Positions 1 through 64,000 of a DNA stretch of 64,000 nucleotides are shown one piece after another. This stretch comes from an uncultured Methanosarcinaceae archaeon. Lineage in GTDB: Archaea > Halobacteriota > Methanosarcinia > Methanosarcinales > Methanosarcinaceae. The DNA lies in assembly GCA_963847185.1 (NCBI GenBank), contig CAWJYV010000001.1:160001-224000 (forward strand), given 5' to 3'. Positions within the stretch are counted from its first letter, which is position 1. Every line of letters begins with the position of its first letter. A program made the translations under genes and the position numbers. The notes below the pieces were generated by a model. The model made no database searches. It was not told the origin of the DNA and saw only the letters and a program-made list of their open reading frames with translations.

Positions 1-106
1 AATTAAGTTCGACAGTATTCAGGCCTGAATTCTGGACAAACCAATCAAGATTTTTTTTCTTATTCCACTCATAGTACCAGCCGCTGGTACCAACAAATAC
101 ATTCAT
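1..106 (-). CDS. DUF72 family protein, N-terminal part (runs off the window)
   Basis: Manual translation MNVFVGTSGWYYEWNKKKNLDWFVQNSGLNTVELN has the GTSGW...VELN pattern; GGAAGGGGA SD upstream. Confidence 0.85.
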   Translation of the reverse strand, partial: MNVFVGTSGWYYEWNKKKNLDWFVQNSGLNTVELN

Positions 107-543
107 ACAATCCCCTTCCATTCGTCATTGGTTAAGCATTAAACTTCGTCTATTGCACATATTTTTGTAATTATGCCAAATCTCTCTGTATCTATGTCTC
201 CTCGTCCCCTCATATGCCCGAAAACTCTCTTTGGGAAACATTTCCCGAAGAGGTGGTTCCTGTTGCATATATGTCATTTAAGTTTTATGGCCATATGATT
301 TTGAATAATTTGCACATTGGCCTATGCTATAAAAGAAACAACAAGTAGCAATAATCTACCCATAATTGTTCGAGAATTTGCGCATAAAACTTATAAGGAG
401 TTAACAAACAGAAGTATAATGGGATTCATATAAATTTTTCAGTATCGTCTGAACTACACAGTATGAACCCAGAGGACTCTTCTACTGTTGTTCACATTAC
501 TAAATGTAAACTCTATAGCAGGTCACAATTCCGGATAGGTTCA

Positions 544-2416
544 TTATTTTGCTTTTTTAACTTTTGCATCTTCTTCGCTAAGCCCTGTCCAGATAACCTT
601 ATACCCCAGCTTTTCGAGTGCAGGATAATAAAGACTTTTGTCAAGCCCAAAACTTTCAAAGACTTTCACTGCATCTGAGTATATCTTCACTGCCTCGGAT
701 TTTTCAAGCTCTAAGTCTATTCTTTCAAGTAACTGCTTATGAATGACATAGTTTTCAAGAAGGAAATAATTCCCGGATTCCTCAGATTTTGAAAGCCTTT
801 CTGCAACCTCTTCTTTTAAAGCATCAAGGAGGACTCCTTTCTCAGAGGCGATTTCTTCAAGGCTTACTAATTCCCCGGAAAATGAAAGTTCCGTTTCCTG
901 AAGTGTTGATCTGTCCTCAGTATGCTTTTTTTCCTCATATTTTCGAAGTAACCTCATAATCTCATTTGCAGGGATCTTTTTGTCAAAGAAAATTACTTCC
1001 TGGGCAGGGAAATCATTTTCGGAGCATTTCAATTTTCTGTCAATCAGGAGAATAAGGGGTTCTTTTACTTCCCTAAGTTTTTTAACTTTCTTTTCAAGAT
1101 ACTCCGGAGTCCAGAAGCCCACAATTTCCAGATATACCTTCAAATTATCCCTTTGAAGAGAAAAATCCGGGACAAAAGCGAATTTTCCGGCTTTAAGAAT
1201 TGTCGGCTCTCTTTTTACTTTCCAGCTCCCTAAACTGAGCCTACCGAATGTCTGTTCAAGCGTACTGTCATAGATTTCTTCTTCTGCATCCGTTTCCTGA
1301 TTTTCGGCTTCTCCTTCTGCAAATCCTATTCGGAATCCTTCCACAATTCCCGTTTTGGCTTCTTTTCCGATTTCTTCCTTTCTGATTTTTTTGCTCTCAC
1401 CGACTTCATAACTTTCCCTTGCTTCTTCAAGCTGAAGGCCTGAAAAGAGGGATTCTGAGTATCTGATCGCTTCTGGCGAGGGTTTGAAAGCTTCTTCCGA
1501 GCTGTCAAGGGTAAATTCGAGAATACGTTTTCCCTGAAATCCTTTATGGAGGATGCCTGCCTTTAATTTCCAACCTTTTGACCTAAGCAGGGTTGGGAAA
1601 AGTTTTGCAAAGGAATTCCCATATCTTTCCGACATCCGGAAAAGAGAAGCTGGCCCGTCAAGATGGAGGTGGGCGCCTCTTAGTTCTTCGGCTTCTCCTT
1701 TTGCCTTTTTTCTCTTCAACTCCTCTTTTCCGGTTTCTTTTTTACGACCTGCTTCTTTTCCACCTGTTATTTCTTCATCTGCTCCTTTTTTGTCTGCAGG
1801 CTCTTTGCCTGCTGGTGGCTCAGTGTCTTCCAGGGAGTACATAAGTCCTGAACGAAGGATTTTCCAGAGTATTTTCTGAAAATCACCTTTTATCCATATA
1901 TCAAGGTCAACTGCCCTGAAGAGCAGGGTCTGGGTAAGGGAAATATTGTACATTTTGAGAAGCTCTGCGGGTGAAAGAGAAAGAAAACTTTTCACGACCT
2001 GATTTTCCTCAAGGTCAGCCCAGAGTGTTTTCTCAAGCTCCTGCACGGAAATTGAAAGCTTCTTTGCCGCTTTCTGCATTGCTTCCTTTTTTTTCGACAG
2101 GAGAAAGAGCCATTCCTTTGCAGGCTTCAAAGATTTCTTCCCTTGCCACTGAAGGGTCAACAGCAGCATCCGTTTCGATGACAGCCCTCCTTCCAAGGAG
2201 TTGGGAAAGGCCCCGAATGAAGCGATAATTCATCTCTTCATATCCCTCAAGTTCAGCCAGAAGAGATCCATAGGTTTTTCCTACATGCTGCTCGAAGGTT
2301 TCTATCAGGAGCCTTGCAAGTTCCAGGTTTTCAGAATCAAAGGGTGCATATTCAGGCTGTATTTTTCCTCTGGAAATGCGAGTTACGAGCAGGTCAGATG
2401 TTAGCAGCAGAGCCAC
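544..2416 (-). CDS. bax1: DUF790/Bax1 endonuclease, split by a +1 frameshift in an A8 run (2087-2094)
   Basis: ORFs 2033-2416 (LTSDLLVTR...) and 544-2196 (LDGPASLF, PDF...YLEIVGFWTPEYL) join if one A is removed; overlaps the end of xpb. Confidence 0.85.
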
Positions 2417-3899
2417 CTCCTGGACTTCCAGGTCTTTCTGGAGTTTCAGGATTCTCTGGACCTTTTCTTCCTTTCATTTGATTTTCATTTTCAGCTTTCC
2501 TGTCAGTTGTTCCGTCAGTTATTTCTGGTTTTTTTCGGGTTGAAACAGCCTCTTTTCTCCTTCTTGCAGTTCCGGTTTCAGTAGTTTCCTCGGATATGAT
2601 TTCATAAAGTAGAGCTTCTTTTCCTTCTTTTTTCCTGAGGATTCTGCCGAGGCGCTGGACATATTCCCTTTTACTGCCGGTACCGCTTGCTATAATCCCT
2701 ACATTTGCTTCAGGGACGTCAATGCCTTCATCGAGTACCTTTGAAGTAACCACAGCTCTGTAAGTTCCTGCCCTGAATTTTTCGAGAATGGAATTCCTTT
2801 CTTTTGCAGGCGTCCTGTAGGTAATTGCAGGGATTAGAAATTCCCTGGAGATTCGGTGGACAAGACTGTTGTGTTCCGTAAAAATAAAAGTCCTGTCTTC
2901 TTTATGGGTTTCCAGAATCTCTTTTAGCTTTTCAAGTTTTGAATCACTGTTAAAAGCAAGGTCTCTTGAAGCATTTCTTGCAAGGAGGGCTTTTCTGGCT
3001 TGAGGATCCCTTCCACTTTTCATAACCAGTTTCCGGAAGTCCTGTGGGCTTTTCATTATCATTCCGGTTTTCCTGAGATAATCAAGAAACACTGAATATT
3101 GCTTTTCATACTCTATCCGTTCCTCGTCCGTGAGTGCAGTAGCTATCCTTTTAATTCTGTAAGGGGCAAGATATCCACCTGCAAGTTCAGAAACCTGCTT
3201 TTCGTAAACCTTTCCTCCTACAAGTCTGTTAAGCTCAGAGTGAAGTTCGTCTTCCCGTTCGTAGGTGGCTGTTAGCCCAAGCCTGTAAGAGGCTGCGGAA
3301 AATTCGGCAATGCTTCTGTACCCGGCTGCAGGCAGGTGGTGAACTTCATCAAAAATAAGGAGGCCGAATCTATTCCCGAGAGTTTCGGCATGAATATAAG
3401 CAGAGTCATATGTAGAAACCGTTACCGGAAGAATTTTCTTTTCTCCTCCCCCAAGCTTTCCGATTTCCATAGAAAAGGCTTCTTCAAGCTGCTTTTTCCA
3501 CTGTTCGAGCAGGTCAAGGGTCGGGACAACCACAAGAGCAGGGGTATTGCAGCCTGCAATTGCCCTTATCCCAACAAGGGTCTTTCCACTTCCTGTCGGC
3601 AGGACGAGAACTCCCCGTTTCTCATTCTCCCCCCAGGCAATGAGAGCCTCTGCCTGGTAATCCCTGAGCTTGAGTTTCTGTCCTGAAGCTTCATATGCTG
3701 CTGCAAGATCCGGACAGGGGATGAGGTCAAGCACTTCGTCTTCAAACTGGATTTTAGAATTTTTTAAGTAGTTAACCGTATCTCTGTAATACATGGCTAG
3801 AGTTCTGAAGCTTCCACTTCTCTCGTCCCAGACTGCATTGGGAACTCTTACATTGCCCTGTATAAGCAAAGTCCCCCGCTTGAAGCTGATTTTGATCAT
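2394..3899 (-). CDS. xpb: XPB/Rad25-like SF2 helicase
   Basis: LRDYQ, PTGSGKT, DEVHH, LGLTAT, RED motif, QRLGR. Confidence 0.92.
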   Translation of the reverse strand: MIKISFKRGTLLIQGNVRVPNAVWDERSGSFRTLAMYYRDTVNYLKNSKIQFEDEVLDLIPCPDLAAAYEASGQKLKLRDYQAEALIAWGENEKRGVLVLPTGSGKTLVGIRAIAGCNTPALVVVPTLDLLEQWKKQLEEAFSMEIGKLGGGEKKILPVTVSTYDSAYIHAETLGNRFGLLIFDEVHHLPAAGYRSIAEFSAASYRLGLTATYEREDELHSELNRLVGGKVYEKQVSELAGGYLAPYRIKRIATALTDEERIEYEKQYSVFLDYLRKTGMIMKSPQDFRKLVMKSGRDPQARKALLARNASRDLAFNSDSKLEKLKEILETHKEDRTFIFTEHNSLVHRISREFLIPAITYRTPAKERNSILEKFRAGTYRAVVTSKVLDEGIDVPEANVGIIASGTGSKREYVQRLGRILRKKEGKEALLYEIISEETTETGTARRRKEAVSTRKKPEITDGTTDRKAENENQMKGRKGPENPETPERPGSPGGGSAANI

Positions 3900-4437
3900 T
3901 GTTTACTAAAAGTCTAGATATTATATATAATCGTTCTAGGGATCTAAAAAAATCTCATTGAGATTAGCATGTTATGTTTTATTTTTCCAAGAGCTAATTG
4001 CAATTTAACAAACTTTTCGATATGCTAAAATATTCTCTGAATATTTTTGATTAAAAAAGAAATACAAAAGAAGAAAATAAACTTTATAAAAAACTAGTTG
4101 CAAAATTTGAATCCTCGATCGAAAATTGAGGAGGACTATAGATCTATTAGAGATCTAATAGAGGAAGTGTTAATTAGCCAAAAAAGAGTGCAATATGGAG
4201 AATTACATAGGTATGCAATACATTCTGTAAAAAAGTACTGCTTATTAGTGGTATTTTTGCAGGAGAGCTATAACTTTCCTTAGTAGTGATAAAAAAGATT
4301 AAAAAGTTTGGCTGAAAGTTAAGGAAAAAAGCACCACAATAAATTAGCTTAAAAATTAAAAAATCAAAAGTTACCTGCAAAGCAGGCAACCTGTAAGTCC
4401 TATACATATTATCGTTCGCCTCTCTAGAGGCTTGCCG

Positions 4438-4593
4438 TCATAAGAAAAGCGAGATAATTGCAAGTATAACAAATATTATTATTAACCACTTTGCAATCTC
4501 CATGGAAAAGCCGGCAATCCCCCGTGCACCCAGTATATAAGCAACCAATGCTAATACCAGAAAAACTACAGCAAGTCCTACCAAATCAGGTAT
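4438..4593 (-). CDS. DUF1328 (UPF0391) small membrane protein, 51 aa
   Basis: Manual translation (I)[50 protein letters not shown]; G-rich SD; first codon ATA (alternative TTG at 4584). Confidence 0.85.
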
Positions 4594-5013
4594 TTTTTAC
4601 TCCCCCCGGTTATTATTTAATCAATATAATTATTATATTATATGTATATATAATTTGACTATCAAAGTAAGTAACTTTCTCTCAATGATTTTATTTTTTC
4701 AATTGAAATCTTCTTTTATAATAGTATTGACCGATTCAATAAAATTTTTTAATCTGTATTATTTATAGGAAAGTAGTTCTATGTTTTTTATCTATTCGAA
4801 ATATATAAGAAAAATGCAACTTAATAAAAAAAAGAATATATTAAATAAGTCTTCTTTCTCATTCGAAAAGGGGAGTACCATATCTTAAACCAGAACTAGA
4901 GTAGAAAAAGACTTGATAGAAAAAGACTAATTGAGTGTAATTCAATAACTTAAATAAAATGAAAAAAGGGTCAGATTGGTTCAGCCCTTTTCTCTCCTTT
5001 TCATTTATAAGTC

Positions 5014-5697
5014 TTACTTCAATTTTGTTCCGCATTCTCCGCAGAATCTGGTATTCAAGCTTACATTGTTCCCACAACTCGGGCATTTTGCCAGAGCTAT
5101 GGATGCCCCACAGTTGTTACAGAACTTTCCTTCTCCAGAGGGCTTACCGCATTCAGGACATACTGTTTGCCTTCTTTCGATTTCACCCTTGAAGACATTT
5201 GCGTTATCTGCCTTTTCCCTCATCTCTGCTACCATGCGTTCTGCCCTTATTGCAGTCAACTCGACATTTTCTCTTGGTGCGCACTCTACGCAGAGATTAT
5301 CCTGTTCGTTCCAGTCAGATTCACAGACATATTTTTTACATCTGGAGCACCTGTAGAAGTGCTCTTTTGCTTCATTCTGGGCAAGTTCAAAGGCCTCTTC
5401 CCATTCCTTTCGCCACTCTGGAGACATGCCCTGTTTCCGGTCGTTAAGAATATCCACACCTCTTTCGATTGCATTTCCAAGGCGGTACTGACCTAAAAGA
5501 TCAGAACCTGCAGAGAGTGTTCTTCCAACCATTCCGAAAAAGCCTGTTTTTCTGTACGTTCTTGATTCAATGAACCTTGTCTTGTATCCATCCTGGCAGA
5601 TATCACAGTAGAAAGTAAACTGAAAACCGGCTTCGGAACTGTTATCTTCGTAGTTTCTCGTAAAAGGCTGAAGTGAATGATTATTCTGGAATCCCAT
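5014..5697 (-). CDS. Multi-CxxC zinc-ribbon (DZR) protein
   Basis: CDIC, CSRC, CVEC, CPEC, CNNC, CPSC, CGEC. Confidence 0.85.
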   Translation of the reverse strand: MGFQNNHSLQPFTRNYEDNSSEAGFQFTFYCDICQDGYKTRFIESRTYRKTGFFGMVGRTLSAGSDLLGQYRLGNAIERGVDILNDRKQGMSPEWRKEWEEAFELAQNEAKEHFYRCSRCKKYVCESDWNEQDNLCVECAPRENVELTAIRAERMVAEMREKADNANVFKGEIERRQTVCPECGKPSGEGKFCNNCGASIALAKCPSCGNNVSLNTRFCGECGTKLK

Positions 5698-5701
5698 TTT
5701 A

Positions 5702-6031
5702 TCACCTTAACGGCTTACCACATTTGAGACACTTCTTGTTTGTAATGGACTGTTCGGTCCTGCATTTAAGATCTGGACAGATAATGATCATTGGAATGCC
5801 ACAGCTATTGCATTTTTCTCCAATAAAAGTTTCTTTTCCACAACTAATGCATATACTCCACAGAGAAAGTCCACAATGTCCGCAAACTTTTGCCCCATCT
5901 TCAAGAGGATACCTGCATATAAGGCATCTCATAGGCCCAAGAGGATTTTCCTGTGTGCAAAAAGGACAGAAGTTGGAATCTCGCGAAATCAATTTGCCGC
6001 AGTATTTACACGGGTGTTTGTAACTGGCTAT
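5702..6031 (-). CDS. Double zinc ribbon protein, likely co-transcribed with the downstream gene
   Basis: Many CxxC pairs; the frame extends upstream of the called TTG to ATA-GCC-AGT-TAC-AAA-CAC-CCG-TGT, adding CKYC, behind a GGGGA SD. Confidence 0.8.
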   Translation of the reverse strand: MASYKHPCKYCGKLISRDSNFCPFCTQENPLGPMRCLICRYPLEDGAKVCGHCGLSLWSICISCGKETFIGEKCNSCGIPMIIICPDLKCRTEQSITNKKCLKCGKPLR

Positions 6032-6428
6032 ATCTATTCCCCTTCTCTAGTTTATATTTGTCCGAAGATATCTGGACAAATATTTTACCAGTAAATATTC
6101 TATTATTGTTTTTTAATTTTCCGGTGCTAATGTATAAAGTCCAAAAATTTAAAAAAGTTTATTCTTTGAATAAATTAAAAAATATCCGGCTTTAAAAAAT
6201 ATTACTTGTCTCAAAATCAAAACTGCCTCAAAATTCTTATTCGTCTCTCTTTAATCTCAATATAAGGTTTCATTCATTTCTGTAAATTGTACTTTATATT
6301 CTATGATCTTCTTGAAATACTATTCATATATGTTAAAGATTTAAAAAAGCATAAATTATTAAGAAGTTGCAGAATTTCAGACCAAAAAAAGTGTTATAAT
6401 TTTATAAACATCATAATTTTATAAACAA

Positions 6429-7626
6429 TCATTCAATGATCTTTCTAGCCTCAATATAGTATCTTTTCTCGTTTTCCTTTCCCAGAGAAAATGACTTTCT
6501 TGGAAGGACACCCTTCTTTTTTATAAGAGAAAAAAATTCACTTTTTTTAAGGGAAGGAAGGAAGAAACCAATGTTCCCTTTCTCTTTTCCTAGTTTTTCC
6601 ACAATCCCAGGATCATGTTCATACTCAACTGAATAGTCATCAATAATCTCATCAAGAGTCTCTACTTCAAGGTCGTGTTTTGGATTCTCAAAGATCAGTA
6701 CACCGCACCTGTCTTCCGTGATAAATCCGATTGAATGACCGGTTGAAGAGCCGATATTTGATAGGTCTTCTGTTAAATTACAGGCTGGAAGTTCTATGAT
6801 CCTTGCATTGAATTTACTAAGAAGTTTCTCAGGTTCTACTTCCTTTACAACCCTGTGAATAGGCTCAAAAGTAAGGCCTGGATCATGAATGTTTACAAGT
6901 TCAACCATAGCGTACCTTGCAGGATGATTCCCAGGCACAGTTTTTTTAATCTTTTCCCAAAAACTTTTTGCTGCAGCAAGGCTATGATTTCCGTCACCAA
7001 CAAGAAGGAGCCCGAGGGCTTGAATCTTTTCCGAAATTTCTTTAATTATTTTCTCGTCACTGAGCTTATAGCCAGTGATATGGCCTCCTTCTTCCATCAG
7101 TTCAAAGTCGTAAACCTTATTGTCTACATATACAAAATCATGTATAGTTCCTGGGAATTACCTCGAATTCAGGGTCATTATATAATACCAGAATATGGGA
7201 AAGTTCTAGATCTGCGTTTTCTCTGATTCTTACTCTTGCAGGAAGCCTTTCTTTGATCGTTCCTTCAGTGGGCCGAATAAAAGAATCAGATCCGTTAAAT
7301 TCATATTCTTCGAGATCAATTGCAGCTACAAGGCCTGTTCTCTCATTGCCTGAGACAGAACGCTTTATAAGAATAAAGCTGGGGCCGTGGTCAGTAAGAA
7401 TTTTTTTGTAATTACTTATATTTTCATGGATCTTTTCTACTCTTTTTTCGTCTAAAGGAAGATAAATTTCCGGATAAATTAGGTTTAAAGCAGAAGGAGT
7501 ATTTCCAACAAATTCTTCAACCCTTTGCCAGTATTCTATATCCTGAGTGTGCTGATCGCAGGCAATTACTGCCCATTTTTCCCAATTATCCTTTGGAAGA
7601 AGAATGTGAGGGACGTGCAATATCAT
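6429..7626 (-). CDS. DUF1015 family protein, split by a +1 frameshift near 7153-7155
   Basis: WAVIACDQ and RPTEGTIKERLPARV in 7138-7626; GDGNHSLAAAK and LPRKSFS in 6429-7097; removing one C gives IPGTIHDFVYVDNKVYDFELMEEGGH. Confidence 0.85.
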
Positions 7627-7721
7627 GATTTATTAAAAAAAGAAAGAGGATATAAAGATTTCTGAAAATATCTTTTTAATATCAATTCCGGAAAATTCTC
7701 TCACTCAATTATGTATGAATA

Positions 7722-7842
7722 AAACTTACCGAAGTGAGATGCTTGCGAGATACTTGCTGCTTCATTTGAGTAGATTATTCTGCAGCAAACGAGGAGTGGC
7801 CAGTGCAGCCTGGGTGTGTCGGATACTTGGAGACACTAAGAT
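7722..7842 (-). ncRNA. Candidate sRNA with hairpins and an anti-SD-like CCACUCCUC linker
   Basis: GC-rich island in AT-rich intergenic DNA; stems GTGTC/GACAC and TTGCTGC/GCAGCAA; no ORF. Confidence 0.4.
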
Positions 7843-7874
7843 TATACTATTTTTGTGACTGTGAAGTCTATGTT

Positions 7875-8042
7875 GAAAAAACGTAGTATAAATAGCCTAG
7901 AGGCGCTGCATCCATTAACTGCATTCCCCAATACAGTTTCTTCGAAATATTATGTTCTCCAAATGTACTGTTTCGAAGATGGATCAGCGCCTTCCAGAGA
8001 TTTTTGTCAGGTGGCAGAACTCTCCATTTCACTTTCCAACTC
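7875..8042 (-). ncRNA. Structured RNA candidate, copy A (three-way junction)
   Basis: Homologous to 22585-22755; stems GGCGCTGATCC/GGATGCAGCGCC, TCTTCGAAA/TTTCGAAGA, ACTGTATT/AATGCAGT; ends at a T-run. Confidence 0.6.
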
Positions 8043-8206
8043 TATATATAACATTATATCATTGATATTTTAAATTAATTCTAGCAAAAATTTTTCTCAA
8101 ATAAAAAATATTTCGGCATAAAAAATTTCAAAGCAAGAGTACGGGCCTGCATTTTATATGGAAGTACTTTTAAAAATTACTTCCTTTGCATAGCTACGGA
8201 GAGTGT

Positions 8207-8330
8207 TCACTTCGCCACATCACATCCAGCGTTCTTCCGCGCATCCCTTGTTTCCAGGAACATTGTATACTTTATCGTATCCTTTCTTTTTCAAGATTGA
8301 GCTGTATACTGAAACGTCTGGAATTGTCAT
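8207..8330 (-). pseudogene. Remnant of a rhodanese-domain C-terminus
   Basis: SILKKKGYDKVYNVPG followed, after a frameshift, by ARKNAG. Confidence 0.4.
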
Positions 8331-8735
8331 AATAAACAACTACTTGAGACGAGAAAGATCAAAATATATCTGACAGTCTCTTTATATCTGACCAAACCCC
8401 GCAAACACAGTAAAAATTATTAAAATTCCCCCTAAATAATAACAGCGTACTTCATATGTTTTGAAAAATATCATCTTTACTGGAAAAGAAGTTAAAGTTG
8501 ATAATGATACTTATTAATGTGAATATAAATATAAGTAATAAAAATATAAATACAAGGTAGATATTATACAAGATAGTATACGCGTAAAAATTCAAAAAAT
8601 CTGGTACATTTAATCCGTTTCTTGGTTCACTATCTTTCGCAATCTTGATATATTGATAGGCGCATCCATCGTGAGGCTGAACTACTAAATTTAAAAAATC
8701 ATATTAATTATTTCTTCAAAAGATTAGAGTTTTCC

Positions 8736-10997
8736 ATGAAGCATAAAAAAGAAAAACCCCAGGCTTCGGGTCAACAGAAACAAAAAAGAAACCGACAGGA
8801 GCTGAAAGGTTCTCAAAATTCGAGTAAGAAGAATCCAAAGTTCAGTGAAAAACACACAGAAGACAAATCTCGAAGCTTTAATAAAAGTTCTTTCAATAAG
8901 AGCCTTGGCGCTGAAAAAAGCTCGAATTCGGCCAGAAATACTTCCCATCGCTTCGAATATGAAGATGACCATATTTTCTGGTGCCGGAAATGCAACCTTC
9001 CCTTGATAGGAGAAGAATGCGGAAGATGCGGCAGTAAAGGAGAAATTATCCAGCTTTCCCAGCCTTCTGACGTCAGATTATGTTCCCCTTACGAGAGGGA
9101 AGTGCTTGTAAGGCAACTTTATTCAGCTTTCGGCTTCAGTCCTCTTGGAGAAAGGCTCATTCTTCTCAATAAAATTCCTGGTGAGGATAAAACTGATGAA
9201 GTAATCGTAGATGGTTTCATTTTCGGAATTCTCCGTTTTGAGCTCTCTAAAATGGATTACAACTTTGAACCTTCCCTTCATGGAGCAAAAATTCTCCTGG
9301 AATATACTGCAGGCAAGAAAGTCGGACTTAAGAAAGCAAACAGACATCTTAACGGAAAGAATATCCCTGCAGAGATTGTCGGGTCTTTTGATACCAATAT
9401 AAAGGCAGGAGATTTCGTCCTTGTGACTGCAGGCAGCCTTACGGGATATGGAGTATCCTATATTGATGGTGTGGATTTTTCAGACCTGAAAAATCTGTCT
9501 GAAAACAAAGGCCTGCCTGAAAACAAAGTTTCGACTGAAACTGAAGTCCTAATTGAAAAGGAAACCAAAAAGAAATCTGAATCTTCACTTGATGCCGGGA
9601 GAAAAGTTATCCGAATCAGAAAGGTTGACAGCAATGAGGCATCCCTTAATCCTGAAATCCCGGACATCAGGGCATGCATAGAAGCTAACAAAAAACACCT
9701 GCAGATTCTTGGCAAAAACGCAATCAACACTATTCGCGGAATTGTTTCCAGAACCGAACATAAAAACCTGCCAGTCTACGTTTCTTTTAGCGGGGGAAAA
9801 GACAGCCTTGTGGTGCTGGACCTGGCGCGGGCCTCCCTAAAACAGAGAGAACTCAAAGCTTTCTTCCTCAATACGGGAATAGAATTTCCAGAGACTGTCG
9901 AGTTTGTAAGACGTTTTTGCCGGGAGATGGAAATTTCTCTTGAAGAGGTGGATGCTGGTTCTGCTTTCTGGGAGCAAGTAGAAAAATTCGGGCCTCCTGC
10001 AAAGGATTTTCGCTGGTGCTGCAAGGTATGTAAACTGGCTTCTGCGGGAGACCTGGAAGCAGGGAAAGGAAGCTGTTCTCTCTCAAGTAAGGATACAGGT
10101 AGCATAGCTTATCTGACAATTGATGGCAAGCGAAAACATGAATCATTTTCAAGGGCAAGGATTGCTGCAAGTGAAACAAATCCCTTTGTTCCCGCCCAGC
10201 TTAATCTCTTCCCTATCAGAGACTGGAAGGCACTTGAAGTCTGGCTTTATATCTACTGGAGAGGACTTTCATATAATCCGCTCTATGATCTCGGCTTCGA
10301 AAGGGTGGGTTGCTGGCTTTGCCCGTCAGCTCTAGCTGCCGAATATGCAAGGGTAAAAGAGCTACACCCTGAGATGTATGAGAAGTGGAATACTTTCCTG
10401 TACGAATGGGCAAAATCCAGAGGCCTTCCGGAAAAATTCGTAGAACACGGGTTCTGGCGCTGGAAGGAACTGCCTCCTAAAATGCTCAGGCTGGCAGAGG
10501 AACTCGGGATTACCGTTCTTGCAAGAGAAAATACCGAAGTTTTTGAAATTACAGTGGTAAGTGGAATTTCCCCATGCAGGGCTGGAGGCTTTTCAATTGA
10601 AGCAGGAGTTCGGGGTATCAGGGAAAAAGAAGCTGCAGATTTCGTAAACGTGCTGGGAAGTACGGTTTACGCGGAAGAACTGGGCATGTTGCTGGTCAAA
10701 ACCGGAGAAGGAACTGTAAAGTTTTTTTCAAATGGCAACCTGCTTGTAAGTTCGGAAACAAAGGAAAAAGCTGTAAGCCTTTTTAAGGAAACTGCCAAGC
10801 AATTCATAAGGCTTTCCCGCTGTACAGGCTGCGGTATCTGTGTAAAGGCCTGTCCTGCAGGAGCAGCTTCTCTTAATGAAAAAAAGCCATGTGTAAGCGA
10901 AGCTTGTATCAGATGTGGGAAATGTACTGAATCCTGCGTAGTGACCAGGTATTTTAACAAACTTGTACCCGATCTGGATCAAAAATTAAAAGTTTAA
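8736..10997 (+). CDS. PAPS/APS reductase family protein with N-terminal Zn/PUA-like region and C-terminal 2[4Fe-4S] ferredoxin
   Basis: SFSGGKDS PP-loop, RWCCKVCK, RVGCWLCP, CTGCGICVKACP, CIRCGKCTESC. Confidence 0.88.
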   Translation: MKHKKEKPQASGQQKQKRNRQELKGSQNSSKKNPKFSEKHTEDKSRSFNKSSFNKSLGAEKSSNSARNTSHRFEYEDDHIFWCRKCNLPLIGEECGRCGSKGEIIQLSQPSDVRLCSPYEREVLVRQLYSAFGFSPLGERLILLNKIPGEDKTDEVIVDGFIFGILRFELSKMDYNFEPSLHGAKILLEYTAGKKVGLKKANRHLNGKNIPAEIVGSFDTNIKAGDFVLVTAGSLTGYGVSYIDGVDFSDLKNLSENKGLPENKVSTETEVLIEKETKKKSESSLDAGRKVIRIRKVDSNEASLNPEIPDIRACIEANKKHLQILGKNAINTIRGIVSRTEHKNLPVYVSFSGGKDSLVVLDLARASLKQRELKAFFLNTGIEFPETVEFVRRFCREMEISLEEVDAGSAFWEQVEKFGPPAKDFRWCCKVCKLASAGDLEAGKGSCSLSSKDTGSIAYLTIDGKRKHESFSRARIAASETNPFVPAQLNLFPIRDWKALEVWLYIYWRGLSYNPLYDLGFERVGCWLCPSALAAEYARVKELHPEMYEKWNTFLYEWAKSRGLPEKFVEHGFWRWKELPPKMLRLAEELGITVLARENTEVFEITVVSGISPCRAGGFSIEAGVRGIREKEAADFVNVLGSTVYAEELGMLLVKTGEGTVKFFSNGNLLVSSETKEKAVSLFKETAKQFIRLSRCTGCGICVKACPAGAASLNEKKPCVSEACIRCGKCTESCVVTRYFNKLVPDLDQKLKV

Positions 10998-11024
10998 ATT
11001 TAGATTTGTGTATCTCTTTGACGA

Positions 11025-11933
11025 CTACATAATTATAGTAGATTGAATCTTTTTTTGCAAATCTTTTATTTCCTGAAACTTCTCTACTTTTTCTTCCAAA
11101 ATTGTAAACCCTACATCTTTTATAAACCCTACATCTTTTAAGTTATCAAGGGCCATTTCCGCTACAACGGAAGAATTGGCTAGAAGTTGTTCTTCGGCCT
11201 GGATTCTTAATGTTTCAAGTACCCACTGGCTCTGCAGAGCAGCTTCATTAAGTCCCCTCTTTAAGGAAAGTTTCCCTATTTCTTCTATGGAAAGCGCTGT
11301 TGAACTGAGAGCTTCATCAAGGTATTTTTCCGCAGCTAGTTTACCTATTTCCTCAAGCAAGAGAAGCGTACTGACGGTCTCAAGTTCGATTTTCTCTGCT
11401 GCTGCCTTTTTTCCAATCTCTCCCAGACCTGTTGCTACGTTAAGCACAATTTCTTCCATACCCTGCTTTGCAGCAGAAGTCCCTATTTCTTTTAAAAGTA
11501 AGGAAAAAGTAATTGTCTTTTCCTGACTCTGTCGCTGTTGGGAAAATTTCCATATTTCCATCAGGGTTGTAGCAGCAACCTTTGAGCCAGCCTCAAGCGA
11601 GTGCCTGGCTGCAACTATTCCCAGTCTTCCCATTGCAATAAAAGCTTTATTAAGAGAAGATTCATATCCCTTTTCTGCTGCTTTCTTTGCCAGTTTCCCA
11701 AGGGCTAGAGCGGAATTGATGGTAACAAGTTCCATTTCATTTTCTGTAGCTGCCTGTGCTAAATCCTCAATTGAAATAATAATTCTCTGGACATCTGCTT
11801 CTTCATTTTCAGATATGAAATCTGCTGCAATCGCTGTAAGGGAGTCCAGGGCCTGGAAAACTTTATTCTCATCTCTACTCTCAATTGCAAAATCGCCTGT
11901 TTTAACCGCTTCTGCCTCATTTAATGTAATCAT
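11025..11933 (-). CDS. Alpha-helical (HEAT-like) repeat protein, paralog 1
   Basis: Repeated L(G/E)EIGKxAAE units about every 37 aa. Confidence 0.75.
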   Translation of the reverse strand: MITLNEAEAVKTGDFAIESRDENKVFQALDSLTAIAADFISENEEADVQRIIISIEDLAQAATENEMELVTINSALALGKLAKKAAEKGYESSLNKAFIAMGRLGIVAARHSLEAGSKVAATTLMEIWKFSQQRQSQEKTITFSLLLKEIGTSAAKQGMEEIVLNVATGLGEIGKKAAAEKIELETVSTLLLLEEIGKLAAEKYLDEALSSTALSIEEIGKLSLKRGLNEAALQSQWVLETLRIQAEEQLLANSSVVAEMALDNLKDVGFIKDVGFTILEEKVEKFQEIKDLQKKIQSTIIM

Positions 11934-12190
11934 TCTTTTTGCCCCTCTTTCATTAGTCTTAGTAACAAATTGAGTTCAAGTCCCTTTTCGTCGCATTTTG
12001 AAAGTATGTCTATACTTATTATTCACACACTGTCAATTTCAAATTATTATTATGCTGTATGTTATTTGGATATCTATGAGGTTAAGACATTATTAGTGTT
12101 ACTGTTTATCTTATCCGATATTATATATTTAAGAGAAGTTGGTGCCATTAAACGATTTGTTATTATTGACAGAAAAAAAATGGTAAAATC

Positions 12191-12320
12191 GGCTCTGTAG
12201 GAATCCTCTGAGATGAGAAGTATCCAAGTCTCCATTAATTTGAACTGAATAGAATGATCTCTTTTTGCTGATTAGTTTTCAGCTCATTGCAACTGATTTG
12301 GATAGTTTTTCTACAGAGCC
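12191..12320. mobile_element. MITE, 130 bp
   Basis: Terminal inverted repeats GGCTCTGTAG ... CTACAGAGCC, non-coding interior. Confidence 0.7.
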
Positions 12321-12481
12321 ATAATAAGGGAATTTTTAACATGTTTTTATGGTTGTGGAATATATACCATGTCTCAAAAAGTAGTAGGAAGAAGCTCCTT
12401 GTGTGTGTGGAGCAGGAACTGTACGCTCAGGGGAAAGATGGTACAGTTATATGATTGATGATACATGCGAGAATTAAAATT

Positions 12482-14737
12482 TCATTTTTTTTCTGCTGTG
12501 CTGAATTTTATAATAAATTTCGTTCCTTTACCTATTTTTAATTCGATTGTGCCATTCAGCTGATCCACAAGGATGTTTACAAGCTGCAAACCAAGGGTGT
12601 CGGAATTTTTAAAATCAGTTTTTTCGGGGATGCCAACTCCGTTATCTGAGACTATAAGAGTGTGTTGAGTACTTTTTCCGGAAAATTTGTCTTCATTGTC
12701 ACTCAGCTTATCTTCAGCTTTTTCACTGAAAAGTTTAATTTGAACTTCTCCTGTTTTCCTGTCTGGAAATGCATATTTTAAGGAATTAGAAACAAGTTCA
12801 TTAATGATCATACCTAATGGGACTGCAATATCCATATCAAAGAAAACATTTTCTTTAAGTTCCATATTTAAGCTAACATCAGTATTTCCAAGACTGTATG
12901 TCTGAAGAAAGTTCTCAACGAGTTTTTCAAGGTATCGTGAGAAATTCAGTGTATCTGTTCCTTCACCTTCGTGCAACTCTTCATGGATAAGAGCAACTGA
13001 AGTTACTCTTTCCTGGCTTTCTCTGAAGGCTTCAAGAACTTCTGAATCATTAATATCCTTTCTGCCTTTGAACTTTTCAGCCTGAAGGTCAAGAAGTGAG
13101 GAGATTACCTGAAGATTATTCTTGATTCTATGATGGATTTCCTTTTTACGGGCGATCTCAATGTTCGCAAGGGCGTATTCAGCTTCTCTTCGCTTGGTTA
13201 TGTCAGTGAGCATGCTCAGAGAGCCCATAAACTTGCCATCCTTATCAAAAAGAGATTTAGCGTTTAGATGTGCCCATATGGGGGAGCCATCCTTTCGCAT
13301 TAATTTCAATTCATAGCTCCCATTGATACCCTTCTGCCTCCTTTCCAGATTCAGTTTGGCGACAGCCTTACTTTCTTCACTGATAAAGTCCCATATAGGT
13401 CTGCCAATACCTTCTTCTAGACTGTATCCAAACATATCCGTTATTTTTTTATTAGCGTAAGTGATTATTGCTTTGTCATTGATTGTGAGTATACCTTCGT
13501 TTGCTGTCTCTACGATGTTGCGGTACTTTTCCTCGCTCTCTCGTAGAGATTCCTCTACTTTTTTGCTCTCAGTAATATCCTGAGTTGTCCCTCTAATTCT
13601 AACAGGATTGTTGTTGTCATCGAAAACAACTTCGCCTTTCGTATGTGCTGTGCGCTCCTCTCCATCGGCTAGAATTATTCTGAAATCAGCTTTTATTGGT
13701 TTTCCGTTTAATGCCCCGTTAACGGCATTATCTATGTAATCTCGATCATCTGGATGCACGTAATTCAAAAACATGCTATAATTTACTTCAAATTCTTGGG
13801 GCTTTAGTCCAAAAATTCGATACATTTCATCTGACCATTTTAATTCATTAATTGCAAAGTTTAGTTCCCAACTTCCAATGTGCGCCACTTCTTGGGCTTC
13901 AGCAAGACTTCTTTCGCTTTCTTTCAATGAGGCGTAAGCCTTCTCAAGTTCAATTGTACGTTCCCTTACTTTTACTTCTAAACTATCGTGTGCTTTTTTA
14001 AGGGCTTCTTCCATTCGTTTTCGCTCTGTGACATCCATGTGGGAGGAGATGAGACGATCGCCACAAACAACATACGATGTGAGGAATTCCCTGTCCACGT
14101 AAGGGCTGCGGTACTGGAATGTGACAGCCTTGCTTGACTGCCGGGCCTTCTCGATCATGGGAAGATAGAATGAAGCTACCTTGCAACCAAGCACTTTTGA
14201 TCCCTTTTTTCCTTTTGCCTCATCAATATCTTTCAGACCGAGGAGTTTTAATCCGGCAGGGTTGAGGTCCTCAAAAATCCAGTCGACGACATTACCCTGT
14301 TCATCGTAGATGAGCCGATCTATGTAGAATACCTCCTGCACCGTTTCGAACAGATCACGATACTTGGCCTCACTCTCCCGCAACTGTTCCTCAAGCTCCT
14401 TCTGATCACTTATATCGAATCCATAAATGTTTACGCACTTTTCTTCGGGAAAGGGGTGAAACGAGATCAAGTATACTCTTTTTCCCATTTTAGCTTCCAT
14501 TTTTTCGGGGTTATTCTGTGAGATCGCCCTTTGAATAAAATCTCCGATACAGGAAGGTAATTTTTCTCCTACTCTCACACCCCATTCATGCAATAAGGGC
14601 TCACCTGCCTTATTTGAGTAAAGAACCATCCCATCCTTTCCAATACTAAGCAAAGGATTCGGGTTATTTGCCAGAAATTGCTCCATTCTTTTCATTTTCC
14701 CTCTTGCTGAGATTTCTTTATACGAGTTGCCACACAT
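12482..14737 (-). CDS. Multi-PAS sensor histidine kinase (HisKA_2 type); true start probably near 14695
   Basis: PAS/PAC modules, EIHHRIKNNLQ H-box, NELVSNSLKYAF, DNGVG, LGLQLV, GTKF. Confidence 0.92.
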   Translation of the reverse strand: MCGNSYKEISARGKMKRMEQFLANNPNPLLSIGKDGMVLYSNKAGEPLLHEWGVRVGEKLPSCIGDFIQRAISQNNPEKMEAKMGKRVYLISFHPFPEEKCVNIYGFDISDQKELEEQLRESEAKYRDLFETVQEVFYIDRLIYDEQGNVVDWIFEDLNPAGLKLLGLKDIDEAKGKKGSKVLGCKVASFYLPMIEKARQSSKAVTFQYRSPYVDREFLTSYVVCGDRLISSHMDVTERKRMEEALKKAHDSLEVKVRERTIELEKAYASLKESERSLAEAQEVAHIGSWELNFAINELKWSDEMYRIFGLKPQEFEVNYSMFLNYVHPDDRDYIDNAVNGALNGKPIKADFRIILADGEERTAHTKGEVVFDDNNNPVRIRGTTQDITESKKVEESLRESEEKYRNIVETANEGILTINDKAIITYANKKITDMFGYSLEEGIGRPIWDFISEESKAVAKLNLERRQKGINGSYELKLMRKDGSPIWAHLNAKSLFDKDGKFMGSLSMLTDITKRREAEYALANIEIARKKEIHHRIKNNLQVISSLLDLQAEKFKGRKDINDSEVLEAFRESQERVTSVALIHEELHEGEGTDTLNFSRYLEKLVENFLQTYSLGNTDVSLNMELKENVFFDMDIAVPLGMIINELVSNSLKYAFPDRKTGEVQIKLFSEKAEDKLSDNEDKFSGKSTQHTLIVSDNGVGIPEKTDFKNSDTLGLQLVNILVDQLNGTIELKIGKGTKFIIKFSTAEKK

Positions 14738-15169
14738 CTCAATGATCAGAAAAGATTAATATCTTAATTCATATTATTTTTTTGTTTTTATTAGGTTATT
14801 AGGTTATAATTCATAAAATGGATCTGTTAAATACATCTTTTGCGACAATGACCACTGTGAAAGGGAGTGTTAGAGTCAGTAACTCTCGCGAGAGTGTTAG
14901 GAGAATCACTAATGAACCCTAATATTGCTGGCACTGTTCATCGTATGAATGGTTTGAGCTTTATGACAGGTTCTATTACAGGTTCTAATAGAAATTGTCT
15001 GTATTCAATTAGACACTGGTTTGAACAAATGGGTTCAAATATTTCTTACTGCGGATTCTTGCAGATAACTCTAATGAGCTACTGTACTAATTAGCCCTGC
15101 AAGTTTTGCAAAGAGTTTTACATTCTTATATTTCTTCGAAACTTTATAGTTACTTTTTAAAATAGATAA

Positions 15170-15859
15170 ATGAGAAATGGTATATATAGAAAAAAATGTC
15201 TATTTATGTTGAGGTGGGGTGGAATAAAAAAGAAATATCTTTTACTATTTTGTATTGTAATGCTATACAATTACACAGAAACTCAAACTAATATGATCAA
15301 TTCTGTGTCATCTGTGTATCTCACGTCTGCAAAAAATACGATCGAAGATCCATCAGTTCAAGTTATTGCCGAGAAAGTTAATGAAAATGATATATCAATA
15401 GTTCATCCGCATCAATCAAACTGTTATGAATCCACTGCTAGTGGCTCGTGGGTTACACTTGCTAATGTGAAGTATGCAACCGATCCTACATATGAAGACC
15501 TTATTGAATTTATTAAATCAGACAGAACAGACGAAATAGAATATGATTACTATAATTTTGTTTGTGCTGACTTTGCTCAAGCCGTGCACAATAACGCAGA
15601 AAAAGCTGGAATAAAAACTGCATGGGTGAGTATAGAGTTTGAAGATCGAGATTATGGGCATGCCTGTAATGCATTTAACACAACTGACAGAGGAATGATT
15701 TTTATTGATTGTACGGGACCGGATCCCTACCAGCCAGGAAATTGGGACTCTATTGTAAAAATAGAAGTTGGAGAAGTATACAGGCCCGAAGAACTATACA
15801 AAAAAGGTTCAGCTTATGAGCCAATGGGAGTAGTCAAAAACTATAAAGTTTACTGGTGA
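15170..15859 (+). CDS. Exported transglutaminase/papain-like Cys-His-Asp protein (start uncertain)
   Basis: N-terminal hydrophobic stretch; VCADFA, GHACNAF, FIDCTG. Confidence 0.65.
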   Translation: MRNGIYRKKCLFMLRWGGIKKKYLLLFCIVMLYNYTETQTNMINSVSSVYLTSAKNTIEDPSVQVIAEKVNENDISIVHPHQSNCYESTASGSWVTLANVKYATDPTYEDLIEFIKSDRTDEIEYDYYNFVCADFAQAVHNNAEKAGIKTAWVSIEFEDRDYGHACNAFNTTDRGMIFIDCTGPDPYQPGNWDSIVKIEVGEVYRPEELYKKGSAYEPMGVVKNYKVYW

Positions 15860-16060
15860 TTTAATTTCTCACTCTGGCTTAACTTTTTACTGGGACCTTA
15901 ATCACTTTTATATCTTTTTCTACTTACTAAATATTTTATCAATAAGATCATAAATTTTTATCCCTATTTTTTTTTAGATAGATCTTACTCTTTATCATCT
16001 CTAAGAAAAAGGTTTAAAAACAAGATCTTCTATGTACATTATAATTAAATTAAACATGTT

Positions 16061-16597
16061 GTGTTGGTATCTATGGTAACCAGCAGAGAAAGACAGAAAG
16101 CAAATCTGGCCAGAATGAAAGAAATTATGGAAGAAATTGAGAATACAACAAATGACTGCGATCTAATCGCTGAGTTACATAGACTTCTAAAAAGGCAATA
16201 CCCCCTGTCCTTAAAATGGCATTTAATTGTATTCAAAAGTGAAGTTGAACATAGTTTATGGCATCTGGAAGGCATAAGAAAGGAAGAAATTGAAATAGCA
16301 AAAAGAAAGAAAAAGATGAAAACAAAGCTAGAAGAAAGCCTGAAACAAGTTTACTACAAATATTCAGATATTCCAAGCGCATTTAAGCTTGATTATTATA
16401 TGGTATACGATATTGAAAGAAATCAATACAAATGGATAAAATTGAACGCTTCCGGAAACCCAAGGGTAAACATTTTTGCAATTCCAAAATCCATGATCGG
16501 AGAAGGTAAACTCCAATGGAGCGAGGAGGTAAAACAAAAATGGGGAGAAGACAGTATAGGACAAAGCGAACTAATGGAAAGAAGTATTCTTAATTGA
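16061..16597 (+). CDS. Hypothetical protein
   Basis: 178-aa ORF, charged helical composition, no recognised motif. Confidence 0.6.
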   Translation: MLVSMVTSRERQKANLARMKEIMEEIENTTNDCDLIAELHRLLKRQYPLSLKWHLIVFKSEVEHSLWHLEGIRKEEIEIAKRKKKMKTKLEESLKQVYYKYSDIPSAFKLDYYMVYDIERNQYKWIKLNASGNPRVNIFAIPKSMIGEGKLQWSEEVKQKWGEDSIGQSELMERSILN

Positions 16598-16609
16598 ATA
16601 CTTTTGATC

Positions 16610-16670
16610 TTATCCGGGAGTAGAAATCCTCTTATCTAAATTATCCGGGAGTAGAAATCCTCTTACTAAA
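16610..16670. repeat. Tandem duplication, ~31-bp unit
   Basis: TTATCCGGGAGTAGAAATCCTCTTA at 16610 and 16641. Confidence 0.9.
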
Positions 16671-16778
16671 ATAAATTCATTAGTTTAAACTAAGATTAGT
16701 AAAGTAATGTATAGAATTTCTTCATCCACAAAAAGTCTAATAGCTAAGTAAGAATATTGTTTCGTCCACTTCTTTGTT

Positions 16779-17615
16779 TCAGTCAAGAGATTCGGCTTCA
16801 TGTATAAGTTCAGAATCGTTAAAGGCCTCAAGGGCAAGCTTTGTCATAAGCATATGACTAACCAGAAATTTGTCTTTAGTTTCAAGGATAATTGTTTCAA
16901 GGGAATTGGAAGCCTTTATGATCATATTCTCAAAGTTATTGAAGTCTTCATAAGAGAATTCATCTTTTGGAAGGACAGACGTATGCTTTAAAAAATCAGT
17001 TCCTTTCCCCTCCTGCGCAAGCAAGCTTAAAATTTTTGGAAAATCTTTAGGGAAAATAGTTGCATCTTTGCCCTGAGAGGAAGATAAAATTATTCCTGAT
17101 ATGGAAGCGAGAATTCCTCCATTATCCGGAAATCCGATACTCTCTTGCCTGAATTTCTCTTTTCCTATAGATCCTATTGCCAGAGCAGCAACCAGAGTTT
17201 CCCTTTCCATCTTCTGAAAAGAGGCGGAATTCATTATTTCTCCCAGGTATGCAATTGCAATCCTGACCGCTGCTTCCATCCCCTGTCCGGCAGCTGCCTT
17301 CCCGATTGAGCAGAGAGAGTACAGAATACTAAAACCAGTATCAGACATCTTCTGCTCTCTTGCAGCATCAGCCATTTTTCCCAGAGACAGAAGAGACAGA
17401 AAAACTCCGATTTCCATTTTTTGAAGGACAGCAGCATTACCTATTTCTCTTATGCTGATTACAGCTTTTTTTGCATCTGGTTCGAGCCCCTTGTTTATGT
17501 ATTCAGTTCCTCTCTCCGTAAGGAAATCTATTGATCTGAGCACACCAAGCTCATCATTATCTTTAACAGAACTTATACCAAGATCTGTTGCTCTACTTTC
17601 GTTTAAAACAGACAT
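16779..17615 (-). CDS. Alpha-helical repeat protein, paralog 2
   Basis: MSVLNESRA start like paralog 1; IGKAAAGQGME repeats. Confidence 0.75.
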   Translation of the reverse strand: MSVLNESRATDLGISSVKDNDELGVLRSIDFLTERGTEYINKGLEPDAKKAVISIREIGNAAVLQKMEIGVFLSLLSLGKMADAAREQKMSDTGFSILYSLCSIGKAAAGQGMEAAVRIAIAYLGEIMNSASFQKMERETLVAALAIGSIGKEKFRQESIGFPDNGGILASISGIILSSSQGKDATIFPKDFPKILSLLAQEGKGTDFLKHTSVLPKDEFSYEDFNNFENMIIKASNSLETIILETKDKFLVSHMLMTKLALEAFNDSELIHEAESLD

Positions 17616-17803
17616 TCAAAACACCCCAAAAAATTTTACATCCGGAAAGATATCTCAAATTGAGATTATCAGGTTGCCAGCTAATCCTTCTCTTTAAAGG
17701 AGAGCAGGTCCCCAGGCACAAATTGATCCATAACATTAAATGGTTTACTTGTCAGAACTGCTTACAATATGAGTGATAAAAGCTCATAATTACTGGAAAA
17801 TTT

Positions 17804-18631
17804 CTATTTTACTCTGAAACTTTTATTTTGTCTCTCTTCCGGTTTCTCAAGTTCCGGTGTTTCAAAGTTAAGGAGTGCGACTTCGGCTACAATTGAAGCA
17901 CTCATCAGGCACCTGTCTTCTGCGTTAAATTTAATTGTCTCAAGTGAATAGGCTGCCTGAAGCAGAGCTCTGGGGAGTCCCATTCTATCTGCAGTTTTTC
18001 CAATATCCTCAAGAAAACGGACACTTGTACTGGCAGTTTCTTTTAGATCTTTTTCAATTGCTCCAGTTCCGATTTCCTGCAGCAGTAATTCAACGTTTAA
18101 TGCGGCATCTTCGAATTTCTGGTTTGCTGCAATTTTTCCGGTTTCCCCAAGAAGGGCAACTGTACTGTTTGCAAGATCCCCCAAGCTTTGCCATGTAACG
18201 CTTTTTCCAATCTCTCCAAGAGCAAAAATAACTGCAATTGTTTCCTTTTTGGTTCTTGTAATAGCCGCTGTATTTCCCATCTCCCCCAGGCAGGAAGCTG
18301 CAATTTTCACTGCAGACTCCATTTTTTGTTCTGCCGCAGCCTTTCCGATCTCTCCAATAGCAAGTGCTACACTAGCAAGGACATTTTCCATTCGCTGACG
18401 GTATGCTTCTATGGAAACAGGAGACAAATACATAATAGCATTGACAAGAACTCTTTCAAGCCTGGCTGTACCCGCTGCTTTTCCAATTTCCTTGATATAT
18501 TCGATCAGCCTTTTAATGTCGCTTTCCTGTCCTTCTTTTGCGTAGTTCACTGCAAGCTCGGACAGAAATTTAAGTATCTTATTAACTTCAGTTTCGTCCT
18601 TATCTCCGACCAAAGCCAGCCCTATCTCCAA
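17804..18631 (-). CDS. Alpha-helical repeat protein, paralog 3 (start probably slightly upstream, LDENEALEIG)
   Basis: IGEIGKAAAEQKME repeats. Confidence 0.75.
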   Translation of the reverse strand: MEIGLALVGDKDETEVNKILKFLSELAVNYAKEGQESDIKRLIEYIKEIGKAAGTARLERVLVNAIMYLSPVSIEAYRQRMENVLASVALAIGEIGKAAAEQKMESAVKIAASCLGEMGNTAAITRTKKETIAVIFALGEIGKSVTWQSLGDLANSTVALLGETGKIAANQKFEDAALNVELLLQEIGTGAIEKDLKETASTSVRFLEDIGKTADRMGLPRALLQAAYSLETIKFNAEDRCLMSASIVAEVALLNFETPELEKPEERQNKSFRVK

Positions 18632-18962
18632 GGCCTCGTTTTCATCCAGTGGTAGAATCCTTTATGCCCCCAGATTCTATAAAGTAAGTATGGATATGTG
18701 AGAATAAGAGCTTTATCCCTATTATTATAGCAAAAAAGCGAAAAGAACACTTAAATTAGAATCTTTTTTTATTATAATGCCTGGCTGCAAAAATTAAAAA
18801 AAAGATAAAGATTTGTTTCATTTTGATGATTACTTAAATAACCTAGTCGTTTTGCTTTAATAGTTTGTCATTTCCTTTTCAATAGTTTAATCATTTCCTT
18901 CCCAAAAACCAGGTAGTAATATCCATTATCCAATATTATATATATTATGCGTTGTATATTAT

Positions 18963-19832
18963 TTGTTGGAAAAGATTGCGATTGATATGCATAATATAGC
19001 TAACTTTTGTATTGAGAATAATATTTCCGAACATAACCAGAGCATTGTTCTTGAGTATCTAAAGGACCTGAATCGTAGTGGCTTGAAGGAAGCTACCGTT
19101 AGCAACAATGAGCATTTTTTGCGGTTCCTGTTGACACATACTAAGACCGACCTGGACAAGTTGACCAGGAAGGATGTTAATGATATCCAAGACGCGATAA
19201 ATGATTGGACGAAGAAAAATGGGAAGCCTGCCAGTCCTACAAGTAAGATGCAGTATAAAATTACGTTTCAAAGGTTCTTGAAAGGATATGGTGCAAGCAC
19301 TGATAATAAAGAGTTAATTAAGCTTGCAAAGTTCGGATTTGCTAGAGTTGAAGGGAAAAAATTAGAGTCCGAAGATATCCTGAGTGAGGAAGAAGTTGAG
19401 AGAATAATTGCGTGTTGTATTGGTATCCGGGATAAAGCATTGGTAGCCATAATTTATGAGTTGGGAGCAAGAGTGGGGGAAATTCAAAATTGTAAAATAG
19501 GTGATTTTAAAGACCATCCCTATGGATTTCATATAACGCTTAATGGGAAGACTGGGAAGCGGCAGGTATTATTGCATAAGTATCAGGTGTACCTTAAGCA
19601 GTGGCTTGTTGATCATCCAAATGCAACTGATCCAAAAGCTCCCCTTTTCACTACAGCTAGGGAGTATACTGATAGTAGTTATAGTAAGAATAAACAGAAA
19701 CGGGGTAAGGATGAAATGCGTGTACACACGCCATTAAGAACAATATCCATGAATCTATTATTGAAGAAGGCGGCCAAAAAAGCTGGAATTAAGAAGAACG
19801 TATATTGTCATTTACTCCGTCACAGTCAAGCA
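18963..19832 (+). pseudogene. Tyrosine recombinase/integrase, truncated at the C-terminus
   Basis: RDKAL...YELGARVGEI, GKTG, HLLRHSQA, then abrupt fusion to IS5 sequence; catalytic Tyr region missing. Confidence 0.85.
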
Positions 19833-20171
19833 AAATTCTCAGGTCGATTCTCAGAACAGTATTAATATATTCCCAAAATCCATTAATACGCCAAAGATGG
19901 AAGTAGTGGTAGACAGTTTTCCACGACAGAAAGTCCTGGGGTAACAGTCGCCATGCACAGCCAGAACGTAGCAAATAAAAGACGGCATTTAATATCTCTC
20001 GATGAGGATGAACACGCTTTCTACCTCGATTAGTTCTGGGATTAGGAAAATAAGGCTTAATTAGTTCCCATTCTTTATCGGATAAATCGCTAGGATAAGG
20101 ACGTCTTATAGATAGGTTTGACATTAACGAACAATCAGGGAATAAGGGTTATTTAATTTTAAGACAGCCTC
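19830..20171 (-). mobile_element. IS5-family transposase N-terminal fragment with one IS end
   Basis: YPSDLSDKEW, REILNAVFYLLRSGCAWRLLP, WKTVY; GAGGCTGTC end at 20171; DDE domain absent. Confidence 0.85.
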
Positions 20172-20295
20172 TTAGTCTCCTGCTCTAATGCTGAAAAGTT
20201 TTGTCTTCTCCTACATAAAACGAGTAGAGAATACGAATAAGAAACAATACAATAAAAAAATCTAAAATAGTATACTAAACATGGGGGTAAAATAA

Positions 20296-20370
20296 ATGTT
20301 CGGATTTGGCTTTGGTAGAGGCTGTGGATTTGGTGGCTTTGGCGGCTTTGGCGGCTGTGGAGGATGCTAA
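20296..20370 (+). CDS. 24-aa Gly/Phe/Cys-rich micro-peptide MFGFGFGRGCGFGGFGGFGGCGGC
   Basis: ATG with GGGGGT SD, clean codon structure, TAA stop. Confidence 0.65.
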   Translation: MFGFGFGRGCGFGGFGGFGGCGGC

Positions 20371-20489
20371 ACCAATCACTGCCCGTTGAATAATTGCTTC
20401 ATGGATCAAAAGCTGTTTAGCTATTATTGGCTTGCTAAATAGTGAAGGAGTATAATATAAATTGTCTTAGACACTCAAAAAATCAAATT

Positions 20490-21190
20490 GCGGACGGCCA
20501 CCCTACCTTAAAAGGTAGGGTATGCTTCGGGCCGTCCGCCGATTTCTGGGGAAGTTAGAAATCACTTAGTTTCAATTGTCCAGATTTCTTTATTCTATTT
20601 GATCTAATCTCTTTTTTTGGTTTTCCTTGGGATTCGTTAATATAATGCCTGATTGTGTCAGCAGTTACATTCCCAATTGATCTATAGAACTTATCACTTG
20701 ACCATAAACTTCCACCCCAGTATTTTTCCCTTAGTTCAGGATGAAGCTTAAATAATCTGTAAGAACTTCCTCCTTTTAGGTATTGAATTACTTTGGATAG
20801 TGAGGTGCTTGGATGGAATTCCAGAAACAAGTGCACATGATCTTCTACTATTTCCATGGCATGTATTCTATAGCCTTTCTCAGTACAAATGTTTTTGAAG
20901 ATTGATTCGCAATTCTTTTTAACTCTCTTGTTGTAGAATATTTTGAATCTGTACTTAGGCGCCAATACGATGTGGTAGGTGATCTGACCATTGCCATGGC
21001 TAAAACTACGCAATTCCAATGCTTATCACATCCTAGCCATAGGTGGCTGCAACCGCCTGTGGTTATGGTGTCAAAAAACATTATATTGAAAAAAGTGACG
21101 ATTTTAGATTATTAAGGTGAATGTCGAAAAACCTGCGAGGGTTCACTTCATCCCAGACTTAAAAGTCTGGGCATTCGTGACCCTCCGCGC
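20490..21190 (-). mobile_element. IS200-type element (tnpA only)
   Basis: Subterminal hairpins CCCTACCTT-AA-AAGGTAGGG and CCCAGACTT-AA-AAGTCTGGG flanking tnpA. Confidence 0.85.
20555..21019 (-). CDS. tnpA: IS200/IS605 Y1 HUH transposase
   Basis: YHIVLAPKYR, DHVHL, KGGSS, LWS, IRHYI. Confidence 0.92.
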   Translation of the reverse strand: MELRSFSHGNGQITYHIVLAPKYRFKIFYNKRVKKNCESIFKNICTEKGYRIHAMEIVEDHVHLFLEFHPSTSLSKVIQYLKGGSSYRLFKLHPELREKYWGGSLWSSDKFYRSIGNVTADTIRHYINESQGKPKKEIRSNRIKKSGQLKLSDF

Positions 21191-21356
21191 TCCCATAGCA
21201 GTAAAATCCATAAAGACACATTCGTACAGCCTTTCAGAGGACTAAAGAAACAGGAGAACTTAAGCATATTAAAGTCTAATCTGTTTTTTGAATTCTCCGA
21301 AATGATAGGGATTAGCCAAAAAAGGCTGACGAATGAGTCTAACCTACTTTTACTAG

Positions 21357-21471
21357 AGGACTTATGCGGTTGGAATGAAAAATCAATAGCATTAAACCGT
21401 CAACTGTCCAAAGTGCGTATTAATCACGATGTCTGATGCGCTTGATTTTGTACTTCAAGTGCGTAAGTCCT
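21357..21471. mobile_element. MITE, AGGACTTACGC family
   Basis: TIRs AGGACTTATGC / GCGTAAGTCCT; homologous copy at 50178-50293. Confidence 0.8.
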
Positions 21472-21581
21472 AAAGAGAATGCAAATTTAGATATTTTTAC
21501 CCAAATGTATAATTCAGGTAGTTTTGAGACAGCCTAAATATTAAAGTTTCAATTCTGAGCTGGCGGAAAATAATTCTCTAT

Positions 21582-21842
21582 TTACCACAATCCAATCCAT
21601 TTGAGAGAATACAAGCACACAATCCCTAGCAGAATATTTATTGCTACAAGTTGACCTCTTCTTTTCTTCCATCTTTTTGCTATTACATGATTTGTCCAGT
21701 ATGCCATTGAAGTCGCCAGCATTCCGTTCACAAAAGCCACAACAACATCAGGAAACCCAAAAATCGTACTGAGAACAAATCCAATTCCTCCAACCACACA
21801 TACAGGACAGACCATATTACCCCTTTTATCTTCTGCTTTCAT
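21582..21842 (-). CDS. Small membrane protein with N-terminal CPVC (start probably MVCPVC)
   Basis: CxxC followed by three hydrophobic segments. Confidence 0.7.
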   Translation of the reverse strand: MKAEDKRGNMVCPVCVVGGIGFVLSTIFGFPDVVVAFVNGMLATSMAYWTNHVIAKRWKKRRGQLVAINILLGIVCLYSLKWIGLW

Positions 21843-22165
21843 ATTATCTTATTAAGCTTTGTTTATATCATATCTCAAAATATAAATAGACCTATATAAG
21901 AAAAAGCAGGAACAATAATATGTGCATTATAGAATTATAAAGCATACTTGTGCTTTGATATTGATATTGGCGAAAAATACATGAAAGCTAACACTTCATT
22001 TAGAGGACTTCTTTTAGAGAAGCTATACAATTACTACCCGATAGGATAGAAGAAATAAGCCCCTTCTTTTTAAAAAACATGAATCAAAATTACGCTGGCG
22101 CACCTCGCTTCAAGCAAGGGATTGTTTGTGCCACCTCTTTCGCTTCTATCCTTTCATACACTTAA

Positions 22166-22267
22166 CCACGCACACATACCTAGAAGCCACGTACATGGCC
22201 AGGGCTATCGCTCATAGCCAGATGGACTAATATATCCCGGACAGCTCCACAATAAATTGAAAAGAGT
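22166..22267 (+). repeat. Dispersed ~100-bp repeat, copy 1
   Basis: CCACGCACACATACCTAGAAGCCACGTAC...GCCAGGGCTA...TAGCC.ATGGACT.ATATATCCC. Confidence 0.85.
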
Positions 22268-22584
22268 TTAATGAATAATTTAAATCAGCTTAGAAGTAGA
22301 TGGTAGAGTTTTGAGTCCCTATTCTCAAACCCTACCTGCGATCCAACCCAAAGATTAAGAGGAAACCCTATTTCTCTTAATCTGGACATTTATAAGGTCT
22401 CGGGGATATATATCATAACCGATACAAAAGATTGTTTCTGATTTGAACTTTAAATATAATTGAAAAATTATAGTATATTGATAATTTTAATATCCTTAAA
22501 ACAAAATGAATTAGACATTTTTTCGATTAAATACAATTTTTGATATGATTTATTATAAGTAATTTATCCAATTAGTACATGCTG

Positions 22585-22755
22585 GAGTTGGGAAATAACT
22601 GGGGAATCATCTACCATAATGAAAGAATCGCCTGGGATTGCTGATCCTTCTTCGAACCAATATGCTTGGGGGAGCTTAATGGTCGAAGAGACTGTATTGG
22701 GGGATACAGTGAAAGGATGCAGTGACCCTGGGCTTATTCTTATGTAGCTCTTTTT
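22585..22755 (+). ncRNA. Structured RNA candidate, copy B (three-way junction)
   Basis: Homologous to 7875-8042; TATA-like TTTATTATA upstream, T-run downstream. Confidence 0.6.
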
Positions 22756-23015
22756 GCTGCCCTTTTACCATATTTTTTTTCTTAATGTCTTAGTTTTAAC
22801 TTGAATGAGTTGGCTCTGTTTTATCAAGGTTTTTTGACAAAGACTCTCATGAGTACAGGAAATTCAATGTCTAAAACTCTACTAAATATAAACCTGCTCC
22901 TGATTTTGCAGATTAGAAACTTTGTTTCCAAAGAAATATTAGCCGATGAAAAAGATTCTAAAATGGGGTTATTTTACAAAATCCCGTAGAATATCTTGTC
23001 TCTGGGGAAGCATAG

Positions 23016-23426
23016 ATGTCGGGTATAGACACTGATGAATTTATGTCGATTTCTTTTGATTTACAAAAAATAGCCTTGCTCCTTGTCATAATCGGGTTTA
23101 TCATAATAAGGATAGGTAAATTAAGTAAAGAAAAATTGAAAAAACATGATATGATATTCACATCAGGATATTTGCTAGTAGTCTTATCCGTTCCATATAT
23201 GATTAATTTTGTATACGACGCCTTAGTTTCTCAATCAATTTCTCCTTTGATTTTCATCCATTCCTTGATAGGAGTTGTGGTTTTATTTCTGGGATTTATA
23301 GTTGTAATTAACAGACGCAAATGGAAGATAAAGAGAAGATGGAAAACTAAAGCAAACATGCAAATTCTTTTAGTTTTATGGCTGGTAAATTTTATATTAG
23401 GGACTTATATGGTCTTATTTACTTAA
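23016..23426 (+). CDS. Four-TM membrane protein (DUF420-like)
   Basis: Four hydrophobic helices, KKHD and IHSLIG His motifs, C-terminal LG.Y. Confidence 0.7.
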   Translation: MSGIDTDEFMSISFDLQKIALLLVIIGFIIIRIGKLSKEKLKKHDMIFTSGYLLVVLSVPYMINFVYDALVSQSISPLIFIHSLIGVVVLFLGFIVVINRRKWKIKRRWKTKANMQILLVLWLVNFILGTYMVLFT

Positions 23427-23476
23427 TGGAAAACAAAAATATAACAAATCTTAACTTTTACAACTTTATTGGCTGA

Positions 23477-23560
23477 CTAGAAGCAACGTACAAAGGCCAG
23501 ATATATTGCTCGGGTAAAATGGACCAAATATATGCCGCAAGTCTCCATGATGCAATTTAA
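23477..23560 (+). repeat. Dispersed repeat, copy 2
   Basis: 48 bp identical to copy 5. Confidence 0.85.
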
Positions 23561-23810
23561 GGTTAAGAACTCCTAATTCTTTACTTTTTAGACAATTAAC
23601 TGATGCAAAAGGCTTTGTATTCTATGACATTTATTCTTTTAAATCCAAATGAAAAATAGATTAGGGCTTAAGAAGTGAACTGGGAAAAGCCAGCATGAAA
23701 TCTTATAATTTTTAAATTATTGTATTTGTTACATATCTGTTCATATTTTTTGCTTCTAAAATACGCAAGTCCTAAAGACATGAGATTATTAAATTCATTA
23801 AAGGGGATTG

Positions 23811-25008
23811 GGTCGTGTCCCCAAATCATTGACTTAATTTTATATAATTTTGAATCTATTATTATTTGGGGGTATTGAAATCACTTCTGAAATCGATTTT
23901 TCACAATTTTTTTGCTGGAACAAAGATTGCCCTGATTATGGAATTAAAAATCAGGGGAATATAACCTTTAAAGAGAGATATGGTAAAAATAATCATGTTC
24001 TTCTTAAATGTAAAACCTGTAATCGTTGCTTTAGTGAAACAAAAGGTACAGTATTTTTTGGACTTGATACTCCTGAGGAAGAAGTTCTTAGGACACTGGC
24101 TATGCTTCCTGAAAAAGGAAGTATTCGTGGAGTTGCAAGAGCTACTGGGCATGATAAAGACACAATTTGTAGATGGCTCGAAATTGCAGGAACTCATTCA
24201 AAAGAAGTTACAGATTATTTCCTCATAAATCTTAATCTTAAGAGAGTAGAGGTTGATGAGATCTGGTCATATATAAAAAAAGCAAAAAAATGTGACTGAA
24301 GAGGATTCTGAAGAGTATGGTGATGTATACTCACTTACAGCAATCAAAAGTGACTCAAGATTGCTCCTTTTCCATCATGAAGGAAAACGTAGTACAGAGG
24401 ATGCTATAGAGTTATTTAACGGAGTTGAGAAGATGCGTTCCGCATCTTCTCCCATTCCTGTATTTACCTCGGATGATTGGGATGCCTTTGAAGAAGGGCT
24501 TATAAATGTTTATGGTAAAATCGAGTTACCACAATACAAAGGTATTGGGAGAAGACCACTACCGAGACTGGTTCCGCTTGACGATTTAAAATATGTCAAG
24601 GTACTAAAGAAAAAGGTAAAGAACTACGTAGTTGAAACAATTCAATGTATCATTTTTGGAGATCCTAAAGAAATATTCGAAATGCTTGGAGCTAATTCGG
24701 AGAGTTATATTGGCACTTCATATGCAGAAAGGATAAATCTTACGATCAGGACATCTCTTGCAAGATTTATAAGAAAAGGGATGAATTTCAGTAAAACAAT
24801 GAAGATGCATCAGAAAGCTTTTGATTTATTTCAGGCGTGGTATAACCTTATAAAACCTCATAAGTCCCTAAAATTAGAAATAAACTCTGGAAATAGAAAA
24901 TGGTTCCAAAGGACTCCAGCAATGGCAGAAGGAATAACTGATCACATATGGAGTTTAAAGGAATTACTGACGTTTAGAGTGCCTGTTCAATAACTTGGGG
25001 ACACGACC
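23811..25008 (+). mobile_element. Complete IS1-family element; two ORFs 23850-24299 and 24292-24993 joined by an A-run frameshift
   Basis: TIR GGTCGTGTCCCCAA, 8-bp target duplication GGGGATTG (23803-23810, 25009-25016), Zn finger, HTH, VDEIWSY, TSDDW, ERINLTIR. Confidence 0.93.
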
Positions 25009-25153
25009 GGGGATTGTTATGCAGTTAAACTCTGAACTTGATATTGTGGACCTTTAGCTGCTTACAGAGCAAATTAACCATCACAACCACTGTGCCTGAT
25101 TTTGGACAAAAGTGCTAATTCTAAAATATAGAAATTAAAAGGACAGGATAACA

Positions 25154-26161
25154 ATGGATAAGGCAAAAATTGCAGTAAATGGTTACGGAACTATAGGGAA
25201 AAGGGTTGCAGATGCCGTTAGGGCTCAGGACGATATGGAAGTTATTGGAATTTCCAAGACAAAGCCAAATTATGACGCCGCAGTGGCCCATCAGCGAGGG
25301 TATGATATATACGCTCCTGCAGAGAATATCGAAGCTTTTAAGAAAGCAGGAATGCCTACAGCAGGATCCATTGAAGAAATGTTGGAAAAGTCTGACCTGG
25401 TTGTGGACTGTACTCCAGGAGGAGTTGGGGAAAAAAATAAGCCTATGTATGAGAAAATCGGAATAAAGGCAATCTGGCAAGGAGGGGAGAGTCACACAAT
25501 TTCAGGTTTCTCATTCAATGCAGCGAGCAATTACGAACAGGCTCTGGGTCGTGATCTGACAAGAGTTGTCTCCTGTAATACCACAGGGCTTTGTAGAGCT
25601 ATTACCCCAATAGACAATAAACTTGGGGTAAATAAAGTAAGGGCAGCTATTACAAGAAGAGCAGTCGACCCCAATGATATAAAGAAGGGACCAGTTAACG
25701 CAATCGTACTTCATCCTGTGAAAATTCCGTCTCATCATGGACCGGATGTACAAAGTGTGCTTTCACATATCAATATCACTACTACAGCTGTGGTAGTCCC
25801 AACGACTCTTATGCACGTTCACACCGTAAACATTGAAGTTAACACTGATTGTACTGCAGAAGACATCAAGAAAATTTTTTCTTCCCAGTCAAGAATACGT
25901 TTCATAGAAAATGGGATTACTTCAACAGCGGAAATTATTGAAGTTGCACGGGATATCGGACGCCCAAGAAACGATATGTGGGAGAATTGCATTTGGCCTG
26001 AATCCATAACAGTAACTGAGAAAGAACTCTACTTCTTCCAGGCTATTCATCAGGAATCTATTACAATTCCTGAAAATGTGGACGCAATCAGGGCAATGAT
26101 GGAACTGGAGAGTGACGGCATGAAGTCGATTGAGAAAACGAATAAGGCCCTTGGAATGTAA
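25154..26161 (+). CDS. gap: Archaeal (type II) glyceraldehyde-3-phosphate dehydrogenase
   Basis: NGYGTIGKRVADAV, VVSCNTTGL, SHHGPDV, IHQES. Confidence 0.96.
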   Translation: MDKAKIAVNGYGTIGKRVADAVRAQDDMEVIGISKTKPNYDAAVAHQRGYDIYAPAENIEAFKKAGMPTAGSIEEMLEKSDLVVDCTPGGVGEKNKPMYEKIGIKAIWQGGESHTISGFSFNAASNYEQALGRDLTRVVSCNTTGLCRAITPIDNKLGVNKVRAAITRRAVDPNDIKKGPVNAIVLHPVKIPSHHGPDVQSVLSHINITTTAVVVPTTLMHVHTVNIEVNTDCTAEDIKKIFSSQSRIRFIENGITSTAEIIEVARDIGRPRNDMWENCIWPESITVTEKELYFFQAIHQESITIPENVDAIRAMMELESDGMKSIEKTNKALGM

Positions 26162-26461
26162 GTCTATATGAGACTTTGACTCTTGAATACTTTGATGTTC
26201 AGTTTAAATATGAGAATCATATTAGTGAAATACATTTTTTTCTTTTTTGAAAGCAGTTTCGTGGATATTTAATACCGATTAACTCATACCTATTGGATCA
26301 GAAGTAAGTGGGCATAGGACAATCAAATGGAGAATTTCTTGGTAGCTGATTTCTTAGAATAAATGTGTTTGGAGGGACATAGTTTTGCGATATTAATCAA
26401 GTTACAGCAAATGAAATTCAATCAGAGACTTTTGATTATACATTTTAAGATGGAGTAGACC

Positions 26462-27046
26462 ATGAGAAAAGAAGTAGTAAGAAATTCTGGGATTGATATT
26501 ATTGGGGATGTAAACTGGGGAACGCACTTCTGCCAGCTCTACCATAGAGAAGAAGATTTAATGGATATTCTTGCTCCCTACATTAAAACAGGGCTAGAAA
26601 ATAACGAATTATGTGTATGGATCACACTAAATTATCTGGAAGCAAAAAAGGCACTTGAAAAGTCTATTTCTGATCTCGATACTTATCTGGAGAATAAACA
26701 AATTGAGATTATTCCTTACAATGATTGGTATTTAAAAACAGGTTTCTTCGATCCACAAGAAGTCTTAAATGAATTGATTATAAAACTTAGAAAAGCTCTG
26801 ACCAGTAATTATGATGGTTTGAGATTAACTGAAGACATTTTTTACCTAGAAAAAGAATATAGGGATGATTTTGCCGAATATGAAACGAAAATAAATCGAG
26901 TAATCGGTAACTATCAAATATTGGCTCTTTGTACCTACGCCCTCAACGAGTATAGTGCGGCTGAAATTATTAATATTGTTACAAGCCATCAATTCGCTTT
27001 GGTCAAAAAGGAAGGTAGATGGGTACAAATAAAAAACTTCAGATAA
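26462..27046 (+). CDS. Stand-alone MEDS sensory domain protein
   Basis: SGIDIIGDVNWGTHFCQLY, GLENNELCVW, YDGLRL, ALCTY. Confidence 0.85.
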   Translation: MRKEVVRNSGIDIIGDVNWGTHFCQLYHREEDLMDILAPYIKTGLENNELCVWITLNYLEAKKALEKSISDLDTYLENKQIEIIPYNDWYLKTGFFDPQEVLNELIIKLRKALTSNYDGLRLTEDIFYLEKEYRDDFAEYETKINRVIGNYQILALCTYALNEYSAAEIINIVTSHQFALVKKEGRWVQIKNFR

Positions 27047-27090
27047 ATATGCTCTAAGATAAAGGCATTTTATTTTTCCAGCCTTCAATC

Positions 27091-27195
27091 TAGTGCTTCG
27101 ATTCCAAAGTATGCTCACATAAACTGACTTTTGACCTACCCCTCGGTAATGAATTTCCCAATAAATAAGGAATTTATTTTGGAATCGAAGCACTA
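27091..27195. mobile_element. IS630-type MITE
   Basis: Perfect TIR TAGTGCTTCGATTCCAAA, TA ends; resembles the ends of the IS630 at 43277-44537. Confidence 0.85.
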
Positions 27196-27315
27196 GTTCT
27201 TAATTCAGTTTTTAACATCACTCTGATCTTACACCTCGATTCCTCAGCGGACTATTTGTTCGACGGTCGTAGTCCTGATACGATGGTTCCTCATACCTTT
27301 TAATTATTTTGTTAA

Positions 27316-27474
27316 TTACTTTAATTTCATTGGTTCCCCACAACACTTTATGTCTCCTGTACAGCAGGCATCTGTAGAGCATTTGTCATCTTTACATTCG
27401 TTTGCTACCTTAAGTTCGAATCCGCATCCTCCGCAGACGAGAACCTGACCTTCTTTCAATTCACCGCAATTCAT
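27316..27474 (-). CDS. 52-aa Cys-rich desulforedoxin-like metal-binding protein
   Basis: MNCGELKEGQVLVCGGCGFELKVANECKDDKCSTDACCTGDIKCCGEPMKLK; GAGGTGA SD. Confidence 0.8.
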   Translation of the reverse strand: MNCGELKEGQVLVCGGCGFELKVANECKDDKCSTDACCTGDIKCCGEPMKLK

Positions 27475-27522
27475 TTCATGTCACCTCAATATGCGCAAGT
27501 TCTAATTCTTGTTCTGTCGAAC

Positions 27523-27789
27523 TTATTTTCCTTGTTTGATCATTTCCTGAACCTTTCGAATGTCATCTATAGCCTTTTTCTTTAGCTCAATCATCTTTTG
27601 CATTTCATTTATTTTCATTTCCATCCACTGTATTTTCATATCCATCTTCATTACTGCAACTTTCTTTTTCTGTTCTTCAGTCAGAAGTTCCCAAATTTCG
27701 GACATCGGTTCAGCGTGCATCATTGGATGTGTTCCTGTTGAATGTTCTGCGCCCATGTTAACTACCCCATTCTCTGATCTCAATTCCAC
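27523..27789 (-). CDS. Small Met-rich coiled-coil protein (start probably MGAEH)
   Basis: His/Met-rich N-terminus, WELLTEEQKKK, heptad pattern. Confidence 0.75.
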   Translation of the reverse strand: MELRSENGVVNMGAEHSTGTHPMMHAEPMSEIWELLTEEQKKKVAVMKMDMKIQWMEMKINEMQKMIELKKKAIDDIRKVQEMIKQGK

Positions 27790-28185
27790 TTACAATTGAC
27801 GTCATCAAAAACTCAGAAACTAATAAAAAAGTCTCTAAGTATTAAAAGAGATTATTACTATAGATATATAATAACTATAGTATTATAATTTAGAAACCAA
27901 TAATAATTAAAAGCAGATCTTGGAAAGGAAAATCGGTCCTACTCGAAGCTAGATCTAGTTTTTATATCGCTTGGGTAAAGATAGATATTAGAGACGCCAG
28001 CGTGTGTGAAAACATTATTCGTAATAACGACTTGATATTATTTAATAGTCAAATTTCTTTTTATTTTGTTAAAATATCTATAAAAAAGTTAACTAATTGG
28101 ATTAATGTTCTTGATATAAACTTATATATACATTTACGATATTTTACTTAAATGGTTATTAAAATATTAAAAGAGATGTTTAATT

Positions 28186-28302
28186 ATGCCAAAAGCAATG
28201 AGTGATCTACACAATACAGGAGCTGCTTGTGGAAAAGCAAAGGCTCCAGCAGCAGAGAAGTCTATGAAGAAAGAATCCAAGACAGCAAAGAAGGGGAAGT
28301 AA
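28186..28302 (+). CDS. 38-aa basic micro-protein MPKAMSDLHNTGAACGKAKAPAAEKSMKKESKTAKKGK
   Basis: TATA box TTATATATA near 28122, ATG, Lys/Ala-rich ORF, hairpin downstream. Confidence 0.65.
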   Translation: MPKAMSDLHNTGAACGKAKAPAAEKSMKKESKTAKKGK

Positions 28303-28320
28303 TAAAATATATAACCTCTC

Positions 28321-28367
28321 AACAGTAGCTTATCATTGAGATGATAAGTAGATAAGCTACTGTTTTT
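28321..28367. terminator. Hairpin between convergent genes
   Basis: AACAGTAGCTTATC / GATAAGCTACTGTT, followed by T-run. Confidence 0.6.
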
Positions 28368-28429
28368 AAACAACCTCCAAGCTCTTGTCAATAGTTTGGA
28401 AACAAATCAAAAAAAGTAAGTTGGAAAAT

Positions 28430-28723
28430 TCAATTTCCACTGCTTCTTATTATCTGGTTGATTTTGTTATAAAAGTCTATTATTACATTTGTTGCCTCAT
28501 TTTCCATATTTAGCTGGAAAGTTCGGATCTGCTTTCCTAGTAATTTTTCTCGGACAATGCCTGCTGCTGTCAAAGGAGTGATAACTCTTGACACACTGGC
28601 GTGAGACAATCCAGTTTCTTCAGCTATTCCTGATAAGTAAGTAGGTTCATTCTTTTTTTCGATTAAATTTTTAAGGACCGTCATCTGTGCAGTTTTTCCG
28701 AAGATTTGTTCCATTGAATCCAT
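28430..28723 (-). CDS. Winged-HTH transcriptional regulator
   Basis: MDSMEQIFGKTAQ...YLSGIAEETGLSHASVSRVI. Confidence 0.8.
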   Translation of the reverse strand: MDSMEQIFGKTAQMTVLKNLIEKKNEPTYLSGIAEETGLSHASVSRVITPLTAAGIVREKLLGKQIRTFQLNMENEATNVIIDFYNKINQIIRSSGN

Positions 28724-28930
28724 TTGTATCATTAATAGGCGGCTATTAGCTATAAGTGATTTCAGCCCCAATAATTGCCTATGGTTAATAAGCTTATCCT
28801 GTTTATTAAACAGCAGGGCTTTCATAAGGTACACCCTTAGAAACCATTTTATAAACCAGAAAAAAGAAAGTACTTAGTGGATGAACGCAAGCCAGCTGTA
28901 GTTTCTTTTTGAAATTTTTCATTATAATTT

Positions 28931-29000
28931 CCAGGGCTACCGATAATAGCCAAATGGACTAAATATATCCCTGATGGCTCCACAATGCAATTAAACGAGT
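28931..29000 (+). repeat. Dispersed repeat, copy 3 (5'-truncated)
   Basis: CCAGGGCTACCGATAATAGCCAAATGGACTAAATATATCCC. Confidence 0.85.
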
Positions 29001-29118
29001 AAAATGACTACTCTATTTCATCACTTTTCTATAGCCTTCCGACTACGTTTCCTCGATGACTCAGATCTGAGTTATCGGAGAGATTTCTGGGATCTGTGGA
29101 AGATAATGCAACATCTAT

Positions 29119-29202
29119 CCACGCACACATACCTAGAAGCCACGTACAAAAGCCAGGGCTACCGCTTGTAGCTAAATGGACTAAATATATCCCGGATGGC
29201 TC
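29119..29202 (+). repeat. Dispersed repeat, copy 4
   Basis: Close match to copies 1 and 3. Confidence 0.85.
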
Positions 29203-29731
29203 TCGATTGTTTGACTGAAAAAAGATGGATTAAATTTGACTACTATTTTTAATAGTTGATTAAGTCGTTGATTAGCTTTAAAACGACTTTTAGATGTGAG
29301 AGTAAAGTGTAAGAGTGACCGTGCTTTTAAAGAAGCAAAAATTGTCTTTACTGCTTACTCATCTTTAGCTGGTTATAAATTTTCCATAAGATAGGCATCT
29401 ACCGCATCAATAAAATACCATTTTGGATTGAAGCACCTAGTTATCTTTTATCTAGATTTATATGCCGATAATTATATACTCATTTTCTAGCATGTATGAA
29501 GTTATTATTAGATTGAAGGAACTGTCATCACTACTTAAAGGTAATCTGTAGGAACCCTCATTAATCAAATATTATATATTTAACTAACCTAAAATAACTG
29601 AGAAGGAAAATATATCAAAATTCAGCCAGTGACCGATGATTATTCTTTAGATACCTTCAATATAATAAATTCCGTATAGAGTTCCAGTTGAATATTTATA
29701 TTATCTTTATATCCTCTTTTAATTCTCGCAG

Positions 29732-31075
29732 GTGAATATGACTGAATCTCCACAACCCACATCGCCACAAATAGAACAATACGAGAGAAAAAAGGTTGTA
29801 CAACCCCCGAATGCTCTGAAATGGCTACTTGGAAAGGCAGGCCCTGGATTTATTACAGGCGCGGCAGATGATGATCCTTCTGGCATCGCAACTTATGCGC
29901 AAACGGGCGCAGTCTTTGGGTATAGTCAACTTTGGCTCGTTTGGGCTACATGTCCGTCCATGATTGTTATCCAGCAGATGTGCGGCAGGATAGGAATGGT
30001 AACTGGAAAAGGGCTGGCTGGTGTTATTCTCGAGCACTACTCAAAGAAAGTACTGTATGTATCTGTTCTGCTTCTTGTAATCGCCAATACAATTAACATT
30101 GGAGCAGACTTAGGAGCTATGGCCTCCTCGGCGCAAATGCTGATAGGACTCCCATTCTACCTGTGGCTGATCCTTATTACAGGGTCCATAATCGTTCTCG
30201 AGATCTTTGTTCCATACAAAACCTATTCGAGAATCCTTAAGTACCTAACATTAACCCTTTTTTCGTATTTTCTGGCTGCGTTTGTTGTCAAAATCGACTG
30301 GAATGTGGTCTTTCATTCCTTACTAACTCCACACATCGAGTTTTCGGCGAACTATCTGCTCAATATTGTTGCGGTCTTAGGTACTACAATCTCACCTTAC
30401 CTATTCTTCTGGCAAGCTTCCGAAGAGGTTGAAGAAGAGGTTATGAACGGCCAGATTTCCGATATTGGTGCCGAAAAACCCTTGGTGACTCAGAAAGGTA
30501 TGACTGAGAGTATTTGGGACACAAGAATTGGGATGTTTATCTCGCAGATAATTATGGTCTTCATTATTGTCATCACCGCGGCCACTCTTCACGCAAGTGG
30601 AGCCACTACAATCCAGACTGCATCACAAGCAGCAGAAGCTCTCCGACCACTTGCTGGTAACCTTGCCTATCTACTTTTTGCTATAGGTATAATTGGAACC
30701 GGGCTTCTTGCAGTTCCAGTATTAGCAGGCGCGTCGGCATACGCTGTGGCCGAGACGGTTGGAATAAAAGAGGGACTAGGGAAGAAACTAGGCAGTGCCC
30801 CAGGATTCTACACGATAATTGCAATATCTACGTTGATTGGCATGTCTCTTGACTGGCTCGGTATTAACCCTATGAAGGCTCTATACTACACAGCTGTGTT
30901 GAACGGCCTGGCTGCACCGCCTTTGATGGCACTGGTCATTATAATCTCAAACAGAGAAGATATCATGGGACAGTTCGTCAACTCAAAGACCAGCAACATC
31001 ATAGGATGGACGATCACGCTTATAATGGCCTTGGCAGGGATAGCACTAGTCGTTAATTTAGTGGTGGGGCAGTGA
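29732..31075 (+). CDS. NRAMP-family divalent metal transporter
   Basis: GPGFITGAADDDPSGIATY, GTTISPYLFFWQ, about 11 TM helices. Confidence 0.88.
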   Translation: MNMTESPQPTSPQIEQYERKKVVQPPNALKWLLGKAGPGFITGAADDDPSGIATYAQTGAVFGYSQLWLVWATCPSMIVIQQMCGRIGMVTGKGLAGVILEHYSKKVLYVSVLLLVIANTINIGADLGAMASSAQMLIGLPFYLWLILITGSIIVLEIFVPYKTYSRILKYLTLTLFSYFLAAFVVKIDWNVVFHSLLTPHIEFSANYLLNIVAVLGTTISPYLFFWQASEEVEEEVMNGQISDIGAEKPLVTQKGMTESIWDTRIGMFISQIIMVFIIVITAATLHASGATTIQTASQAAEALRPLAGNLAYLLFAIGIIGTGLLAVPVLAGASAYAVAETVGIKEGLGKKLGSAPGFYTIIAISTLIGMSLDWLGINPMKALYYTAVLNGLAAPPLMALVIIISNREDIMGQFVNSKTSNIIGWTITLIMALAGIALVVNLVVGQ

Positions 31076-31359
31076 CTTACAACGGAACTAAAACCTATAT
31101 GGAAAAGACATTGCCACTCTCAGGATAATAAGGGTAAGATGCTGTTTTTAAATGATGTAGAGGCTCTGGGTGAATTATTGGAGATAAGATAAAAAGACTT
31201 AAGAAGGCATTGAAAGATTTCGTGGGCTCAAATCCACCCTTGCACTATAACTTTAAAAGCCACAAAAAGATGACATGTTGATTCTTTATATCATATACGT
31301 CACATAAAGGATAAACACAAGGTATTAAAGCGCTAGTTTTCCTAGAGGATTTTTAAGAG

Positions 31360-32196
31360 ATGCACACGGGATTTCTTACTATCTACTGGCGGGATATGTT
31401 GAAGTTTTTCCGGTCCCGACCCCTTCTGTTCGCCTCACTTATTCAGCCAGTCCTCTGGCTAGCCTTTTTTGGAATCGCCATGTCGAGTAACTTTGATAGA
31501 CTGACAACAACCCTGCCAGTGACTCCAGGTATTAGGGATGTTGGCTACCTGACTTTTATAGGCGCAGGGGTCATTGCCATGACCACACTTTTTACAAGCC
31601 TTTTTGGGGGAACAGTACTACTTTTTGATAAAAATTGGGGGCTTATGCGAGAAAACCTTTCAAGCCCTTTGCCAAGAATCCACATAATTATAGGACTTGG
31701 ACTTTCATGCATGACCAAGTCTTTTATCCAGGTAGCTGTTATCATGGTTTTCGGGCTTCTATTGGGAGTTCAGTTTTTTGAAGGCTATACTCTGACTCAA
31801 GTTCTTGTCTCATTGATAGGAATTATGCTTTTTATAGGGATGTTTTCTCTTGGATTTCTTTTCCTCTCAGCTGCAATTGCAATAACCATGGAAATCCCGG
31901 AAGGAATGCATGCAGTAATAAACATGATTACAATGCCCTTTTTTTTCGTGAGCAATGCACTTTACCCTGCAACCTCTTTTCCTCCTGAACTTAGAGCTCT
32001 GTCCACAATTAACCCACTCACGCATTTGATTAACGGAATCAGGTATTTTGCAATAGGGAGTGATTTTTCATCAATAGGAATCCGTTACACTTACACTCGG
32101 GGAGAAGCTCTCATTTCTTTCCTATACCTTCTAGCTTTTGCGGGAATAATGTTACTCATAGCAAGGTGGAGATTTAGCAAAGTTAAGGTCACATAA
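31360..32196 (+). CDS. ABC-2 type exporter permease (DrrB-like), no adjacent ATPase
   Basis: Six TMs, SNALYP, INPLTHLINGIR. Confidence 0.85.
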   Translation: MHTGFLTIYWRDMLKFFRSRPLLFASLIQPVLWLAFFGIAMSSNFDRLTTTLPVTPGIRDVGYLTFIGAGVIAMTTLFTSLFGGTVLLFDKNWGLMRENLSSPLPRIHIIIGLGLSCMTKSFIQVAVIMVFGLLLGVQFFEGYTLTQVLVSLIGIMLFIGMFSLGFLFLSAAIAITMEIPEGMHAVINMITMPFFFVSNALYPATSFPPELRALSTINPLTHLINGIRYFAIGSDFSSIGIRYTYTRGEALISFLYLLAFAGIMLLIARWRFSKVKVT

Positions 32197-32241
32197 TTAG
32201 CCTATACAAAAAAGAATACTAGTAAGAGGTTCTATGGTATT

Positions 32242-32343
32242 CCATTCACATATACCTAGAAGCTACGTACAAAGGCCAGATATATTGCTCGGGTAAAATG
32301 GACCAAATATATCCTGGAAGGCTCACAAGTAATTAAAACGAGT
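32242..32343 (+). repeat. Dispersed repeat, copy 5
   Basis: 48 bp identical to copy 2. Confidence 0.85.
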
Positions 32344-32730
32344 ACTTACGGGCTAAGCTTCTGGGATATATGGAAGGCTGGCGCGAACATCGTACTCGCT
32401 GATCGCAGTGGGTGCGCCAGTGCAGCTTTGATTTTTCTGTTTTTTAGGAGGAAGTTCGGCTACTCTTACTCTTTCACACTCTCAAATAAAAAGTGTGTAA
32501 ATGATTCAAAAGTTACGAGTTGAACTGAGAAATCAATTCCATTAAACATTTAAATGTTTAAGAATGAATTTAACCAATTTCAATAACTTGATCTAGTGCC
32601 TTATATATAAATTAAATTATATATAATAAGTCAAAATAATTAGCAATATATCAATTAGAACACTAGTTTATTCTGACTGCTTATTGAAAGTAGGTATATT
32701 GCCGTTAAAGAAAGGAGTCTGAAAGGGAAA

Positions 32731-35700
32731 ATGAAAATGAAAATGGAGCAATTTCCGGCAAAGAACCCGAACCCTGTGCTCCGTGCGGAAAAGGATGGGA
32801 CAGTTCTTTATTCAAATGTGGCGGGTGAGCCTTTATTGCATGAGTGGGGCGTGGAAGTTGGAGAAAAACTTCCTTCTTATATCGTAGAGTTTGTGAAAAG
32901 GGTAATTTCCCAGAATAGCCCGAAAAAAATGGAAGTTAATGTGGGAAAAAGAGTATATCTTGTCGCTTTTCATCCCATATCCGAAGAAGATTGCGTAAAC
33001 ATTTATGGATTCGATATAAGTGACCAGAAAGAGCTTGAAGAAAAATATCATAATATTGTAGAGAAGTCCATGCCTTGTCAGGTACTGTTAGATGAAAACC
33101 ATGCCTTAAGAGACGAGATACAGAGACTTAGAGCATGTCTAGAAGAGCCTGAAGAACTCCGGCGTGCTATCAGTGAAGGAGACCTGGATGCCTTGGTCAT
33201 GCCTGTATCAGAAGAAGATATTATGGTCTTTACTCTAAGTAGTGCCGATCAAGCATATCGCACCCTAATGGAAACAGCAAATGAAGATGTGTTAATAGTT
33301 GACGCTGAATTCAAGGTCACTTATGCCGGTAAGAGACTTATTGACAAATTAGGATTAGGATACAGTCAGGAAGAAATAATTGGCAGGTCGTGGTTGGATT
33401 TCGTTGATGAAGAAAGTAAAGTTTATTCTGACCTGAGAATGAAAAAAAGGCGGCAAGGTAGCGATGAGAATTACGAATTAAAATTAATATGTCAGGACGG
33501 CTCCCCATTATGGATACTTGCAAGTTCTAATCCTCTTTTTGACGAAAATGGTAAGTTTAGAGGCGCTCTGGCTATGCTCACTGATATCACTGAGCGCAAA
33601 CGGATTGAAGAGACATTGCGGAAGAGCGAGGCTCAGCTAAGAGAGGCTCAACGGCTGTCAAAAGTAGGAGACTGGGAGTGGGTCATCGAGGGCGATATTG
33701 TAACTTGGTCCGACGAATTGTACAATATTGCGGGACTAAGCAAGGAAAGGCCCGCTCCTAGCTATCAAGAGCAAACCAATCTTTACGCAAGAGAAAGCTG
33801 GTCTCTTCTTGATAAAGCTGTCGAGAATGCACTTGAGACTGGTGAACCATACGAGCTTATGCTCGAGCTGATCCGTGTGGACGGCACGCACCGCTGGGTC
33901 AATGCTCATGGTGAAACAATGCGGGATCTCAGCGGACTCATTGTAGGACTTCGCGGCACTGTCCAGGACCTCACAGAGCGTAAACAGACCGAGGAGAAGT
34001 TGGCCGCAGCCTACAGCCAGATCCAGAGCATAATCGACAACACGCCGGACATCATCTATGCCTTTGATCTGGAGGAGCGTTTTGTGCTGGCAAACAAAGC
34101 AGTCGCAAACGTGCTAAACTCCACGCCGGATCGAATGATCGGAAAGAGACGTCACGAGTTCATGCCCAAAATGGACGCAGACTGGCATGAGGCAAACGAT
34201 CGGCAAGTGTTCGAGGCGGGCAGGGTGCTGGAGTTCGAGGAGTACAGCCACCTCGAGGGTCGCTCGATTACCTGGCTTACCAAGAAATTCCCTCTTCGCG
34301 ACGCTCAGGAAAGAATCTACGCGGTAGCTGGAATCTCCGCGGACATCACCGAGCGCAAGCGGAGGGAGGAAATCCAGGAGGCAATTAACTCCATCAACCG
34401 GACCATCCATTCGACCCTCGACTTCGACGACATTATGCAGAAGACTGTTTCAGAGGCATCCAAGGCAATTGGGAGTGATACGGCTGCAGTCTCCCTTAGA
34501 AAAGGTGACCGTTGGATAATCAGCCATGTTTATGGTTTTCCTGAGAGTGTGATCGGAAATGAGATGAATGATGAAGAAGAGCCACATGCTCTTCTTGCCA
34601 TCAAAACGAGAAAGCCCGTAGCCATTAACAATGCCTTCAACGATGAGAGAGTGAATCGTAATCACATGAAGAAATGGGGAATTCGCTCCGTACTGGTCGT
34701 TCCTCTTGTCGCCAAGGATGAAGTTATCGGGGTAATCTTTTTCAACTGTTATAAGTCTGTTTCTGAATTTGGTGATATCCAAGTTGATTTTGCAACCCGG
34801 CTTGCATCATCGATATCGCTGGCTTTGGAAAACTCTCGCCTTTTCGAAAATCTTAAAATTGAACTCACCGAACGCAAGAAGGCAGATAGTGAACTGCGAA
34901 AGATGTACGAGAAGCTCCAGAGTCAATCCGAAGAGTTGCAGGTATTCAACGAAGAGCTACAGGTTCAATCAGAGGAACTCCATGAAGCAAATGAGGCACT
35001 CCATGAAAGCGAAAAACGTTACCGTACATTAGCTGAAAATTCCCCTGATATAGTTATTCGCTTTGACAGACAAAATCGGTATATGTATGCTAATCCAGCG
35101 GCTTCGGAAGCTTACGGCTTTTCTCAAGAAGAAATTATTGGAAAAACTCAAGATGAACTGGGAATGAACCCTGAATTAGTTAAGTTTTTGGAGACATACC
35201 AGGAAATTGTTTTTACTACGGGAAAACCCGAAACAATGGAATTCCAATATAAATTCCCTCAAGGAAAAGAACGCTATTTTAACACAAAAATAGTACCAGA
35301 GTTTGCTAATGGCAAAGTGACCTCTATTCTTGCTATTTCCCATGACATTACGGATATTAAGGAATCAGAAGCTAAGTTGAGAGAAGCACTCGACAATTTA
35401 GAAGAACTAGTTAAAGAACGAACTGCAGAGCTTGAAAAAGCTTATATCTCGTTAAAAGAGGGTGAAAGAGGCCTTGCTGAAGCCCAGGAAATGGCTCACC
35501 TTGGAAATTGGGTTCACAATATTATAACTGACGAAATACGCTGGTCCGATGAAGCTTACCGTATTTTTGGATTTAAGCCTCAAGAATTTGGAGTAACCTA
35601 TGATGGATTTTTGAGCTATGTACATACAGATGATCGAGATTTTGTAGTTAACGCAGTCAGACAAACTTTAAACGGAAAGGTCCTTGACATCGAACATAGA

Positions 35701-36556
35701 ATAGTCTTAGCTAACGGAGGAGAACGCATAGTCCATGAGCGAGGTGAAGTCGTTTTCGATGACAAAAATAATCCTGTTCTAAGAGGAATAGTTCAGGATA
35801 TTACTGAGCGCAAAAAAGCAGAAGAAAGTTTGGCGAACATTGAGATTGCCCGTAAACAGGAAATCCATCATCGCATTAAGAATAATCTTCAGGTAATTTC
35901 CTCCCTGCTTGATCTTCAGGCTGAACAGTTTAGAAACCGAGAAAATATTAAGGATTCGGAAGTTCTGGGCGCCTTCAGGGAAAGCCAGGATAGAGTGATA
36001 TCTATGGCTCTGATTCATGAAGAACTGTACAAAGGTGGAGGGTTCGATACACTTGACTTTTCGCCTTACATTGAGGAACTAGCTCACAATCTTTTCCTGA
36101 CGTATCGTCTTGGAAATATCGATATAAGCTTAAACATGGATCTGGAAGAAAACCTTTTCTTTGACATGGATACTGCAGTTCCGTTAGGAATGATTGTTAA
36201 TGAACTCATTTCCAACTCCCTCAAACATGCATTTATAGGGAGGGATAAAGGAGAAATCCGAATCAAACTTCACAAGGGAAGAGCCTACAGAACTTGACGG
36301 GGAAGGCTACGAGAGTACCAGTACCAGTACCAGTTTCACTCTGAGCATTTCAGACAATGGTGTGGGCATTCCTGAAAATCTTGATATTGAAGATCTCGAT
36401 AGTCTCGGGTTTCAGCTGGTAACTTCCCTTGTAGACCAGTTAGATGGGGAATTTGAACTGAAACGGAATAATGGGACAGAATTCATTATAAGGTTCACAG
36501 TAGTAGAAATAATTAATCAGGAGTCAGCGCCAGCCTCACAACAATTAGTTGAATAA
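32731..36556 (+). CDS. PAS/GAF sensor histidine kinase (HisKA_2); ATPase domain split by a +1 frameshift near 36274
   Basis: Multiple PAS, GAF, EIHHRIKNNLQ; removing one A gives HREEPTELDGEGYESTSTSTSFTLSISDNGVGIPEN into ORF 36362-36556. Confidence 0.9.
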
Positions 36557-36790
36557 TGCTTAGAACCTGTCCAGCCAGTTTAACATGGTGGAAAATCTCT
36601 ATCGAGTCTGGGATAGCTATTTTTACAAGCCTATCCAGAGTCTTCTACGTGCGTATATCCAGTAACCATGCTGAAGGTATACAGCCTCCGTAAACACTAT
36701 TCAGGTATAGAGCCCCTGTTTGCTAACACCCGAAAACGATCAAATAAAGTAAACTTAATTATAATAAACTGATATTAAGTGGGTGAAATA

Positions 36791-37015
36791 ATGAGAAAAG
36801 AGCTGATTATATTATTAGTACTGTTCAGTGTATTCTTAGCTATCGGCTGTGCAGAAACTAAAAAGCCAAATGAAACAACAAATCCAGCTAAAGAGGCAAC
36901 TCCAGTTACTATGGGTAATAAGACAGAAATGATGGAAAACAGAACTGGAATGATGAACAATACAACCGGAATGATGAACAATACAACCGGAATGATGGGC
37001 AATAGGAACATATGA
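36791..37015 (+). CDS. Small lipoprotein with Met-rich heptad repeats
   Basis: Signal peptide with LAIGC lipobox; MMNNTTG-type repeats. Confidence 0.75.
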   Translation: MRKELIILLVLFSVFLAIGCAETKKPNETTNPAKEATPVTMGNKTEMMENRTGMMNNTTGMMNNTTGMMGNRNI

Positions 37016-37481
37016 CCTGTCAAGTCTCGACTGTTTCTTTCTACATATGATCCGGGAGAGAGTCTACTATTGCCTATTAACGACCCCAAAAAATACATAA
37101 TGGTTGCTCTAGAATGTAATTATAGGCTTTTAGCTCGTGGTTGCCCTTATGGATCTCAACCGTTTGATGCCATAATATTAACAGGACAACCACTCCTATC
37201 TCCTTTCTATCCTCTCGGACCTTTATCCTACATACTTATTACCACAACCCACGCAGCCAAGCGTATAGACTTTTCTAGGGTAATTTATATCTCCCAATTC
37301 TGGGAAGTCCTGTAATTAAGTAGATTTACCGGGATAAATGTAAAGTCGAAACTTGCTTTATCTTATCCTGAAAATAGTGTTTGAGTTACCCTATTAATAT
37401 GTATTGTGCCTGGCGATAGCGGAAACAAACAAACCCTTATTATCGAGGCATCAGATATTGGTTTATATCTAATATGTTTAG

Positions 37482-37736
37482 GTGGTCCATATAGTCACAC
37501 TTGGATATTCTCACAAATTTAATGCATTGAAGTTTCGCATTTTAGAAGCCCTATACAAGTCCAATAAACCAATGACTGTACGCGACATTGAATATGAAAC
37601 AGGTATTCATTATACTAACATTTCTAGTGCAATGTCGCATTATCAGAGGCTACAAAAAAGAAGCCAGATTCAGAGTCTAGTCTTGTGGGAGTTCGTGTGT
37701 TCGAGGTGGACATTTCATACTAAATTTTTTAGTTGA
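37482..37736 (+). pseudogene. Winged-HTH protein of mobile-element type, probably truncated
   Basis: FRILEALYKSNKPMTVRDIEYETGIHYTNISSAMSHY, then the sequence loses coding character. Confidence 0.55.
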
Positions 37737-38118
37737 CTCCTTTTTGCTTTATTTAATTTACATTTAACCTCCTCTGATTTTATCAGTATCAAAGGAAACT
37801 TGTAGATAAGGCATGGAGATTAATATAGATATACTTCTTTCAGTTTTTGTTTTCATTCTTGAGCTTCTCAAACAAAATCAGCGTTCTTTCTTTTATAGTT
37901 TCTATTTTATTGTTAAGCTTACTTGAGCATGTATTTTTTCATGTCAGTAAACTCTTTTATTATAATTTTAAATCCATCTTATCAGGCAATTAAGTTTTTA
38001 AAAAGAGGAACATCTAACTTCCAGTTGAAAGTCAAGAAGTGAGTGAATTTACTTACAAATCTTAAGTACTTAAAGAAAAAGATGGAGGTGGAGAGATGTC
38101 TCCCTTCCAGAGAAAAAG

Positions 38119-38535
38119 TTAAGCTCCACCGCTGGAACCTCCACTGGAACCTCCACTGGAATCTGTGCCACCTGCACTAGAACCTGCACCTGTAGCTGGA
38201 CCCGCACCCGTATCGGAACCTGTGTTGCCTGCACTGGAACCTGTACCGGTATTTGCACTGGCATCTGCACTGGTAGCTGGGTTGGAGACTCTACCGGAAC
38301 CTGTGTCACCTGCATTGGTAGCTACACCGACAGTACCTGTAGCTGCACTAGGATTTATATCGGGTACACCTGTATTACAAGCATCTGATGGAATTATCAA
38401 GATGCGTTTATTACTTTCAGAAATGCATTGATCTGAGCACGCACTTACTGCAGCAACTGTAACTGACAAAACAAAAAAGGCTACCATAAAAAAACACAAC
38501 ACCTTCTTTATTTTATCAAGCTTTTGACTTTCCAT
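38119..38535 (-). CDS. Secreted Gly/Ser/Ala/Thr low-complexity protein
   Basis: Signal KKVLCFFMVAFFVLSVTVAAVSA, GGAG SD, GSSAG/GSSGG repeats. Confidence 0.75.
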   Translation of the reverse strand: MESQKLDKIKKVLCFFMVAFFVLSVTVAAVSACSDQCISESNKRILIIPSDACNTGVPDINPSAATGTVGVATNAGDTGSGRVSNPATSADASANTGTGSSAGNTGSDTGAGPATGAGSSAGGTDSSGGSSGGSSGGA

Positions 38536-39242
38536 TTAATCGCTCCCTCATATCTTTACATGGACACAATTTGAGAATGTTAGTTTTTTACTTAATCCAG
38601 TTAGCAAATTCAATAAGTTAGTAATTTACAATTTAAAAATGAGACTTGTTTCTGAGAATGTTTTATTATATTATGCTTTCTCTTATTATTATGGCGAGCA
38701 TTTGCGTTTACGTTAAATGATTTCAAATTGTATCAGTAAGCTATATTTATTTGATAAATATAGTAATTAACGAAATATAAATAAGAAACTATTTTAAATA
38801 AATGCTATTGTTATCTAGTCCAGATTCTGCATGACATCTGAAAAGGGTTGAAATATAAGATGTAGATTCAAAAAAAATCATTCTAAAGGATAAAAGCATT
38901 GACTTTTATCCATTTAGTTCATTATTGTATTAAAAGCAAGAGATTATTTTTCATAGTTTGTAAGACAAATTTCTATTGACAGGCTATTTATCATTAAATC
39001 AGATACAACCTCTATTTTGTTAAGATAAGTGGAGCCTATTTGTTGAATCTCTCAATATCATAGATTAAGTAAATCTACTGAAAGAAGTCGCCAAGAGATG
39101 AAAATCAGGCTATAGTGGTTAATCCAAAATTGGCAAATCTTCCTAATTATTTTCGACGAAAAACGCTCTAGATCCCGCTATTGCAACATTTATAGCGTTT
39201 TTTCTCTCTTTTTTATTAATTTAAAGACTTGACTAAATTTTC

Positions 39243-40346
39243 GGTGGATGCTGCCTCATTAATTAGTTGATATTTTTCTATTTCTATAATTTAACAAATC
39301 TGTTAATGTCCATTTATTTTTAGTAATCCCATATTTTTCTGCTGGTGTTTTCTTTCCCAAAACTCCATTTTCTTTTTCTTTTTTTAATCCTCTATGGTCT
39401 CTACAAAAGTTAAAATGAGTGCAATAAAGTCTCATTTGGTTGTACAATCCCTCAATTTTCTTCGAAAACCCTATTGTCTTCCTTGAAACTCTATTGTTAT
39501 CCTGTCTAAATGTTAGATTTTGTCTTTCAAGCAAACTTGTTGAAATTTCACTTTGATCTATATTTTGACCAAAGATTACTCTTTTTTCAATTTTCTGAAG
39601 CTTCTTTCCCAGTTTGTTTTTGATAACCTGAGCATATTTCAGATTTTCATTAGGTATTATTGCTGGTTTTCTGGGTCTTCCTCTCTTTCCAGTTTTAGAA
39701 AAATCTACCAAATCACCATATTTTTTCAAAAGAGCTTCAGCATAGAATCCATCTGTAACAAAAAGAGGTTTTAAAGTTGAAAGATGTTTATCTGTAATAT
39801 TTACAAATTCGTCTGCCACATACTGTTTTCTTGGCCCCAGTATAAAATCAATTATTAATCTGGACTCAGGTGCAAAGCTCACCCACATCCATGCTCCATC
39901 ATCTTCAACTTCTGTTCTTGGAGCAACTTTTTTTCAATTATTACCCATAGTTCATCCATCTCAACTTTGGAAATATTAAGATCTTTCATCAAGTCTTCAT
40001 TTACCTTCTCACATTGTTTCGCGCAGCGAAACAACCAGTTACTTACTGTTGCAGGTTGAACTTCCAATACATCAGAAATAGCTTGTATTGACATTCCTTT
40101 AATAGCCATCTTCAAGGCTAATTTGACAACAGATTCGTCTTTTCTCACATTATCAAAAAAAGTACCTGTTCGATCATTGAATACTCTGCCGCATTCGCGG
40201 CAGATATATTTTCGAACTCGCTTATTCTTGATTTGATAGGTACCATTGCCTATGATGTTTTCTTTTCCAGTAACACCATAAAGTTTACAATCCGGATTAG
40301 GACAAGAAACGTCAGTGAACTTTGGCTTTGCTCCTCTTTTTCCCAT
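39243..40346 (-). mobile_element. IS1-family transposase, two ORFs (39879-40346, 39259-39888)
   Basis: CPNPDC...CREC Zn finger, HTH, MDELW, FVTDG, ERQNLTFRQ; only one end recognised. Confidence 0.85.
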
Positions 40347-41342
40347 TAGGAGAATATGATATCTTTCCTACTATATAATGTCAACTAAATACAAATGAAG
40401 TACCAAAATATTAAAGTATTAAAAAAAGAACTGCATGAGTTTTGGGAGAGACATACATTTACACATAAAATGTCGCATTATTTAAAATGATGACTATATT
40501 TTGGAGATATCAGAAACTAGCAGGTCAATTTTAGAGTAGTCTATAGGCTCCGCTGGTTCTCTATCCAGGCAATTATAAGTTCAGTTCGGCCCTGTTGCTT
40601 CCGTTTTCTGTGCCAATGATTCAGCGCTTCTCCTTGTTTGCACAGAAAGTGACATATCTTTACTACTCCTTACTCATATAGCCCGGAGCTCCTCGAGTTT
40701 TGCCATTTTTCATTTTCCAAGTCTCCGGTTTTAAGTGTAACTTCAGGTGTTTCCAAAAAAAAATATTGTAATGGGATTATTTGCTATTCAAAGGGATAAA
40801 AAATTTTAATTTTTGGTTTCAAATATCTTTAATTTTATTTTGGATTTTTTATTTAGTATACTAAATAAAAAAGCTGGATGCCTTAATTGAAAATAATTAT
40901 AATTTGTCAATATATTAAGGTTTTATTCAACTTTATTACTCCTTTTAACGATTAATAAAATTTATTTTTCCGCATATCTGCCTATTATTATCTATTTTGA
41001 TATAAAAGATTGCTTTATTAGCTTATTGTCAAAATAAACAATTTGAATCCTTTATTTTATACTCTCTTTTTAAAGAAACCTATTATTGCATCTTTATAAA
41101 CATTTATTTTTACTTTTCATATTTTGATTATCAACACACTATTAATATTTATTTTAGCTGTAAGTAGCTATATATCTTTAACTTAACATGATATTATCTA
41201 ATGAATGTTCTTTCAATAGTAAAAAAGAATATTCATAGTAAAACTAGAACTTAAAAAATCAATCTATGTAAGGGAATCAAATTGAGAGTACACCAGCTTA
41301 AGAATTGTATTAAATCTGGAGAATAGTGGGGAATCAAGACAA

Positions 41343-42980
41343 ATGCCAAAACAAGTCTTTGACGTCATAAAAAAGGCAGGTTATCTTTTCATGGTAACCT
41401 TAATGTTATTAACACCTGCAGCTGCAGAGAGCAACGCAGGAAGCAAAAGCATTACATATAACAATGGGACGAGTTCAGGAAACTCATTTGAAGATGTCTC
41501 ATTGGAAAATGTCGAATTTAACAATGTGACATTTATCAATGTTACATTTATCAATGTTTCAATTAACACTCTCACAATTAACAATCTCACAACAGTTAGC
41601 AATGGACTGGATGCAAATGGGCAGGATGCAGGAAGTGCCGAAAATAGCGCCGAAAATAGCGCCGAAAATTGCACCGATACCAAAGTTGTCCGTAAATTAT
41701 CGGGTTCCAAGCACTCTAGTCACAGTAATGCGGCCACAGCAGCAAGTACCGCAGCAGCGAGTGCTACAGCAGCAAGTACCGCAGCAGCAAGTACCGCAGC
41801 AGCGAGTACTACACCAAGCAGTACCATAAATAGTGGAGATTACGCAGGAAGTAGATCATATAATGGAACTGATGCAGGAAATACCGTAAATAATGGTACT
41901 TATGCAGCAGCAACCTTTAATAATGGTACGTATGCAGGAGCAATCTTCAACTATGGAGTATACGCAGGCTCCAGATTTTATGGTGATGAGGCAGGAAACA
42001 CTGAAAATAGTGGGGAATCTGCAGCAAGCACCTATAATGATGCAGATGGGTCAGGAAGCACCTATAATGATGGTGAGAATGCAGGCTCCAGAGCTTACGA
42101 GGGGTCAGGAGCAGGAAGCACCATAAATAACGGTGATGATGCAGGCGCCTACCACAATATTGGGGATGAATCATACGCCTACGTCAATTACGGGGATGAA
42201 TCAGGTGCCAAAAATTATGTTGGGGATGAAGCAGGAAACTTCGAAAATAACGGTGAAAATGCAGGAAGCAGCTATAATGAGGGTGGTGTAGCAGGTGGCT
42301 ACCTCAATAACGGTGAGGAATCAGGCTCCAGAAATTATGCTGAGGATTCAGGAAACACCATTAATAATGGGGGAGCTGCAGGAAGCACCTATAACAGTGG
42401 TGGTGTAGCAGGCGGTAACCTTAATAACGGGGATGGATCAGGTTCCAGAAATTATGCTGGATCAGGAGCAGGAAGCACTGTAAATAATGGTGATGAAGCA
42501 GGAAGCACCATTAATAATGGGGGAGCTGCAGGAAGCACAGTAAACAATGGAGCAATAGCAGGTTCCAGAAATTATGGTGATGACTCAGGAAACACCTATA
42601 ATAATGGAGTTGTAGCAGGAAGCACTGTAAATAACGGAGTTGTAGCAGGAAGCACCGTAAATAATGCTGAGGATGCAGGCTCCAGAAATTATGAGGAGAA
42701 TGGAGGAAACACCGTAAATATTGGTGAGAATTCTGGAAGCACCATCAATAATGGTGATAATGCAGGAAGCACCGTAAATAATGCTGAGGATGCAGGCTCC
42801 AGAAATTATGAGGAGAATGGAGGAAACATCGAAAATAATGGTGAGAATGCAGGAAGCACCAACAATAATGGTGAGAATGCAGGAAAAACCGAAAATGAAG
42901 GTGAGAATTCAGGAAGCAGAACATATAATGGGGATAATTCAGGAAATACCATAACCAATAATTATAACACAACCGTATAA
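41343..42980 (+). CDS. Secreted Asn/Gly-rich decapeptide-repeat protein (probable beta-solenoid)
   Basis: Signal peptide, NVTFI pentapeptide tract, Ala/Ser/Thr linker, about 38 units of STxNNGxxAG. Confidence 0.85.
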   Translation: MPKQVFDVIKKAGYLFMVTLMLLTPAAAESNAGSKSITYNNGTSSGNSFEDVSLENVEFNNVTFINVTFINVSINTLTINNLTTVSNGLDANGQDAGSAENSAENSAENCTDTKVVRKLSGSKHSSHSNAATAASTAAASATAASTAAASTAAASTTPSSTINSGDYAGSRSYNGTDAGNTVNNGTYAAATFNNGTYAGAIFNYGVYAGSRFYGDEAGNTENSGESAASTYNDADGSGSTYNDGENAGSRAYEGSGAGSTINNGDDAGAYHNIGDESYAYVNYGDESGAKNYVGDEAGNFENNGENAGSSYNEGGVAGGYLNNGEESGSRNYAEDSGNTINNGGAAGSTYNSGGVAGGNLNNGDGSGSRNYAGSGAGSTVNNGDEAGSTINNGGAAGSTVNNGAIAGSRNYGDDSGNTYNNGVVAGSTVNNGVVAGSTVNNAEDAGSRNYEENGGNTVNIGENSGSTINNGDNAGSTVNNAEDAGSRNYEENGGNIENNGENAGSTNNNGENAGKTENEGENSGSRTYNGDNSGNTITNNYNTTV

Positions 42981-43276
42981 TGAGCAGAACTAAATACAAA
43001 ACGTAAGTATTCAACCTGAGAAAAACGAGATCAATAGCAATCTAAATTAAGATGCAATCAGCAAATTTCAGTGGGCTGGTTCTCTTTAATTATGAGCTAT
43101 TGATCTTTTTTTTGGTTTTTGATTATTTTCTCTTTTTTCTCTGGAATACTATGAACCAAACTAACAATACAAACTCTGTTAGCTTCCTTCTCTGTAAATT
43201 TTCAAGAACCATCCAAGAGAGCAACAAAACATCAAAAAATGTTGTTGTTTCTTGTTTGGCAAGACGTCGCTACATC

Positions 43277-44537
43277 TAGTGCATCGATTCCTAATTAATT
43301 CCTCTTTTTATACTATAATTTTTCCAGGCATTTCATCTCTTTCTTCCATTTTATATTTCCATGTAAAAATGACTGGCTTTTCGTTAATCTGATCTATATA
43401 TTGACTAATTCTTTCCCTTGATTCCTTTATCGATTCTACTCTTATTCCTCTCTTATTCCTCTCAGCAAGCTTCTTACCATTTTACTGAAAAAACTTTCAA
43501 TAATGTTTAACCACGAAGCATGTTTGGGTGTGAATATAAATTCAAATTTATCAGGAACAGTTTTCAGGTATTCTCAAGTTTCTATTGATGTATGTACTTT
43601 GTAATTATCCATCAGAATTTTGATTTTTTCTTTTGGATAAATTAACTCCAGTTCTTTAAGGAATTGTATGAATTCCCAGCTTTTATGTTTCTCAAATACT
43701 TTATAATGAATTTTTCCTGATATCAAATCAATTCCAGCTAATAGTGAAATAGTTCCATGTCTTTTGTATTCATAATCTCTTGCTATTGTGGAATAACGCC
43801 CTTCTACTGGCATAAGATCTGGATAAACATTGCCAATTGCTTGAATACCTGGTTTTTCATCGTAGGAATTAACCACTGTATTAATTTCTTCTTTTTCTCA
43901 TTTTTCCACTTAATTTTTTAGCCTCTCTATATGTGGCTAAGACATTGGCTGCTTTTTGATCAAACTCTGGATCAACTTTAGCAATATAAGAGCCAATTTT
44001 ATGCGGTTTTATATTACTTGCATTGAGAATCTTTGAAACTGTTCCTTGATTTATCTTCGATAAATCAGGATGCCTCTTCTTTAATACAATTTTCCCGGAT
44101 ATGTTTTACAAGAAGTCGCTGCGTCCATATTTCATGAGGATAACCAAAATCCTTTGGTTTCATACATGAAAGTGAGACTAAAAAAGCTCGTGATTCTGCA
44201 CTAATATCTTGAGGTCTTCCACTCCTGGATTTATCTACTAAGCCTTCTTTAACTCCAAGATCTAAGACTCTTTTTATCCATTTTCTCACAGTTTTGTAAT
44301 CTACTTTCAACTCTCTGGAGATTTCAGTATCGTTTTTTCCCTGATAGCTGAAAAGTACGATCTTGGATCTGTCAACAATGCTTGCAGCTTGGTTTCTAGA
44401 ACGACTTAACTTGGTTAGATAATCTAACTCTTTTTGAATGAGTAATAATTTGGGACGACGACTGATACGAGGCACAAAATAAGTTATAGATTAATTAAGA
44501 TATGTATTTATGGATTTAGATCAGAATCCAAGCACTA
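43277..44537 (-). mobile_element. IS630-family element with frameshifted transposase pseudogene
   Basis: TA-flanked ends TAGTGC..GATTC; fragments RSGRP HTH, DEKPGIQA, EYKRHGT, MDNYKVH, TPKHASWLN. Confidence 0.88.
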
Positions 44538-44901
44538 GCTAATACTGGTAAACTTAATATATTTGTTAAAATTATTTTTATTTAGCTTCTTTTATAAAAG
44601 TACAATTTGTTTCTGGAGCGAATAATTTAGCTCTCATTTTGCTCGAATCTGTCCTATGCAAAGTTCACCAGGGAATATATAAAAGAGTAAAGATTTTTAC
44701 TGAGCTACAAAAAAGAAAGAGTTTAAATTCATAAGAACTTTCAGATTTTTAACAGGTGAATCTCGAAAATTAACTTTTCTTTTTCCTATTTAGATCGAAC
44801 CAGATTCCTCAAAAAAGGAAAATAAAGCTGGTTTTTCGTAAAAGAGACAAGATCCGATTTTCACATGTTTACTACAATGTCCTTCAGGAGAGGCGTGGAA
44901 T

Positions 44902-46251
44902 ATGATGGGTAAGTCAATAATTGCAGTATCGGATGTACATCTTGGAATGATTATTGGGGATAACAAACCTGAGAGCGAAAAACAGAGAGAATCCCAATTC
45001 ATGGATTTTCTTAATACCTTAGATTTCAGTAAAATCAGTGATTTCGTTCTCCTTGGAGATATACTGGATTTTTGGAGACATGACTACTTGAACGTAATTG
45101 ACGAGGAGAGTCGTTATGTGGACAAGTTAAGGGAACTAAAGAATAAGTATACTGAGACAAATTTTCATTATATTGCCGGGAATCACGATTATCACTTAAT
45201 CTGGCTTAAAGAAAATGGGGCTGATTATCCAACTGATATAAAAAAATCAGTTGTAATAAAGAGCAAAGATAGGGAATTCTATTTCACTCATGGATATCAA
45301 CTTGAAGTTCTAAGCTGGAAATTATATAAATCGATTCCTTTGTACGAAGAATTTTGTGAAAATATGTGTCTCGTCGGCGAAGACGGTAGCCAGATTGCAG
45401 ATAATCTGTGGAAACACTTTTTTGAAAAAATGAGTAACCCAAGAGAGTTAAGCACAGATAAGATAGGAACTCGTAAAGCTGTAGAACCTGAGCGCCTCTT
45501 TGAATTTTATGAGTCTGTATCTGATGTGACACCAAAAAGAACACTAGAAGAAATAGCGTGCAAATCAGAAGAGCTTTTAGCCCAAATCGAATCTTCGCAG
45601 ATTGAATTAGGAGAAGAGGTGCAAAAGATAGGGGAAAAAAAAGAAACAACTCGAGGCGGGGTCTCACGTGGTATAACAGCCACTCTACTGGATATAAAAG
45701 AACAGGCTAAAGATCTAAATGGAAAAGCAATAGATCTTAACGAAAAAATTGAACAATTAGACCTTCAAATTAGTCCTTTTGATCCTCCTGAAAAAAGGAT
45801 GAAAGAAAGGGAGGAAAAAATGAAAGATTTAAAAAAGAGTATAGAGGAGTTATCTGAACAAAAGGAGGAAAAAGTCGAGAGCTTAAAGAGGAGTATGGAA
45901 GGGTTATCTAAACAAAGGGAAGAGACATGTCGTGATCTGAAAGAAAAATGTAACTTGAATTCTCTTTTTGGACCTCTTCGTGATCTTTATGAATTGCTTC
46001 GTGATCTAGTAATTCCAAAACATGTTGATTACTTTACTATTAAAGAAATAGCTGAATCTAATTCTCGACATAATATGTTCGGAATTAAAAAAGATCAATA
46101 TCTCATATATGGCCATACTCACAAAGCATATGTTAACGAGGATAGAAAAGTTGCAAACACTGGCTGCTGGGGTATCCAGAATTCTGAAAAAAGAAACTTG
46201 TATATAGAAATAATTGATGACAACGTTACGATAATGAACTTTAATAAGTAA
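44902..46251 (+). CDS. Calcineurin-like metallophosphoesterase (LpxH-like) with a large coiled-coil insertion
   Basis: DVHLG, GDILD, GNHD, THG, GHTH, NTGCW. Confidence 0.82.
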   Translation: MMGKSIIAVSDVHLGMIIGDNKPESEKQRESQFMDFLNTLDFSKISDFVLLGDILDFWRHDYLNVIDEESRYVDKLRELKNKYTETNFHYIAGNHDYHLIWLKENGADYPTDIKKSVVIKSKDREFYFTHGYQLEVLSWKLYKSIPLYEEFCENMCLVGEDGSQIADNLWKHFFEKMSNPRELSTDKIGTRKAVEPERLFEFYESVSDVTPKRTLEEIACKSEELLAQIESSQIELGEEVQKIGEKKETTRGGVSRGITATLLDIKEQAKDLNGKAIDLNEKIEQLDLQISPFDPPEKRMKEREEKMKDLKKSIEELSEQKEEKVESLKRSMEGLSKQREETCRDLKEKCNLNSLFGPLRDLYELLRDLVIPKHVDYFTIKEIAESNSRHNMFGIKKDQYLIYGHTHKAYVNEDRKVANTGCWGIQNSEKRNLYIEIIDDNVTIMNFNK

Positions 46252-46508
46252 GGCTCAGAAGAGTAGAAGTCTTAAAGTTCATAAGTTCGTTAGTTTAACT
46301 TAATTACAGCTCCGAATCTCATATATCCATCTATTTTTTTGAGTGATTCGTAATGTCCCGGTTTAACAGTTTCAGCTTCAATAGGCTCTCCTTTTTTAGA
46401 TTAAAAAGTTAGACCTAACGATTTCACATAGTTATCATTTTTGGCTATGATACAAAAAAGAGACACAGCAATAATTTAATAGATCAGCATGAATATATTA
46501 TAGAGAAA

Positions 46509-47654
46509 ATGCAACATTTCAAAAGTCTTGACTATCTTAAAAACTCGTATAATACTCGGATTTGCCAGCTCGTAGATGAAAGAAAAGCTGGAAAGAAATT
46601 AGTCGGCACTTTTTGTCTTTTTGTGCCTGACGAGATTATTTTTGCGGCTGACGCTGACCGTATAATACTTTGCGGGGGCAAAAATGACACTATATCCATA
46701 GCTGAGCAATATTTACCCAGGAATATCTGCCCCCTTGTCAAATCTTCCTTTGGTTCAATTGTCAATAACGGTTGCTCGGGAATAAAATCCTGCTCTCACT
46801 TTGGCATGGTAGATCTGATAGTTGCCGAGAATACCTGTGATAGTAAAAAGAAGATGTATGAATTATTGGGAGATTATATCCCAACCTATGTGATCGACCT
46901 TCCACAGAGACCGGACAGCCCTGAAGCTCTAAACTATTTTTTAGGAGAACTTAATAAATTTAAAGGTACTATAGAAGAGCTGACAGGCAATGAAATCACC
47001 TCTGAACGGTTAAAGAAGGAGATAAAGTCCTCGAACGAGACGAGACAGCTGCTTCACAGGCTCTTCGAGCTTCGAAAAATGGATCTGCCTCCCATCAGCG
47101 GCGTTGATATACTGAAAGTCATGCAAAAGCAGTATTTCCTGTCAGTGGAAGAGTTTAAAAAATTCCTTCGCATGCTGATTAACGAAGTAGAGAGGGTTAA
47201 GGTTGACTGGACACGCAAACCCAGAATAATGATCTCTGGTTGTCCTATGTCGAGCGGCAACACCAAGGTACCTGAGATAATAGAGAACAGAGGCGGCGTT
47301 ATTGTCGCTGAGGAAAGCTGCACTGGTACGAGGTCTTTCTGGGATCCAGTTGATGAGAGCAAAGACCCGATGCTTGCGCTGGCTGAACGTTATATTAAAA
47401 TACCCTGCTCCTGTATGAGTCCGAACGACAGACGTATAGACAATATTTTAGAACTTGTTAGAGAATTTAAAGTCGACGGGGTCGTATACTATACTCTGCA
47501 GTTCTGCCACGGATACAATATCGAGAAATATAAGGTACAGCAGGCTTTGAAGAAAGCCGGGATACCTATGCTTTTTATTGAGACGGATTACAGTAGTTCG
47601 GATATCGAGCAGATAGAGCTCAGAGTTGATGCATTTATGGAGATGCTTTCATGA
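46509..47654 (+). CDS. 2-hydroxyacyl-CoA dehydratase family, double-cubane cluster protein (DCCP)-like reductase
   Basis: GTFC, LPRNICPLVKS, NTCDSKKK, EESCTG, PCSC, QFCH, RVDAFMEML. Confidence 0.85.
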   Translation: MQHFKSLDYLKNSYNTRICQLVDERKAGKKLVGTFCLFVPDEIIFAADADRIILCGGKNDTISIAEQYLPRNICPLVKSSFGSIVNNGCSGIKSCSHFGMVDLIVAENTCDSKKKMYELLGDYIPTYVIDLPQRPDSPEALNYFLGELNKFKGTIEELTGNEITSERLKKEIKSSNETRQLLHRLFELRKMDLPPISGVDILKVMQKQYFLSVEEFKKFLRMLINEVERVKVDWTRKPRIMISGCPMSSGNTKVPEIIENRGGVIVAEESCTGTRSFWDPVDESKDPMLALAERYIKIPCSCMSPNDRRIDNILELVREFKVDGVVYYTLQFCHGYNIEKYKVQQALKKAGIPMLFIETDYSSSDIEQIELRVDAFMEMLS

Positions 47655-48412
47655 TCTCAGTTGGAATAGATGCGGGTTCGGCCACGACAAAGGCAGTCCT
47701 TGTCAACGGCGGCAAGAGAGTTATCCACTCAATATTGCCTACGGCATTCGATTTTATCTCAGCGGCAGAAAAGGCATATAAGGACGTGCTTGCCCGTGCA
47801 GGAGTTGACAAAAAAAATGTTGACTATGTATATGCAACCGGATACGGCAGAAATAGTATAAAGTTTGCCGACAAAGCTATAAGTGAGATCACTGCCCATG
47901 CCATGGGTGTATATCACCTGTATCCGGATGTTAATGGGATAATCGACATAGGAGGCCAGGACAGCAAGGTTATCTCTGTAATCAACGGCAGGGTAACCGA
48001 TTTCTTAATGAATGACAAATGCGCAGCTGGCACGGGCAAATTCTTAGAGTACACGGCAAGAGCTCTTGAAGTGCCAATAGAGGAACTGGGGAGTCTGGCG
48101 CTTGCTTCAAAAACACCTGCAGGTATAACAAGTATGTGTACTGTTTTTGCAGAATCCGAGGTTATATCTCTCCGTGCGAGAGGATTTACGAAAGAAGATA
48201 TCGCAGCTGGACTAGTTGAAAGTATTGCAAGGAGAGTTGCTGTCATGGCCCGACAATTAGGGCTAAAACGAAATGTTGCCTTTGTGGGAGGCGTGGCAAA
48301 AAATATTGGAATTAAAGCAGCGCTGGAAAAAGAGCTGGGTATATCGCTTTATGTACCTCCTGAACCTCAGATCACGGGAGCACTGGGGGCAGCACTTTAT
48401 GGCAGTAATTAA
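47651..48412 (+). CDS. ASKHA ATPase [4Fe-4S] activator (HgdC/DCCP-reductase type)
   Basis: GIDAGSATTK, TGYGR, DIGGQDSK, MNDKCAAGTG, CTVFAESE; 4-bp overlap with the upstream gene. Confidence 0.92.
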   Translation: MISVGIDAGSATTKAVLVNGGKRVIHSILPTAFDFISAAEKAYKDVLARAGVDKKNVDYVYATGYGRNSIKFADKAISEITAHAMGVYHLYPDVNGIIDIGGQDSKVISVINGRVTDFLMNDKCAAGTGKFLEYTARALEVPIEELGSLALASKTPAGITSMCTVFAESEVISLRARGFTKEDIAAGLVESIARRVAVMARQLGLKRNVAFVGGVAKNIGIKAALEKELGISLYVPPEPQITGALGAALYGSN

Positions 48413-48441
48413 AACAACACTCTAAAAGGGAGTAAATAATG

Positions 48442-48741
48442 AGCCTATCCCAAAACCCATTTTTGTTCCCATATCCAATAGGAGTTTCATAACTACTTTA
48501 TAGATCGGTAGCTCGAGTGATTATTTTGAAACCGAGATTCAAAGAAGTGGTTCTCGATTTTTGGTGTCAGCCCAATATGAAAAAAGAATCCAAGGATATT
48601 ATTGAGACAGAAAACGGTGTGGATAAAAGTATCATTAATGAGCAGTAGCCTTACTGAGAGAAAGTATTAGAAAGTACTTTAAGTTATCGCAGATATATTC
48701 TATTTTTAGAAAGTTTATTCTGAATTTCTGGTTTTCGGGAT
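48442..48741. mobile_element. Degenerate MITE
   Basis: AGCCTATCCCAAAA left end, partial TTTTCGGGAT right end, non-coding. Confidence 0.4.
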
Positions 48742-49073
48742 TAAAAACAGAGAAATTTTAAAACTTTATTTCTGCATACGTACTAAAATAATTTTCGATC
48801 ACTGATACAGTTACAGCCGCACATGGCAAGAATTAGATTGAAGTAAGTAATGAATTTAAAGGCTCGCTTCTCAAAGGCCTGTACAAACCCCCTTAATTAA
48901 ATCATAAAATCCAGTCTCTGAGGTAATGAGCTCAGGTACATATTCTGACAGTACGAAAAGAACTCTTTTGGTGGCGTAATCATATATTATTACATAGTAT
49001 ATTTTCATATATTATATATTACAAATGTATATATGATATAAATACATATACCCCGAAGTAACAGGAGAGATAC

Positions 49074-49499
49074 ATGACAGTGAAAATTGATAAGGAGTTG
49101 TACAAGTTTTACCATACTAATGGCCACAGTGTGCTTAGCATCTCCAAAATTATGGATGTAAAATATCAAACATTATGTGGTTGGGCTAGGCGAAACGGGT
49201 TTGTGTCTAATCCTGTGATGTTTGCGCGGGCCTGCTCGCGAATGTACGATAAAGGAGCAACAGACAGGGAAATCGCAGATGACACTCAGCATGACATAGT
49301 AAACGTGGTGATGTGGAGACGCAGAAGACATCTGCCGGCGAATGGGCAACTCAGGCTGCTTGATATATACTCGAAAATGCAAGAGCTATATGCTAGAGGA
49401 TATACCGATGAGCAGATCGCGAAATTTCTTGGGAAAAAGAGATATAATGTGGAGTATTGGCGGAGAAAACGTGGTCTTGAATCAAACAGAAACTGGTAA
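49074..49499 (+). CDS. Triple-HTH DNA-binding protein
   Basis: Three Y..G.TD.EIA......V..WRR..L..N units; GGAG SD. Confidence 0.75.
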   Translation: MTVKIDKELYKFYHTNGHSVLSISKIMDVKYQTLCGWARRNGFVSNPVMFARACSRMYDKGATDREIADDTQHDIVNVVMWRRRRHLPANGQLRLLDIYSKMQELYARGYTDEQIAKFLGKKRYNVEYWRRKRGLESNRNW

Positions 49500-50177
49500 A
49501 CAGGTTGTTTTTAATCAAAAGTCGAGACGGTAAACAACAAACACGATTTTTGATTTCTATACTGACCTTCTGACAGTATATATTTTAAGAGGAAAATCTT
49601 GTAAATCCCGGAATTATGGTTTATCTCATGTACGAAACTTTTGAGGTTTTGTAGTTATACATATCACTTGCTTACTATTTATGGCTTTTTTGGTTGCTTA
49701 TATTCATTAATACACAACAATGTCTATATATAACTATAGATCGATAAATGCGCACGGATTTTTGAAAATATTGACTTGTGCCCTAGCAACAATAGGTCTT
49801 GCTTGTGTTTGTAACACATATGCATACCATGCATTGTAAAGAAGGTTGCTGTTTGTGTGGCCGGAATAGAAATAAAGAAGAAGAGAAAAAAAGAACTTGT
49901 TCAAGGTATGTCTCTAATCCTGTAAATATTAATCGAATATTAAATTTGACAAATGCTCATCATGTTTCATTGGCAACGTAAAATCGACCGACACCAGTGT
50001 TTATAAAGGAAATTTGGTGAAATTATCTTCACCAATCTGATATTTTCAGTAATTCTGGATCGATACTTTTCAGAGCCTTTTCAAAAAATTCATCCATTTT
50101 TTCCATACGCTCAGCCAATCTTTCCTCGACCATCTGATCTACCACTTACTCCATATATTGACTCATTAAAATAAACT

Positions 50178-50293
50178 AGGACTTACGCGGTTGAACTGAA
50201 TAATCAACTGCGTTAAACCTTCAACTGTCCAAAATTTGGCTTTAACAGCAATGTTTAGTGCTCTTGATTTTGAACCTCAAGTGCGTAAGTCCT
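50178..50293. mobile_element. MITE, AGGACTTACGC family
   Basis: TIRs AGGACTTACGC / GCGTAAGTCCT; homologous to 21357-21471. Confidence 0.85.
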
Positions 50294-50770
50294 ATAAACT
50301 ATTTGAAGAAAAACAATTCATGTAGCTTTCAGAAGAAAGTATTAACTACTTCTCAGGCTCTCTGTTAAAAGTAAGAATTAAAGGTACTTTGTTTATTTGT
50401 GCATGTTATCAAAGAATTTCACATTCATTTTGAAACTGAGTCTATTTTTTGTGTAATTAATTTAATGTAATTACGGGAACAATGGTATTTTACAGCAGAG
50501 CATTAGATTTTGTGGACTTTGTGATATAATGAGTTTACAATTAAGAGGCTGACATTACAAATAGAATCTACGCAGTTGGACTGAATAATCAATCGTACTA
50601 AAAGCCTAACTGTATGAAACGCGAAATTGATTACAACGTCTACTATATTTATTTTGTATTTCTGATGTCTATTTTCTGTTTCATTAAATTAGGATTTCTG
50701 CAGAGCTCAGATAAGTAGCTTTTTAAGCTGCAATGTAAGAGGCTCCTAGAATCAGGAGGGGTTAAGGGGG

Positions 50771-52855
50771 ATGAAGAGGAAGGGAGTAATATCAATATTC
50801 GCTTTGGGCATCGCACTAGTTAACGCTTTAACACTTGTAACTTTTGCTTCTTCTGAAACCTCAACGGGTAACACAAGCACTTCAGGATATGAGAAAGCTT
50901 TCGATCCAGATAGCATGAACCTCTCAGTAAAACCTGGAGAGGATTTTTATGAGTATGCTGAGGGAGCCTGGATAGAGAGCCATCCTGTGCCTGCGGACAA
51001 ATCCCGATACGGAGAGTTCGCAATAGTAAAGGACAGAAACTATAACTATGTCAAAGAAATAGTAGAAAGCGCAGCTAACAATACCTTTGCTCCTGAGGGA
51101 AGCCTCGAGCAGAAGATTGGCGAATTCTACCGCGTGGGAATGGATAATATTACTCTTGAAAAGCAGCATCTGGATCCTATCAAAGATGAGCTGGCGATGA
51201 TAGACAATATCTCCAACAACTCTAATCTCCAGGCCGTATCAACGCAAATGATGGATTACGGGATGGATCCCTTTTTCTCCATATACGCTGCGCCTGACAA
51301 GAAGAACAGCAAAGTCATGATCGCTACCCTTACCCAGGGAGGTCTAGGTCTTCCAGATAGAGATTTTTATCTTAGAAAGGACGAAGAGTCTATCAAGATC
51401 AGAGAACTGTACCTAACCCACGTTGCCAGGATGTTCATCTTTCTTGGAGATAGCCCAGAGATCGCTGACAATAATGCGAGAACCGTAATGAGGCTAGAAA
51501 CCAGGCTGGCCAACGCATCTTTCACCAATGTAGATGATCGTGACGAGGTCAAAACATATAATAAGATGAGCCTCGAAGAACTCCAGGCCTTTGCGCCGGG
51601 AATGAACTGGTCCTGCCTTTTCAGCGTTCTGGGCTGCCAGGACGTAACCGAGGCCAATGTCAGAAATCCATCCTTCTTCAAAGAGCTGAGCACTGCCCTT
51701 CAGGATGAGAGCATAGCTGACTGGAAGACCTTCCTTCGCTGGAAGCTGATCTTAGCCGCGTCTCCCTATCTTAGCTCTGACATAGATGAGGAGCACTTTG
51801 ATTTTTATGAGAGGAAACTCAATGGCCAGCAGGAGATGGAGCCCCGCTGGAAAAGGGTCATCGATGCAGAAAACAGGGCTATAGGTGAGGTCATAGGCCG
51901 TGTTTATGTGGATAGATATTTTAACTCGAGCTCCAGGGCCAGAACGGAAGAGATGGTATCCAACCTGAAGAAAGCCTTCAGGGAAAGAATTCAAAACCTT
52001 GTATGGATGGAGCCTGAAACCAAGAAGAAAGCCCTCATAAAACTTGAGGCTGTGGACGTCCAGGTAGGTTATCCTGAAGAGTGGCTGAATTATTCGGAGC
52101 TCGAAGTGAAGAACGATTCATATGTCAGGAATGTCCTCAGGGCCTATAAATTCAGATTCCACTACGGCCCCTATGGTCTGGACAAAATAGGGAAGCCTGT
52201 AAATCGCAAACTCTGGGAAATGAACCCCCAGGAAACTAACGCCTATGCGGACTATAGTAAGAACATTATAGTCTTCCCGGCGGGAATTCTTCAGCCTCCC
52301 TTCTTCAACAAGGACGCCGATGACGCAGTCAACTACGGTGCAATAGGCTCCATTATAGGACACGAGATGATCCATCTCTTCGACAGCCAGGGCAGGAAAT
52401 TCGATGCAAGTGGAAATTTGACGGACTGGTGGACACCAAAAGATGCCGATAACTTCGACAAAAGTACTGGCGTTCTGGTGGAAGAGTACAATAGGTTTGA
52501 GGTTCTGCCGGGTCTGAACATCAACGGCGACCTGACCCTGCCTGAGAACGTAGCAGACTTTGGCGGATTGACCATGGCTTACCACGCCTATAAGCTCTCA
52601 TCTAAAGGAGATCCGGGGCCGATTGATGGATTCACCGGAGATCAGAGGTTCTTCTTAAGCTTCACCCAGATATGGAGGGAATCGCAAACGAGTCAATTTC
52701 TGAGGACACAAACACTAACCGATACCCATTCGCCCGCCAGGTTCAGGGTTAATGGCGCAGTCTTCAACGTGCCTGAGTTTTACGAGGTGTTCCCGAGCGT
52801 AAAAACAGAGGATAAACTCTACAGACCAGAGATCAAGAGACCGGTGATATGGTAA
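50771..52855 (+). CDS. Secreted M13 (neprilysin-like) metallopeptidase
   Basis: Signal peptide, NAY, GHEMIH, ENVADFGG, THSP.RFRVNG. Confidence 0.93.
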   Translation: MKRKGVISIFALGIALVNALTLVTFASSETSTGNTSTSGYEKAFDPDSMNLSVKPGEDFYEYAEGAWIESHPVPADKSRYGEFAIVKDRNYNYVKEIVESAANNTFAPEGSLEQKIGEFYRVGMDNITLEKQHLDPIKDELAMIDNISNNSNLQAVSTQMMDYGMDPFFSIYAAPDKKNSKVMIATLTQGGLGLPDRDFYLRKDEESIKIRELYLTHVARMFIFLGDSPEIADNNARTVMRLETRLANASFTNVDDRDEVKTYNKMSLEELQAFAPGMNWSCLFSVLGCQDVTEANVRNPSFFKELSTALQDESIADWKTFLRWKLILAASPYLSSDIDEEHFDFYERKLNGQQEMEPRWKRVIDAENRAIGEVIGRVYVDRYFNSSSRARTEEMVSNLKKAFRERIQNLVWMEPETKKKALIKLEAVDVQVGYPEEWLNYSELEVKNDSYVRNVLRAYKFRFHYGPYGLDKIGKPVNRKLWEMNPQETNAYADYSKNIIVFPAGILQPPFFNKDADDAVNYGAIGSIIGHEMIHLFDSQGRKFDASGNLTDWWTPKDADNFDKSTGVLVEEYNRFEVLPGLNINGDLTLPENVADFGGLTMAYHAYKLSSKGDPGPIDGFTGDQRFFLSFTQIWRESQTSQFLRTQTLTDTHSPARFRVNGAVFNVPEFYEVFPSVKTEDKLYRPEIKRPVIW

Positions 52856-53022
52856 GAGTGATCATCGGCACCCATTTTTGAAAATAGTGAGCACAGGACT
52901 CTCTGATATCTCATTAAATTTCACATGAATTTTAAAAATCATAGATATGTAATACCTGATGAACTTACATATCAGCATTTTTACAGTCAATAAAAAGTAT
53001 TTATGCATAAGCATTTTTGCAG

Positions 53023-53607
53023 TCAGTAATAATATTTGCCAGAATTTTTTTTAGAAAGGTCTTTGTAATAATCAAAAAGTTCTTTGCCCCACTCAATAGC
53101 ATTACTTTCGGAACTCATCAGGAGTCTATAGTCAAGTTTTCCTTTTTTATCCCTGAGCAGGAGAGCCATAAATCTCTCTGTTACCGTAAGCGAAACAATG
53201 GACGAATTTCCATTATACACATAAAAATCCAGGTTTTCTGTTAATTGGGAGCCTCTTTGCTTCTTCGAAAACAAGCTGAAGACTTTTTCGGAAATATTTT
53301 TTGCGATAACAAAAGTGACGTTCTTATTCTTCTCCAAAAGATTAGGGTGAAGTCCTGAAAAAACAGGCTGGAAAAATGAGGAAAAATGCATAATCTCTCT
53401 GGATTTTGCGAGGTTATTTATGAATTCTTCAGGAGGCTCAAAAATCCAGTTAGGTTCAGGATCAATAACCTTACAGGAAGCTAATTTCCCAAGTTTTAAG
53501 CGCAAAGAAAAGGGGATTTCGGTCCAATTTTTCTGTGCCCGGTAATCAAAGATATATCCAAACGTTTTAATGGCTTCTGTAAGGGAATTTATTATTTTCA
53601 GCACCAT
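53023..53607 (-). pseudogene. DUF1724-type (ArsR-associated) regulator lacking the N-terminal HTH
   Basis: W.EIP, SLTVTERFM, AIEWGKELFDYY; HTH absent. Confidence 0.65.
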
Positions 53608-53740
53608 TCACCCCATTATGAAAGATTTGTTTTGTATATTCATTCTTGACTGATTTATAGTCATTTTAAAACTTGCTTGTTTAAACATGTTTATTATTTA
53701 TTAGCTTTCCTATTTCTTCAAAGAAATTTTTTTGACGTAA

Positions 53741-54748
53741 TTAGAGAGAGGAAGTAGCAGTCTTCCTCTCTCCATGTGCAGGATGCCAGCGTAGAAAATG
53801 ATTCTGAACGCGTTCAAAGACAGCCATTATCCCTATAACAACCCCTGTCATCAGAATCATTCCAGCAATTACCTTGTCATAATTTGCAAATTGGTGATAA
53901 TACTGGATATACCAGCCAAGTCCTGATGTCGCAGCAATCATTTCAGCAACTGTTAAAGTGATAAATGAAAGTATCAATGCTATCATTGCACCCGAAAATA
54001 TAGAAGGCAATGCAGCAGGCAGGAGAATTTTCCTGATCATCTGGTAGTCCGAAAGACCCAGTGTGCGTGCAGAGTTGATGAGGCGGGAATCCGCTGAGAA
54101 AACCCCGTAAACCGCGCCAACAAGGATAGGCCAGAATGCTCCAATGAAAATTAAAAAAATTGAGGATGCCCTGAAAGTCGGTAGAAGAACGATAGAATAT
54201 GGTAAATACACAGTTGCCGGGATAGGAGATACCGTTTTTGCAATGGGGTATGCTACATTATACAGCCTTTTTTTCCAGCCTGCATAAAGTCCTATTGGAA
54301 TAGCAAGGGCAAGAGCAAGGAAATATCCTGTAAGAAGGATGCCAAGAGAACTGATTACCCCCTCTGTCATTTGCCCTGTGTCGGTTTGGAACACCAGGAA
54401 GACTTTTGCTGGACCTGGAAAGATGAAAGAATCGAGAAGCGCAAGTTTTCCAAGAAGCAGCTCCCAGAGAAACAATCCCAGGGATATGATTAGAAATATA
54501 TCAGTGGTTGAAACAATATTTTCATAATTTAAGTACAACTTTGCTCCGTATATGACCGTAATCAGAAGAAGAAAGGCAACAAATGCCCTATTGTCGTTTA
54601 CCGCCTGTTCGGGTGAATCCGGAAATCCAACTGTCATAATAAGAGTAGCAAATAAAATGGTAAAAACAGCGACTGACCTGAGAATATTGTTGGATATTAT
54701 GCTGCCCCTTCCGGCTACAGTGCCTAATCTAAAGCTATTTTCTGACAT
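53741..54748 (-). CDS. NitT/TauT (sulfonate/nitrate) ABC permease
   Basis: SARTLG EAA-like loop, AEMIAATSGLGW. Confidence 0.9.
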   Translation of the reverse strand: MSENSFRLGTVAGRGSIISNNILRSVAVFTILFATLIMTVGFPDSPEQAVNDNRAFVAFLLLITVIYGAKLYLNYENIVSTTDIFLIISLGLFLWELLLGKLALLDSFIFPGPAKVFLVFQTDTGQMTEGVISSLGILLTGYFLALALAIPIGLYAGWKKRLYNVAYPIAKTVSPIPATVYLPYSIVLLPTFRASSIFLIFIGAFWPILVGAVYGVFSADSRLINSARTLGLSDYQMIRKILLPAALPSIFSGAMIALILSFITLTVAEMIAATSGLGWYIQYYHQFANYDKVIAGMILMTGVVIGIMAVFERVQNHFLRWHPAHGERKTATSSL

Positions 54749-55566
54749 TATACAAACTCCTTCAGTTCTTTTTCCTGCTTTTTGAGCTCTTCTATCATCT
54801 CCCCATACAATATCGAAAGAAGATGCGATTTTAGAGCAAGATAATTTGGATCAATACTAAGATCTTTACGGTGCCTTGGGCGGGAGAACGGCACTTCAAT
54901 CACTTCTTTTACACTCCCGGGCGAGGGAGTCATGATAGCAATTTTATCTGAAAGCAAAAGTGCTTCGTCCACATCATGGGTAACAAAAAGTACAGTCTTA
55001 CGCTGCTCTCCTTCTGACCACAGATGCAAAAGAAGGTCCTGCATGTATATTCTATTAAGGGAGTCAAGAGCCCCAAAGGGTTCGTCCATAAGGAAAACTT
55101 TAGGGTCCATAGAGAACATTCTGGCAATTGAGGCACGCTGACGCATTCCACCTGAAAGTGTACCTGGATATACATCCTTAAATTTCCCAAGCCCTACCAG
55201 ATCAATAAACTTCTGCGCCAGTTCCTCTATATTCCTTCGGCCTCCAATTTTGTTCGAATGTTCAATCGCAAAGCAGATATTTTCGAAAGTTGTCATCCAG
55301 GGAAAAAGTGAATAATCCTGAAATACGGTACCACGATCGGTTCCTGGTCCCTTTACCTGGATATCATCTATTAGAACTGAGCCATCTGAAGGGGGAAGCA
55401 AACCCGATACTATATCAACTATTGTACTTTTCCCACAACCTGAAGGGCCAATGAGGGAAATGAACTCTCCATTTCCTATATTCAGATTAACGTTTGAGAG
55501 CGCTTTATAGCCCGTACCGTTATTTCCATAGGATAATGAAATGTTCTTCAAATCAATCGTTGCCGT
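54748..55566 (-). CDS. NitT/TauT ABC ATPase
   Basis: GPSGCGKS, LSGGMRQR, MDEPFGALD, VTHD; SD-spaced codon is ACG at 55566 (TTG at 55551 alternative). Confidence 0.92.
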   Translation of the reverse strand, partial: TATIDLKNISLSYGNNGTGYKALSNVNLNIGNGEFISLIGPSGCGKSTIVDIVSGLLPPSDGSVLIDDIQVKGPGTDRGTVFQDYSLFPWMTTFENICFAIEHSNKIGGRRNIEELAQKFIDLVGLGKFKDVYPGTLSGGMRQRASIARMFSMDPKVFLMDEPFGALDSLNRIYMQDLLLHLWSEGEQRKTVLFVTHDVDEALLLSDKIAIMTPSPGSVKEVIEVPFSRPRHRKDLSIDPNYLALKSHLLSILYGEMIEELKKQEKELKEFV

Positions 55567-56111
55567 TTTTATCCCTCCATAAAAATTTAAAACCGGAACG
55601 GGATGAAGTATGATATTGATTTTTTTCCGAATATAGATTTGATTTATAATTCATAAGATACACCAGTAATAGCTCACAGGTCATAGATTAAGGAGTAATC
55701 TTGCCTGGATTATTCGATTCTTGTCTCTTTTGACCTCAAATTCCTTTCTTAATTCATTTTAAAACCTAAAATTAATACACAGTTTCATTCAGTATCCAAA
55801 AACTTGAAACTATTTGGAAGTGAATGCTATAACAACCCTTCATTAACCGAAGACTCAATAATGTAACACGAAAACAAGAGATTTATACGCTGAGAAGTAA
55901 GCAATTATTGGCAGAGTAATTATGATTTTGAACTTTTTGCGGCAAAAAAGCTTCAATAAAGCAGAAAAAATCGAAAGAATGAGGCAAAATTGCCTCAATT
56001 AAACGGTTTGCGTACAAATGAAGGCTATTTTTACTCAAATATCGACGTATAAATTTCTCATTATCCTATGGACACCTCAGCAACGGTTTTTTTTGAGATT
56101 AATCAAAAAAT

Positions 56112-57263
56112 TTGAAAGAGGTACTTATGGATAAAAAACACATATTAGGGATATTTATTGCTCTTATTGTGCTTGCAGGTATTGGTGTTATTCTACTAAA
56201 TCCAAGTGATTCTTCGGATTCGAGTGGTTCAAAGAAAGTTAATACTCCTCCTGTTCAGCAGAGTGGCAATACTTCAGCACCTGTTCAGCAGAACGCATCG
56301 AGCTCCGGAGCTAAGACTGTAAGGCATGGATATCTTCCCTCAAATGGAGATGCTTTGATCTTTATAGCAAAGGAAGAGGGCTTCTGGGACCAGGAAGGTT
56401 TAAACGTGGAGTTGTATCAGTTTACAAAAGGTACAGAAGGTTACAATGCATTATTTGGCAATAAGCTTGATACAGTAGGAGCTGGAACGTCAGATCCTGC
56501 CACTTACATTGCACAGGGAGCAGATATAACAATTATCGGCGGGCTGATGAGTGAAGGTCAGTTTCTGGTAACTGCCCCTGAAGATGCAAAGGATCTTGCA
56601 GACCTCAATAATTGGCAGGGTAAAAAAATTGCCACAATTACCATGTCCAACGGAGACCTTATCTATAAGGCTGCACTGAAAAAAGCAGGTATAGACTGGA
56701 AAAAGGAAGTAATATTCCTTGAGTTAGGGTCACCCAATGCGGTGCTGGAAGCGGTCAAGACTGGAAAAGCCGACGGGGGAATAATATGGATTCCTTATGA
56801 GATACTTGCACAAAATCAGGGTCTGTCCATAGCATCTTACTCTTATCAATACTATGATAACCACCCCTGCTGCCGGATTGCGCTGAAGACTGAAACCCTG
56901 AATGAAGATAGGGATACCTATGTGAAGTTTGAAAAAGGCCTTATTAAGGCTTACAAGTTCTTCAGCGAAAATCAAAATGAATCCGTCGATGATATCCAGA
57001 AATATGTTAATGTTGATAAAGAGGCAATCCGCCAATCAACCTGGAGTAATTATTTCTTTGCGTCCCCTGATCCCAATACAAACGGAGTAAAGGAATATTA
57101 CCAGATGATGAAGGACAGCGGGTACATCGATACGGATGTCAAGATAGAGAACCACATCGACAGTACAGTATACAAACAGGCTCTCGAAGAATTGATCAAA
57201 GAAAATCCTGATGACCAGTTCTATCAGAAGCTGCTCTCTGAACATAAAGAAATGAACGAGTGA
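56112..57263 (+). CDS. NitT/TauT ABC substrate-binding protein (start probably MDKK)
   Basis: N-terminal anchor, AKEEGFWDQEGL, HPCCR motif. Confidence 0.9.
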   Translation: MKEVLMDKKHILGIFIALIVLAGIGVILLNPSDSSDSSGSKKVNTPPVQQSGNTSAPVQQNASSSGAKTVRHGYLPSNGDALIFIAKEEGFWDQEGLNVELYQFTKGTEGYNALFGNKLDTVGAGTSDPATYIAQGADITIIGGLMSEGQFLVTAPEDAKDLADLNNWQGKKIATITMSNGDLIYKAALKKAGIDWKKEVIFLELGSPNAVLEAVKTGKADGGIIWIPYEILAQNQGLSIASYSYQYYDNHPCCRIALKTETLNEDRDTYVKFEKGLIKAYKFFSENQNESVDDIQKYVNVDKEAIRQSTWSNYFFASPDPNTNGVKEYYQMMKDSGYIDTDVKIENHIDSTVYKQALEELIKENPDDQFYQKLLSEHKEMNE

Positions 57264-57439
57264 TCGTAAGCATCGGGTAAATTCAGAAGAAGTATTGTCT
57301 AAAGAAAAATCGGAAAAATCAATCATATAGTCATAAGCATGGAGAGCATTATACTCTTCAGTTTATGATATCTTATTTTTCGTATCAAGCTTAAAATAAA
57401 TGTTGATTTTGTTCCGATTTATACTACCCGAGAATATCA

Positions 57440-57703
57440 ATGAAGGAACTTATGGACAAAAAATATCTGCTTATCGGGGGTTTATGTGCTATTTTTGTGC
57501 TTGCGGGCATCTTTTCAATTTTACTAAAACCCAGCAGCTCTTCGGATTCGAGGAGATTACAGGACTTGTATACCCCACCTATTGTTGAGTGCTGCAGTGG
57601 TTTTGATAATGTCTCCATGAATATCTCGGATGACACAAATAATTCTACATGTAAGCCTGAAACTCTCAGAAACGTAGCTAACTCTCAAAAGGTTATTAAA
57701 TGA
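57440..57703 (+). CDS. Small membrane-anchored protein
   Basis: N-terminus resembles that of the upstream binding protein; ECC motif. Confidence 0.55.
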   Translation: MKELMDKKYLLIGGLCAIFVLAGIFSILLKPSSSSDSRRLQDLYTPPIVECCSGFDNVSMNISDDTNNSTCKPETLRNVANSQKVIK

Positions 57704-58649
57704 TTTGGAGTTGAAGACAGAGATTTCTTAAAAAGAAAGCTTAAATATAAAAACCTAATCGATCCACAATTCATTTCTTGTTTTTCCTCTTTTTCAACCT
57801 GTAAATTTTTTGATATTAATCATCATAAAATGATGACTCTCTGATCATATTCTCTCAAAATGAAGGAGTTGCTTTTATATGGTCTTTTTTGTTTACTATT
57901 TCTACTTTTGATAAGATTTTATGTATTGATAAAGTAAACAGAAAAACCTATTTGTGTCTCAATTTTGTGAGCAAAATTGAGCTTTCAGAATAATGTTGAG
58001 ATCAAGTTAATAGTTTGCATGGAGGTGATTTAGGCACTTTTTGCCGTAAAAAAGGGTTTTTAATACCAATAATGAGTATTATATTTTGTTAGTTCACAAT
58101 TGAGAATTAGTGTTTGTAGAATGATAAAAGGCTACGATTGTGGACAATTTAACTCTGCAACCTGAATACTCTGGGAAGTGGCTTAAGAGTTTTCTAAGAA
58201 TACAGAGAAAACCGGATCCAAGATATATAAACAGAAAAATAAGGGAGGTGATATTTACCTTTAAAAGAGGTTTTAATCTAGGTAGATGTATAATAAATTA
58301 TTAACTTAAAACTGTAAAAGTGTTTGGCAATTTCTACTCTGGATTGGCTAAATATGGAAACCTCAATTGTTATAATGGACACAAAATTGTTTGCACAACC
58401 CACAACACACTAAGTGTAGAATTCCAGTACATATCGAACAGGCATAAAATCATTTGTACAATCCACATCCACAAAAATTCACAAAAATATCAATTTTAAT
58501 ATTTTCTTTAATAGTAATGAAAAAAACCCATATCTAACTCTTTAGCGGAAAATATTGGAGATACCGGAATAGATGCTATAATTGTAAATTTTTGCTGGAT
58601 GTAAGTACAAATTAAAGACTCGAAAAGTAAAAAGAACTTAAGAAAGACT

Positions 58650-58720
58650 GCTGAGATGATGGGAAGGTCACGCAGTGGACTGCAGATCCATTAATCCCGG
58701 TTCGAGTCAGGGTCTTAGCT
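58650..58720 (+). tRNA. tRNA-Cys(GCA), atypical or degenerate
   Basis: Acceptor GCTGAGA/TCTTAGC, anticodon arm GTGGA-CTGCAGA-TCCAT, T loop TTCGAGT, U73; mismatches in D and T stems. Confidence 0.75.
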
Positions 58721-59129
58721 TAAAGAGTTTACTGCAAAGCTGAGCATTACATACGCCTCATGTTTTTCTTTTCTCAGTTCATTTTCGAAGATCACTCTAA
58801 AAGTCTAAGTAAAAGTCTAAGCCTCAGTGATTGAAATTCCTCTCCTGTTGTGATGTATCCCGTTCCGAACCTACCTGCTCAGCTGCGAAAGTAGCGGATT
58901 ATTTAGGCTGCTGCACAAAAAAGAGTGAATCTCAAGCGAGCCGGGGTGAGAAAGTGTAAATTCAAATATCGTACCTTCTGCTTCTGTCTTTTTAGTTATA
59001 TGCATATTTTATCCACTTATTCTCTTATGTATGTCCGGTCCTGCAAGCACTTGGTTAACATCGTTAACATTATAAATTTGTAAAGCAATTTAAGTGTAAG
59101 ACAAGAAAAGAAATTACATGAAGAGGAAA

Positions 59130-59380
59130 TATGCAAACCGATAACCTCGAACCTGAAAAGCGCATAAATTTTCCTGCCGTGAAAGTCTACTAAAAACCAA
59201 TTCTGAATTAATTGCTATCCTTCAGGAATAAGTCAATATAAATCGGTTCAGAGCACAGAAGGAGATTCAATCAAAATTGGATACATAAGAGCCTTGATAC
59301 AGGCTTTACAGGCTCAGAACTCTATTCTCAACGATATTTGAGCTTGTTGCTACTAAATGGAGCTTGAAGAGATAGGGAAC
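59130..59380 (+). pseudogene. Decayed small helical protein gene
   Basis: Frameshifted fragments NRFRAQ / GDSIKIGYIRALIQALQAQNSILND. Confidence 0.35.
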
Positions 59381-59434
59381 TGGCAAAAGATCAGTCACAC
59401 AATTAAGACTGGGAACTGAATCTATTGGCCCTTA

Positions 59435-60946
59435 ATGGAGGTACTGGATATGGACGAGATGACAGTAAATGCAGCAAAAAAACGATTTGATAATAGCAAG
59501 AAGAAAAGCTTTGCTTTCGATGTGCTGACACTTACAGGCGGGGCAACTCTTGCCCAAATTCTTACTATTCTATCAATTCCTGTTTTAACACGTTTATACC
59601 AGCCTGAAAATTTTGGGGTATGGGCTCTATACAGTTCTATTACCAGCATTATCAGCGTTATAATATGCATGCGATATGAGTACTCCATTATGTTACCTGA
59701 ATCGGACGAGGATGCCGTAAATCTCTTAGGAGTGAGTTTTCTTTCAATAGGGGTTGTAACCATCCTAACCCTGGCAATAATATGGTTCTTTAAAGAGCTT
59801 ATAATTAATATTTTGAATTCTCCTCAAATAGGAAACTACCTCTGGCTTGTACCCCCATTTATTCTTGTAAATGGAGCATTTCTTGCCTTAAATAGCTGGA
59901 ATTCAAGGACTAAACTTTTCAAGAGATTGTCCCTTTCAAGAATATCAAGTTCTCTTTCGACTATTGCAACACAGATAATTATAGGAATTCTTGATAAAAA
60001 GAGCCCAACTGGCCTAATAACCGGCAGTCTTACTGGGCAATCTGTGGCAACATTTATACTTGCGGGGCTGATTTGGAGAGATGATAGAAACCTGATCAGA
60101 AAAAGCCTCAACTGGAAGAAAATGTATGAAGTATTTAAAAGGTACAGTAAATTTCCACTGGTAGACTCATTTTCCGCCCTTATGAATTCGATCTCCTGGC
60201 AACTTCCAGCTTTCCTTCTTGCGGCCTTTTTTTCTCCTACAATCGTCGGTTTTTATTCCCTTGGATTTAGACTTATTCAGATGCCAATGAGTTTAATTGG
60301 CAGTTCGATTTCACAGGTATTTTTCCAGAGGGCATCAAGAGCCTCATCTCAGGGAACTCTACCCACACTTGTAGAAAATGTATTCAAAATTCTTGTAATA
60401 ATAGGCATGTTTCCGATATTAGTCCTGACAATTGTAGGAAGCGATGTTTTTACTGTGATTTTCGGAAACGCTTGGGCAGAAGCAGGAGTTTATACCCAAA
60501 TCCTTGGGCTTTGGGCTTTCGTCTGGTTCATATCATCTCCCCTGGATGGAATATATCTTATAGCTGAAGAGTATGATTTTGGTTTTTATTTCAATTTTAT
60601 TAACCTAGCTACACGCTTTCTTTCACTTATTATCGGCGGTTTGTTCGGAAGCGCACGTATAGCACTTATTCTTTTTTCAATATCAGGAATTGTGGTATAT
60701 GGCTACCTTTGCCTGAAGATGATGTCCTATTCCGGAGTAAAAATTTCAAGAGCCCTAAAAATCGTATTCTCAAATTTTATGCTTTTTGTTCCTGCAGGGA
60801 TTATCCTTGTTGCTCTGAAAATCAGAGAAACAAACCCGATTCTGCTTGTTGTCTTTTCCGGCGTGATTATCGGCATTTATTACATGTATATTTTGAAAAC
60901 CGATACTAATGTGAAAAAAATACTGAAAGAATTTCGAGCCGGATGA
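59435..60946 (+). CDS. Oligosaccharide flippase (Wzx-like)
   Basis: LAQILTILSIPVLTRLY.PENFG, multiple TMs, SISQVFFQ. Confidence 0.88.
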   Translation: MEVLDMDEMTVNAAKKRFDNSKKKSFAFDVLTLTGGATLAQILTILSIPVLTRLYQPENFGVWALYSSITSIISVIICMRYEYSIMLPESDEDAVNLLGVSFLSIGVVTILTLAIIWFFKELIINILNSPQIGNYLWLVPPFILVNGAFLALNSWNSRTKLFKRLSLSRISSSLSTIATQIIIGILDKKSPTGLITGSLTGQSVATFILAGLIWRDDRNLIRKSLNWKKMYEVFKRYSKFPLVDSFSALMNSISWQLPAFLLAAFFSPTIVGFYSLGFRLIQMPMSLIGSSISQVFFQRASRASSQGTLPTLVENVFKILVIIGMFPILVLTIVGSDVFTVIFGNAWAEAGVYTQILGLWAFVWFISSPLDGIYLIAEEYDFGFYFNFINLATRFLSLIIGGLFGSARIALILFSISGIVVYGYLCLKMMSYSGVKISRALKIVFSNFMLFVPAGIILVALKIRETNPILLVVFSGVIIGIYYMYILKTDTNVKKILKEFRAG

Positions 60947-61648
60947 TATGACTTAAAAAATCAAAGCTGTGCTGGTACACTCCTTAATAAGCTGCGAAGT
61001 ATTAGAATGGAATAAAAAGAATGGAATAAAAATATCTTTATTGTTGCGAATCGATGCATTATCATTTTTATTTTTCAAAATATATTAAAATATATGGAAG
61101 TGAATTTACCTGAAATTTTACAAGAGCTGATTTTTTCGGGTTTCTGTCAGATCCTTATCCTGATTTTATATTTCTCGATTTTGATTGATTTTCAGTTTCC
61201 TGAATATGCATCATAAGTATGCATTTTTGTTTTTTATCGTTCTCTTTAAATTGTGGCTAACGATTGATTATATAATGCAAGATTCCAAAAAATCTAGATG
61301 TATTACACAAAAACAGTAATCTCGAGGACCTACAGATTAAGGGCTTTTAACAAAGGCGGGAAGTCCTAGATTCTGTGACCTGCTCCTCATACTGCAAGGT
61401 TAATAATTGGATTTCTAATCTATTTTGAACAGGATCTATTTACAGACTTTCTGAAATGTGCTTTTATACTCTCAAAACCCTTGTATGAGCTTTTTCTACC
61501 CAGGGTATCTAAAAGGCACATAAACAGGATAAAGGTACCATTAATCCGACTCTAATAAACCAAAGTGCAAGTCTTTTTGGCTCTACATGGTACTTCTTTG
61601 CCGGTACATAAGAGAGAAGTTCAGTTAGCGAAAGAAAGATTAAAATTT

Positions 61649-62388
61649 GACATTGGTATCTAAATACTGATATATATTATGAGAACTTATATCTCTTGAT
61701 GAACTGCCCAAGATGTAAGAGTCTCGATCATAATAAGAATGGTAAAGTTAATGGCCGTCAACGCTACAAATGCTCTGATTGTGGATATAATTATTCAGTA
61801 GAGCTAAAATCAACTGCTAGTTCCGCATCTGTTAAGAGACAGGCTTTACAACTCTATCTTGAAGGATTAGGATTTCGGTCAATAGGGCGTTTTTTGGGAG
61901 TAAGTCATGTTTCCGTCCAAAAATGGATAAAGAAATTTGGTCAGGAGCTAGAGGAACTAAAAAGCGAAAATGAGATATCTATTGTTGAAATGGATGAGAT
62001 GCACACTTACATCGGTAACAAAAAAAATATTGCTGGATCTGGATTGCTGTTGATAGATTTGGGAAAAAGTTCATCAACTGCTCTTTTGGCAGCAGAGGAA
62101 CAGAAACTGGACAAAAACTCTGGGAAAAATTAAAGGAAAAAAAGATTGAAAAAGTGATGACTGATCACTGGAGGGCATATGCAGAGTTCGTCCCAGATAA
62201 AATTCATACTCAATCCAAAGCAGAAACGTATACTGTTGAAGGATATAACAGCATACTTAGGCACTTTCTGGCAAGATTGAGAAGAAAGACAAAGTGTTAT
62301 ACTAAGAGTCTTGAAATGCTAAAGTACTCAGTTCTTCTCTTAATGAAATACAGAAATAATGAGTTAACTATATTTAGGTAACAATGCC
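61649..62388 (+). mobile_element. Complete short IS1-family element (InsA/InsB, A-run frameshift)
   Basis: TIRs GACATTGGTATCTAAATA / TATTTAGGTAACAATGCC, 8-bp target duplication TAAAATTT; CPRC, CSDC, MDEMH, TDHW. Confidence 0.92.
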
Positions 62389-62442
62389 TAAAATTTTTGT
62401 AAATCAAAAAAGATAATAATTAATAAAAACAAAAACATTATG

Positions 62443-62562
62443 TCACTTGCCAGAAATAAGCATCGTGCTCAGTTCTTCGGCCAGCATGACGGCGCCTCTA
62501 TATCCTGAGTAACCTTTTGAGAGTACTACCTGATCATGTAATGGGAACGTGAGAGGAAAGAT
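62443..62562 (-). pseudogene. C-terminal remnant of a nitrogenase component-1-like gene
   Basis: IFPLTFPLHDQVVLSKGYSGYRGAVMLAEELSTMLISGK* matches the FPxxD...GYxGYxG..L.E tail of NifK/NifN-like proteins. Confidence 0.6.
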
Positions 62563-62626
62563 CCGTTAACAGCAGAAACTCAGTAAGAAATGGAAGAGAG
62601 CAGTATAATGTTGAAGAAACCTCTCA

Positions 62627-63871
62627 TTAGAGAGGTTCCAGCATCTTTGTTGGTACGAATTCCTGTTTTATAATCCGGTTCTTAAGCATAGTACAGAGTC
62701 TTTCTGCTCTGGCCCTATCTGACTGCCTCAGGGATACAGGAATAGTCCCTTCAGCCAGCTCTATTGATCCGAGTCTTGCACGGAATACCCCTTCGGAGCA
62801 CTGAAGTGTACAGGTGCCACAATTGATACAGAGATCTCTGTTGATGATACAGTCATTTGAGATTGCCTCCGTGGGACAGGTGCGCATTGCGGCACAATCA
62901 GGATGGTGCAGGCATCTGTCTTTTTCGACACGGATCAATTTGTCTGTATCTCTCCAGATATGTCCATAGTTTACTTTTGAGTGTGCAGTACGCCCGTTCA
63001 CATCTGATACTGGAAGTGGAACATTCTGGTCCAGAATTTTTAATCCTGTGAGTATTTCATCGTCAAGAACAGGTATTGGAACGGCAAGTGAAGTCAGACA
63101 CTCAGGCCCGTGCGCAGTTTTCATTCCGCCCATCATAGTGGGGTCCATTCCCTTCATGTCTGCAAAGGCAGAGACATTCGGTTTATCCGGACTGGCTCTG
63201 GTTCCTTTTCCTATAATATAACCAGGTGCCCCATTTAACAGGACCCGAGTACCTACACCTATTGACCTGTGCGAGGGGTCATTCTGCAGTGGGTTTATTT
63301 CACCGCACCCTGATACGGTTGTTTCTGTAAAAGGACCTGTCAGGCCTGTAACTGAGAAAATAGTGCTAATCGTGGATGAAGTAGGATTTATAAGTGCATG
63401 GTAATTTTTAAATGCAAGTCTTGTGGTAATGATTCTGGCATAGTCGATATCGTCAAGGGTAACTCTATTCTCATAACGCCTGCCATGTGCCTCTACAAGA
63501 ACATCGATTTCTTTTCCTTTTACCAGGTCCCGGAAAAGATGGCCTCCTCCATAATGATCATCTGCATGTGAAGTTCCGTTGATAACCAGATCCACGACTC
63601 CGAGGCGCTCATTAGGACAGGGACCGGGTTGAGCAGGTACACCATTTAGCCAGATAGCATCTGCCCTTTCAAAGCTGCATTTTCCTGCAACCGGTACCAT
63701 CATAACTGCCATAGTGCCTGACATCACGCCAAATGTTCCGGTCGTGACTACATCCACATCGTCAACAGTCACATTTTTACCTTCACGCACCATGGACTTG
63801 AGCTCGGCAGCTGTAAGAATTATGGCTTCTTTGTTTGTAATCTTCTCATTAATTTGTTCAATCGTTTTCAT
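62627..63871 (-). CDS. DUF39 family protein with C-terminal ferredoxin (methanogenesis marker 16-like)
   Basis: VDVVTTGTFGVMSGT, GPCPNERLG, SGCGEINPLQNDP, CINCGTCTLQC. Confidence 0.85.
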   Translation of the reverse strand: MKTIEQINEKITNKEAIILTAAELKSMVREGKNVTVDDVDVVTTGTFGVMSGTMAVMMVPVAGKCSFERADAIWLNGVPAQPGPCPNERLGVVDLVINGTSHADDHYGGGHLFRDLVKGKEIDVLVEAHGRRYENRVTLDDIDYARIITTRLAFKNYHALINPTSSTISTIFSVTGLTGPFTETTVSGCGEINPLQNDPSHRSIGVGTRVLLNGAPGYIIGKGTRASPDKPNVSAFADMKGMDPTMMGGMKTAHGPECLTSLAVPIPVLDDEILTGLKILDQNVPLPVSDVNGRTAHSKVNYGHIWRDTDKLIRVEKDRCLHHPDCAAMRTCPTEAISNDCIINRDLCINCGTCTLQCSEGVFRARLGSIELAEGTIPVSLRQSDRARAERLCTMLKNRIIKQEFVPTKMLEPL

Positions 63872-63891
63872 ATTACCGATCTCTTCAATAT

Positions 63892-64000
63892 TTACAATAT
63901 CCTGATGTCCTCAAGCCTGACATGAAGTCCCGATGGCTTTTGAAAGCACATATTTACCAGAGCCGTATGTGCAAGCCCTATCATACAGTTACCAGGCAGG
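63892..64000 (-). CDS. C-terminus of an upstream gene (runs off the window)
   Basis: LPGNCMIGLAHTALVNMCFQKPSGLHVRLEDIRIL*. Confidence 0.6.
   Translation of the reverse strand, partial: LPGNCMIGLAHTALVNMCFQKPSGLHVRLEDIRIL

Follow-up and report, generated by a model that had tools for sequence, protein, structure and literature searches.

Multicopy families of sibling sRNAs are known from bacteria, as exemplified by LhrC1-5 of Listeria and by CsrB/RsmY/RsmZ. In archaea, to our knowledge, structures have been established for few regulatory RNAs, and large paralogous families of them are almost absent. No other methanogen serves as well as Methanosarcina as a genetic model, and Jager et al. in 2009 reportedly compiled by deep sequencing a catalogue of sRNA candidates for M. 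mazei. In the same organism, sRNA162 and sRNA171 are intergenic sRNAs of ~190 nt restricted to Methanosarcina, the former with three stem-loops, a 39-nt single-stranded linker and only two copies, according to the parts of their published description considered here (PMC3510493). M. mazei sRNA154 and sRNA41 present loops that are anti-ribosome-binding-site, i.e., pyrimidine-rich, as described in a review (PMC5867862).

The RNA described here departs from these systems in its architecture and in the number of its genes. It was found at two loci, A and B, in a stretch of 64,000 nt (the window) from an uncultured archaeon of the Methanosarcinaceae, whose genome amounts to 4.04 Mb in 10 contigs and is 99.8% complete. 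The original prediction had pointed to these loci as a homologous intergenic pair on opposite strands, and a DNA search finds them in place: positions 7889-7990 and 22640-22734 share ~77% identity over ~95 nt (E 2.6e-12). We consider, with a probability of about 0.72, that A and B are independently transcribed, non-coding, structured small RNA genes of ~160-190 nt, which would function, in the inferred part of this reading, as trans-acting scaffolds; the family membership, the fold, the strand, the lack of a conserved ORF, the promoter and terminator signals and the phyletic range have been computed. The features of copy A are as follows.

7883..8043, minus strand: copy A RNA (covariance-model match, 135 bits)
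7979..7998, minus strand: closing stem P1, 5' strand (MFE structure and covariation)
7940..7978, minus strand: hairpin 1 with UCUUCGAA stem, its apical part diverged in copy A (MFE structure)
7917..7938, minus strand: hairpin 2, ACUGUAUU-GGGG-AAUGCAGU (sequence and MFE structure)
7896..7915, minus strand: closing stem P1, 3' strand (MFE structure)
8044..8143, minus strand: conserved upstream (promoter) region (conservation and promoter profile)
8066-8074, minus strand: TATA box TTTAAAATA, -31 to -23 counted from the first conserved base
7876..7881, minus strand: T6 run, archaeal terminator-like, starting +2 after the RNA (sequence)

Those of copy B are the following.

22584..22745, plus strand: copy B RNA (covariance-model match, 176 bits)
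22623..22648, plus strand: closing stem P1, 5' strand, including AAGAA and GCCUGGGAUUGCUGAUCC (MFE fold)
22649..22689, plus strand: hairpin 1, apical loop UUGGGGGAG (MFE fold)
22691..22710, plus strand: hairpin 2, apical loop UUGGGGGAU (MFE fold)
22714..22741, plus strand: closing stem P1, 3' strand (MFE fold)
22484..22583, plus strand: conserved upstream (promoter) region (conservation and promoter profile)
22550-22561, plus strand: TATA-like TTATTATAAGTA, -34 to -23 counted from the first conserved base
22751..22780, plus strand: T-runs, T5 at 22751-22755 (+6 after the RNA) and T8 at 22773-22780 (sequence)

Each of the two copies folds on its own into the common three-way junction that had been proposed for them. 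The MFE is -56.6 kcal/mol for copy B (z = -3.96), a value that none of 200 dinucleotide shuffles equals, and -46.2 kcal/mol for copy A (z = -3.29), for which one of 200 shuffles is as good. In the closing stem A and B have different sequences and still pair, as the original prediction had it, but the stem extends to ~20 bp and is thus longer than claimed; the pattern of hairpin 2, ACUGUAUU-GGGG-(G/A)AU(A/G)CAGU, is present in both copies in the form first described. When applied to 12 paralogues, RNAalifold returned a three-way junction of 27 pairs, 13 of which show compensatory (double) changes. With 47 matches from 25 genomes, 94.3% of the 1255 pair cells are standard and 16 of the 27 pairs have compensatory changes; for the 95 matches that stem from named records the two values are 93.6% and 21 of 27, helix 5 being biased in this set by the pattern used for fetching the loci. 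None of 500 shuffles of the 47-sequence alignment reaches any of five measures, a count that is a strong indication rather than a probability because the 47- and 95-sequence alignments are model-fitted and their sequences are kin or paralogues. Sliding the 3' partners by 1-3 columns brings pairing down to 30-55% in the 47-sequence alignment and to 30-56% over the two alignments, against 94%, so that in both the suspected covariation exceeds all 500 shuffles and all slid controls. There is also a paired deletion, in member C4, where AUCC and its partner GGAU are both missing.

The same alignment bears on the orientation of the RNA. G-U cells number 244 and A-C cells 23 among the 47 sequences, and pairing amounts to 94.3% on the proposed strand versus 76.7% on its complement. 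Because G-U pairs far outnumber A-C pairs, the RNA strand is fixed as minus at A and plus at B, the orientation that had been assigned at the outset. The junction strands measure ~1, 1 and 4 nt, the last of which is GAAA-like, and both apical loops read UUGGGGGA. The 5' part of the RNA, G-rich and ~45-60 nt long (GGAGUUGGGAA...CUGGGGnAUC), includes the motifs UUGGGAA and CUGGGG and is without supported structure; a small 5' hairpin, which would place GGGAA in its loop, pairs in 74% of cells, a level reached by 18 of 500 shuffles. Tracts of three or more G average 4.5 per RNA, compared with 2.4 in shuffles.

Copies A and B have several siblings in their own genome. A DNA search with copy A identified seven places at E <= 5.4e-5, two rounds of nhmmer brought the number to 13 copies plus two promoter-only pieces, and 12 of the 13 paralogues were used to build a covariance model of 165 positions and 27 pairs, R1, which again retrieved exactly 13. 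The notion of a multicopy structured ncRNA family has survived the computational tests proposed with it, except that the copies are 13 and not two; A and B truly belong to a multicopy family of genes for small RNAs that fold and do not code for protein. The conserved unit spans ~260 nt, of which ~100 nt constitute an AT-rich promoter region and ~160 nt the RNA, with conserved ends that begin at GGAGUUGGG and finish at GGGCUUCUUCUU.

Searches with R1 found the family in every genome of the genus that was scanned and in those of one sister genus. Among relatives, 24 of 24 genomes of the same genus had 1-19 matches each, and none of 16 genomes of other families had any. At the family level, the genus was positive in 34 of 34 genomes and the sister genus in 6 of 6, as opposed to none of 110 genomes across 14 other genera of the family; at the order level the corresponding figures were 12 of 12 and 4 of 4, with 0 of 32 in the rest of the family and 0 of 102 in five other families, all these searches having used samples in which absence means not found among the genomes searched. 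Copy number varies from 1 to 19 per genome and lies between 4 and 19 in most. In a collection of species representatives, a 20-nt pattern of hairpin 2 occurs in 74 stretches, the named ones being nearly all from Methanosarcina, and R1 applied to the loci fetched in this way gave the 95 matches mentioned above. Hence the family is confined, among the genomes searched, to Methanosarcina and one sister genus. Four bacterial MAG contigs carrying the 20-nt pattern proved to be chance matches of 17-20 bits. A separate case is a full-length RNA copy (108 bits) at positions 3640-3799 of a 4.4-kb contig assigned to an uncultured Gammaproteobacteria MAG (L127, CAZALZ010000047.1), which is probably a mis-binned fragment of Methanosarcina.

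For some copies, other genomes contain orthologues in a matching context, with flank identities of ~75-96%. For example, copy A matches locus L073 with flanks that are 94-96% identical, and the copy at C8:191804 matches L060 at 75%. Methanosarcina sp. Mfa9 has six of the RNA genes in tandem, spaced by 450-600 nt, each with its own promoter before and T-rich sequence after. The neighbours of the 13 copies are heterogeneous: PAS/histidine kinases, a CheB-CheR fusion, PKD-domain proteins, DUF1015, a PAPS-reductase-like protein, fibrillarin/Nop5, UbiA and transposases of the IS200, IS1 and IS66 types. Downstream of copy A, the DUF1015 gene is split in two ORFs on the minus strand (6429-7097 and 7138-7626, matching profile positions 13-154 and 175-323) and is probably frameshifted or broken. 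After one RNA copy, at C10:733322-733400 (plus strand), a (TTCTTA)n microsatellite extends the conserved CUUCUUCUU tail.

The signals expected of a transcription unit surround the RNA. The AT-rich upstream stretch and the downstream T-run that had been reported are present at both A and B, and between genomes the upstream 100 nt are conserved to the same degree as the RNA. Counting from the first conserved base, a TATA box (TTTAAAATA or TTTAATATA) occupies -31 to -23, with its centre near -27, and is followed by a non-conserved spacer, a position that fits archaeal promoter geometry as generally known; judging from these motifs, each gene appears to be served by a promoter of its own, whose distance from the conserved 5' end is fixed. 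In the own genome the promoter profile matches 13 places, comprising 11 upstream of RNA copies, the deleted copy on C6 and one zinc-ribbon gene. The deleted member (C6:48521-48612, minus strand) lacks its internal part, so that the promoter is joined directly to the closing stem's 3' strand (CAGCGCCTCTTGGCTTTTTCTC). At the other end, each gene has a pyrimidine tail (GGGCUUCUUCUU) and then an oligo-T terminator: a run of five or more T occurs within 100 nt downstream of 39 of the 47 copies (median +18) and, in a larger sample, of 77 of the 86 copies without a zinc-ribbon gene behind. The shared promoter suggests that the genes form one regulon.

Transcript data were taken from Logan contigs of soil and sludge metatranscriptomes, which have no ends or strand and possibly include DNA. 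No RNA run contains more than 7% of the sampled words of 22000-23500. Four contigs of 48-158 nt from the soil metatranscriptome X1 fall on 22592-22742 and none on its flanks, which, with mixed communities as the source and DNA carry-over possible, is a weak hint of expression; one of the four has a single difference over 111 nt. Copy B had no coverage in runs X2, X3 or X4.

Neither locus corresponds to an RNA family of Rfam. With the whole window, Rfam 15 reports only a tRNA at 58650 at gathering cut-offs; at E <= 10 it adds two chance-level rows within 22100-22900 (scores of 15 and 13.5 bits where the cut-offs are 100) and nothing within 7750-8200, and the RNA itself has no match at either level. 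A tRNA or tRNA-derived origin was discarded with ARAGORN, which found 0 genes in 7500-8400 and 22100-23000. We found no description of this family in the literature searched, though an unnamed listing in the M. mazei catalogue is possible; members may stand unnamed among the sRNA candidates of Jager et al. 2009. The family is absent from Rfam 15 and appears to be a new one of a kind already known, that of sibling sRNAs, and it is unusual in its linkage to a second RNA and to a small protein.

The second RNA, M2, is also multicopy and lies divergently from copy B.

22288..22383, minus strand: M2, 96 nt (conservation and fold)
22406-22414, minus strand: TATA box of M2, GATATATAT, -31 to -23

M2 consists of two hairpins with AAUAGGG loops and has compensatory changes; RNAalifold energies (-21.7 for the minus strand versus -17.7) and G-U pairs alike favour the minus strand. 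It has no Rfam match. There are ~11 copies in this genome, a tandem trio included, and M2 stands beside four of the 13 junction-RNA copies, B among them. In 33 of 97 distinct copies of the junction RNA it is found upstream on the opposite strand, the 5' ends of the two RNAs being a median of 209 nt apart, and in many genomes it forms back-to-back dimers separated by 5-6 nt. Its range (31 of 34 genomes of the genus, 6 of 6 of the sister genus and 0 of 110 others) matches that of the junction RNA. Metatranscriptome contigs of X1 and X3 cover 22282-22383, with a depth of 587 in X3, again lacking strand and possibly deriving from DNA.

The linkage with a protein raises a question on the nature of the whole family: Could the element be, in essence, a cis-acting 5' leader of a zinc-ribbon gene, for instance a site for the gene's own product, with the free copies as duplicated leaders of little or no function? 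In 17 of 103 distinct copies from other genomes, an ORF for a zinc-ribbon protein of 46 aa (MKHLKICPKCH...YWTKVGTARLDSIMIY) follows on the same strand at a median distance of 60 nt (range 50-104), and a run of five or more T intervenes in only 5 of the 17, compared with the 77 of 86 remaining copies that are followed by one. Because the same gene family follows with few T-runs between, these linked members look cis-linked, and they are probably 5' leaders rather than free-standing genes. Judged by coordinates, no fewer than 17 genomes share this arrangement, the sister genus being represented among them, the same type of promoter precedes a zinc-ribbon paralogue that has no RNA, and one X1 metatranscriptome contig, without strand, runs from the 3' half of the RNA 88 nt into a spacer of the zinc-ribbon type. 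All this favours a leader. Against its extension to the entire family, 86 of 103 copies, and 12 of the 13 in this genome (A and B among them, the linked one being at C10:298614-298775), are free of such a gene, and yet the unlinked copies retain the fold via compensatory changes together with promoter and terminator; the six-gene array of Mfa9 has no zinc-ribbon-family ORF, and folding nine leaders composed of RNA plus zinc-ribbon gene gave no consistent pairing of the ribosome-binding site. Moreover, the protein family is present in 13 of the 16 genera of the family, far more widely than the RNA (2 of 16), and is therefore older than the RNA. We thus judge improbable that the RNA is fundamentally a leader, and a cis-regulatory leader or riboswitch has been rejected as the class of the whole family, given that the same downstream gene is found in only 17 of 103 copies and that the neighbours of the 13 copies differ.

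The protein itself reaches no Pfam or NCBIfam family over cut-off and is called only 'hypothetical' or 'Zn-finger nucleic acid-binding protein' in the source records. Its AlphaFold model has a pLDDT of 71.8, and Foldseek against the PDB gave no match at E <= 0.001, the weak matches (E 0.4-3) being with generic zinc ribbons such as TFS4, Rpb9/C11 and Trm112-like proteins. The linked gene of this genome is at C10:298421-298558 (minus strand), with paralogues at C10:83285-83416, C8:746278-746409 and C7:394851-394973. Two paralogues here, as well as two loci elsewhere, have ACG in place of ATG with a good ribosome-binding site before it, which could mean either that translation starts at a near-cognate codon or that the gene has decayed. 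Right behind the zinc-ribbon ORF, in this genome (C10:298325-298473, minus strand) and in one other only (L030:518-657), the RNA is repeated in part, with hairpin 2 and the 3' arm of the closing stem.

A less probable alternative to small RNA genes, which we consider very unlikely, is a mobile or selfish repeat, either MITE-like or the remnant end of an insertion sequence, the stems of which would be DNA inverted repeats with transcription as an incidental feature. The element is indeed short, dispersed and multicopy, like MITEs and other short non-autonomous repeats, with an inverted repeat inside and a number of copies (1-19) that varies between species; copies lie in repeat-rich regions near transposase genes of the IS200, IS1 and IS66 types, segments of ~600 nt containing both RNA genes have been duplicated at 80-95% identity, and an internally deleted copy exists. 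However, the stem arms vary between copies and stay complementary, unlike an end recognised by a transposase, and the G-U pairs that are conserved would turn into A-C mismatches if the element acted as DNA or were read from the opposite strand. The absence of TIRs that had been asserted for A and B is borne out, since no inverted repeats occur at either locus apart from the stems themselves. The unit includes a TATA box at fixed distance and a terminator, which differ from what MITEs contain, copies have no adjoining transposase gene in common, and no target-site duplications were seen around them, as judged by eye. Some copies are syntenic across genomes, with the flank identities given above. 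Viral contigs searched with two patterns contained no full match, a single 20-nt chance match being on a giant-virus contig. A MITE was therefore rejected: the sole inverted repeat is a covarying stem, and the flanks of the copies are unrelated just outside promoter and terminator.

The vicinity of copy B contains repeats of its own. An IS200-type Y1 transposase is encoded at 20555-21019 (minus strand), within an element of 730 nt that is 96% identical at C1:115855-116583, and another transposase is encoded in two overlapping ORFs at 23850-24993 (plus strand), the second of which (24292-24993) matches IS1 (DDE_Tnp_IS1) and has a related copy on C10; neither directly adjoins the RNA genes. Positions 22160-22290 hold a repeat of ~125 nt with roughly 30 copies of 75-88% identity, mostly on C1, C4 and C5, which includes a small hairpin (GGCTAT-CGCTC-ATAGCC) and in which no terminal inverted repeat was found. 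A dispersed repeat of ~120 nt, with ~25 copies on seven contigs at 72-80% identity, occupies 21347-21474.

That the element is an spRNA or a dual-function RNA with a small protein as its product is hardly credible: M. mazei sRNA candidates often contain translated small ORFs, according to excerpts of one report (PMC11456600), copy B has a 42-codon ORF (22619-22747) and a frame that is open throughout can be found on the opposite strand in 33 of 47 copies, but the ATG of the B ORF is absent in most copies, copy A breaks the frame with TGA and TAA and also lacks the ATG, any alignment-anchored frame stays open in 12 of 47 sequences at most, peptides from the same hairpin 2 come from three different frames across copies, and indels are not multiples of three. 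The interruption in copy A had been noticed in the original prediction, and homologues retain the pairing but not the ORF; a conserved reading frame, sought on both strands of the 47 sequences, was not found.

Returning to independently transcribed small RNA genes, how might they work? The three-way junction could serve as a scaffold that presents repeated G-rich motifs, and the RNA would then act in trans. Such repeats would fit either multivalent pairing or multivalent protein binding. Pairing with pyrimidine-rich partners is, in our opinion, a possible mode of action though less likely than not, and the binding or titration of a protein is only slightly less likely; a decoy role is conceivable. 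Complements of the loop motifs occur 99-388 times outside the family in the own genome, near or moderately above chance expectation. One conserved member probably acts, in addition, as a 5' leader for the gene of the 46-aa zinc-ribbon protein. A bolder scheme, which we deem unlikely, would join junction RNA, M2 and zinc-ribbon protein in a single ribonucleoprotein circuit specific to Methanosarcina, with the G-rich loops (UUGGGGGA and AAUAGGG) as putative protein sites. These loops would bind the zinc-ribbon protein or a different RNA-binding protein, which the many RNA genes would titrate, and the leader copy would close an autoregulatory loop. If true, archaea would have their own version of the CsrA/CsrB logic, assembled from unrelated parts.

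Independently of such schemes, a well-supported structured RNA, with 1-19 copies in each Methanosarcina genome searched, has been missing from Rfam. It is accompanied by a strongly conserved promoter, the linked M2 RNA and a linked small zinc-ribbon protein. The covariance model permits its immediate annotation and may explain unnamed entries in the M. mazei sRNA catalogue. The promoter that the copies share suggests one common signal, and the linkage of RNA and protein provides a testable hypothesis on post-transcriptional control in archaea.

In comparison with known systems, the architecture recalls the three-way junctions of Rfam, namely the purine riboswitch and the hammerhead ribozyme, in which a closing stem and two hairpins likewise depart from one junction. 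The present family differs by having no CUGANGA core and by its short junction strands, and loop kissing is impossible in it because both loops are G-rich; the anatomy of the junction and the lack of an Rfam match exclude hammerhead and purine riboswitch. With the sRNA162 and sRNA171 of M. mazei, as portrayed in the parts of their description considered here, it shares restriction to the genus, paralogues with conserved promoters and proximity to transposase genes, and it is set apart from sRNA162 by the three-way junction and by its 4-19 copies in most genomes (PMC3510493). Like sRNA154 and sRNA41, it belongs to the structured sRNAs of Methanosarcina, for which hairpin loops are the functional surface in those two cases. 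Its loops are purine-rich and resemble ribosome-binding sites; given the anti-ribosome-binding-site loops of sRNA154 and sRNA41, they are therefore of opposite polarity, and neither of these RNAs is described as multicopy in that review (PMC5867862).

A sponge of the CsrB/Rsm type could be envisaged from the G-rich loop motifs, but it was rejected for want of a partner gene: a search of this genome, 99.8% complete, gave no match to CsrA (PF02599), while the controls were found. The family is archaeal, has a three-way-junction core and carries the G-rich motif UUGGGGGA instead of UCCC or the GGA bound by CsrA, and in these respects it is distinct from LhrC and CsrB. In its organisation it resembles the sibling sRNAs LhrC1-5 and CsrB/RsmY/RsmZ (compare PMC6262261, PMC13350326): several to many paralogous genes per genome, some of them in tandem, each gene with its own promoter and terminator, and a short motif repeated in loops and single strands.

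Follow-up and report, generated by a model that had tools for sequence, protein, structure and literature searches.

The window and its repeat copies

The window, a stretch of 64,000 nt (C1:160001-224000) from a 4.04-Mb genome, contains five copies of a repeat, all on the plus strand and interspersed with accessory genes (Table 1). Copies were sought throughout the genome with an iterated nhmmer profile, which found 49 in total and only these five in the window, in agreement with the original prediction. With E-values of 1e-14 to 1e-22, the five are far above chance. A repeat listing of the window contains the sets D1 (22199/28931/29153) and D2 (22158/29111/32234) as well as the pair D3 (23477-23545 and 32256-32324), in which copies 2 and 5 are 93% identical over 69 nt. 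As originally described, these two copies have an identical 48-nt run in common and begin shortly after the stop codon of a gene (48-51 nt after the 136-aa ORF for copy 2, 46-50 nt after the ABC-2 permease gene for copy 5), and the hairpin sequence GGCTA-N7-TAGC(C/T) can be read in copies 1, 3 and 4.

Table 1. Features in and around the repeat array (window coordinates unless marked C1)
Feature	Position	Strand	Basis or remark
Truncated tyrosine recombinase gene	18963..19865	+ (same direction as copies)	Pfam Phage_integrase, 8e-12
IS200-type insertion sequence, 730 bp, between recombinase gene and copy 1	20477..21206	-	
Motif M, directly 5' of copy 1	22082..22115	+	Inverted pair I1 of repeat listing
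Copy 1, core block A	22160..22270	+	nhmmer 22168-22264, E 3e-22; row 1 of alignment A1
Small membrane-type ORF, 136 aa, between copies 1 and 2	23016..23426	+	
Copy 2, core block A from model position 10	23466..23566	+	nhmmer 23474-23560
IS1-like insertion sequence, 1206 bp, between copies 2 and 3	23803..25008	+	DDE_Tnp_IS1
GAPDH-type dehydrogenase gene, cargo	25154-26161	+	Pfam
MEDS-domain gene, cargo	26462-27046	+	Pfam
Small-regulator cargo module	28030..28834	-	Points away from copy 3
74-aa ORF in regulator module	28167-28391	-	
Small winged-helix regulator gene	28430-28834	-	Weak HTH matches, Pfam and NCBIfam
Copy 3, core block A without 5' side (model 25-97; 5'-truncated)	28923..28995	+	nhmmer
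Long-type linker, copies 3-4	28996..29084	+	Sequence read; unit alignments
Block B, left end = terminal inverted repeat TTCTGGGAT(C)T	29085..29120	+	Alignments of 32 and 22 B+A modules
Copy 4, core block A	29121..29209	+	nhmmer, E 1e-22
Nramp transporter gene, between copies 4 and 5	29732-31075	+	Pfam; likeness ends 31078
Lone ABC-2 permease gene, between copies 4 and 5	31360-32196	+	Pfam
Copy 5, core block A	32238..32347	+	nhmmer 32246-32341
Partial block B after copy 5, short-linker variant	32359..32385	+	Long-unit profile match C1:192346-192385, model positions 171-210
Motif M, inverted, 3' of copy 5 and partial block B	32410..32443	-	Pair I1
PAS/GAF histidine kinase gene after last copy	32731..36297	+	Pfam

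The gene preceding copy 2 had been called DUF420-like; it matches no Pfam family at E≤0.001 and gives only weak transmembrane-type matches (E≥0.04). The IS1-like element is 97.3% identical to a copy in genome G061, and metagenome contigs skip its 1206 nt, with 23802 joined to 25009 and 23807 to 25014. Judged by its sequence, the lone permease gene is a gene-sized transplant, because its likeness to nine of nine loci in other genomes begins at 31353 and breaks off at 32030-32254. The histidine kinase belongs to a 17-member ORF family (family 0) of repeat-bearing regions.

A dead integrase had been proposed upstream of the copies, and a truncated recombinase gene does lie there, at a distance of 2.3 kb. 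Its 300-aa product matches residues 1-294 of an intact paralogue (398 aa) at 91% identity, the final ~104 residues being absent; homology with the paralogues spans 18887-19833. All five Phage_integrase matches of the studied genome are on repeat-bearing contigs, and homologues of at least 90% identity are present in the three genomes richest in repeat copies (G000, with three recombinase copies of which one is intact, G061 and G024). Among 59 genomes, one further genome has such a homologue (G069, with a single copy of the repeat), and G050 and G042 (99% complete) carry 13 and 7 repeat copies but lack a close homologue. One G024 recombinase gene converges with a repeat copy 464 nt away and does not share its direction. 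The recombinase segments of ~2 kb are not bounded by the repeat, and the DNA following the recombinase gene resembles the repeat over just 11 exact nt (about 20/26, E about 1). The association between recombinase and repeat is loose, and the proposed link between them weak.

The IS200-type element (Y1_Tnp 5e-37; transpos_IS200 138.8 bits against a cut-off of 55) occurs a second time, in a copy matching it at 95.9% over 730 bp. The hairpins at its ends do not resemble those of the repeat, to which it is probably unrelated. No tRNA or gene target is present at the copies: ARAGORN finds only a tRNA-Cys in the window, at 58650-58720.

Structure of the repeat unit

The sequence had been described as about 100 bp long and free of terminal inverted repeats. 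The repeat is real, but this size is too small: the constant module, consisting of block B and core A, measures about 120-145 bp, and 11-nt terminal inverted repeats (TTCTGGGATAT ... ATATCCCGGAA) do close it. Ten pairs between the two ends are conserved in all 22 aligned modules with few exceptions, and a closing stem between them is predicted. The module is often followed by a linker of ~100 bp; linkers measure about 60-100 bp, and those of the long type carry a covarying palindrome. Module and linker together form units of 141-241 bp that stand singly or head to tail. Consecutive copies are separated by a short linker or by whole accessory segments of 0.5-5 kb. The long-type linker between copies 3 and 4 contains a short GAGTA-N7-TACTC hairpin, a T-rich run and, at 29055-29076, the palindrome GATGACTCAGATCTGAGTTATC, which has 9-bp arms and a centre that is symmetric too.

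Block B sets in sharply on its left side next to at least four different 5' sequences, and the right-hand likeness of the family ends at several model positions (about 82, 100, 118-120, 128 and ≥186). In copy 4, the right terminal inverted repeat ATATCCCGGAT lies at ~29187-29197 and the likeness stops at ~29203. Directly 5' of copy 2 is a degenerate end of block B, and behind copy 5 the likeness breaks off within block B. Conservation of the core is very uneven (chi-square 466 on 97 df; 22 of 98 columns have at most two deviant letters), which fits a constrained site. The repeat is non-coding, modular and intergenic.

Two other repeated sequences adjoin the array. A 14-mer of motif M occurs at 26 places (≤2 mismatches), six of them within 400 nt of a repeat copy. 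Copy 1 is followed by a non-coding module of ~430 bp, module X (22282-22710), which recurs at C1:97012-97437, C4:178605-179058 and C10:298407-299070.

Distribution of copies and segments

The 49 sites are distributed over some 450 kb and restricted to about 11% of the genome, in a rearranged, origin-distal part away from the cdc6 contig. The copies are clustered and oriented rather than randomly scattered in both directions: the strand changes once in 43 same-contig neighbour pairs (P=5e-12), or once in 32 if tandem runs are counted once, and direction is uniform over up to 110 kb. This bears out the claim that copies punctuate accessory cargo in one direction within the array. The complete genome G061 has the same one-direction clusters, in which orientation is not a simple function of replichore. 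At 37 loci, copy and upstream ORF share a strand in 17 cases and lie on opposite strands in 19; for the downstream ORF the counts are 21 and 16. Copy orientation is thus independent of the direction of flanking genes.

The family was found, patchily, in 33 of 59 Methanosarcina genomes. Pattern matches across the species collection fall in Methanosarcina/Methanosarcinales records in 28 of 28 cases, and by these sequence searches the family is restricted to the genus Methanosarcina. The copy-rich genomes may simply be close kin. Median identity between copies is about 75% in all distance classes. The nearest relative is the tandem neighbour in none of 43 copies; in 38 of them it is on a different contig or at a distance above 20 kb, and 17 of 37 copies are closer to one in another genome. 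Judged from these identities, the family is old and the arrays are not recent local duplications.

Segments between copies vary as units: their order differs between species, with one switch inside a copy, and gene order is not fixed, in line with the original prediction. The regulator module (28030-28798; 769-799 bp) is flanked by copies on both sides in G061 (L055) and G070 (L056). In G009 (L054), the same 5'-truncated copy adjoins the same regulator module at 91% identity, and the two run into module X, found behind copy 1 in the window; at this junction the two likenesses overlap by 84 nt, placing the switch point inside the copy. Between-copy segments of G061 recur scattered on C1, C3, C4, C5 and C10 of the studied genome. 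All 59 genomes, with or without the repeat, hold several small regulator modules from the same families, whose spread therefore does not need the repeat. A search for empty sites lacking a copy found none, and no excised circle was seen; a metagenome joint from 23459 to 29134 is supported on one side by just 27-28 nt, in three runs of one study.

Origin of the arrays and comparison with known systems

The repeat probably acts as a recombination junction and not as a gene tail. Our leading explanation, held tentatively and at somewhat below even odds, is that the copies are junction sites at which recombination between copies of the same direction has added and exchanged segments. The constant part (block B and core A) would be the recombination site. 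Segments carrying or meeting a copy would enter the chromosome through one crossover with a copy already resident there, and all copies would therefore point in one direction; crossovers between direct copies would lead to loss or exchange of segments. We infer both that recombination at the copies builds the arrays and what enzyme acts on them, the candidates being general homologous recombination and a multi-copy, XerA-like but distinct tyrosine recombinase on the same contig. In archaea, tandem integration and exchange of modules between tandemly integrated elements have been described (PMC8371274). The junction reading is favoured by the oriented arrays, the unit-like behaviour of segments, the lack of recent local duplication, the uneven conservation of the core, the sharp left side of block B and the recombinase homologues in the copy-richest genomes. 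Against it, there is no defined crossover point, and the right-hand ends of likeness vary; the empty sites and circles that did not turn up, the loose tie to the recombinase, the possible kinship of copy-rich genomes and the repeat-independent spread of regulator modules also count against it. The original interpretation, an element that integrates repeatedly and leaves cargo plus its own end, is partly supported.

An unlikely alternative is a MITE-like non-autonomous transposon, a module of ~120-145 bp amplified long ago in a burst, with the transposase supplied in trans, whose copies now decay as relics without a role. Its size and terminal inverted repeats fit, as do the star-like divergence, the patchy occurrence among species and the intergenic position of the copies. 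A symmetric-ended cut-and-paste element should land either way, yet neighbours switch strand a single time. Moreover, conserved sequence extends 15-50 nt past the right inverted repeat in most copies, no target duplication is definable, and the ends are intact (≤2 mismatches) in just 21 of 49 copies on the left and 29 of 49 on the right. No insertion sequence with ends matching the repeat was found in the studied genome, and the uneven conservation speaks against plain decay.

Slightly less probable still are the remains of one or a few old head-to-tail arrays, a satellite with units of ~220 bp in which insertions did no harm. The units, pushed apart by incoming insertion sequences, integrated elements and duplicated genes, would therefore have kept a common direction. 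This accords with the long reach of uniform direction, the rearranged site, units cut at many positions, the recent 1206-bp insertion sequence within one segment, and surviving runs of 2-4 units (23 neighbour pairs at 141-241 nt in G000, plus four G061 loci). However, truncated units flanking a segment are not complementary halves (an MreA-type module, for instance, is flanked by one unit at about model position 85 and by block B at about position 210), and copies standing in tandem resemble each other no more than distant ones do; the same segment and copy at several places would need joint movement or duplication.

We consider it improbable that the repeat is a cis-acting expression element or small RNA gene, with the AT-rich box of the core as an archaeal promoter, the linker hairpin and T-run as a terminator and the palindrome as an RNA hairpin. 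Pairing in the palindrome (88.1% of cells) is kept through double-sided changes at four of nine pairs, with 39 double-change cells compared with 15.2 ± 3.8 in shuffles. G-T wobble is common on the plus strand (G-U in 10 of 33 at one pair), a T run (≥4) lies within 70 nt 3' of 26 of 49 copies, and uneven conservation also suits such a role. On the other hand, copy direction is unlinked to either neighbouring ORF, Rfam gives no match at E≤1 on either strand of 21500-33000, and no consensus fold emerges for the core; an RNA hairpin loop does not need a symmetric centre, and confinement to 11% of the genome is left unexplained. A search for RNA data from the strain found none, the best sequencing run holding 0.22 of the words and the sole RNA run 0.08.

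The original idea that the copies represent the 3' end of a single coding gene, duplicated at each integration of an element into it, can be given hardly any credence: one consensus frame is open, reads much as originally given and is kept by copies 3 and 4, but stops break it in copies 1 and 5 (two of the four stretches translated), the opposite strand holds an equally open frame, column entropies by phase (0.695/0.687/0.643) give no third-position excess and hence no codon periodicity, mapped arrays have no intact repeat-terminated gene at their head, only short ORFs (≤115 aa, either strand) overlap copies at mapped loci, and the search for a parent gene across 59 genus genomes returned the family only as pieces of at most ~110 nt.

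Integrons have been reported in Archaea (10.1101/2022.02.06.479319). Like integron cassette arrays and CALINs (attC clusters that lack an integrase), the arrays described here show repeats of ~60-150 bp that share one direction and alternate with short accessory segments, variable segment order between relatives, complementary repeat ends and paralogous segments, and one array has a tyrosine recombinase gene beside it. They are, however, not an integron. On the integron-integrase model the recombinase reaches 41.2 bits (cut-off 265), and the module interior does not fold as one imperfect hairpin. Integron core sites follow the consensus RYYYAAC/GTTRRRY, which the module ends do not. Cargo ORFs point either way, segments are often multi-gene with their own upstream regions, and the copies keep sequence, not just shape, across species.

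MITEs resemble the repeat in size (100-300 bp), terminal inverted repeats, non-coding nature and patchy copy numbers among relatives. The repeat differs in its orientation bias, clustering and conserved sequence outside the inverted repeats, as well as in having no definable target duplication and no parent element found in the studied genome.

Accretion of ICEs and CIMEs is known in bacteria. As in tandem accretion at one attachment site, direct repeats bound successive segments, decayed segments lack their own recombinase, recombinase genes are multi-copy and partly broken, and segments would be exchanged by crossovers between repeats. Unlike in such accretion, there are 49 sites rather than one locus and no tRNA or gene target, the recombinase segments are not repeat-bounded, and many "segments" are mere linkers of 60-100 bp.

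Mosaic intergenic repeats are also familiar from bacteria, such as pneumococcal BOX (A-B-C modules) and enterobacterial BIME/ERIC. These share with the present repeat conserved blocks, optional or repeated middle parts, hairpin-forming pieces, an intergenic location, tens of copies and the lack of an enzyme of their own. In contrast to them, the repeat described here is archaeal, belongs to one genus, and stays within about 11% of the chromosome, pointing one way over up to 110 kb.

The repeat in the window and its anatomy

Four iterations of a whole-genome nhmmer profile search gave 46, 49, 49 and 49 matches in the 4.04-Mb genome (10 contigs), with exactly five copies in the window (C1:160001-224000), all on the plus strand. 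A repeat search also recovers these places, in agreement with the five same-strand copies of the original prediction. Three further details of that prediction are borne out by reading the sequence: copies 2 and 5 have an identical run of 48 nt in common and start approximately 46-51 nt past a stop codon, and copies 1, 3 and 4 carry GGCTA-N7-TAGC(C/T). The naming of ORF 23016-23426 as 'DUF420-like' found no support in family searches.

Features of the window and of related places in the genome (positions without a contig prefix are those of the window; L-numbers are fetched loci)
Feature	Position	Strand	Evidence or content
Copy 1, core A	22168-22264	+	nhmmer profile
Copy 2, core A	23474-23560	+	nhmmer profile
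Copy 3, core A, 5'-truncated	28923-28995	+	nhmmer profile
Copy 4, core A	29121-29209	+	nhmmer profile
Copy 5, core A	32246-32341	+	nhmmer profile
Cargo segment 1			small membrane ORF
Cargo segment 2			IS1-like element, GAPDH-type gene, MEDS gene, small ORFs, small winged-helix regulator module
Cargo segment 3			Nramp gene and lone ABC-2 permease gene
Recombinase segment, two long copies	C1:6049-8015; C1:60964-62930		
Recombinase segment, window copy	18887-19833		
IS200-type element	20477-21206		
IS200 twin	C1:115855-116583		
Dispersed repeat	21357-21472		
Motif with core TGCGCTGGCGCACC	22082-22115	+	
Motif with core TGCGCTGGCGCACC	32410-32443	-	
Module X	22282-22710		non-coding
Module X beside repeat copies	C1:97012-97437; C4:178605-179058		
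Module X with no copy	C10:298407-299070		
Nramp match	C10:300512-301755		74% identical
IS1-like element	23803-25008		
Small module	27500-27930		
ORF in small module	27523-27789	-	88 aa
Regulator module	28030-28798		
ABC-2 permease gene	31353-32212		
Permease paralogue	C10:266091-266937		79%
MreA-family regulator genes	L032:8937-9335; L034:6503-6901; L037:12957-13355; L042:9248-9637		on C1, C3 and C10

The full unit is visible in head-to-tail neighbours, which form 23 pairs (spacing 141-241 nt) across this genome and four loci of G061, a complete genome of the same genus. It is composed of core A, then a linker, then block B. Core A (approximately 100 nt) is most strongly conserved around CTAGAAGCCACGTACAA and an AT-rich box, and block B (approximately 40 nt) begins with TTCTGGGATAT. 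The linker has at least three forms, the long one carrying a small hairpin, a T-rich run and the palindrome GATGACTCAGATCTGAGTTATC. Block B and core A form a constant module, the ends of which are 11-nt inverted repeats (TTCTGGGATAT and ATATCCCGGAA). Most folds of single sequences pair these ends, as does the consensus fold of 22 modules, in which RNAalifold pairs only the 10 end positions and two small local stems. As RNAalifold finds no covariation in the closing stem of the 22 modules, the inverted ends could equally serve as protein sites or form a stem. Block B adjoins at least four unrelated upstream sequences at its left edge; on the right side, likeness stops at several preferred positions (approximately 82, 100, 118-120, 128 and at least 186 in a 248-position profile).

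Over 33 long units from seven genomes, the palindrome is the sole helix predicted by RNAalifold. Changes on both sides are seen in four of its nine pairs (one variant is GATGTTCCAGATCTGGAACATC). Its cells are paired in 88.1% of cases, versus 26-41% in slid controls, and 39 of them are double changes, versus 15.2 ± 3.8 in shuffles (0 of 500 reach 39), figures that are not probabilities because the sequences are related. For two other small hairpins the support is weak (76% and 85% paired, one double change apiece). Perfect palindromes with 8+8 arms occur at 5 of 49 copies and at 20 of 500 random places, an overly strict count because the common palindrome has seven perfect pairs around its centre.

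Distribution, orientation and age

Methanosarcina genomes are large for archaea; one half is strongly rearranged and accessory-rich, with poorly understood dynamics. The 49 copies are placed on C1, C3, C4, C5 and the first 110 kb of C10, with one weak match on C8, and copy-bearing spans total 452.9 kb, or 11.2% of the genome. Both cdc6 genes are on C7, which is copy-free (among 14 control genomes, the Cdc6_C model also matches Methanosarcina acetivorans).

Copies on a contig almost always point the same way: the strand switches in 1 of 43 neighbour pairs (P=5e-12), or in 1 of 32 if tandem runs are counted once (P=8e-9). This direction has no relation to neighbouring ORFs. Across 37 loci, the nearest upstream ORF of at least 100 aa is on the strand of the copy in 17 cases and on the opposite strand in 19; for the nearest downstream ORF, the counts are 21 and 16. 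The 46 matches in G061 are again grouped in one-direction clusters. With its cdc6 genes at 2.92 and 3.02 Mb, the clusters at 831-898 kb (-), 992-1034 kb (+) and 1124-1126 kb (-) lie on the same side of the opposite point and differ in strand. Assuming a single origin and no later inversions, the clusters do not follow the replichores, and a replication-direction bias of the IS200/IS605 type (lagging-strand template) was rejected. GC skew near copies is weak and inconsistent.

Of 59 genomes of the genus, 33 carry the repeat family (E≤1e-4), with counts from 1 to 45; the highest are those of the genome under study (45), G061 (41), G024 (38) and G050 (13). None of 16 genomes from other genera of the order had it, and a pattern search in 185,579 species, each represented by one genome, returned 28 stretches, all from Methanosarcina/Methanosarcinales records. 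A viral origin was rejected: among viral contigs, the two-block pattern had 0 matches, and a 15-mer search gave 25 loci with no real copy (three matches at 13-15 bits, covering 23-46 nt). The literature searched, which excluded most subscription journals, yielded no account of a Methanosarcina repeat of this kind.

Among 38 near-full cores, the median pairwise identity is 75.3% and the maximum 95.8%. Mean identity is 0.749 for tandem neighbours versus 0.755 for far-apart copies on a contig. The nearest relative is next door for 0 of 43 copies and more than 20 kb off or on another contig for 38 of them, and 17 of 37 copies are nearer to a copy of another genome than to any of their own (the other genomes being sampled only). 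Conservation along the core is strongly uneven (chi-square 466, 97 df), with 22 of 98 columns nearly invariant and seven having at least 40% deviant letters. Taken together, the identities, the kinship of tandem neighbours and the uneven conservation indicate that the repeat family is old and not the product of recent local duplication, and particular core positions seem to be under constraint.

Segments between copies and the possible role of the repeat

The three cargo segments of the window span 22271-23465, 23567-28922 and 29210-32237, and segments of 3-5.4 kb between copies carry several genes. The gene content of the window, with MEDS, HisKA_2/PAS kinases and archaeal-type GAPDH, suggests a Methanosarcina source. 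Cargo at other arrays comprises PAS kinases, PKD surface proteins, transporters, glycosyltransferases and MreA-family regulators (143.7 bits, cut-off 100). The regulator module of segment 2 is flanked by a copy on both sides in G061 and G070. In another genome of the genus, G009, this module and a truncated copy (91% identity) run into module X, the approximately 430-bp repeated stretch that follows copy 1 in the window; the switch point is inside the copy, where the two likenesses overlap by 84 nt. Between-copy segments of G061 are scattered across five contigs of the genome under study, and only such modules are common to the window's 18-37 kb and the fetched G061 loci. Contigs of related sludge populations contain copy-to-copy joints, such as 23459->29134, which one study shows in three of its runs. 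Joints of this kind, with 24-48 nt on the shorter side, are weak, 23459->29134 because that side spans only 27-28 nt. No public run contained more than 0.22 of the sampled words (0.08 in the single RNA run); the contigs are from related populations.

Several smaller modules were also observed. The ABC-2 permease gene has no ATPase gene alongside and its likeness is exactly gene-sized, starting 7 nt ahead of the start codon in 9 of 9 loci of other genomes and stopping, where the contig allows, 16-58 nt past the stop. The module X occurrence on C10 with no copy lies approximately 1.4 kb from the Nramp match. Four MreA-family genes are 141-152 nt from a copy, in divergent orientation, within a module of approximately 590 bp; the G061 copy of this module has seven matching places in the genome under study. 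The small module around the 88-aa ORF, which has no family match, recurs, frequently more than once per genome, in many members of the genus (74-89% identity).

Other mobile or repeated sequences lie nearby. The IS1-like element (1206 bp; two ORFs of 149 and 233 aa) is 97.3% identical to a G061 copy and inserted recently, since its empty site (23802 joined to 25009) is found in related metagenome contigs. The IS200-type element (730 bp) has end hairpins with a TTTTAA loop, a twin that is 95.9% identical in opposite orientation, and broken copies on C8 and C4; mobilisation of the repeat by this element was rejected, as its hairpins have other stems. A dispersed repeat of approximately 117 nt has about 25 matches (71-80% identity) on C1, C4, C5, C6, C7, C8 and C10, and so is not limited to accessory regions. 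The motif with core TGCGCTGGCGCACC stands on either side of the five-copy array, its two occurrences being inverted relative to each other. Of its 26 places in the genome (up to two mismatches), 6 are within 400 nt of a copy, mostly just past a partial block B, and the remainder are distant from any copy; the motif could be a mark of array ends or of a landing site.

Our tentative preference, held at a little short of an even chance, is that the copies are junction sites where segments join and swap via crossovers between like-oriented copies. Four observations fit this: each array has one direction, independent of genes and replication; the copies border segments whose order differs between species; tandem members are not each other's kin; and conservation is uneven. 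If a circle, incoming or excised, recombined through its copy with a resident one by a single crossover, direct repeats would be the necessary outcome, which would explain the polarity with no further assumptions, and both site-specific and homologous crossover are candidate routes. As a marker of swappable-segment borders whose direction is constant over 100 kb, the family offers a concrete, testable handle on how the accessory region is built. Were the repeat a true recombination site, archaea would have a second way, besides integrons, of accreting genes in cassette-like fashion; a mere relic would still be a useful marker of segment boundaries and assembly breaks in these genomes.

An old MITE-like burst is unlikely. 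The size and the 11-nt terminal inverted pair are reminiscent of MITEs, yet conserved sequence extends past the right inverted repeat and the left and right repeats are kept in 21 and 29 of 49 copies, respectively; the polarity of the copies further weakens this explanation. A search of this genome for a parent IS, with the repeat's ends 90-4000 nt apart around a transposase, found none (three chance-level pairs). A target duplication is not definable because three flank queries (genus or five genomes), dominated by paralogous kinases and regulators, returned no empty site of the repeat. To a broken-up ancient tandem array serving as landing ground we assign a distinctly low probability. That the repeat is an expression or RNA element is improbable. 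The covarying palindrome speaks for it; against it, a search of either strand between 21500 and 33000 with Rfam 15 gave three chance-level matches (E 0.31-0.68), all of them away from the copies, and a known RNA family was rejected as its identity. The original view of the copies as the 3' end of one gene is hardly credible, as column entropy lacks codon periodicity (means of 0.695, 0.687 and 0.643 per phase), in copies 1 and 5 a stop within the repeat interrupts the proposed frame, each strand of the consensus offers one open frame, ORFs overlapping copies in mapped regions are short (at most 115 aa, both strands), and the family occurs across the 59 genomes only as pieces of up to approximately 110 nt.

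A candidate recombinase and comparison with known systems

All five Phage_integrase matches of the genome are on repeat-bearing contigs. A segment of approximately 2 kb with a gene for a 398-aa tyrosine recombinase occurs three times on C1, with the gene once intact, once frameshifted and once truncated (in the window); the two long segments are 92.6% identical to each other, and the intact gene is at L063:3369-4565 on the minus strand. The best model for the intact protein is archaeal XerA (86.8 bits, cut-off 220); on the integron-integrase models TIGR02249 and PRK15417 it scores 41.2 bits (cut-off 265) and 16.9 bits (cut-off 435), respectively. With scores below the NCBIfam cut-offs, it was rejected as an integron integrase or XerA orthologue. 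Homologues of at least 90% identity were found, among the 59 genomes, only in G000 (the genome under study), G061, G024 (partial) and G069. The three copy-richest genomes thus all have one; G069 has the recombinase with a single repeat copy, G050 and G042 have 13 and 7 copies and no recombinase, and the rest of the association with copy number may be due to kinship. Approximately 100 nt past the stop in two of the three recombinase copies, 11 exact nt (approximately 20/26) resemble the repeat's most conserved block at E ~1, a likeness that is only a hint.

A bolder proposal, which we regard as speculative and rather improbable, is an integron-independent gene capture system of Methanosarcina's own: a site of approximately 120-145 bp with inverted ends, acted upon by a genus-specific, only distantly XerA-like 398-aa recombinase, would build one-directional arrays by serial insertion and swapping of accessory segments, and these arrays would account for a large share of the chromosome's variable, origin-distal tenth. 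On this view, the smallest, 'empty' cassettes would be the linkers of 60-100 bp that carry the covarying palindrome.

Integron attC sites are imperfect palindromes with inverse core sites (RYYYAAC ... GTTRRRY) that form one hairpin. As in integrons, sites here share one direction per array (1 of 43 switches). However, integrons have an IntI-type recombinase beside the array, whereas the recombinase described here is far below the IntI model cut-off and truncated in the window. The repeat ends are TTCTGGGATAT ... ATATCCCGGAA rather than attC core sites, and the module pairs only at its 10 end positions and two small stems instead of folding as one hairpin. Integron cassettes mostly hold one promoterless ORF in the direction of the site, whereas ORFs here point either way and segments are multi-gene. 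Since recombinase, core sites and cassette form all fail, the arrays are not part of the integron family. In attachment-site arrays, the repeat is the recombinase's own site and bounds the recombinase-bearing element; here there is only the 11-nt match, and the repeat does not bound the recombinase segments. Derivation from REP/REPIN with a RAYT, or from an IS200/IS605 palindrome, was rejected, as the hairpins differ and the Y1 gene is that of an ordinary IS200 (138.8 bits on the IS200 model, cut-off 55; 33 bits on the REP-associated model, cut-off 80). The build of the unit resembles that of mosaic repeats such as BOX or BIME. By analogy, the arrays would work most like integron/CALIN arrays and the tandem accretion of integrated elements, the latter having been described for archaea (PMC8371274).
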